DNA of 27,839 nucleotides from NCBI GenBank assembly GCA_046758705.1, contig JBHIAT010000029.1, positions 1 to 27,839 on the forward strand, read 5' to 3'. Shown one piece after another: positions 1 to 27,839 of the stretch (within the stretch, counting starts at the first letter, position 1; the number at the start of each line of letters is the position of its first letter). Source of the DNA: Candidatus Bipolaricaulia bacterium. Lineage in GTDB: Bacteria; Bipolaricaulota; Bipolaricaulia; JBHIAT01. The notes under the pieces are model-generated. The model worked only from the letters and a program-made list of their open reading frames with translations. It was not told the origin of the DNA and ran no database searches. A program made the position numbers and the translations under genes.

Positions 1-1
1 G

Positions 2-64
2 GCGCTGTCCAACGGCTTCGGCTTCGGCGGTCAAAACGCCACACTCGCCTTCAGAAGGCTTTAG
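2..64 (+). CDS. fabF: 3' end of beta-ketoacyl-ACP synthase II (truncated by window edge)
   Basis: Reading from position 2 gives ALSNGFGFGGQNATLAFRRL*, matching the SNSFGFGGxN C-terminal motif of FabF/FabB. TAG stop at 62-64. Confidence 0.85.
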   Translation, partial: ALSNGFGFGGQNATLAFRRL

Positions 65-88
65 GCAGCGATCATCAACCCATGAGCG

Positions 89-2590
89 CTAAGCGCGCAG
101 CTTGGCACCCAGTTCCTGCTCCAGGTGACGTCGGATTCGCTCGTGCACCTGTTGGACTTCATCATCGGTCAGGGTGCGATCTGTTGTTTGATAGGTGAGC
201 GTGTAGGCGAGGCTCACCTTCCCCTCCGGAATCTGCTCACCCCGATAGACGTCGAACAGGACCGCCTGGGTCACCAGTTCGCCGCCGGCCTCCCGGATGA
301 GGTCATAGACCTGACGGGCAGGGATCGTCTCGTCGACGATGACGGCCAGATCCTGGATCACAGCAGGATAGCGGGAGATGGGCTGGTAGGGATGGTCGCG
401 CTCCGTCCGATCGAGGAGCGCATCCAGGTCGAATTCGCCAACACAGATCCGCACTTCAGGCAGATCGAAACGCTCGGCGACCTCGGGATGGAGTTCTCCC
501 AAGATCCCGATTCGCTTCCCATCGATCTCAAGCTCGGCCGATCGGCCGGGATGGAAACCGCGGTGGTTGGTTGTGGTTGAGGCGAACCGATATCGGGTAT
601 CTTGCAACCCGAGCCGATCGAGCAGGGTATCGACCACCCCTTTCAGATCAAAGAAATCCATCTCCCTTGACCCGTCCTCCGACCATGAGCGGCGAGGGGA
701 CCGGGGACCGGACAGAGCGATCCCCAACCGACGCGGTTCCTCGGGCAGCAGCTCGCCGGCGACCGGCAGATAGACACGCCCGATCTCGAAGATCGCCACC
801 CGATCACCAAAGCGGAGGTTCGACTTGACCGTCTCAATCAGACTGACGATGAGCGTCCTGCGCAGATGGGAGCGTTCTTGGGTGAGCGGATTGGCCAATG
901 CGATATGTGCTTCGTTCGCCATCACAGGATCGAAGCGGGCGACACCCTCCGGGTAAGTGAGAGAGTAGCTGATGACCTCCATCAACCCGATCCCGGTCAG
1001 GAGATCCCGAACCCACTCCTCGCCCTCCAATGCCCGATTGCGACGCTGAGGCGGCAAGGTGTCATACATCAGCGTCGTCGGAATCTGGTCATAGCCGATC
1101 ACCCGAGCAACCTCCTCGATCAGATCGGCGGGGATCTCCACGTCGAGACGGTGGTCGGGGACCGTCACTTGGATAACATCACGATCCGGTTCTGATTCGC
1201 ACTGAAACTCCAGCGATTTCAACACCGTGATGATACGCTCCGGGGAAACCTTCATTCCCAGAATGCGCTCCACTTCGCCCGGGTCGAGTTCGATCTGCCT
1301 GAGCGGCTGTTTGACCGGATAGACGTCGATGATGCCGTCGGCGATGGTGCCGCTGGCGAGCTGGCGCATCAACCCGCTCGCCCGAACGAGCGCCGGGATC
1401 GTCAGTTCGGCCGGCATCCCTTTGCCGAATCGGTCCGAGGCCTCGCTCGAGATCTTGAGCCGGTTTGCGGTGCGTCGGTTGCTGATATATTCGAAGTTGG
1501 CCGACTCGAGCAGGACGTTCTCGGTCGCCTCGGTCACCTCGGTTTCCAGACCGCCCATCACTCCGGCGATCGCGATCGGACCGCCGCCGTCGGTGATGAA
1601 CAGGTCTGCCTCGATGAACCGTCGCTCGACGCCGTCCAGCGTCGTCAGCCGCTCATCCGGCTTGGCCCGACGGACGATGATCGTCGGATGTGACTCTCCT
1701 GGTTTGGCTCGAAGGCGATCGTAGTCGAAGGCGTGCAGCGGTTGACCCCACTCGAGCATACAGTAGTTGGTGATGTCGACGATGTTGTTGATCGGGCGCA
1801 TCCCTGCCGCCAGTAAGCGGCGACGCATCCAAAACGGCGAGGGTTGGACCTGAATCCCACGGATCAGGCTAGCGGTGTAACGCGAGCAAAGATCCGGATC
1901 GGCGATCTCGATCGCAGCCTGGCCTGAAATCGAGTCTTCACCGGTGACCCAGTTCGGATCTTCGAGCTTGAGCCGCTCGCCGGTCAACGTGGCCACCTCC
2001 CGGGCCACCCCGATCACTGACAGGCATCGAGCCAAGTTCGGGGTCAAGTCAAATTCCAAGACCACATCACCGGTCACCTGTGACAGCGGTGCCCCGACCG
2101 GTATGTCGTCGTCGAGGATCAGGATACCGGTGTGATCGTCCGACAGGCCCAGTTCCTTCTCGGAGGGGATGACGACCTTGGAGTCCACCCCTCGGATCCG
2201 AGCCGCCGCTACGGTGAAGGTTTGGAAACGGTCGGCGTATGGATCGACGAGCGTCGCCCCGACCTCGGCGACCGGGACCTTGTTTCCCACCTCTCCGATC
2301 CGGACGTTGGGGGCGCCGGTGACACTGACCGCCCGTCGTCCGTCTCCGTAATCGACAGTGGCGACGACGAGCCGGTCGGCGTTGGGATGGGGGTTAACCT
2401 CGACAATCTTTCCCACATAGACCCCATCCCAGGTAAGCTCGGTTGCGTTCTCCTTCCCGGTCTCTGGGTGTCGACCGATGTGTTCGACTGCGGCCACCTC
2501 GATCCCCGCCATCGTCAGTCGATGGGCAAGCTCTGCAACCGGAAGGGTGACATCGACATACTCGGTTAGCCAACTGAGTGGAACGCGCAT
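89..2590 (-). CDS. pheT: Phenylalanine--tRNA ligase beta subunit
   Basis: 833 aa. Motifs MRVPLSWL, HPNADRL, RPINNIVDITNY, GQPLHAFD, DLIEEVAR, and a C-terminal ferredoxin-fold anticodon-binding domain. Lies directly downstream of pheS. Confidence 0.97.
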   Translation of the reverse strand: MRVPLSWLTEYVDVTLPVAELAHRLTMAGIEVAAVEHIGRHPETGKENATELTWDGVYVGKIVEVNPHPNADRLVVATVDYGDGRRAVSVTGAPNVRIGEVGNKVPVAEVGATLVDPYADRFQTFTVAAARIRGVDSKVVIPSEKELGLSDDHTGILILDDDIPVGAPLSQVTGDVVLEFDLTPNLARCLSVIGVAREVATLTGERLKLEDPNWVTGEDSISGQAAIEIADPDLCSRYTASLIRGIQVQPSPFWMRRRLLAAGMRPINNIVDITNYCMLEWGQPLHAFDYDRLRAKPGESHPTIIVRRAKPDERLTTLDGVERRFIEADLFITDGGGPIAIAGVMGGLETEVTEATENVLLESANFEYISNRRTANRLKISSEASDRFGKGMPAELTIPALVRASGLMRQLASGTIADGIIDVYPVKQPLRQIELDPGEVERILGMKVSPERIITVLKSLEFQCESEPDRDVIQVTVPDHRLDVEIPADLIEEVARVIGYDQIPTTLMYDTLPPQRRNRALEGEEWVRDLLTGIGLMEVISYSLTYPEGVARFDPVMANEAHIALANPLTQERSHLRRTLIVSLIETVKSNLRFGDRVAIFEIGRVYLPVAGELLPEEPRRLGIALSGPRSPRRSWSEDGSREMDFFDLKGVVDTLLDRLGLQDTRYRFASTTTNHRGFHPGRSAELEIDGKRIGILGELHPEVAERFDLPEVRICVGEFDLDALLDRTERDHPYQPISRYPAVIQDLAVIVDETIPARQVYDLIREAGGELVTQAVLFDVYRGEQIPEGKVSLAYTLTYQTTDRTLTDDEVQQVHERIRRHLEQELGAKLRA

Positions 2591-2606
2591 GTTAATAGGT
2601 AACCGG

Positions 2607-3653
2607 TTAGAACTGACCTAAGAAGCGCAGGTCATTACCGTAGAACAGCCGGATATCGTTAATGTTATACTTCAACATGGCGATGCGATCGGGTCCCATA
2701 CCAAAGGCGAAACCGCTGTATTCATCGGGGTCGTAACCCCCGTTTTCGAGCACCTTGGGGTGGACCATCCCGGCCCCCAATATCTCGACCCAACCGGCAT
2801 ATTTACAGACACGGCAACCGGTTCCCCCGCAGATAATACAGTCCATATCGACCTCGGCGCTCGGTTCGGTGAACGGGAAGTAGCTGCACCGGAACCGGAC
2901 CTGACGCTTCTCACCGAACATCTGACGGGCGAACTCGATCAACACCCCTTTGAGGTCGGCCATGGTGATATGTTTTCCCACGGCCAGACCTTCTACCTGA
3001 TAGAACATCATCTCGGACCGGGCGGTGACCTGCTCGTAGCGGTAACATTTCCCGGGAAGGATGACCCGAATCGGTTCGGGCGCATGCTGGCGCATGGTCC
3101 GGATCTGTCCGGGCGAGGTGTGGGTGCGCAGCAGTACAGCCGGGTTGGTCGTGTAGAACGAGGCCTGCATCTCCCGGGCCGGATGGTCAGGGGGGAAGTT
3201 CAGCAACTGGAAGTTATATTCGTCCGTCTCCACCTCCGGGGTTTCGACCACTTGGAACCCCAGCTTGGAGAAGATCGCGTAGATCTCCCGCAACGTCTGG
3301 GTGATTAGATGGAGGTGGCCGACCTCCCACGGCCGACCAGAACGGGTCACATCGACCGTCTCCTGGCTGAGCCGGAGATCGCGCTCCCGGTACACCAGGG
3401 CCTCACGCCTGGCATCAAGCTCCTGGTTTACGTCGTGTTTCAACGTGTTGATCAGCCGACCGGCCTCGGCGCGCTCCGCCCCGTTGAACTCCGTCAGCCG
3501 GTCGACCAGCCGGGTGATCTGCCCGTTTTTCCCCAGAAATCGTATTCGTACCGCCTCGGCTGCCTCGAGGCTGTCCAGATCGGCCAGAGCGTCTCGGCTC
3601 GACCGTCGGATCTCCTCAACCTCCGCCTTCAGTCTATCGAGTCTATCCGACAT
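2607..3653 (-). CDS. pheS: Phenylalanine--tRNA ligase alpha subunit
   Basis: Motifs HPAREMQ, LLRTHTSPGQ, FYQVEG, YFPFTEPS, GFAFGMG. Start moved from the ORF-track GTG (3683) to ATG 3653 because a TATAAT box lies between the two. Confidence 0.96.
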   Translation of the reverse strand: MSDRLDRLKAEVEEIRRSSRDALADLDSLEAAEAVRIRFLGKNGQITRLVDRLTEFNGAERAEAGRLINTLKHDVNQELDARREALVYRERDLRLSQETVDVTRSGRPWEVGHLHLITQTLREIYAIFSKLGFQVVETPEVETDEYNFQLLNFPPDHPAREMQASFYTTNPAVLLRTHTSPGQIRTMRQHAPEPIRVILPGKCYRYEQVTARSEMMFYQVEGLAVGKHITMADLKGVLIEFARQMFGEKRQVRFRCSYFPFTEPSAEVDMDCIICGGTGCRVCKYAGWVEILGAGMVHPKVLENGGYDPDEYSGFAFGMGPDRIAMLKYNINDIRLFYGNDLRFLGQF

Positions 3654-3662
3654 GACGTCCCG

Positions 3663-3714
3663 ATTATAGCGGTGGAGAGCCACTTTGACAAATCTCGGTC
3701 GAAAGGGATAGAAT
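3663..3714. promoter_or_regulatory. Divergent sigma70-type promoter pair with overlapping -35 boxes
   Basis: Plus strand: TTGACA (3685-3690), 18 nt, TAGAAT (3709-3714). Minus strand: TTGTCA (3691-3686), 17 nt, TATAAT (3668-3663). Confidence 0.8.
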
Positions 3715-3722
3715 ACTTAAAC

Positions 3723-5015
3723 ATGACTTGGCATAAGATCCCGGGTTTGAAGTGTATGGTGGTCAGCGCACTCCTGTTCGCGGTATTCCTGTTTCAGCAC
3801 GCTGCTGCACAAGGGCCGGATCGACTTACGTTCTCGGTGCGGGTGTCGCTGATCGCCTTTCCTATCGAGACGATGTCGGCGGATCTGGAGGGACTTTCGG
3901 CCCCGTTGTTGCCCCTGATGGAGGACCTGGGGGATCATCTCGCCGCAATGGCTCGTGAATTGGGCTACCTGGAGTTGGTTGACGATCCCCGTCAGGCCGA
4001 TGTCGAGGTGGAGATCGAGGTGGGGGTAGACCGTGGCGGGTCGGAGGCAGAGCTGTTCACCGCGCGGATCGGGCTTCGTTACCTGATGAGTGTGGAGCGC
4101 AACGCCCTGGAGTTGAGCGTCCGCAAGGAGCGGGAGATGTTCGTGGCTGAGGTCGAGAATCGGTTGTTCTCCCATCTGACGTTGATCGCCCTGAATCGGG
4201 GGGTGAACGCACCGCTTTACCAACTCACCTTCGTGGACGCCTGGGATGAGCAGCCGACCTTCTCCCCTGATGGCCAGCGGTTGATGATCATTTCCGAACG
4301 GTTTGATGCCAATCGCAACCTGCTCACCTTCGATATCGCCCAACTGTCACAGACGAGCCATACCTTCCCCGGGACGGAGTTCTTCCCTGTCTACTCCCCG
4401 GATGGGGGGGAGGTGGCGTTCCAAGCCTCCAAGGACGGGAGCTGGGATATCTGGGTGAGGGACGTGAGCACCGGGGAGACGACGCGGTTGACCGGTTACG
4501 GTGCCGATGAGATTCAGCCAACCTGGTCGCCGGATGGGCAGCGGATCGCGTTCGCCTCCAACCGGAGCGGCGTCTGGGACATCTGGGCGATGGACAGCGA
4601 TGGGGGGAACCCGCGCTGGCTCACCCATTCCCCAGCGCGTGACCTCTCTCCCAGCTGGTCGAACCGGAATCAGATCGCCTATGTCTCAGACCGATCGGGG
4701 AACTTCGATATCTGGATACTCGATCTCGGTGGGGGGGATCAAGTCAACATCACCGATACCTTCGAGATCTCGGAGTTCGATCCCAGTTGGTCCCCTGACG
4801 GCCGGTGGCTGGCGATCTCAGCGAACCGCGCCAGCCCGAGCAACTTCGATATCTGGGTCATCGATCCGATCGGCAACTACCTGGAGCGGGTGACGGAAGA
4901 TCCGGCGGAGGATTACCATCCTGCCTGGTCACCCGACGGGCGGATGATCGTGTTCCAATCGTTCCGTCACAGGAACGCCGACATCTTTATCAAGCGGTTG
5001 GGCGATGGCATGTAA
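3723..5015 (+). CDS. Secreted TolB-like beta-propeller protein (PD40 repeats)
   Basis: From ATG 3723 there is a signal-peptide-like N-terminus (..VVSALLFAVFLFQHAAA|QG) and repeated PxWSPDGxxIAFxSxRxGxxDIW units. The ORF-track start at 3309 overlaps pheS on the opposite strand and is unlikely. Confidence 0.85.
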   Translation: MTWHKIPGLKCMVVSALLFAVFLFQHAAAQGPDRLTFSVRVSLIAFPIETMSADLEGLSAPLLPLMEDLGDHLAAMARELGYLELVDDPRQADVEVEIEVGVDRGGSEAELFTARIGLRYLMSVERNALELSVRKEREMFVAEVENRLFSHLTLIALNRGVNAPLYQLTFVDAWDEQPTFSPDGQRLMIISERFDANRNLLTFDIAQLSQTSHTFPGTEFFPVYSPDGGEVAFQASKDGSWDIWVRDVSTGETTRLTGYGADEIQPTWSPDGQRIAFASNRSGVWDIWAMDSDGGNPRWLTHSPARDLSPSWSNRNQIAYVSDRSGNFDIWILDLGGGDQVNITDTFEISEFDPSWSPDGRWLAISANRASPSNFDIWVIDPIGNYLERVTEDPAEDYHPAWSPDGRMIVFQSFRHRNADIFIKRLGDGM

Positions 5016-5041
5016 AATCTGGTGAGGAGGGATAGGCATTC

Positions 5042-6154
5042 ATGTCTGCCCCCATGTCTCATCATGAGGTGAGGATCGAGGGGCTCCGCAAACGTTTGGT
5101 GGAGCAGAACCTCGACGGGTTCGTCGTCTACAACTTCGAGGGTTCGGATAGGGCTAACCTCGGTTACCTCACCGGATTCTTCGGCACCACCGGAATTCTG
5201 ATCGTCAGTTCGTCTCAGCAGGTGTTGATGACCGACTCGCGCTACCTGGAGCGGGCCCGACGCGAGCATCCCGATTTCGAGATCACCGAGGTCGATACGA
5301 ACCGGATCGAGCAACTCGGGGCACGGTTAGAGGAGATGGGGTTGAACCAGGTTGGGATCGGCTCGAAGCGAACCAGCTACGCCAATTACCAGAGGATCTC
5401 TGACGCCGCCGGTTCCGTCGAACTGGTCCCAATCGAGGATCAGGTGGAGGGGTTGCGCCAGGTCAAGGACGATGAGGAACTCGACCGGATCGGTGCGGCG
5501 GTCGCACTGACCGATCGGGGGTTCGAATATGTCCTGGAGACGGTCTCGCCAGGGATGACCGAGCGGGAGCTCGCGTTCAAGCTGGAGTTCTTCCTGCGCG
5601 AACAGGGAGCGGACAGGCTCGCGTTCCCGATCATCGCCGCTGCGGGAGAGCGGGGCGCCTATCCTCATGTGGTCCCGTCAAATCGCAGGATTGGGGAAGG
5701 AGATCTGCTGCTGCTCGATTTCGGCGCCCGATCTGGGGGGTATTGTGCCGACCTGACCCGAGTGGTAGCGATCGGAGAAAGATCGGAAAGACAACAACAG
5801 ATCTACGAGATCGTGCTTCAGGCAAACCAGGCGGCGATCGCCGAGATCCGGGCCGGCGTCCGGGCAGAGGCGGTCGATCAGGCTGCCCGCCGGATCATTA
5901 AGGCAGCGGGTTACCAAGAAAATTTCGGCCACGGCCTAGGCCACGGGGTAGGGCTCGAGATCCACGAAGCCCCACGGCTCGGTTCACAGAGCGACGACCT
6001 CCTGGAACCGGGGATGGTCGTCACCGTTGAGCCCGGCATCTACTTGCCCGACTGGGGTGGGATCCGTATCGAAGATCTGGTCGTCGTAACCGAGAACGGC
6101 TACGAGATCCTCACCGGCGCTGAAAAGAAAGAACTCCAGGTGGTTCCCAGATAG
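5042..6154 (+). CDS. Xaa-Pro aminopeptidase/dipeptidase (M24B family)
   Basis: Creatinase-like N-terminus (NLGYLTGF, TDSRY). Metal ligands in DFGA..YCADLTR, HGLGHGVGLEIHE, TVEPGIY, GIRIED. SD GAGGAGG upstream. Confidence 0.93.
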   Translation: MSAPMSHHEVRIEGLRKRLVEQNLDGFVVYNFEGSDRANLGYLTGFFGTTGILIVSSSQQVLMTDSRYLERARREHPDFEITEVDTNRIEQLGARLEEMGLNQVGIGSKRTSYANYQRISDAAGSVELVPIEDQVEGLRQVKDDEELDRIGAAVALTDRGFEYVLETVSPGMTERELAFKLEFFLREQGADRLAFPIIAAAGERGAYPHVVPSNRRIGEGDLLLLDFGARSGGYCADLTRVVAIGERSERQQQIYEIVLQANQAAIAEIRAGVRAEAVDQAARRIIKAAGYQENFGHGLGHGVGLEIHEAPRLGSQSDDLLEPGMVVTVEPGIYLPDWGGIRIEDLVVVTENGYEILTGAEKKELQVVPR

Positions 6155-6198
6155 AGATAGAAGAGCAACGAACTGAAGGAACGGTTCTCCAGCCTCCT

Positions 6199-6420
6199 TC
6201 AATTCCGGTAGACGATTCGCCCTCGTGACAGATCGTGAGGAGAGAGTTCCACCGTGACCGTATCCCCGGGGAGGATTCTGATGTGGTACCGTCTCATCCT
6301 CCCTGAGGGGTAACAAAGGACTTCGTGCCCGTTGCTAAGCTTTACTTTGTAGGTAAAGCTCGTGATTTCAGCGACAATCTGCCCTTTTTGGGTAATTATA
6401 TTGCCATCGCGACGACTCAC
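6199..6420 (-). CDS. infA: Translation initiation factor IF-1 (stand-alone, divergent N-terminus)
   Basis: NGHEVLCYPSGRMRRYHIRILPGDTVTVELSPHDLSRGRIVYR is the IF-1 signature. GTG at 6420 chosen as start because SD AAAGGGGGTG lies 9 nt upstream. Confidence 0.9.
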   Translation of the reverse strand: MSRRDGNIITQKGQIVAEITSFTYKVKLSNGHEVLCYPSGRMRRYHIRILPGDTVTVELSPHDLSRGRIVYRN

Positions 6421-6482
6421 GCAGACTAACACCCCCTTTCCGCTTCAATAAAACTGAAAGGCATTCTGGAATCTCCATATTG

Positions 6483-6511
6483 ATATTAGCAGGGATCATC
6501 CGGCTTGTCAA
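6483..6511 (-). promoter_or_regulatory. Promoter for infA
   Basis: TTGACA (6511-6506), 17 nt, TAATAT (6488-6483), with an extended -10 TGn. Begins just after the maeB stop. Confidence 0.75.
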
Positions 6512-6512
6512 C

Positions 6513-8765
<2,253 letters not shown>

Positions 8766-8837
8766 AAGTATGCCCTCGCAGTTTATATTATAGTATTACG
8801 CGGATGGCATAGATTGCAACGGGAACCACCGCTCTAT

Positions 8838-8866
8838 TTGATGATCCGAAACGACGTTGCTATAAT
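8838..8866 (+). promoter_or_regulatory. Promoter for metG; a divergent TATAAT for maeB lies at 8792-8787
   Basis: TTGATG (8838-8843), 17 nt, TATAAT (8861-8866), with a TGn extension. Confidence 0.7.
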
Positions 8867-8911
8867 ATCCCACCGCATCGTGATTCGGGTCGTTGGAGGT
8901 TGAGGTTAACG

Positions 8912-10921
8912 ATGAAAGTCCTGATCTGTAGCGCCTGGCCTTACATCCAGGGGATGCCTCACCTGGGGAACCTGATGAGCTCGCTGCTGTCGGGGGATGT
9001 GTTCAAACGCTATTACGCGTTGCGGGGCGATGAGGTGTTGTATGTCAGCGGCTCAGATGCTCACGGGACGCGCATCGAGTACGAGGCTGAGCGCCAGGGC
9101 ATCACGCCGGAGACACTGGCCAAGCGCAATCACAAGCGGATCGTCTCCATCATCGAGCGGTTCGGCATCGATTTCGACAACTACACCACGACCGAATCGC
9201 CGATCCATTATCGGTTCGTCCAGGAAATCTATCGCCAAATGGACGAGAACGGTTATATCTTCACCCGGGAGGAAGAACGTGCCTACTGTGAAATTGACCG
9301 ACGGTTCCTGGCCGATCGGTTCATCGAGGGAACCTGTCCCCACTGCGGTTACGCGGGGGCCCGGGGGAACCAATGTGAAGTCTGTGGCACGCTTCTCGAG
9401 CCCGAGGAGTTGATCGAGCCACGCTGTGCGTTCTGCGGCGAGCAGGAGATCGTCTTCAGGTCGACGGTGCACTGGTATCTGGATCTCAAGAAGCTGGAGC
9501 CTCAACTCAAGGCCTATGTGGCGTCTCGGGACTGGCGGGGTAACGTCAAGCGGTTCACCGAGAGCATGCTCCGCGACGGGGTGGAGCCACGGGCGGTGAC
9601 CCGAGACATCCGCTGGGGGATCCCGGCCCCGTTCTCGGGGGCGGAGGGGAAGGTGATCTACGTTTGGGCGGAGGCGGCCCTCGGGTATGTGTCGGCGACG
9701 ATCGAGCACTTCGAAAGGACGGACGATCCGGACGGTTGGAAAGCTTACTGGTTCAGGGATGAGGTGAAGCAGGTCTACACGCAGGCGAAGGACAACGTCC
9801 CGTTCCACACGATCATCTTCCCGGGCCAGCTGCTCGCCTCCAAGCAAGGGTATCATCTTCCCGATCAGGTCGCGGCGACCGAGTACCTGAACTGGGTGGG
9901 CGGCAGCAAGTTCTCGAAGAGTCGAGGAATCGGCCTGTACTGTGACGAGGCGCTGGAGCTCTTGGATCCCGTCTACTGGCGCTTCTACCTGCTCTACGCG
10001 CGGCCTGAGCGCAAGGATGTCGACTTCTCCTGGGAGGCGCTCGGGCGGGCGGTCAACGGGGTGTTGATCGACAACATCAGCAACTTTGTCAACCGGGTGC
10101 TGACATTCGTGCGTAACCGCTTTTCCGGGGTCGTGCCCGAGGCCGAGACCGCCCCTGAGATCGCACAGGAGATCGAGCGCGTTCGCACCGAGGTGACCCG
10201 GACGATCGAGGGTGGGGAACTCGCCCCGGCGTTGCGGGCGATCGCAACGCTCGCGGTCACCGGAAACGCCTACTTCCAGCGGGAGCAGCCGTGGGAGGAC
10301 CCGGAAAACGCCCCTGAGATCGTTGCCACCGCCACCCATCTGGTCAAGGCGATCGCGATTTTGCTCTATCCGTTCGTTCCCTCGTTCTGCGAATCGATCT
10401 TTGAGATCCTCAGCTTCGAGTCGTCCCGGCTTCGCCTTGAGGAGGTTTCAGTGCCGGCGGCGGGGGAGCGTCTCGGGGAGGTTCGGGTGCTTCTGGAGAA
10501 GGTCGATATCGAGGCACTCAAGCGCCGGTATGACGAGATGAAAGCTGGACAGCAAAGTAAGCAGCAAAGGGAGGGGTCAGGAATGGAGGGAACGCAACCG
10601 GGGCAGGTGTCGATGGCGCAGTTTCAGACGCTCGATCTCAGGGTCGGGAAGATCGTCCGCGTAGAGGAGATTGACGGGGCGGACCGACTCTACAAGCTCA
10701 CCATCGACGTCGGCGGGGTGGAGATGACGAGCGTCGGTGGGTTAAAGGCGCATTACAGTCGGGAGGCGATCGACGGGCAGAAGGTGGTAGTGGTGGCCAA
10801 CCTGGCGCCGGCGACCATCCACGGAGTCCGTTCGGAGTGTATGGTCTTGGCCGCAGTTGGGGATCGTGTCTCCCTGGTTGTCCCCGACGAGGACGTGCCG
10901 GTGGGAACCCGGGTGCAGTAG
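8912..10921 (+). CDS. metG: Methionine--tRNA ligase with C-terminal Trbp111-like tRNA-binding domain
   Basis: SAWPY..PHLGN (HIGH motif), SGSDAHG, zinc-knuckle region CEID/CPHC/CEVC/CAFC, KFSKS (KMSKS motif), C-terminal LDLRVGKI..ADRLY..VANLAP OB fold. ATG 8912 follows GAGGT. Confidence 0.96.
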   Translation: MKVLICSAWPYIQGMPHLGNLMSSLLSGDVFKRYYALRGDEVLYVSGSDAHGTRIEYEAERQGITPETLAKRNHKRIVSIIERFGIDFDNYTTTESPIHYRFVQEIYRQMDENGYIFTREEERAYCEIDRRFLADRFIEGTCPHCGYAGARGNQCEVCGTLLEPEELIEPRCAFCGEQEIVFRSTVHWYLDLKKLEPQLKAYVASRDWRGNVKRFTESMLRDGVEPRAVTRDIRWGIPAPFSGAEGKVIYVWAEAALGYVSATIEHFERTDDPDGWKAYWFRDEVKQVYTQAKDNVPFHTIIFPGQLLASKQGYHLPDQVAATEYLNWVGGSKFSKSRGIGLYCDEALELLDPVYWRFYLLYARPERKDVDFSWEALGRAVNGVLIDNISNFVNRVLTFVRNRFSGVVPEAETAPEIAQEIERVRTEVTRTIEGGELAPALRAIATLAVTGNAYFQREQPWEDPENAPEIVATATHLVKAIAILLYPFVPSFCESIFEILSFESSRLRLEEVSVPAAGERLGEVRVLLEKVDIEALKRRYDEMKAGQQSKQQREGSGMEGTQPGQVSMAQFQTLDLRVGKIVRVEEIDGADRLYKLTIDVGGVEMTSVGGLKAHYSREAIDGQKVVVVANLAPATIHGVRSECMVLAAVGDRVSLVVPDEDVPVGTRVQ

Positions 10922-10967
10922 GGCAAAGTGAGCCACGTGGCCGCCCAACGTCCTGTCTGTTCGATCC

Positions 10968-10996
10968 TTGAATTTTGCTGGGGGCTTCGCTACAAT
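10968..10996 (+). promoter_or_regulatory. Promoter for rplU-prp-rpmA-obg
   Basis: TTGAAT (10968-10973), 17 nt, TACAAT (10991-10996). Confidence 0.7.
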
Positions 10997-11015
10997 TAAC
11001 CATGGAGCTATTGGT

Positions 11016-11351
11016 ATGTATGCGATCATCGAGACAGGGGGCAAACAATATCGGGTTCAGGAAGGAGACTTTCTGGTGACCGAAAAGATCGCCGACCGAC
11101 AGGTCGGAGAGGCGATCGAATTTGATCGCGTCCTGTTGATCGCCGATGACGAGAAGCGGAAGATCGGAAGACCCTACATCTCCGGGGCCAAGGTCATCGG
11201 ACAGATCGTAGAAAACGGGTTGGGTAAAAAGGTCATCATCTTCAAGTACAAGCGGAAGAAGCGATACCGCCGGAAGCGGGGCCATCGCCAACCTTATATA
11301 CGGGTGTCGATCGAGAAGATCCAAACCGGGAGGATACGATGGTCGAAATAA
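11016..11351 (+). CDS. rplU: 50S ribosomal protein L21
   Basis: MYAIIETGGKQYRV...KRKKRYRRKRGHRQPY. ATG 11016 with GGAG upstream. Confidence 0.97.
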   Translation: MYAIIETGGKQYRVQEGDFLVTEKIADRQVGEAIEFDRVLLIADDEKRKIGRPYISGAKVIGQIVENGLGKKVIIFKYKRKKRYRRKRGHRQPYIRVSIEKIQTGRIRWSK

Positions 11352-11686
11352 AAATCTCCCGGGACGAGAAACGCAAGATCCGGGAGTTCGAGAGCAGTGG
11401 TCATGCAAACTACGCCGAGGTGGGGCAGGATATCGTCTGTGCCGGTGTTTCATCCTTGCTGCAGACGGCAGTGCTGGGCCTCGAGGTGTACTTACGGACC
11501 GAGCCCAAGGTGAAGCAGAAGGAGGGATGGCTGAGATGTCGGGTCGATCGGGATGAGATCTATATGGACCGCGAGATCGATGCCATCTTGGAGACGATGC
11601 TTCTGGGATTGAAGGCGATCCAGGAACAGCACCCGGATCATCTCAAGTTGGAGGAGGTCACCAGCGATGTGGCGGGCAAGGTTTGA
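11339..11686 (+). CDS. prp: Ribosomal-processing cysteine protease Prp (YsxB family)
   Basis: SGHA...[10 protein letters not shown] catalytic His/Cys motif. Sits between rplU and an rpmA that carries the matching N-terminal extension. Confidence 0.93.
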
Positions 11687-11939
11687 TCTGCAACTGTTCG
11701 CGCACAAGACGAGCGGCGGCAGCACCCGTAACGGCAGGGACAGCGCATCCAAGCGCCTGGGGGTTAAGTCATTCGGTGGGGAATGGGTGCTCCCCGGTTA
11801 TATCATCATCCGACAGCGAGGCACCCGGTTCAAGCCGGGGGCCAACGTCGGCCTGGGGAAGGATCATACCCTGTTTGCCAAGGCGGCCGGTTACGTCCAG
11901 TTCGAAGGTCGCTACGTCAACATCGTCCCAGAGGATTGA
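11667..11939 (+). CDS. rpmA: 50S ribosomal protein L27 with Prp-cleavable N-terminal extension
   Basis: [50 protein letters not shown]. Confidence 0.97.
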
Positions 11940-12016
11940 ACCGCGTCGCGAGATGAACACCTCTATCCTCATCTTCCTCCCTATCATCCCCCATGTACAT
12001 CGCTTGATCGTTTCCT

Positions 12017-13330
12017 ATGTTCATTGACGAAGTCAAGATCCACGTCAAGGCCGGGGACGGCGGCGATGGGCTGATCAGCTTCGATCGATTGCCGAGAGGT
12101 CGCGGCACGCGGAGGATAGCGAGCGGCGGGGATGGAGGATCGGGTGGGGACGTGATCTTTGAGGCAACCGGAAGTCTGAACACCCTGCTCAACTTTCGCC
12201 ATCAAATCCATTTCCGTGCGGAAAACGGGGGACCCGGCGGCTCAAAGGGGAAGACCGGCCGGGGTGGGGCGGATCGCAGGGTGATGGTGCCCGTGGGGAC
12301 GGTCGTCACCGATCCGTACACCGGAGAGGTGCTCGCTGAACTGACCGAACCGGGTGTGGCGCGTGTGATCGCCACGGGAGGCCGAGGGGGGCGGGGGAAT
12401 CGCCGATTCAAGAGTTCGAGGTCGAGGCGCCGGGCTCCGCGGATTCGGGAACGGGGGGAGGCCGGGGAGGCGCGCTGGCTCAGGTTGGAATTGAAGTTGC
12501 TCGCGGATGTCGGGATCGTTGGCCAGCCGAACGTCGGCAAGTCGAGCCTCATCGCCCGTATCTCGGCCCAACGGCCGAAGATCGCCGATTACCCGTTCAC
12601 CACCTTAGAGCCACATCTCGGCGTCGTTCGGGTGGGCGAGTTCGATGAGTTCGTGGCCGTCGATATCCCAGGGCTGATCGAAGGTGCCCATGAAGGGAAA
12701 GGGTTGGGAGATCGGTTCTTAAAACACATCGAGCGGACGAGCCTGGTGCTCCATATGATCGACGTCTCGGGGGGAGAAGGTCACGATCCGCTGGACGACT
12801 ACTTCGTGATTAACGAGGAACTCCGGGCCTTCAATCCGACACTGGCTGAGAAGCCACAGATCGTCGTCGGGAACAAGATCGACCTTCTGGAACCGGAGAT
12901 GGTCGAGGCGGCCGTCTCCCGGTTCGCGGCGACAGGGATCGAGCTCCATCCCATCTCGGTGGCGACCGGCGCCGGGATCGATCGGTTGATCCGTGACGCC
13001 TATCAGAGGGTTCGGTCGCTCCGGGCCCGGGCGCGAACGGAGCGGATGGCGGCGAAGCGCAAGGTGTATCGAATCGAGGAGGAGGAGGAGCCGGAGTCTA
13101 TGGCATCCCAGGTTCGCTTCGATGGCGAGGCGTTCGTGGTGGAAGGTGGAGAGGCGGAACGGTTGGGCCGACGGCTGTTTCTCGACACCGAGGATGCCCT
13201 GGCGTATCTCTACGAACGGTTGGAGGCACTGGGTGTGGTCGCTGAGTTACAACGCCTCGGGATCCGTCCCGGGGAGATCGTGTGCATCGGTGACTATGAG
13301 TTCGAGTTCCAGTTCCAGCGTCAGTCTTGA
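12017..13330 (+). CDS. obgE: GTPase Obg/CgtA with C-terminal OCT domain
   Basis: MFIDEV, Gly-rich Obg fold, GQPNVGKSS, ADYPFTT, DIPGLIEGA, NKID. Confidence 0.96.
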   Translation: MFIDEVKIHVKAGDGGDGLISFDRLPRGRGTRRIASGGDGGSGGDVIFEATGSLNTLLNFRHQIHFRAENGGPGGSKGKTGRGGADRRVMVPVGTVVTDPYTGEVLAELTEPGVARVIATGGRGGRGNRRFKSSRSRRRAPRIRERGEAGEARWLRLELKLLADVGIVGQPNVGKSSLIARISAQRPKIADYPFTTLEPHLGVVRVGEFDEFVAVDIPGLIEGAHEGKGLGDRFLKHIERTSLVLHMIDVSGGEGHDPLDDYFVINEELRAFNPTLAEKPQIVVGNKIDLLEPEMVEAAVSRFAATGIELHPISVATGAGIDRLIRDAYQRVRSLRARARTERMAAKRKVYRIEEEEEPESMASQVRFDGEAFVVEGGEAERLGRRLFLDTEDALAYLYERLEALGVVAELQRLGIRPGEIVCIGDYEFEFQFQRQS

Positions 13331-13356
13331 CAGGGAACCGCGCGATATGGTATGTT
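13327..13356 (+). promoter_or_regulatory. Promoter for infC-rpmI-rplT
   Basis: TTGACA (13327-13332, overlapping the obg stop), 18 nt, TATGTT (13351-13356), with a TGn extension. Confidence 0.75.
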
Positions 13357-13390
13357 AAACGCGCTTTAATTAATAAGGAGGGAGACGCAG

Positions 13391-13894
13391 ATCGACCGAC
13401 AAGCACGGATCAACGAGCAGATCAGGGTGAGTGAGGTCCGAGTCATCGATGAGAAAGGAAGACAGCTGGGTGTGATGCCGGTGGTCGATGCATTAGAGAA
13501 GGCAAAGCGCCGGGGCCTCGATCTCGTCGAGGTTGCCCCCCAAGCCGACCCAGTGGTCGTCAAGATCCTCGACTACGGGAAGTACAAATACGAGCAGGAA
13601 AAGCGCAGGAAGAGGCAAAGGAAGAAGCAGAGCCGGCTCAAGGAGATGCGGTTCACCACCAAGATCAGCGATCATGACTTCAACACCAAACTGCGTCACA
13701 TCCGTCGATTCCTGGAAGATCAGCACAGGGTGCGGATCACGGTGATCTTCCGGGGACGGGAGATCGTCCATATGGATCGAGGACAGGACCTTCTGAACCG
13801 GATCGTCGAGGAGACCCAGGACATCGCCAAAGTGATTCAGAGTCCACAACGGCGCGGTCGAACCCTCCAGATGCTGCTCGTGTCGGAGAACTAA
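13391..13894 (+). CDS. infC: Translation initiation factor IF-3 with non-canonical ATC start
   Basis: The conserved RINEQIR lies upstream of the ORF-track GTG. SD TAAGGAGGG (13374-13382) is followed 8 nt later by in-frame ATC (13391). In-frame TAA at 13367 with no ATG/GTG/TTG between. LDLVEVAP and DYGKYKYE motifs. Confidence 0.95.
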   Translation: MDRQARINEQIRVSEVRVIDEKGRQLGVMPVVDALEKAKRRGLDLVEVAPQADPVVVKILDYGKYKYEQEKRRKRQRKKQSRLKEMRFTTKISDHDFNTKLRHIRRFLEDQHRVRITVIFRGREIVHMDRGQDLLNRIVEETQDIAKVIQSPQRRGRTLQMLLVSEN

Positions 13895-13941
13895 CAGCTC
13901 TAAGACCCAGTGATCCAGAGAGAGGAGAGAGGGAGATAACG

Positions 13942-14136
13942 ATGCCCAAGGCCAAAACCCATAGGGCAGTGAGCAAACGCTTGAAGACGAACAAACACGG
14001 GAAGATACGCCACAGAAAATCGCACTATCATCACAAGCTGAGGAAGAAACGCTCCCAATACAAACGGCAGGCGAGACGGTTCAAGGCGATCGCTAAGGCG
14101 GACGAGAGGATGCTTAAGCGTATGATCTCCAGTTAG
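13942..14136 (+). CDS. rpmI: 50S ribosomal protein L35
   Basis: MPKAKTHRAVSKR, highly basic, 64 aa, between infC and rplT. Confidence 0.93.
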   Translation: MPKAKTHRAVSKRLKTNKHGKIRHRKSHYHHKLRKKRSQYKRQARRFKAIAKADERMLKRMISS

Positions 14137-14168
14137 AAGCTGGGGGTATATAGAGAGGGTGAGCGGAT

Positions 14169-14519
14169 GTGCCGAGGGTCAAAGGGGGAAAGCGACGCAA
14201 GGAGCGTAGGAAGAAGATCCTGAAGCTGGCAAAGGGGTTCAAAGGCCGTCGAGGAACGGCCCATCGGATTGCTAAACAGTCGGTGATGAAGGCGCTCAGG
14301 AACGCCTACATCGATCGTCGGCGAAGGAAGCGGGAATTCAGACGGATGTGGATCATCCGCATCGGGGCGGCGAGCCGTCAGCGTGGCCTGTCTTACTCCC
14401 GATTCATCGGCGATCTGAAGGCCGAGGGGATCGAGCTCAACCGCAAGATGCTGGCGGAGATCGCCGTGCGGGACGCAAAGACGTTCGACTCGTTGGCCGA
14501 GATCGCTAAAAAGTCTTGA
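14169..14519 (+). CDS. rplT: 50S ribosomal protein L20
   Basis: [45 protein letters not shown]. Confidence 0.97.
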
Positions 14520-14580
14520 GGAACGGAGTCCTAAATCCTACGGGACAAAGGGTGAACGCGCTCGGGCCCCCGAACAGCTG

Positions 14581-15462
14581 GTGAACTTCCAAGAGATCGT
14601 TCTCAAACTCCACGAGTTCTGGATGGACCAGGGGTGTCTGTCGCTGGTCCCCTATGATGTTGAGATCGGCGTCGGGACCTTCCCCCCGGCCACCTTCTTC
14701 GGAGCCTTGGGGGAGCGACCCTGGCGGGTCAGTTACCTGGCGCTCAGTCGGCGGCCGACCGACAGCCGCTATGGGGAGCACCCGACCCGGCTCAGGCTTC
14801 ACCACCAGTGTCAGGTGTTGCTCAAACCGCCGCCCGAGGAGGTTCAGACGCTCTACCTGGAGAGCCTGACCCACCTGGGAATTGACCTGCAACGCCATGA
14901 CTTACGGTTCGTGGGGGACGATTGGGATTCGCCGCCCCTGGACGCCTGGGGGTTGGGTTGGGAGGTTTGGCTGGACGGTATGGAGATCACCCGGTTCACT
15001 TACCTCCAGCAGGTCGGCGGGATCGCCCTCGACCCGATCTCGGTCGCACTCAATTACGGTCTCGAGCGGATCGCGACCTTCGTCCAGAAGGTCGAGAACA
15101 TCTTCGAACTGAACTGGAACGATACCTACCGTTACAAAGATCTGTTCCGGGCTCAGGAGCGAGAGTTCTCCGAGTACAACCTCGACCGGGCCGTCGTCGA
15201 CGATATATTGCGCCTGTTCCAGGTGAGCGAACGGGTGACACAGGCCAACCTGGAATGTGATCTGGTCTATCCGGCATACGACCACGTCCTCAAATGTACC
15301 CATCTGCTTGACATCTTAGCGGCACGGGGGGCGATCAGCATCACCGATCGAGAGAAGTACATCGGCCGGATCCGAAAGTTGGCTCGGGGGTGTGCAAAGC
15401 GGTATCTGGAGGAGCCGGGTGACCCGAAGGTCGCTCTCGATCCAGCCCGCCACCTAAGATGA
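14581..15462 (+). CDS. glyQ: Glycine--tRNA ligase alpha-subunit homolog with substituted active-site residues
   Basis: Colinear with GlyQ (MNFQ, SRRPTD, AWGLGWEVWLDGMEIT, YGLER), but many invariant residues are changed (see findings). Family assignment is secure; activity is not. Confidence 0.88.
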   Translation: MNFQEIVLKLHEFWMDQGCLSLVPYDVEIGVGTFPPATFFGALGERPWRVSYLALSRRPTDSRYGEHPTRLRLHHQCQVLLKPPPEEVQTLYLESLTHLGIDLQRHDLRFVGDDWDSPPLDAWGLGWEVWLDGMEITRFTYLQQVGGIALDPISVALNYGLERIATFVQKVENIFELNWNDTYRYKDLFRAQEREFSEYNLDRAVVDDILRLFQVSERVTQANLECDLVYPAYDHVLKCTHLLDILAARGAISITDREKYIGRIRKLARGCAKRYLEEPGDPKVALDPARHLR

Positions 15463-17348
15463 ACGACCCGGGCCGAGCATTGCTGGTCGAGATCGGGACG
15501 GAGGAGATCCCCTCCGGCCTGCTTGCCGGGATCGCAGCACAGCTCAGGACAGACGCGGAACGGCTGTTGAGGGAAACCGGGATCGGCTGGACGGCGATCG
15601 AGGTCCTTCATACGCCGCGCCGGCTCGTGCTCTCCGCCCAGGACGTCGCAGGTGATCGCATCCAGGAAACCCTGCCCGGGATCGTGGCTGAGCTGGTCCG
15701 GGCGATCCGCACCGAGAAGCGGATGCGCTGGGAAGCATCCGACCTGGAGTTCATCCGGCCGATCCGCTGGCTCGTCTGCCTGTTTGGGGACGAGGTCGTC
15801 CCGGTCGAGCTGGGAAGTCTGCGCGCCGGGCGGGCCACCCGCAACCGACGGTTCTGCGAACCAGAGTGGATCGAGGCTCGCGATCCGACGGATTATTTCG
15901 ATCGGTTGGGAACAGCGGTGATCCTCGACCCCAAGGCGCGTCGGGCAACTATCGAAGCAGCGCTGGAGCAGACTGCCGAGGAGATCGGGGGACGGCCCGT
16001 CCAAGATGAAGCGTTGCTCGAGGAACTCGTCGCCAGCTTCGAATATCCGTCCCCCGTCCCGGGGGAGTTTCCCGAGCATTTCTTGAGGCTGCCTCAGGAA
16101 GTGGTGATCGCCACGTTGATCCAGGAAGAGCGGTTCGTTCCGTTCGTCTCCGACCAGGGGATGAAGCCTTACTTTCTCGGATTCCGGGACGGGGAGGTCG
16201 ATGATGGGACGGTGAAGCGGGGTTATGAACAGGCCCTCCGGGCCCAGCTGGCCGACTCCCAATTCTCCTTCGCGAAGGACCGCGAGACGACCCTGGCGGA
16301 GAAGACAGAGGAACTGAAGGCGGTGATCTATCAGGAGCGGTTGGGCTCCATCTGGGACAAGGTGGGGCGGATCCGAAGGTACGCCCATGAGATCGCCCAT
16401 CGGCTTGATTTCCCAACGATGGAGGTCGATCGGGCCGCGTTCCTGTGCAAGGCCGACCTGATGACCGAGATCGTCAAGAAGTTCCCCGGGCTGAAAGGGA
16501 TGATGGGAAGCGTCTATGCCTCGCTGGATGGGGAATCGGAACGGGTCGCCAACGGGATACGGGAGCATTATCTGCCCCGGGCCGCCGGCGATCCGATCCC
16601 CCAAACCGAGATCGGGATCGCTCTCAGCCTCGCTGACAAGCTCGATACGATCGTCGGTTCGATCGTTCTCGTCGATTCCCTCAGTGGATCACGCGATCCC
16701 TTCGACCTGAACCACAAGGCGGACGGAGTTATCCGCATCGCGATCGAACGGAACCTCGACCTCGATTTCTACCGTTTGATTCGAGATCTCGAAGAACAGT
16801 TCGCCCGGTTGAGGGAAGGGCATGAGTCAGGGATCGAGATCGAGGTGATTGAGGCGTTCTTCCAGGATCGGGTCTATCAGGTCCTGGTTCAGGAGTACCG
16901 GGTCGACGACGACCTAGGAAAGGCGCTGACGGCCGCGCCGACGGGGAATTTCTTGCGGACGTTCCGGAAGGCGAAAGCACTGGAACGGTCGAAGGATCAG
17001 GAGGCGTTCAAAGCACTGGTCGCCGCCTGCTCACGGATGCGTCATGTCACCGAAGATCATGAGATCGAGGGGTATGATTCAGCGCTGTTCGAAGAGGAGG
17101 CCGAGCTGGAGCTGTGGCGTCGCTTCTTAGAGGTGAAGCGGGAGATCATCAACCTGGAGAGCAATAGGGATTACAATGCGATCCTTCAAGCCCTGACCAG
17201 GCTCAAAGAGCCGATCGATCGCTACTTCAATGCGGTGCGGGTGATGACCGATGACCGGGTGCTCCGGGAGAATCGTTTGGGGTTCCTGCTCGAGGTCGAG
17301 GCGTTGTTCTTCACGATCGGTGACCTGTCAAAGATTGTCGTCGAATGA
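15459..17348 (+). CDS. glyS: Glycine--tRNA ligase beta-subunit homolog, internally shortened
   Basis: LLVEIGTEEIP, TPRRL, MRW, FIRPIRWL, CKADL, EHYLPR, ADKLD, and an ENRL-containing anticodon-binding domain. 629 aa. ATGA overlap with glyQ. Confidence 0.88.
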   Translation: MNDPGRALLVEIGTEEIPSGLLAGIAAQLRTDAERLLRETGIGWTAIEVLHTPRRLVLSAQDVAGDRIQETLPGIVAELVRAIRTEKRMRWEASDLEFIRPIRWLVCLFGDEVVPVELGSLRAGRATRNRRFCEPEWIEARDPTDYFDRLGTAVILDPKARRATIEAALEQTAEEIGGRPVQDEALLEELVASFEYPSPVPGEFPEHFLRLPQEVVIATLIQEERFVPFVSDQGMKPYFLGFRDGEVDDGTVKRGYEQALRAQLADSQFSFAKDRETTLAEKTEELKAVIYQERLGSIWDKVGRIRRYAHEIAHRLDFPTMEVDRAAFLCKADLMTEIVKKFPGLKGMMGSVYASLDGESERVANGIREHYLPRAAGDPIPQTEIGIALSLADKLDTIVGSIVLVDSLSGSRDPFDLNHKADGVIRIAIERNLDLDFYRLIRDLEEQFARLREGHESGIEIEVIEAFFQDRVYQVLVQEYRVDDDLGKALTAAPTGNFLRTFRKAKALERSKDQEAFKALVAACSRMRHVTEDHEIEGYDSALFEEEAELELWRRFLEVKREIINLESNRDYNAILQALTRLKEPIDRYFNAVRVMTDDRVLRENRLGFLLEVEALFFTIGDLSKIVVE

Positions 17349-17360
17349 CGTGTGCCCCGG

Positions 17361-17969
17361 TTAGCGAGAGCGCGATGGGTACATCCCTATGAGTTTCTCT
17401 AACCTCTCGATGTTGCTCAATTTTCCTGTGTCTCTTAATTTTCTAGCTGATTCGGTGAAAAAAATATGGTTTTTTAAGAATTCTAGCTGAATTTTGTACC
17501 ATTCATCACCTTCATATCTTATCCCTCTCGATATTTCCCATTCTTTTCTCAATAAATCGCCTTTTTCAAGGAAATCATCCCGACCCAGATGATCCAAATC
17601 CGCATCACATAGGATTCGTTGTAAGTGGGTCTGGGGGTTTTGCGGCATTTGAGTCGCCAGTATGATCCTCGTAATGGCCTCGATGTCCTGTTGCGAGTAT
17701 CCGTTATATTGTGACAATGTCACGCTAGCAATTTTTGCGCCAATGGGTTCATTATCCTCATACTGTCTTATATATCCGATATCGTGAAACAACGCCGCCG
17801 TCAGCAGAAGCATCGTTTCATGGGATGGGATCTTTTCCAGTTGGGCGTACTGTTTAGCGCTGGTATAGACATCAATCGTATGCTGCTTATCGTGATAATG
17901 TAGGTCTTCAGGCAGTCTTTTGTCCAACCAGTCTATGACACAGTTCTTTAAAACTTCTATATCTGGCAT
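17361..17969 (-). CDS. HD-domain metal-dependent phosphohydrolase (copy 2)
   Basis: YHDKQHT, AALFHDIGY, ILCDADL motifs. AT-rich. Paralog of 18074-18673. Confidence 0.9.
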   Translation of the reverse strand: MPDIEVLKNCVIDWLDKRLPEDLHYHDKQHTIDVYTSAKQYAQLEKIPSHETMLLLTAALFHDIGYIRQYEDNEPIGAKIASVTLSQYNGYSQQDIEAITRIILATQMPQNPQTHLQRILCDADLDHLGRDDFLEKGDLLRKEWEISRGIRYEGDEWYKIQLEFLKNHIFFTESARKLRDTGKLSNIERLEKLIGMYPSRSR

Positions 17970-18577
17970 GCCCGTTCTATTATACCCTGAAATAGGCAGA
18001 AGATGCTCACAAATGTATCAACAGGTCGACAGGACGGTGGTTGGGATTGTGGGTGTGGGTAAGGAGGCGTTCATCACATCCTGATCAGTTGCTCCAATTT
18101 CTTGATGTTGATTGACTTGCCTTCATCCCTTAATTTTCTCGCTGAATTTGTGAAATACTGATGTTCTTCCAAGAACTTTAGCTGTAACTTGTTCCATTCC
18201 TCATCACTATATTCTATTCCCTTACATATTTTGTGTTCTTTTCTCAATAGAGCGCCTTTTTCAAAAAAATCATCGTGACCCAAATAATCCAAATCCGCAT
18301 CACATAGGATTCGTTGCAAGTGGATCTGGGGGTTCTGTGGCATCTGAGTCGCCAGTATCATCCCCGCAATGGTGTCGACGTCCTGCTGTGAATATCCATC
18401 GTACTGTGACAATGTCTCTCTGGCAATTTCTGCGCCAATGGGTTCATTGTTGTCATACTGTTTTACAAATCCGGTATCGTGAAACAATGCTGCGGCCAGC
18501 AGAAGCATCGTTTCATGGGATGGGATCTTTTCCAGTTGGGCGTACTGTTTAGCGCTGGTATAGACATCAATCGTATG
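17802..18577. repeat. Direct repeat between the HD paralogs: 81-nt identical block (17802-17882 = 18497-18577)
   Basis: Base-by-base comparison at offset 695. A second 30-nt identical block lies at 17592-17621 = 18287-18316. Confidence 0.9.
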
Positions 18578-18673
18578 TTGCTTATCGTGATAGTACAGGT
18601 TTTTAGGCAGTTCGTTGTCTAAAAACTCTATGACGTAGTTCTTTATGGCTTCTATATCTCCATTGGTGTTCAT
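18074..18673 (-). CDS. HD-domain metal-dependent phosphohydrolase (copy 1)
   Basis: YHDKQHT, AALFHDTGF, ILCDADL motifs. ATGA overlap with the cyclase stop codon. Confidence 0.9.
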   Translation of the reverse strand: MNTNGDIEAIKNYVIEFLDNELPKNLYYHDKQHTIDVYTSAKQYAQLEKIPSHETMLLLAAALFHDTGFVKQYDNNEPIGAEIARETLSQYDGYSQQDVDTIAGMILATQMPQNPQIHLQRILCDADLDYLGHDDFFEKGALLRKEHKICKGIEYSDEEWNKLQLKFLEEHQYFTNSARKLRDEGKSINIKKLEQLIRM

Positions 18674-20640
18674 TCTTCCGCTTCCGCTTGAATGGGAACC
18701 TCTTCTCCGGGGGCTTCGGCTTCAACCTCTGCCGTTGCCTCCTTAAGGCTGACGACCTGATAGACGGTCGTCTCCCCCTTCCCCTTGATCGAAACGTTCG
18801 AATGTCGTACGACTTCGACGATATCTTTGACCTGTTCGTAGGTCGATTCGCTGATCAAGATCTCAGAGTTGAGATCCTTGTTCAGTCCTTCAAGCCGGGA
18901 GGCGAGGTTCATGGTATCGCCGATGGCGGTATAATCCATCCGATCTTCGGAACCGACGTTCCCGATCACCGCCGGTCCGGTGGCGAGGCCGACCCCAATC
19001 CTCAACTCGGCCCTTCCCTGTTCGCCCCATCGGTTGCGCAGTTCGATGAGCCGTTGTTGCATCTCGAGGGCGGACCGGACCGCCCGCCCCGGGTCGTCTT
19101 CGTGGGCGATCGGTGCGCCGAAGAACGCGACGATCGCATCGCCCTCGTACTTGTCGACCGTCCCCCCATATTCGTGGATGATCTGGGTCATCTCGGGGAG
19201 GTATTCGTTGAGGATCCCCACCACCTCTTCAGGTGAGATGTTATCGGACATGGCGGTGAACCCCCGGATATCTGAGAAGAACGCGGTGATTTCCTTGCGC
19301 TCGCCGCCGAGCTTCACCTGATCGGGGTTCTGCATGATCTCGTCGACCACGTGAGGCGGCACGTACTTCTGGAAGAACTGCTGGGTGATCCGTTTCTCCC
19401 GCTCCTCGAAGAAGTAGCCGTACAGGACTCCTGCGCCGGAGATGATCACGATCGAGACCGCCGGGTAGAACAGGTGGACCACGGTGTTGAACATTTGGAA
19501 CGCGAGTTGGGCATAGACGAGGTAGACGACGAGCACACCACCGGCGACGAGCGCCCCGGTCGTGGAACTGAACCGGAAGAGCGAGTAACTGAGCACGCCG
19601 CCGAGGATCAACAGGGTGAGATACGTCACCCAGTTGATTGGTGGACTGAGGAGCCGTTCGTTGAGGATATTGCTGATAATCGTTCCATGGACCTCGACAC
19701 CCGGCACGGTCTCGAACGGGGTCGGTCTCAGATCGGACAGTCCCTTGGCAGTGTACCCGATGAGCGCGATCTTGCCCTGAAACTCCTGAGACTCGACGTT
19801 CCCCTCTAGGACGTCGACATACGAAACGTACGGCAACATGTGTCTCCCACCGAAATAGTTGATGAGCATTCTGCTCTTGGTATCCGTGGAGATCTCGGTG
19901 ATCCCTCTGATCTCGATCCGATCTCGATCGATGATGGCATCCTCCTGACGTTTGTCCAGGTAGGCGAGGACCAGTTGCAGGGTGAAGGGGGGATAGAGCC
20001 GGTCGGAGAACCGTTCTCGAAAGACGAGCGGGATCCAGCGGTAGATCTTATCAGGATCCGGAGTGCCGATATCGACAATACCGATCCCCGCCGCATATTG
20101 CGACAGGACCGGCACGGGTGGGAGGATCTTGTCGTAGGCTTCTGCCTTCTTCGAGCGGCTATCCATCCCCGCTTTGAACCGCCGATAGGCGAACTGTTGA
20201 TAGATGAGGTTCGTCTCGGCCTGCGAACGGTTGATGAAATGTTCCCCAAGATAGACGTTGCCGGCGTTTCTAATGGCTTCGGCAAACCGCTCATCATCAT
20301 CAACGGCAAAGCGGCTGACCTCGGGGAACAGGATATCGAAACCGATCGCCTTGACCCCGTACTCGGACAGCTTGTTCACCAACTGCCCGTGGACCGATCG
20401 GGGCCAGGGCCATTGTCCGAGCTCTGCGATGCTCTTCTCATCGATCTCGATGATGACGACCTCATCGCCGGGGTCTTCCTGCCCCCGGATGGCGAACCTG
20501 ACATCGAGCGTCTTTAAGTCGAAGTTCCGCAGCCACTCGTTTACCGACCGCATCCCGCTCGTCGCAAACAAGTTCTGCAGGAAGAAGAAGACGACCAGGA
20601 ACAGGGTGACCCCCACCCCGATTTTCAACGAAGTGCTCAT
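18670..20640 (-). CDS. CHASE2-domain class III adenylate cyclase
   Basis: N-terminal TM; CHASE2 (IDEKSI..GQWPWPRSVH, IGFDILF, PGVEVHG); three TMs; catalytic FSDIRGFT, DKYEGD, DYTAIGDTMNLASRLE. Start is ATG 20640 or GTG 20643. Confidence 0.93.
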   Translation of the reverse strand: MSTSLKIGVGVTLFLVVFFFLQNLFATSGMRSVNEWLRNFDLKTLDVRFAIRGQEDPGDEVVIIEIDEKSIAELGQWPWPRSVHGQLVNKLSEYGVKAIGFDILFPEVSRFAVDDDERFAEAIRNAGNVYLGEHFINRSQAETNLIYQQFAYRRFKAGMDSRSKKAEAYDKILPPVPVLSQYAAGIGIVDIGTPDPDKIYRWIPLVFRERFSDRLYPPFTLQLVLAYLDKRQEDAIIDRDRIEIRGITEISTDTKSRMLINYFGGRHMLPYVSYVDVLEGNVESQEFQGKIALIGYTAKGLSDLRPTPFETVPGVEVHGTIISNILNERLLSPPINWVTYLTLLILGGVLSYSLFRFSSTTGALVAGGVLVVYLVYAQLAFQMFNTVVHLFYPAVSIVIISGAGVLYGYFFEEREKRITQQFFQKYVPPHVVDEIMQNPDQVKLGGERKEITAFFSDIRGFTAMSDNISPEEVVGILNEYLPEMTQIIHEYGGTVDKYEGDAIVAFFGAPIAHEDDPGRAVRSALEMQQRLIELRNRWGEQGRAELRIGVGLATGPAVIGNVGSEDRMDYTAIGDTMNLASRLEGLNKDLNSEILISESTYEQVKDIVEVVRHSNVSIKGKGETTVYQVVSLKEATAEVEAEAPGEEVPIQAEAEE

Positions 20641-20722
20641 CACCGTGAAGTGGTCCGGTTCCGGTCTACATCGAGGACCCAGACCACCTGGTTTTGCACC
20701 CCCTTCTCGCTCTTAATCTCAA

Positions 20723-20751
20723 AGTGTAGCACGGATCGGATCACGATGCAA
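20723..20751 (-). promoter_or_regulatory. Promoter for the cyclase-HD operon
   Basis: TTGCAT (20751-20746), 17 nt, TACACT (20728-20723), with a TGn extension. Confidence 0.7.
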
Positions 20752-20795
20752 TTTTTACTTTTGTTTTGTAGGGAGAGTGCTGAAGGCACGGGCGG

Positions 20796-22106
20796 TCAAC
20801 TTCTTTTCTTCACGCTGAGCCGGCTTCCCTGAACCGACTCAACCACGATCTCGTCGCCGGCACGGATCTCCTCGTCATCGTAAGGGTTCACGGCCTTCCA
20901 GTATTCGCCGTGGACGGAGATCATCCCGCGGGGGAGGAGGTCGTCCTTGGCCACGCCGACCTCGCCGATCATCCCTTCCGGGCCAGTTGCAGCGGTTCGT
21001 CGCTGGATCAACAGCGCCTTGCTGATGACGAAGGAGAACACCAGGGCGATCGCGCCGACGGTCACGGCGACGCTCCACCACGACAGGGAGATGACCGGGT
21101 TTTGCAGGTTGAACAGGGTGAACCCGCCGACGATCGTCGAGATGATTCCGCCGACGGTGAGGATGCCGTTGGTCGGGGTGAACACGTCCAGGACCATCAG
21201 AATCGCGCCCACCAGGATCAGGGCGATCCCGACAATGTTGATCGGCAGGACCTGGAGGCCGAGGAACGCGAGCAGGAGTGACGGCGCACCGACCGCCAAG
21301 CCGAAGCCGATCCCCGGGCTAAACAGCTCGTAGATGATGCCGTACAAGCCAACGAGAAACAGGACGAAGACCAGATTGGGATCGGCCAGGTAGTTGAGGA
21401 CTTGTTGCCTAAAACTCATGCCGAACTCTTGAACGGTGGCCCCCTCGGTGTGCAGGATTCGGCCATCGCTGAGCACGTAGCCATTCAACTGAACGGTCAG
21501 ATCGGTGAGGTTATCGGCCATCAGGTCGATCACGTTGAGGTCGAGTGCCTCCCGAGCGGTGATCGAGGCACTTTCTCGAACCGCCCGCTCGGCCCAGTCG
21601 ACGTTGCGATTTCGCTTCTCAGCGATGCTCTTGATGAAGGCAACCGCGTCGTTGACGGCCTTGGCCGCCGCCGGGTCCTGTTCCTCATCCGGGGCCGTCC
21701 CGCTCAAACCGACCGGATGGGCGGCTCCGATGTTGGTGCTGTCGGCCATCGCGGCAATGTCGGCAGCCAACGTGATGAACACCCCAGCCGAGCCGGCCCG
21801 CGCCCCGGCGGGCGCGACATAGACGATCACCGGGATCTCAGATTCCATGATGCGCGCAACGATATCCCGGGTCGATTCCAGCAACCCGCCTGGAGTGTCC
21901 AGTTGAATGATCAACGCGACAGCGTTCTCCTGGTTCGCCCGCTTCACGCTCTCAGCGACGTAATCCCGGGTGATCGGGTTGACGGTGGCATCGAATTTGA
22001 TCAGGTGGATCGTCTCACCCTGATCCTGGGCTTGGATCTGAGAGTGAACCGAGACGATCAATATCAGGAGGAAGATGGAGATAAAGATCGTTCTGGTGTT
22101 CATCAT
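20796..22106 (-). CDS. nfeD: NfeD-family membrane-bound serine protease (ClpP-like domain, TM region, OB fold)
   Basis: LDTPGG, ARAGSAG (Ser), NIGAAHPV, KAVND (Lys), multi-TM region, C-terminal GEYWKA OB fold. Confidence 0.92.
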   Translation of the reverse strand: MMNTRTIFISIFLLILIVSVHSQIQAQDQGETIHLIKFDATVNPITRDYVAESVKRANQENAVALIIQLDTPGGLLESTRDIVARIMESEIPVIVYVAPAGARAGSAGVFITLAADIAAMADSTNIGAAHPVGLSGTAPDEEQDPAAAKAVNDAVAFIKSIAEKRNRNVDWAERAVRESASITAREALDLNVIDLMADNLTDLTVQLNGYVLSDGRILHTEGATVQEFGMSFRQQVLNYLADPNLVFVLFLVGLYGIIYELFSPGIGFGLAVGAPSLLLAFLGLQVLPINIVGIALILVGAILMVLDVFTPTNGILTVGGIISTIVGGFTLFNLQNPVISLSWWSVAVTVGAIALVFSFVISKALLIQRRTAATGPEGMIGEVGVAKDDLLPRGMISVHGEYWKAVNPYDDEEIRAGDEIVVESVQGSRLSVKKRS

Positions 22107-22161
22107 CAGCTCTGAGGGGCAGGGCTTACTGTACTGACCATCCCTGCTCGGTTTATTATAC

Positions 22162-22523
22162 TGGTGGAGGTGGCGGGAATCGAACCCGCGTCCGAAAATG
22201 CATTCGTTCGGTATCTACAGGCTTAGTCCTGTGTTCTGGTTTTAGGGTCGTAGGCTCCCACAGGGCCGGATTCCACAACCCGATCCCTCCTGGGTTATTC
22301 TTCCTCTCCCGAAGGGCAAAGATAAGGATATAGCCCGCATGTGTCGACGCCCCATCCAACCCCTACAGGCGAGAGTCAGCGGGACGGGCGGTTGTTAGGC
22401 AACCGCGACAGGTGCCGCGTAATTGTTGGCACTTAATTGTTGATGTTCCACCCGTTTAAGGAGTATGGTGGGAACTCCGCCTGCAACCTCCCTGCAGCAT
22501 TCCCGTCGAACCCAATCACCCCC
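22162..22523 (-). ncRNA. ssrA: tmRNA; tag reading frame at 22430-22395 encodes ANNYAAPVAVA*
   Basis: 5' GGGGGTGA..TTCGAC; 3' GACGCGGGTTCGATTCCCGCCACCTCCACCA tRNA-Ala-like domain with a G-U acceptor pair; TAAGT followed by a GCC resume codon. Confidence 0.96.
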
Positions 22524-22542
22524 ATGTCAAAGATCTATCTGT

Positions 22543-22571
22543 ATTATAGGTCACCCTAGGGGATAATTCAA
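22543..22571 (-). promoter_or_regulatory. Promoter for ssrA
   Basis: TTGAAT (22571-22566), 17 nt, TATAAT (22548-22543). Confidence 0.8.
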
Positions 22572-22611
22572 GGTCAGACATCTCCCATCCCCACACGCCT
22601 CGATCCGAATT

Positions 22612-22974
22612 CTACCCCCGGTGGTACCGATGTCGTCTGAACAGGCTGAACGACAGAACTGCGGTCAGGACTCCGGCGGCATCGGCGAGCCCATCGAAGA
22701 CGTCCGCTTCCCGGCCCGGCACGAACATCTGGTGCAGTTCATCGGAGGCCGCGTAGATCAGGCAGCCGATCACCACCCCTACCATTGCCTTTCCGCTCTT
22801 CGGAACGATGACCTGGATCGCCAGCAGAGTCAGGACCAGATATTCTCCCCAGTGGAACAGCTTGTCCAGGCCGGGGAACCGGGCGGGCATCGGGATGCTC
22901 GGCTGATTGGAAAGGTAGAAAATCAGTCCGGTGTAGCCAAGCAGAGTGATCCACCACAGGTAGCGTCGGGTCAT
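22612..22974 (-). CDS. VanZ-family membrane protein
   Basis: IFYLS..DKLFHWGEY..YAASDELHQMFVPGR..D.LAD motif set. Confidence 0.88.
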   Translation of the reverse strand: MTRRYLWWITLLGYTGLIFYLSNQPSIPMPARFPGLDKLFHWGEYLVLTLLAIQVIVPKSGKAMVGVVIGCLIYAASDELHQMFVPGREADVFDGLADAAGVLTAVLSFSLFRRHRYHRG

Positions 22975-23009
22975 CGGTTCAGTGCGACATCAGGATATAA
23001 ATGTAGCGG

Positions 23010-23367
23010 TGAAAGAGGGAAATAAGCCGGATTCTGTCGTGGGAGGCCATCTATCTGGGCGGCCTACCCGAGGGTTGAGCTGCCGGAGAACCGGCGGCCC
23101 ATGGGCGGCCCGGGCCGGACCATCCCCTCCTATTTGGCCTTGCTCCGGTCGGGGGACTGCCAGCCACAGCTCGGTCACCCGAGCTGGCGGTGGGCTCTTA
23201 CCTGCCACCCTTTCACCCTTGCCCACGCGCTGGGGCGTAGGCGGTCTGGTCTCTGTGGCCTGACCCAGCGGTCACCCGCTCTCGGCTTGCGCCGAGCGAC
23301 CTGCCCTATGGAGTCCGGACTTTCCTCAAACACCCGCGGGCGCTTGCGACCTCCTATCCCTCTTTCA
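23010..23367 (-). ncRNA. rnpB: RNase P RNA (bacterial type A)
   Basis: GAGGAAAGTCCGGACTCC near the 5' end and ACAGAATCCGGCTTA near the 3' end. P1 helix TGAAAGAGGGA (23367-23357) pairs with TCCCTCTTTCA (23020-23010). Confidence 0.96.
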
Positions 23368-24154
23368 TCTCTACCGTCTCAATCCGAGAATAATCACAGT
23401 TCGAACAGTGGTGGATGAGATGCTTCTTGTCCATCAAGTAGGGCGTGCTTTCCCTCATCTCCAACCGGGCGCCGCAATTCGGGCAGCGCCGCCCCCGATC
23501 TCGATAAGTGACGATCGCTGCAGTCAACAGAACGAGCCCTGCAATCCCGGTCAGCAGGTAGAGGATCCTATCTCGTGTGAGCCTCACCTCCGTTATGCTA
23601 CTCCAAATTCGACCGAAAAACGAGTTCCGGGTTGCCCCGGTGCTTTCCCCAAAGTCCGCTTCGATCATAGCGATCAATCGATCGACCCCCGCAGTCAGGC
23701 TGCCGCGCACCTGACCGGCATCGAGGTCGCTTTCGATCGTATTTCTTAATGCCGCACGCCTCTCCGGACGGAACAGGGGTTCGAGATCCGTGCTAAACTG
23801 GATATGAGCAAACCACTCCCCGCCCTGCTCGGCGTAGAGGAGCAAGACGGTCCTCCCCTGATCTAACCCCCAGTCACGAACGATCCCATCTCCCAGTGCC
23901 GAGATATCGGAGACCGGTCCTGGGACGGTCAGGATGACGAGTTCGACCCCGAACTCGCTTCGCAACGCGCCAAGCTTTGCCCCAAGCATCTTGCGATCGG
24001 GGGCATTCAACAGATTAGCGAGATCGTTGATTGAGCCGGTTCGCTCGGGGATCTGAATCTCATCCATTTGCGCCAGAATCGGTGTTGCAAACCCCAGTGA
24101 AAGTAACGAAACCAACACCACCGCCATCCATCTCCATCCCCGCAGAGTTCCCAT
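23354..24154 (-). CDS. TPM (DUF477)-domain membrane protein with C-terminal zinc finger
   Basis: Signal peptide, INDLANLL..ELVILTV TPM-like domain, one TM, then CPNC...CSNC. SD GGGAG. Confidence 0.75.
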   Translation of the reverse strand: MGTLRGWRWMAVVLVSLLSLGFATPILAQMDEIQIPERTGSINDLANLLNAPDRKMLGAKLGALRSEFGVELVILTVPGPVSDISALGDGIVRDWGLDQGRTVLLLYAEQGGEWFAHIQFSTDLEPLFRPERRAALRNTIESDLDAGQVRGSLTAGVDRLIAMIEADFGESTGATRNSFFGRIWSSITEVRLTRDRILYLLTGIAGLVLLTAAIVTYRDRGRRCPNCGARLEMRESTPYLMDKKHLIHHCSNCDYSRIETVEMKEG

Positions 24155-24170
24155 CCCGAACTCCCTGCTA

Positions 24171-24872
24171 TCACCGAGTATACAGGATTCGAGAGCAGTT
24201 CTCGCAGCCGACGATCTCTCTTCCTTCGGCGACTCGCTCGATCGTCGTCTCGCTCAAGTTCAACTGGCACCCGGCACAGGAGCCGGCGATGATCGAAACG
24301 ACCGCATCCCGATATTCCCTCCTGAGCTGTTCGTAGTGGCCGAGCAGATTCGGATCAATCTTCTCGGCCAACTCCCCTCGCACACGCTCCCGCTGCTCGA
24401 TCAGCACCTCCGCCGCCTGGATCTCCTCCCCGACCTCCTGAATACCCCGTTCGATTTGCTCTTTTTGCTTTTGAAACGTCTGTTGATGCTCATCCAGCTG
24501 CGCTTCTTGGCTCTCGATCTTCATCATCAGCTCGATCGCCCCATCCTCAAGATCTTCCATCTGCTCCTTGATCTGTTCGATCTTCAGCCGGAGCGCCTCT
24601 ATCTCTCTGTAGCTGATAATCCCCTCATCGAGCTGTTTGCGATAACGCTTGATCTGATCGTCCAACGCATCGACCTCATCGTTCCGCCGGCGGCTCTCTT
24701 GCTTCCATTCCTGGAGCGTCTGGTGTTCGTTCTCGAGCTGCGCCTCACGTCGACCCAGTTGCTCTCGGAGCCGCCGCCTCCCCGTCTCCAGGTTCTCAAT
24801 CTTGTCTTTCAGTTCGTCGATCTTCTGGTCCTGTGCCCAGATCTCCAGCAGGGTCTCTAGTTCCCGATCCAT
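24171..24872 (-). CDS. Coiled-coil protein with C4-type zinc ribbon (DUF164/CT398-like)
   Basis: Long E/Q/K/R-rich coiled coil followed by CAGC...CENCSRILY. Start is ATG 24872 or GTG 24875. Confidence 0.88.
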   Translation of the reverse strand: MDRELETLLEIWAQDQKIDELKDKIENLETGRRRLREQLGRREAQLENEHQTLQEWKQESRRRNDEVDALDDQIKRYRKQLDEGIISYREIEALRLKIEQIKEQMEDLEDGAIELMMKIESQEAQLDEHQQTFQKQKEQIERGIQEVGEEIQAAEVLIEQRERVRGELAEKIDPNLLGHYEQLRREYRDAVVSIIAGSCAGCQLNLSETTIERVAEGREIVGCENCSRILYTR

Positions 24873-24881
24873 CACGGTTTC

Positions 24882-24979
24882 AGTATAACTCGATGACAGA
24901 TGAAGATCAAGATGAGCGGGGATATCACCGGCGGTGACGGCGGTCAGGGTTGAACGCGTTGATCAGGATAGGATAGAAT
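24882..24979. promoter_or_regulatory. Divergent promoter region with a central palindrome
   Basis: Minus: TTGATC (24910-24905), 17 nt, TATACT (24887-24882). Plus: TTGAAC (24950-24955), 18 nt, TAGAAT (24974-24979). Palindrome TCACCG-G-CGGTGA at 24925-24937. Confidence 0.65.
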
Positions 24980-25010
24980 GATCCCAAAACAGGACGGGAC
25001 GGAACCTGAG

Positions 25011-25790
25011 ATGAACATTAATTTGGACTCGTTCACGCTCACGATCATCTTCTTGATTCTATTGACGATAATCGGGGCATTTGTCAGCGGCAGGCGAAAA
25101 GATCGGTGTCTGAAGGACTTCATCGGATACATGATCACCCTGGAAGCGAAGGACGACAAGCGGATCTGGGGCCGGTTGGCGATCGCGACCTCCGGGCTCG
25201 AGCTCAGCTACCTGGAAGACCACATCGACCAGGATCAGAACCACATCGAGCGGAGTTATATCCTGTACAAAAACGAGTACGGCACCATCCACGTGCTGTT
25301 TCGGTTCCACGACGAGTTGAGCGAGCGGAACCGGGCCAAGCGGGATCGAGCGTTGCGAAAGGCCTACCATCCATCGTTGTTCCGCCGGCTCCGTCGCAAG
25401 CTGCGCAACGTGATCGTCACGATCCGAGACTCGTTAACTCAGGTATCCGGGATGTTCTTGGGTCGGATGAAGGGAGCGAACCCGGTCGCCGGCGCGCTCG
25501 CCTCCCAGCAGAAGCAACTGACCAAGATCGAGACGGAGATGTTCGGGATGATGGGCACCGCCTACGACCCGATCTTAGAGCGTTACATCGGGCACAAGGT
25601 GGTTCTGGAGATCACCACGGGGGATCAGATCGAGGAGCACGTCGGGATCCTCAAGGAGTACAGTCCCGAGTTCCTCGAGATGATGGACATCGAGTATCCG
25701 GATCTGGGCGGCAAGCGGCGACGCTGTGACATCATCGTCCCTCGTGCCCACGCAGTGATCCGCCACGGCGCTGAGTCAGGGTCACAATGA
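25011..25790 (+). CDS. Hypothetical protein with N-terminal membrane anchor
   Basis: Long ORF with host-like codon usage and TM segment FTLTIIFLILLTIIGAFV. ATG 25011 preferred because ATG 24978 lies inside the putative -10 box. Confidence 0.8.
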   Translation: MNINLDSFTLTIIFLILLTIIGAFVSGRRKDRCLKDFIGYMITLEAKDDKRIWGRLAIATSGLELSYLEDHIDQDQNHIERSYILYKNEYGTIHVLFRFHDELSERNRAKRDRALRKAYHPSLFRRLRRKLRNVIVTIRDSLTQVSGMFLGRMKGANPVAGALASQQKQLTKIETEMFGMMGTAYDPILERYIGHKVVLEITTGDQIEEHVGILKEYSPEFLEMMDIEYPDLGGKRRRCDIIVPRAHAVIRHGAESGSQ

Positions 25791-25815
25791 CCTCCGATGG
25801 CCGAGGTGTTTCCAG

Positions 25816-26925
25816 ATGCAAGAACTCATCGTGACCCGGTGGCTGCGTTGGACCATCGCCCTTGTGGTCCTGGTGCTTCTGGTTTGGTTTGTATATGCGA
25901 TCCGGTCGATCCTGACCTCGCTCCTGCTCGCGTTCATCATCGCCTACGTCTTCAGCCCATTCGTTGACTTTCTGGAGAGACATCGGGTCAAACGCGGCTG
26001 GGGGACGTTGATCGTGATCCTCTCGCTGGGATCCCTCCTCGCCCTATTCATCCTGTTCGCCGCCCCACCGCTGGCCCGTGAGTTCGCCGAGGTGGGCGAG
26101 CGACTCCCGAATTACCGGGAGATCTTCAACGAGCGGCTTTTCCCCTTTCTGGAGGAGCGGTTTGATATCAATCTGGAGGAACGGTTCACCGGATTGCTCG
26201 AATCCCTGGAAGAGAACCGGGAGTTGCTGCAGGATATCGGCTCCCGGGTCCTGGGTCCGCTATTCAGGTTTGTCAGGAGTGGGATCTCCGGCCTCGTCTC
26301 GTCGATCATCATCCTGGTCAACCTGATGTTGGTACCGGTGATGGCCGTCTACCTGCTCAAGGATATGAACCGGGTGAGGCGCTGGGCAGTGGATTCCCTA
26401 CCTCAAGGGAATCGGAGTCAATGGAAGGCCAAGCTCAGGGAGATCGACGAGCTATTGGGAGGCTATCTGAGGGGTCAGCTGCTCGTCGCCCTCATCTTGG
26501 GTGTCCTGTACACCATCGGGCTGTCGATCCTGCGGGTGCCGCTGGCGCCGTTCGTCGGGTTCGTGGCCGGGCTGGCCAACATGATCCCCTTCTTCGGGTT
26601 GCTGGTCGGCATCGTTCCGGCATCCCTGCTCGCCTACTTGGAGCACGGCACCTGGCAGCCTATCGTCGGTGTCCTCGGCGTGTTTACGATCCCCCAGCTT
26701 CTGGAGAACTGGCTGATCACCCCTCGGATCGTTGGGAAGCGGGTGGAGTTACATCCGGTGGCCATCATCCTGGCGATCGTCATCTGGGGGTTTTTCTTCG
26801 GGTTCTTCGGGATGCTGATCGCTGTCCCGCTGACGGCTGCGGGCAACGTGCTGTTCAAGAGCCTGATGGAAAGATATAAGGAGTCGGAGTTCTATCGATC
26901 GGAATCGGCCGGAGCGGGACGGTAG
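25816..26925 (+). CDS. AI-2E (PerM/UPF0118) family transporter
   Basis: AYVFSPFV, GYLRGQLL, NMIPFFG, ENWLITPRIVG..LHP..GFFGMLIAVP. SD GAGGTG. Confidence 0.92.
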   Translation: MQELIVTRWLRWTIALVVLVLLVWFVYAIRSILTSLLLAFIIAYVFSPFVDFLERHRVKRGWGTLIVILSLGSLLALFILFAAPPLAREFAEVGERLPNYREIFNERLFPFLEERFDINLEERFTGLLESLEENRELLQDIGSRVLGPLFRFVRSGISGLVSSIIILVNLMLVPVMAVYLLKDMNRVRRWAVDSLPQGNRSQWKAKLREIDELLGGYLRGQLLVALILGVLYTIGLSILRVPLAPFVGFVAGLANMIPFFGLLVGIVPASLLAYLEHGTWQPIVGVLGVFTIPQLLENWLITPRIVGKRVELHPVAIILAIVIWGFFFGFFGMLIAVPLTAAGNVLFKSLMERYKESEFYRSESAGAGR

Positions 26926-26964
26926 GTGGATGAGGCCCCATGTATCTGTTATATTTAGATCGGC

Positions 26965-27804
26965 ATGACGGCGTTGCTGAAGGAGCTTGGGAAGCGAACC
27001 TTGATCATGGGGATCTTGAACGTCACCCCCGATTCGTTCTACGACGGAGGTCGCTACAATCAGGTTGAGGTCGCTGTCCGCCATGCGTTGGAGATGGTTG
27101 AGGCCGGGGCTGATCTCATCGATGTCGGCGGGGAGTCGGCGCGACCCGGATCCGACCCAATCCCCGCCGACGAAGAGTTCCGGCGGGTGCTCCCGGTCAT
27201 CCGAGCGATTCGGGAGCAGAGCGACGTCCCGATCTCGATTGACAGTTACAAAGCGGAGGTCGCGGAAGCGGCGCTCGCTGCCGGGGCCGATTGGGTGAAC
27301 GACATCGGTGCCCTGCGGCTCGACGAGCGGATGGTTGAGGTGGTCGCCGAAAGACAGATCCCGGTCGTACTCATGCACATGCAGAGCGTCCCGAAAACGA
27401 TGCAACAACACCCGACCTACGACGATGTGGTCGATGATATCATCCGGTTCTTCAAAGAGCGGATCGCGTTCGCGATCGCCGCCGGGATCTTTGAAACACA
27501 TATCATCATCGACCCCGGAATCGGGTTCGGCAAGACGGTCACCCACAACATCGAGATCTTACACCGGCTCGATGAGTTCAGGTCGCTCGGCCGGCCGATC
27601 CTGATCGGCACCTCCCGAAAATCGTTTCTGGAAGCGATCTCCGACCTGCCCATCACGGAGCGGTTGGCGGGGACGATCGCCAGCAACGCGATCGCGATCA
27701 TGAACGGGGCCGATATCATCCGGGTCCACGATGTCAAAGAGATGAAACGGGCGGTGGAGATCGTGGATGCGGTGAAATACGGGTGTCAACGACCTGTCCC
27801 GTAA
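26965..27804 (+). CDS. folP: Dihydropteroate synthase
   Basis: MGILNVTPDSFYDGG, DVGGESARPG, SIDSYK, VNDI, LMHM, DPGIGFGK, GTSRKS, IRVHDV. Confidence 0.97.
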   Translation: MTALLKELGKRTLIMGILNVTPDSFYDGGRYNQVEVAVRHALEMVEAGADLIDVGGESARPGSDPIPADEEFRRVLPVIRAIREQSDVPISIDSYKAEVAEAALAAGADWVNDIGALRLDERMVEVVAERQIPVVLMHMQSVPKTMQQHPTYDDVVDDIIRFFKERIAFAIAAGIFETHIIIDPGIGFGKTVTHNIEILHRLDEFRSLGRPILIGTSRKSFLEAISDLPITERLAGTIASNAIAIMNGADIIRVHDVKEMKRAVEIVDAVKYGCQRPVP

Positions 27805-27839
27805 ACAGGACAGGCTTGCCAAAGGGCTAAGGCAACGCA

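Follow-up and report, generated by a model that had tools for sequence, protein, structure and literature searches.

A resident glyQS pair that has lost conserved glycine- and tRNA-binding parts, probably after takeover by a second glycyl-tRNA synthetase, in a Bipolaricaulia genome bin

What becomes of a glycyl-tRNA synthetase (GlyRS) when parts of its glycine- and tRNA-binding sites are lost while its genes stay intact? This question is raised by the window, which is the whole stretch of 27,839 nucleotides that we analyzed (contig JBHIAT010000029.1 of the Candidatus Bipolaricaulia assembly GCA_046758705.1). The original prediction, which concerned glyQ, described a synthetase paralog with a rewired amino acid pocket that might activate a different, possibly non-amino or acidic, substrate or act as a non-catalytic tRNA binder, and considered relaxed selection on a redundant copy equally possible.

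The gene for the alpha (catalytic) subunit of this alpha2beta2-type GlyRS, glyQ (14581..15462, forward strand), is an intact reading frame with a GTG start, encoding 293 amino acids. Its product matched the GlyQ family models at full length and above their curated cut-offs: PF02091 with 392 bits (cut-off 27; profile positions 1-276 of 278), NF006827 with 389.4 bits (cut-off 369) and TIGR00388 with 380.2 bits (cut-off 361.45). The latter two were passed narrowly, and four canonical relatives scored 422.6-450.8 bits against NF006827, leaving the window protein 33-61 bits lower. The alignment to the alpha chains of Aquifex aeolicus (5F5W) and Thermotoga maritima (1J5W) was gapless over residues 1-277, so that Aquifex numbering applies to the window GlyQ without adjustment. 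In an alignment of the window GlyQ with its best 119 matches from 5.8 billion proteins, it deviated at 12 of the 97 near-invariant columns (at least 95% conserved), as compared to a mean of 1.1, a median of 1 and a maximum of 9 for the other sequences, a pattern that, on this alignment, exceeds chance. Overall identity to canonical relatives was 56.8%, within the cross-family range of 52.7-72.2% (mean 60.0%). We found no close GlyQ relative, the best non-self match being 61% identical. A conserved C-terminal "LGFP" motif, the loss of which had been predicted, was seen in none of the GlyQ alignments made; homology stopped near residue 278, and the tails varied among homologues.

The predicted departures from the GlyQ consensus were borne out by the alignments and family models. 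All of the listed substitutions were present (A31V, H/N35P, E/Q54A, P55L, G62S, N67H, N69T, Q72R, E112G, T119P, G121D, Q138R, F142L, E156A and T158N), including three changes in the motif 2 loop, and the codons had been given correctly (CGG at 14992, GCA at 15046 and AAT at 15052). R58, Q76, Q78, W115 and R163 were kept, as claimed, and so were T33, D61, R70, E128, E135 and T140. Thus, by alignment, all six class II ATP/Mg residues are present (R58, D61, R70, E128, E135 and R163), the roles of which were described from Escherichia coli mutants in the available text of PMC8464048.

The glycine pocket differs at several positions on the forward strand. Val31 (GTC, 14671..14673) replaces an alanine found in 118 of 119 family members, which lies 4 A from Trp115, packs on it and helps to close the pocket (PMC4938167). 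The strand R138-F-T140-Y-L142 (14992..15006) carries Q138R (CGG) and F142L (CTC) and retains Thr140, and motif 3 starts with Ala156 (GCA)-Leu-Asn158 (AAT) in place of Glu-Leu/Ile-Thr (15046..15054). Among the five conserved pocket residues (T33, Q76, Q78, W115 and E156), only E156 is altered, to alanine; glutamate occupies this position in 118 of 119 homologues and in all 18 canonical relatives. The changed residues lie on the published pocket: in the accessible parts of PMC4938167 and PMC8464048, Glu156 (E. coli Glu162) binds the glycine amino group and belongs to a set of five residues described as conserved throughout the alpha-beta GlyRSs, and Thr158 helps to exclude alanine. Of the alanine-excluding Thr140/Thr158 pair, the window GlyQ kept T140 and has asparagine at 158. 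T158A is the normal state in one whole family of the phylum (9/9), in which canonical glyQS was the only GlyRS detected, so the pair is not strictly defining and some "invariant" residues are not essential. Apart from T158A and S240A in this one family, none of the 18 canonical relatives of the same class deviated at the highlighted sites that we tabulated.

Alongside these changes, we found damage to the beta subunit gene, which the original prediction had not covered. glyS (15459..17348, forward strand) overlaps glyQ by ATGA and is an intact reading frame, encoding 629 amino acids; it scored 566 bits against TIGR00211 (cut-off 300). The tRNA-elbow domain B2, which was present in 18/18 canonical relatives and 10/10 fused homologues, is missing. 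According to alignments and translation, about 57-61 residues (E. coli beta 66-124) have been removed at the junction SAQD-VA-GDR (15642..15653, forward strand) by a clean in-frame excision. The boundaries of B2 and the loss of tRNA binding upon its engineered deletion were reported in PMC8464048. In addition, Gln263 (16245..16247, forward strand) replaces an arginine that was present in all 30 canonical rows of the alignment (E. coli beta Arg326); this arginine contacts the ATP gamma-phosphate, and R326A lowered glycine activation approximately 15-fold (PMC8464048). Asn418-His419 (16710..16715, forward strand) replace an Arg-Arg pair (E. coli beta Arg481 and Arg482; 29/30 and 30/30 canonical rows, respectively), of which Arg481 bonds to G71 and Arg482 contacts the U73 phosphate (PMC9908026). 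Domains B1, B3, HD and the anticodon-binding domain remain; B1 retains its tRNA-facing residues (K146, R149, W150 and R159, E. coli numbering), and the residues of the HD cavity are retained as well. No close GlyS relative was found (best non-self match, 48% identity), and identity to the 18 canonical relatives, domain by domain, was 0.96-1.08 of the cross-family value. Because overall divergence is normal in both GlyQ and GlyS, the changes are focused on particular sites rather than general.

Similar lesions recur in the phylum, for which our survey set comprised 184 genomes, the class holding the same 184. This shared membership and the names of GlyQ matches point to Bipolaricaulota as the phylum, whereas Obg matches in named genomes were 45-48% identical at best, spread over many phyla, and uninformative. 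Collinear, divergent glyS-like genes were found in 11 of them. B2 and the Arg pair were missing from all ten of those that were aligned, and an alpha2 GlyRS was also present in 10 of the 11 genomes. Among the 82 other glyS-positive genomes, in which no B2-less form was seen, the match pattern indicated B2 loss in none, and one only (G134, which shares family f3 with G133) had an alpha2 GlyRS; in all 18 canonical relatives that were aligned, B2, the Arg pair and the invariant alpha residues were intact. A B2-less GlyS that retains the Arg pair occurs in another lineage (P0499). A single origin for all B2-less proteins was rejected by the tree and an AU test, as was a clade uniting the window protein and those of genomes G006 and G026 (p=0.0016). 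The damaged pairs elsewhere in the phylum appear, from these phylogenies, to have arisen independently of the window pair. They share changes with it all the same: 7 of 8 deviant columns are common to the window and G006 GlyS (p=6e-4) and 7 of 11 to the window and G133 GlyQ (p=0.002), the latter two being identical in Q138R, F142L, F243L and N244D. In three further genomes (G158, G159 and G154), GlyQ carries E156R. The damaged pairs of genus g16 have intact reading frames and dN/dS values of 0.27-0.31, as estimated from the least saturated pairs (dS 0.7-0.9). In the older analogues, the motif 2 Arg58 and other catalytic residues are gone, indicating that the role retained there over the long term is not adenylation.

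The window pair itself does not seem to be a copy. infC, rpmI and rplT lie directly upstream of glyQ (13427..14519, forward strand), as identified from their reading frames and from the conserved glyQS neighborhood in the phylum. rplT adjoined glyQ in all 28 relatives' loci that we examined, and the order infC-rpmI-rplT-glyQ-glyS was common to all. The pair thus occupies the ancestral locus and is a resident gene, so that the proposed origin as a duplicated paralog was not supported.

A search of the bin for a second GlyRS found one, of the fused type, and the window pair, contrary to what a refutation of the original proposal would have required, is therefore not the only GlyRS gene that the bin contains. 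Positions 1-1827 of contig C136 encode 608 amino acids of a GlyRS that is cut at its 5' end by the contig end and scores 676 bits against TIGR00211. It had no substitution at the visible conserved columns, all 10 of its deviations being gaps from the truncation. Its best 119 homologues were mostly fused alpha-beta proteins of about 1000 amino acids, 52-65% identical to it, and those with named sources came from Anaerolineae or Chloroflexi. By homology, this gene is a canonical, Chloroflexota-type fused alpha-beta GlyRS, the sequence of which covers the part downstream of alpha. Roughly 1.2 kb of the gene are missing at the 5' end. Beyond the start of C136, public contigs reach upstream by 275 nt in run X2 and by 1310 nt in run X3, and since the bin excludes contigs below approximately 1500 nt, a short one with the alpha part would not have been retained. 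The bin, which is 93.9% complete, yielded one glyQ only and no alpha2 GlyRS. Its tRNA-Gly genes (CCC, GCC and UCC) are of the ordinary bacterial type, with G1-C72, C2-G71, G3-C70 and U73.

Whether C136 belongs to the same genome as the window bears directly on the fate of the pair. An identical 55-mer occurs at the end of C136 and at the beginning of C24, a contig of 30 kb, and the genes for phosphoketolase and acetate kinase form a pair that bridges the two contigs. The tetranucleotide make-up of both contigs was unremarkable. A chimeric bin of two populations was rejected, since GC and tetranucleotide PC1 were unimodal across the bin. Among the four vent metagenomes, C136 was fully present in all three runs that contain the window at 0.97 or more; run X4 contained 28% of the window's words and no C136, which is not proof of its absence. 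No RNA run was among the listed runs that contain the window. C136 therefore looks native by linkage and composition. Both C136 and C24 may nonetheless be mis-binned: bin contamination was rated at 4.7%, nothing closely related to the fused GlyRS, phosphoketolase or acetate kinase turned up in the remaining 183 genomes of the phylum, and the phosphoketolase showed 73-80% identity to proteins that, where a source is named, come from Dehalococcoidia or Chloroflexota. In one C136 protein, the LysM portion matched segments of proteins from at least 10 further contigs with 65-76% identity, but this LysM type is widely conserved, and we set the match aside as a marker of nativeness.

If C136 had been mis-binned from a co-occurring Chloroflexota organism, the window pair could still be the cell's only working GlyRS, its changes being lineage-specific and compensated, for example by Asn158 or water in place of Glu156 and by the anticodon-binding domain and B1 for tRNA binding. 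The single glyQ and the lack of an alpha2 GlyRS in the bin agree with this, and so do the equivalog cut-offs passed by both subunits, the retention of the ATP/Mg residues, of T33, Q76, Q78, W115 and T140 and of the tRNA-facing B1 and HD-cavity residues, the ancestral locus and the normal overall divergence. That all three tested genes of C136/C24 lack a close counterpart in the phylum, two of them resembling Chloroflexota proteins, that run X4 was without C136 and that a B2-less GlyS exists elsewhere point the same way. We nevertheless consider this explanation unlikely. By match pattern, B2 loss was seen in 0/82 glyS genomes without a B2-less form, 81 of which have no alpha2 GlyRS, and none of the 18 aligned relatives has lost B2, the Arg pair or the invariant alpha residues. 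In E. coli, deletion of B2 abolished the enzyme-tRNA complex and R326A reduced activation to the extent given above (PMC8464048). Where a second GlyRS occurs, as it does alongside 10 of the 11 damaged pairs, these lesions are found again, and C136 is compositionally ordinary and tied by the 55-mer to a 30-kb contig. Still, the pair could work as a GlyRS, as its ATP/Mg residues, four of five pocket residues and passed equivalog cut-offs would allow, and B2 loss alone may be tolerable, by analogy with the P0499 protein and its Arg pair.

The explanation that we favor, and hold to be somewhat probable, is that the pair is a resident GlyRS which was displaced and is now following a recurrent route toward a synthetase-like protein. 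The window glyQ would be the resident alpha gene of the lineage's original alpha2beta2 GlyRS, translationally coupled to glyS, and both subunits appear to have lost specific canonical determinants while the remainder diverged only as in sister families. The fused enzyme of C136 most likely charges the three ordinary tRNA-Gly species, and the resident pair would then no longer have been constrained by glycine recognition or by acceptor-stem and elbow binding; its conserved glycine- and tRNA-binding parts were lost probably because the second GlyRS took over. Judged from its residues, the pair still looks like a folded, ATP-binding alpha2beta2 complex, presumably at an early stage of a path whose endpoint elsewhere in the phylum would be long-lived "GlyQS-like" proteins, B2-less, Arg-pair-less and under purifying selection, which presumably serve a role outside normal tRNA charging. 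We infer that both GlyRS genes reside in one cell and that the resident enzyme would charge tRNA poorly and keeps a function.

Displacement might instead have left the pair functionless and decaying, at an age too young for stops or frameshifts. The lesions are scattered over the amino acid pocket, the ATP gamma-phosphate contact, the tRNA elbow and the acceptor stem, each change in the pocket needs no more than a single base substitution in a consensus codon, as had been noted originally, and there are no relatives against which purifying selection could show. However, both reading frames (293 and 629 codons) are intact with their ATGA coupling, overall divergence is not raised, and the excess changes fall mainly at invariant sites. 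The replacements are mostly conservative (A/V, F/L three times, S/T, N/D and E/D), B2 was removed by a clean in-frame excision, independent lineages have changed at the same sites, and analogues in the phylum that are much older still have open reading frames, with a dN/dS of about 0.3. Simple decay is thus not favored, contrary to the view that it was equally possible, and we regard it as distinctly unlikely.

A third alternative is an adaptive pocket, in which a different non-amino or acidic small molecule is adenylated through the retained ATP site, with Arg138 replacing Glu156. The ATP/Mg residues are intact and the pocket charge is reversed, independent lineages have gained an arginine in what was the pocket (window protein and G133, Q138R; G158, G159 and G154, E156R), and the dispensability of the tRNA determinants would be expected if tRNA were no longer the acceptor. 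Against this, the beta arginine that positions the ATP gamma-phosphate has also been lost (R326Q), the older analogues are without Arg58 and other catalytic residues, and no candidate substrate, carrier-protein or pathway genes lie beside the pair, its neighbors being translation genes and unrelated genes. The suggestion of a new acidic or non-amino substrate would come from the charge swap only, and we find this alternative improbable. A non-catalytic tRNA binder, the other function proposed, fits badly with a partner beta subunit that is devoid of B2 and of the acceptor-stem arginines.

Returning to displacement of the resident enzyme, a broader reading, which we put forward tentatively and as less probable than the displacement itself, is that bacterial glyQS genes replaced by another GlyRS persist and repeatedly become a new two-subunit synthetase-like protein, kept in the ribosomal-protein operon and selected for a role other than charging tRNA-Gly, of which the window pair would be a young, independent case with its ATP site retained. 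The features that go with this reading are the lack of B2 and of the acceptor-stem arginines and a rebuilt, often Arg-containing, former glycine pocket. If it is true, the window pair is a natural intermediate that shows which determinants go first.

PoxA is a synthetase-like paralog that no longer charges tRNA. HisZ (HisRS-like) and YadB are listed as such paralogs in Table 1 of PMC9437257, in whose accessible part no bacterial glyQS-derived member appears. Like these three, the window pair keeps the synthetase fold, has lost aminoacylation determinants and coexists, as a candidate case at the level of the bin, with a working synthetase. In contrast to them, with their origin by duplication and known functions, it is the original gene in place, apparently displaced by a foreign enzyme.

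The closest known system is canonical alpha2beta2 GlyRS (5F5W, 1J5W, 7EIV, 7YSE and 7LU4), with which the window pair shares the family, the fold as predicted by sequence, the operon arrangement, the class II motifs, the ATP/Mg residues and four of five glycine-pocket residues. It differs in alpha by E156A, T158N, Q138R, F142L, A31V, P55L, G62S and N67H, in beta by the absence of B2 and by R481N, R482H and R326Q (E. coli numbering), and in that its genome probably has another GlyRS gene. The engineered EcGlyRS-deltaB2 (Ju et al. 2021, PMC8464048) lacks the same domain of about 60 residues; it loses tRNA binding and the tRNA-dependent step and keeps glycine activation, whereas the window pair is also changed in the pocket and the acceptor-stem arginines.

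Two GlyRS genes in one bacterium are reported to be extremely rare, the available text of bioRxiv 10.1101/2023.05.29.542759 giving one case in 542 proteomes, Haloactinopolyspora alba. There, an alpha2 and an alpha-beta type coexist with no degeneration reported in that text, whereas in the window's bin both enzymes are of the alpha-beta type, with alterations in the resident one. Why the two GlyRS types are distributed so patchily has yet to be explained. Together with its 11 counterparts in the phylum, this locus looks like a replacement caught in progress, with a seemingly repeatable order of loss, in which B2, the arginines that face the acceptor stem and the glutamate that binds glycine go first and the ATP site only later, and it hints that a displaced enzyme can acquire another use. 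Because the window pair still scores as equivalog GlyQ and GlyS in NCBIfam, an automatic pipeline would label it the housekeeping enzyme.

The gene under study, glyQ (14581-15462, + strand; 293 aa), followed obg (12017-13330), infC (13427-13894), rpmI (13942-14136) and rplT (14169-14519), all ORFs on the + strand of the window, and shared an ATGA overlap with glyS (15459-17348, +; 629 aa), which encodes the beta partner of the catalytic alpha subunit GlyQ. GlyQ matched PF02091 end to end and exceeded the NCBIfam equivalog cut-off by a small margin (NF006827, 389.4 bits vs 369); four canonical relatives scored 422.6-450.8 bits. Residues 1-277 aligned without gaps with the alpha-chain structures of Aquifex and Thermotoga, so that residue numbers are the same as the Aquifex numbers in the literature. 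Every substitution named in the original prediction, which proposed a GlyQ with a rewired amino-acid pocket, was found by alignment and codon check, including the codons for Q138R (CGG at 14992), E156A (GCA at 15046) and T158N (AAT at 15052). The C-terminal LGFP motif that it considered lost was not found in any alignment.

In an alignment of GlyQ with its 119 best matches out of 5.8 billion proteins, 97 columns were at least 95% conserved. GlyQ was deviant at 12 of these (A31V, P55L, G62S, N67H, Q138R, F142L, E156A, F201L, S240T, F243L, N244D and E256D), as compared to a mean of 1.1 and a maximum of 9 for the homologues. At the T158N column, Thr was present in 113 homologues and Ala in 6. The closest non-self match was just 61% identical, and the GlyQ changes were common to none of the nearest database matches. 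T33, R58, D61, R70, Q76, Q78, W115, E128, E135, T140 and R163 were retained in the alignment. As described in PMC4938167, the "absolutely conserved" Trp115, Gln76, Gln78, Thr33 and Glu156 bind the amino group of glycine, Thr140 and Thr158 keep alanine out, and Ala31 lies 4 Å from Trp115; the E. coli counterparts of the same five glycine-binding residues are named in PMC8464048. The observation thus holds and is functionally pointed.

Individual pocket changes were also seen elsewhere. The homologues P0027, P0036, P0037 and P0101 carried Q138R, E156G, T158A, or A31G with Q138H and F142L. Throughout one family of the same phylum, f6 (9/9 relatives examined; e.g. loci L010 and L011), both Thr158 and Ser240 are replaced by Ala; glyQS was the sole GlyRS detected there, yet Thr158 has been called a nearly absolutely conserved alanine discriminator in the literature.

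The partner protein, GlyS, was above the TIGR00211 cut-off. Relative to solved structures and relatives, a segment of approximately 57-61 residues was missing between "..TPRRLVLSAQD" and "..MRW". The missing segment is the B2 domain (E. coli beta 66-124). According to PMC8464048, the enzyme with B2 deleted forms no complex with tRNA and loses the tRNA-dependent step. B2 was kept in 18/18 canonical relatives and in 10/10 homologues with alpha and beta fused in one chain. Outside B2, 30 canonical rows had 74 conserved columns in common, and GlyS was deviant at 8 of them (G129N, R263Q, F270S, G405V, P408L, R418N, R419H and I530V). R263Q is at the site of E. coli Arg326, which touches the ATP gamma-phosphate and whose R326A substitution lowers glycine activation ~15-fold (PMC8464048). 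R418N and R419H are at the sites of Arg481, which bonds the G71 base, and Arg482, which touches the U73 phosphate (PMC9908026). The tRNA-facing residues of B1 and the HD-cavity residues were retained.

The finding is real, and wider than the original prediction, in that both subunits of the resident GlyRS are affected: determinants of glycine recognition and tRNA binding have been lost from them as a coherent set, and the rest is conserved. Per domain, GlyS identity to 18 canonical relatives was 0.96-1.08 of those relatives' cross-family identity, and GlyQ was 56.8% identical to 18 canonical relatives (cross-family mean 60.0%, range 52.7-72.2%). The oddity of the pair is the position of its changes, not their number, with no general speed-up. 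We consider it very unlikely that the window enzyme has acquired a new small-molecule substrate.

In the window's own genome bin (3.70 Mb, 319 contigs; rated 93.9% complete and 4.7% contaminated), we found one glyQ and no alpha2-type GlyRS. The window pair was not the only GlyRS gene in the bin, as a second glyS-like gene was present at 1-1827 of contig C136, with its 5' end cut off by the contig end. Its product fits TIGR00211 better than does window GlyS (676 vs 566 bits) and had no substitutions at the visible conserved columns. Most of its 119 best homologues were fused alpha-beta GlyRSs of ~1000 aa, 52-65% identical, and those that were named came from Anaerolineae or Chloroflexi. Given such homologues, ~395 residues of the C136 enzyme, including the whole alpha domain, would fall beyond the contig. 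In two sequencing runs, public contigs extend upstream past the C136 start, by 275 nt and by 1310 nt. The shortest contig in the bin is 1502 nt, so a short contig with the alpha part would not have been kept. The bin's three tRNA-Gly genes have an ordinary bacterial identity set, and thus either GlyRS type could serve them.

That C136 is contamination and the window pair is still the cell's sole GlyRS seems unlikely, although evidence exists on both sides. C136 ends with the same 55 bases with which the 30-kb contig C24 begins, one of 95 such end overlaps in the bin, which are a signature of graph neighbours; over the junction, a phosphoketolase gene of C136 lies head to tail with an acetate kinase gene of C24. 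Both contigs are ordinary in tetranucleotide distance and GC, the bin composition is unimodal, and C136 was fully covered in three sequencing runs holding the window at 0.97 or more. In contrast, none of the phylum's other 183 genomes encodes a close counterpart of the fused GlyRS (best match 40% identical); in these genomes the phosphoketolase has no match and the acetate kinase one weak match. The best database matches of the phosphoketolase were 73-80% identical, the named ones being Dehalococcoidia or Chloroflexota. A further run, X4, held 28% of the window's words and no C136 contig, a weak negative. C136/C24 may be a transferred island, the genome being about twice the usual phylum size, or a mis-binned 40-kb piece. 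C136 also carries folE (6557-7198), with a 44%-identical second copy at C245:1069-1614 adjoining two tRNA-Gly genes; close to its start (1440-1584), C24 has a fragment of the C136 folE with ~90% DNA identity, which may be the cause of the assembly break there.

A comparison across the phylum tips the balance. Among the 184 genomes, which are the same for phylum and class, a glyS match was found in 94, an alpha2 GlyRS match in 90 and both in only 11. A divergent glyS-like gene, 30-39% identical to and collinear with the B2-less window GlyS, was present in 11 genomes, all of family f3. Ten of these also had an alpha2 GlyRS, the exception being G161, only 74% complete; among the 82 other glyS-positive genomes, alpha2 GlyRS occurred in G134 only, whose glyQS is canonical. 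Both B2 and the two arginines were absent from all ten glyS-like proteins fetched and aligned (G006, G026, G133, G153, G154, G155, G157, G158, G159 and G161; G156 was left out). Of 89 conserved columns, their GlyQ-like partners were deviant at between 20 (in G133) and 46-53 (in genus g16), with loss of Arg58 and Thr33 in g16, and NF006827 scores dropped to 294 and ~145 bits. The damaged f3 pairs sit behind rplT like canonical ones (28/28 loci), indicating that they are resident genes rather than extra copies. We lean, with some reserve, toward displacement of the window's resident GlyRS by a second, foreign GlyRS, on a path that relatives took independently and on which their relic was kept by selection.

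The strongly diverged glyQS-like family at the ancestral rplT-glyQ-glyS locus comprises G026, G153-G159 and G161 (g16), G006 and G133, with L023:1501-2304 (glyQ-like) and L046 (glyS-like) as examples; the g16 alpha has lost other residues besides Arg58 and Thr33. No description of this B2-less family was found in the available portions of the papers searched. G134 (L150) and G133 (L149), of the same genus g47, both have alpha2 GlyRS. The G134 glyQS is still canonical (deviant columns 1/89 and 5/74), whereas the G133 pair has lost B2 and has its acceptor-stem loop replaced by an insertion of NGLQS/DLQPN repeats, which looks like a before-and-after pair within one genus.

In a GlyS tree computed without the B2 columns, G006 and G026 joined the f3 canonical sequences and the window protein stood apart; an AU test rejected uniting all three in one clade (delta lnL 30.3, p=0.0016). 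The window shared 7/8 deviant GlyS columns with G006 (p=6e-4), 6/8 with G158 (p=0.009) and only 2/8 with G133 (p=0.5), and 7/11 deviant GlyQ columns with G133 (p=0.002), although these p-values assume equal freedom of conserved columns, which does not hold, and are indicative only. Window and G133 GlyQ are identical at Q138R, F142L, F243L and N244D. G133 also has E156G, and position 156 is Arg in G158, G159 and G154.

A displaced window pair might instead be in plain early decay, which we regard as improbable. In the older g16 relics, both ORFs are intact across the genus, and dN/dS was 0.21-0.47 for all pairs with defined dS and 0.27-0.31, in both genes, for the least saturated pairs (dS 0.70-0.89). 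The g16 relics, which can no longer function as GlyRS, are thereby shown to be under purifying selection, though of less strength than synthetases usually experience.

Two full-length B2-less proteins were found among the 149 best GlyS representatives from 1.84 billion clusters. One matched G006 at 88% identity. The second, P0499, is from a different lineage and is B2-less yet keeps the Arg pair, suggesting that B2 loss alone may be tolerable. Both GlyRS types have been reported together in just 1/542 proteomes (preprint, bioRxiv 10.1101/2023.05.29.542759). A 2022 review (PMC9437257) tabulates duplicated synthetases and synthetase-like proteins; the part of its table available has no glyQS-derived member, and our literature search, covering parts of the sources, found no published description of such a paralog.

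Several other features of the genome were observed. A second rpmI (L35; protein 66% identical to the window's) at C226:1320-1505 stands alone between universal-stress-like and cation antiporter-like genes, outside any infC-rpmI-rplT operon. Window positions 6527-8717 have a 2.2-kb DNA copy, 78% identical, at C4:12888-15084. Tandem paralogous ORFs of ~200 aa (17361-17969 and 18074-18673, both - strand), HD-domain-like by eye, share near-identical internal segments and lie in a low-GC stretch (0.47 vs ~0.59 for the window).

Follow-up and report, generated by a model that had tools for sequence, protein, structure and literature searches.

The window analysed here, a stretch of 27,839 nucleotides from a Candidatus Bipolaricaulia bacterium, encodes an uninterrupted glyQS pair whose beta subunit has lost exactly one structural domain, the tRNA-elbow domain B2, and in which conserved contacts to glycine, ATP and the tRNA acceptor stem have been replaced. 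Part of a second glycyl-tRNA synthetase (GlyRS) gene, with a GlyS that is canonical at all key positions, is found on contig C136 of the same assembly. With modest confidence, we interpret the window pair as the native GlyRS of the organism, made redundant by an acquired enzyme and now in early decay or repurposing. The features on which the argument depends are as follows.

13427-13894, + strand: infC, open reading frame (ORF) upstream of glyQS
about 13942-14136, + strand: rpmI, ORF upstream of glyQS
14169-14519, + strand: rplT, ORF upstream of glyQS
14581..15462, + strand: glyQ, GlyRS alpha subunit, 293 aa, GTG start (PF02091, E 1.6e-117; TIGR00388)
15046..15048, + strand: GlyQ Ala156 codon (E. 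coli Glu162, A. aeolicus Glu-156), coordinate counted from the ORF start
15459..17348, + strand: glyS, GlyRS beta subunit, 629 aa (PF02092, PF05746, TIGR00211)
15648..15653, + strand: deletion junction, codons A64/G65, placed by alignment, HMM and PDB alignments, with bridging contigs
16245..16247, + strand: GlyS Gln263 codon, E. coli Arg326 (R/K in 238/238 other GlyS)
16710..16715, + strand: GlyS Asn418-His419 codons, E. coli Arg481-Arg482 (R/K and R in 238/238 other GlyS)

A native glyQS pair without the B2 domain

The window glyQS is the native locus in its ancestral slot after rplT. A match to L20 lies directly 5' of glyQ in 10/10 loci tested from relatives, canonical and degenerate alike, and the window GlyS falls inside the class in the GlyS tree. 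Overall acceleration of GlyS is mild, since its terminal branch (0.74-0.81) is barely longer than the 0.60-0.68 measured where another family likewise has a single representative. No leader or riboswitch was found near glyQS with Rfam at gathering thresholds; elsewhere in the window the same search returned tmRNA and RNase P RNA only.

The glyS frame is open throughout, and the glyQ TGA and glyS ATG overlap as ATGA at 15459-15462. TPRRLVL (GlyS residues 52-58) is followed after only 28 residues by KRMRW (87-91). The match to TIGR00211 is strong (566.1 bits, cut-off 300) and splits into profile positions 2-58 and 118-684, so positions 59-117 are missing; the matches to PF02092 and DALR_1 have E values of 4.7e-136 and 9.1e-09, respectively. 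Residues 6-65 of E. coli GlyS (7yse_C) pair with residues 4-63 of the window protein, and with other solved beta chains the alignment restarts at GlyS 63-64 (8ie2_H at chain position 121, 7lu4_A at 437). In a 14-sequence alignment the gap spans 61 columns between A64 and G65. The ~61 missing residues correspond to E. coli 66-124, described as the B2 domain, inserted into B1 (Ju et al. 2021, PMC8464048). Of the five-domain architecture B1-B2-B3-HD-ABD, the other four domains, including the anticodon-binding domain (ABD), are all present. In an AlphaFold2 model (mean pLDDT 90.5), a turn of three residues links strand 55-64 to helix 68-81, and GlyS is predicted to fold as a GlyRS beta subunit: Foldseek gave query-length normalised TM scores of 0.84-0.91 for the best nine chains listed, with 0.86-0.91 for the 7YSE and 8IE2 chains.

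The metagenome assembly behind the window is fragmented (319 contigs), and one could ask whether assembly or binning produced the deletion. Three runs that were assembled separately each yield sequence across the junction, and the deletion is therefore not an assembly artefact: the Logan contigs from X1, X2 and X3 extend over 13400-17831 or 15249-17831 with 0-3 differences and no gaps. A 95-99% variant of the window is present in a fourth run, X4, whose contigs do not cross the GlyS junction. Together with the open frame and the high confidence of the predicted fold, the bridging contigs make an artefact hardly credible.

GlyQ exceeds its curated cut-offs by narrow margins (TIGR00388, 379.7 bits against 361.45, ~18 above; NF006827, 389.4 against 369), and its amino-acid pocket is altered by A31V, E156A and T158N. 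The glutamate at the E. coli 162 position is present in 116/116 canonical GlyQ (105/105 fused, 11/11 from the class) and is alanine in the window protein. This residue (E. coli Glu162, A. aeolicus Glu-156) is reported as a ligand of the glycine amino group, and every (alpha-beta)2 GlyRS is said to conserve the pocket to which it belongs (T39, Q82, Q84, W121, E162) (PMC4938167, PMC8464048); the other four pocket residues are kept. The six class II ATP/Mg residues (E. coli R64, D67, R76, E134, E141, R169) are likewise all retained, as are the motif-2 and motif-3 arginines and the Mg ligands; the kept residues in GlyQ are T33, R58, D61, R70, Q76, Q78, W115, E128, E135 and R163. At 37 columns invariant in 116 canonical GlyQ, the window protein has six private changes; across the same columns the 116 canonical rows show none in 108 cases, one in seven and 12 in a single row.

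Five changes in GlyS are private to the window protein (R263Q, F270S, G416D, R418N, R419H). Among the B3 contacts to the ATP site, D329 is kept and R326 is replaced by Gln; E. coli Arg326 is reported to contact the ATP gamma-phosphate, and its mutation to cut glycine activation ~15-fold (PMC8464048). Arg481 and Arg482, which contact the acceptor-stem G71 base and the U73 phosphate (PMC9908026), are replaced by Asn and His, while G473 and D476 of the same acceptor-stem/discriminator reader (loop H18-19) are kept. None of 238 other GlyS carries R326Q, R481N or R482H, and the closest homologue, at 53% identity, lacks N418/H419 and Q263. The anticodon C35/C36 pocket is intact (Arg585, Phe652, Val655, Val657, Met658), the adjoining Asn588 being His, and W150, R159 and the HD-cavity residues are also kept. 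In total the pair keeps 94/109 (86%) of class-invariant columns, against 89-100% for canonical rows in a leave-one-out control. So many retained functional residues fit a recent or partial release from constraint.

An earlier note, made from the sequence alone, had described much of this. Its N-terminal loss of about 60 residues proved to be exactly B2, its clean in-frame deletion the removal of one structural domain, and the length of 629 aa, the uninterrupted frames and the ATGA coupling are borne out by the ORFs. Its expectation of a folded protein agrees with the predicted structure, and its claim that both subunits had diverged holds, with unusual changes in each. The altered GlyS motifs that it listed are all present, but part of them (GY-E, FVPF and similar) is typical of the class Bipolaricaulia, and some other changes are private. 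It had also considered that the deletion might be common in housekeeping GlyS of the lineage; this is not the case, B2 being missing from just 2/238 database GlyS.

B2 loss and second synthetases in the class

Of 183 class relatives surveyed (Bipolaricaulia), 93 yielded an alpha-beta glyS and 90 a dimeric GlyRS. This resembles the patchy distribution of bacterial-type and archaeal-type GlyRS across bacteria described in a recent preprint (10.1101/2023.05.29.542759), which mentions both types together only once in its sample; in the class, both occur in 11 genomes, namely G134, where B2 is present, and 10 B2-less relatives. GlyS without B2 occurs in 11 class relatives, all in one subclade of family f3, with the proviso that for ~70 of the 93 glyS matches B2 was called from the match pattern and frame length and that several are fragments. 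The B2-less genome in which no dimeric GlyRS was found, G161, is 74% complete. In the GlyS tree the 11 B2-less relatives and G134 form a single f3 subclade, and the association between B2 loss and a second GlyRS consequently rests on few independent events. The window lineage lost B2 independently of the f3 forms.

The relatives differ in how far they have degenerated. G133, of genus g47, is in a state nearly identical to that of the window pair, without B2 and with E162G, R481Q and R482S. In genus g16, fully non-catalytic B2-less pairs (GlyQ'S') are intact in eight genomes, and a ninth shows glyS' alone because the contig ends. Purifying selection still acts on these most decayed pairs: dN/dS in g16 is 0.22-0.37 (glyS' 0.22-0.32) for the 28 closest comparisons listed. 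Intact frames at such low dN/dS imply that pairs of this kind do fill a non-canonical role in some part of the class. The pairs of g16, g7 and G133 share with the window pair the slot after rplT, B2 loss at nearly the same boundaries, the absence of Glu162 and Arg481/Arg482, and a second GlyRS in the genome, as is likely for the window organism. In g16 and g7, however, most catalytic, HD-cavity and anticodon residues are lost, whereas the window pair keeps them, including the motif-2 Arg; it retains 86% of class-invariant columns against 58-73% in g16/g7, and has in common with these relics only the losses of B2, E162 and the Arg pair. The second enzyme also differs, being of the dimeric type in g16/g7 and a fused alpha-beta candidate in the window genome.

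The second GlyRS and the rival readings

The GlyS on C136 (675.6 bits) is the tail of a ~1000-aa fused GlyQS of the Chloroflexota type, with its alpha part absent because the contig begins inside the gene. Dimeric GlyRS was not found in the window's assembly. The genome would combine a native, split alpha-beta enzyme with a fused one that looks foreign. The existence of a canonical GlyS elsewhere in the assembly lay outside what the earlier note could know. C136 likely belongs to the window organism. It is present in the same runs as the window, all from one study, and the genome's tRNA set of 41 anticodons has one real duplicate only. LysM paralogs with 64-76% identity tie C136 to 10 further contigs that between them span the range of compositions, and an exact 55-mer overlap with C24 joins phosphoketolase to acetate kinase. 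In the end-overlap graph C136 links only to C24, and C29, the window's contig, only to C7 and C94, with no path joining C136 to C29.

The origin of C136 was approached in several ways. Its composition lies inside the genome's range (tetranucleotide correlation 0.875, rank 16/80 among contigs of similar length), which speaks for membership; a two-cluster model, only weakly preferred, places C29 and C136 in different clusters, but the distribution is continuous, and composition could not decide the matter. For the phosphoketolase, the records at 71-78% identity come mostly from Chloroflexota/Dehalococcoidia, with no Bipolaricaulota record among 77 loci, and the acetate kinase on C24 is found in 1/183 class relatives, a foreign signal in which gene transfer and contamination are inseparable. 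The FolE of C136 shares 46-57% identity with some class relatives, and 45% with another FolE encoded on C245; it is uninformative because G026 likewise carries two copies. The GlyS part itself is 65% identical to unnamed fused proteins, with named matches from Anaerolineae or Chloroflexota. Since genes on C136 thus have the appearance of non-class sequences, the contig may be part of the bin's contamination, for which a value of 4.69% is stated.

On that basis the window pair could still be the only working GlyRS of the organism, its losses tolerated and perhaps compensated, and C136 a contaminating Chloroflexota contig. The housekeeping slot, the intact coupled ORFs, the profile scores of both subunits above curated cut-offs and the retention of most catalytic and anticodon-binding residues agree with this, as do the affinities of the C136/C24 genes, the stated contamination and two metagenome GlyS (P0011, P0225) without B2, in which, however, the Arg pair is retained. 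We nevertheless hold it to be unlikely. None of the other sequences examined, 116 GlyQ and 238 GlyS, departs from Glu162, Arg326, Arg481 or Arg482, apart from R/K alternation at two of these sites, and the Arg326 and B2 mutants reported in PMC8464048 are strongly impaired. All three tRNA-Gly genes are canonical, keeping G1:C72, C2:G71, G3:C70 and U73, and thus give no sign of tRNA co-evolution, a second GlyRS accompanies B2 loss in 10 of 11 relatives, and, if only a few per cent of the bin is foreign, by our own estimate that DNA has a small chance of including a GlyRS gene.

The earlier note had proposed selection for a changed RNA or acceptor specificity, and the pair might indeed be a neofunctionalised synthetase-like complex that uses another small substrate or another RNA or acceptor, or that binds tRNA-Gly without charging it. 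A changed specificity is possible, and it is favoured by the way the changes gather in the amino-acid pocket and in the part that reads the acceptor stem, next to preserved ATP-binding residues, HD cavity and anticodon pocket; the maintained g16 pairs are a further point in its favour. Nothing found here supports such selection, however. The tRNA-Gly identity elements are kept, what has been lost is, according to published work, needed to charge tRNA-Gly and to bind glycine, and B2 loss in class relatives is confined to a subclade in which a dimeric GlyRS was found in all but one of the B2-less genomes. No candidate substrate or partner emerged, nor any odd tRNA: the 47 genome-wide aragorn calls are standard tRNAs and three odd calls resembling false positives. 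No conserved family shares the specific substitutions of the window protein, and simple relaxed constraint would give the same pattern. The g16 and window pairs need not share a function, since g16 has lost anticodon and catalytic residues that the window pair keeps. Neofunctionalisation therefore seems improbable to us. More doubtful again is the specific idea that the B2-less GlyQS, with ATP binding, HD cavity and tRNA-Gly anticodon recognition retained, its amino-acid pocket remodelled (A31V, E156A, T158N) and its acceptor-stem reader disabled, has already been repurposed to activate a substrate other than glycine, or to act on tRNA-Gly without charging it, as a first step toward the non-catalytic GlyQ'S' maintained by selection in sister lineages.

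Our preferred reading remains displacement of the native enzyme: the window GlyQS is very likely redundant, because the genome probably also carries the canonical fused GlyQS. The coupled GlyQ and GlyS would still fold, and probably still form an alpha2-beta2 complex that binds ATP. E156A in the alpha subunit would leave the glycine amino group poorly bound, and R263Q in the beta subunit would weaken the hold on the ATP gamma-phosphate. Without B2 the tRNA elbow would not be clamped, and with R418N and R419H G71 and U73 of the acceptor stem would presumably no longer be read, although the anticodon pocket is retained. The pair would then be a poor charger of tRNA-Gly, and housekeeping would fall to the fused enzyme.

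Known systems and implications

Compared with canonical split GlyQ/GlyS, the window pair has the same two-gene coupled layout and fold (alpha, B1, B3, HD, ABD) and retains the class II motif Arg, the Mg ligands, the B1 tRNA loop, the HD cavity and the C35/C36 pocket; it differs in lacking B2 and in carrying R326Q, R481N, R482H and N588H in the beta and E162A, A31V and T158N in the alpha subunit. A natural B2-less GlyS or degenerate GlyQS was not described in the limited library of literature searched. The pair is a natural counterpart of the engineered EcGlyRS-deltaB2, from which the same domain (66-124) was removed with B1 intact, and which is reported to keep adenylate formation while losing most charging and a stable tRNA complex (PMC8464048). 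Some charging was retained by that construct in the same account (PMC8464048), and residual function of the window pair is accordingly possible. The E. coli enzyme is a laboratory construct in a wild-type background, whereas the window deletion is natural and accompanied by changes in the pocket, the ATP contact and the acceptor reader.

The replacement of a synthetase by an unrelated or foreign enzyme is inferred from patchy distributions, and its intermediates are rarely seen. In this class a single conserved locus can be followed through graded stages, from the intact alpha-beta enzyme alone, through the intact enzyme beside a second GlyRS (G134), to B2-less forms in which the glycine and acceptor contacts are gone (the window and G133), pairs that are wholly non-catalytic yet remain under selection (g16, g7) and, finally, loss of the locus. 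As the least decayed B2-less form, the window pair indicates which parts go first, namely the tRNA-elbow domain, the acceptor-stem arginines and the glycine amino-group ligand.

Synthetase-derived proteins that do not charge tRNA are exemplified by HisZ. Human DALRD3 is likewise described as such a protein (PMC7237682), and DALRD3-type proteins, synthetase-like and with a non-aminoacylating role, provide a model for repurposing, although the window pair keeps most of its catalytic residues. If a new role for the window pair is true, it would represent a new kind of synthetase-derived protein; if not, the pair would still be a useful dated snapshot of enzyme replacement.

Loss of the B2 domain in the window GlyS

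Genes around glyQ and glyS in the window
12017-13330, forward strand: obg
13427-13894, forward strand: infC
about 13942-14136, forward strand: rpmI
14169-14519, forward strand: rplT
14581-15462, forward strand: glyQ (293 aa; PF02091; TIGR00388)
15459-17348, forward strand: glyS (629 aa; PF02092 and a DALR domain; TIGR00211)
17361-17969 and 18074-18673, reverse strand: two tandem paralogous HD-domain proteins (202 and 199 aa), just downstream of glyS
18670-20643, reverse strand: CHASE2 sensor fused to a class III adenylate/guanylate cyclase domain (657 aa)
22162-22523, reverse strand: tmRNA (175.6 bits)
23008-23365, reverse strand: RNase P RNA class A (205.8 bits)

Assignment to the GlyRS family holds for both proteins, with PF02091 in the alpha subunit GlyQ and PF02092 plus a DALR domain in the beta subunit GlyS; profile searches gave 379.7 bits for TIGR00388 on GlyQ (cut-off 361.45) and 566 bits for TIGR00211 on GlyS. 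The glyQ TGA and the glyS ATG share an ATGA overlap. The genes for tmRNA and RNase P RNA, further along and at most about 1.2 kb apart, mark the contig as part of the core genome. The HD-domain pair looks inserted, its region having a G+C content of about 47% against about 59% in the surroundings, and the stop of the CHASE2-cyclase gene overlaps the start of the adjoining HD-domain gene.

The N-terminal loss claimed for GlyS in the earlier note was borne out. TIGR00211 covers the protein in two pieces, profile positions 2-58 and 118-684, with 59-117 absent, and a 14-sequence alignment places a gap of 61 columns between A64 and G65. Residues 6-65 of the window protein pair with E. coli GlyS 4-63; in the other solved chains the alignment starts again at query 63-64. 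In E. coli, B2 comprises residues 66-124, an excursion out of B1 believed to extend to the tRNA elbow (Ju et al. 2021, PMC8464048), and mapping onto the solved chains showed the missing part to be this one domain. The predicted fold (AlphaFold2, pLDDT 90.5) passes from strand 55-64 through a three-residue turn into helix 68-81, with TM scores of 0.84-0.91 against solved beta subunits (normalised to query length, best nine chains listed). Logan contigs of the individual sequencing runs X1, X2 and X3 bridge the junction with 0-3 differences and zero gaps; run X4 contains a variant of the window, and there the junction is not bridged. The deletion is genuine, and one whole domain has been removed.

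Substrate-contacting residues of GlyS and GlyQ

Published functional residues (E. coli numbering unless stated) were located by hand and then by script in both subunits. The closest database homologues of the window GlyS share at most 53% identity with it and are nearly all 683-709 aa long; the names Acetothermia or Bipolaricaulota occur on database proteins identical or very near to the GlyS of class relatives. GlyS Asn588, an A37 phosphate contact, is His in the window. Arg326, which touches the ATP gamma-phosphate and whose mutation lowers glycine activation about 15-fold (PMC8464048), is replaced by Gln, while Arg481, which hydrogen-bonds the G71 base, and Arg482, which contacts the U73 phosphate (PMC9908026), are replaced by Asn and His. 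Every one of the 238 other GlyS compared (119 Bipolaricaulota-like and 119 fused Chloroflexota-like) has R/K, R/K and R at these three positions. Several of the motifs pointed out in the earlier note, such as GY-E and FVPF, are ordinary for the class in the 14-sequence alignment. B2 is absent from only two of the 238, the metagenome proteins P0011 (647 aa) and P0225 (589 aa), both of which retain R326, R481 and R482; P0015, the sister of P0011, has B2.

The window GlyQ has Ala in place of Glu162 (A. aeolicus Glu-156), a position occupied by Glu in 116/116 canonical sequences. Glu-156 is a ligand of the glycine amino group, described as the sole glycine-recognition residue common to both GlyRS types, and Thr-158, Asn in the window, has been proposed to participate in amino-acid discrimination (PMC4938167). 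Ala-31, near Trp-115, is changed to Val. At 37 columns invariant across the 116 canonical GlyQ the window has six private changes; at the same columns, 108 canonical rows have none, seven have one and a single row has 12.

Much of the enzyme is nevertheless preserved. GlyQ retains the ATP and Mg residues, and GlyS retains W150, R159, D329, the HD-cavity residues and the C35/C36 pocket, together with 94 of 109 class-invariant columns (89-100% for canonical rows, each left out in turn). Its terminal branch (0.74-0.81) is only somewhat above those of other lone family representatives. By these sequence measures, overall decay of the window GlyS is mild. All three tRNA-Gly genes of the genome (CCC, GCC, UCC) have G1:C72, C2:G71, G3:C70, G4:C69, U73 and an encoded CCA, and no co-evolution with the window GlyQS was seen in them.

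B2-less pairs in class relatives

Among 183 class relatives, an alpha-beta glyS match was found in 93 and a dimeric GlyRS in 90, eleven having both. Ten of these genomes (G006, G026, G133, G153-G159) combine dimeric GlyRS with a B2-less GlyS, and one, G134, has dimeric GlyRS plus a GlyQS with B2 and nearly all key residues; in an eleventh B2-less genome, G161 (74% complete), dimeric GlyRS was not found. Alignments confirmed the lack of B2 in each of the eleven and the presence of the domain in twelve others (L009-L019 and G134), the rest being classified by match pattern alone. The position after rplT was found at 10/10 loci tested. The tree gives at least three B2 losses (the window, P0011 and a subclade of family f3). 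Since the eleven B2-less relatives and G134 form one clade, very few independent events underlie the link between B2 loss and a second GlyRS. One further class relative has its glyS (G103:C13:7455-9167) in a 1168-aa open frame, longer than alpha plus beta.

G133 comes close to the window state: B2 is absent, Glu162 is lost (Gly in G133, Ala in the window), and the Arg481/Arg482 pair is lost in both (R481Q and R482S in G133). Its GlyS (L036) has about 80 extra residues elsewhere in the protein. G133 and G134 (L037) are two species of genus g47 that both have dimeric GlyRS, with GlyQS near-canonical in G134.

Non-catalytic B2-less GlyQ'S' pairs of genera g16 and g7, in the slot after rplT
L020 (G026:C2), 1201-3985
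L028-L035
L021

Most catalytic, HD-cavity and anticodon residues are gone from these pairs, whereas the window pair keeps its C35/C36 pocket, HD cavity and ATP/Mg residues. Eight g16 genomes keep both ORFs intact, and the ninth shows glyS' only, its contig ending there. dN/dS was 0.22-0.37 for g16 GlyQ'S' and 0.22-0.32 for glyS' (28 closest pairs listed), compared with 0.15-0.19 for the canonical pair G002/G014 at similar divergence and 0.04-0.06 for the two remaining canonical glyQ pairs whose dS is finite. Judged in this way, GlyQ'S' appears to be a pseudo-synthetase pair maintained by selection.

Origin of the second GlyS and fate of the native locus

The assembly, in which the window is contig C29 (319 contigs; stated 93.9% complete, 4.7% contaminated), has no detected dimeric GlyRS. 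A second glyS (608 aa, 675.6 bits), canonical at all key residues, is cut by the start of contig C136. Its best homologues, at 65% identity, are GlyQS fusions some 1000 aa long, the named ones being Anaerolineae or Chloroflexota. The only glyQ in the assembly is that of the window, so the alpha part of such a fused gene is absent from the bin.

Genes on other contigs of the genome
L007 (C136), 7205-9712: phosphoketolase
L115 (C24), 56-1297: acetate kinase
C109 and C194: two initiator-like tRNA-Met genes, differing in sequence

We consider it quite likely that C136 belongs to this organism, a judgement that rests partly on a chance argument, itself an estimate: foreign DNA amounting to a few per cent would seldom contain a GlyRS gene. 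The composition of C136 lies inside the continuous range of the genome, and sole-copy tRNAs are spread over contigs across that whole range; against membership, a weak two-cluster composition model puts C136 and the window contig apart. The share of C136 words was 0.92-0.93 in runs X1-X3 and 0.18 in X4, and window coverage was good in X1-X3 and poor in X4, a match in favour of membership; that all the runs are from one study tells against it. The 41 tRNA anticodons include one real duplicate, the second initiator-like tRNA-Met, which argues for little foreign DNA in the bin. An exact 55-mer joins the 3' end of C136 to the 5' end of C24, thereby placing phosphoketolase beside acetate kinase in a sensible operon, and C136 shares LysM paralogs (64-76% identity) with 10 other contigs. 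Also in favour, the class includes genomes of 3.7-4.1 Mb (G092, G105). On the other side, the phosphoketolase has its nearest records mostly in Chloroflexota/Dehalococcoidia and acetate kinase was found in 1/183 class relatives; the module across the junction is probably acquired DNA. The LysM family is joined to various proteins over 11 contigs (C136, C191, C107, C149, C69, C164, C266, C24, C26, C30, C65), and DUF3179 proteins are multiplied on C24, C25 (four copies), C69, C13 and C7.

In the limited literature searched, we found no description of a natural B2-less or degenerate GlyQS. The most economical account is that, with a second GlyRS present, the native glyQS locus became redundant, the first losses being of parts needed only for efficient tRNA-Gly charging and for glycine binding. 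The changed specificity proposed in the earlier note gives way to redundancy as the main account and is kept as a minority reading. The window pair may have residual activity, may be drifting to loss, or may have acquired a new role, as the g16 pairs seem to have done.
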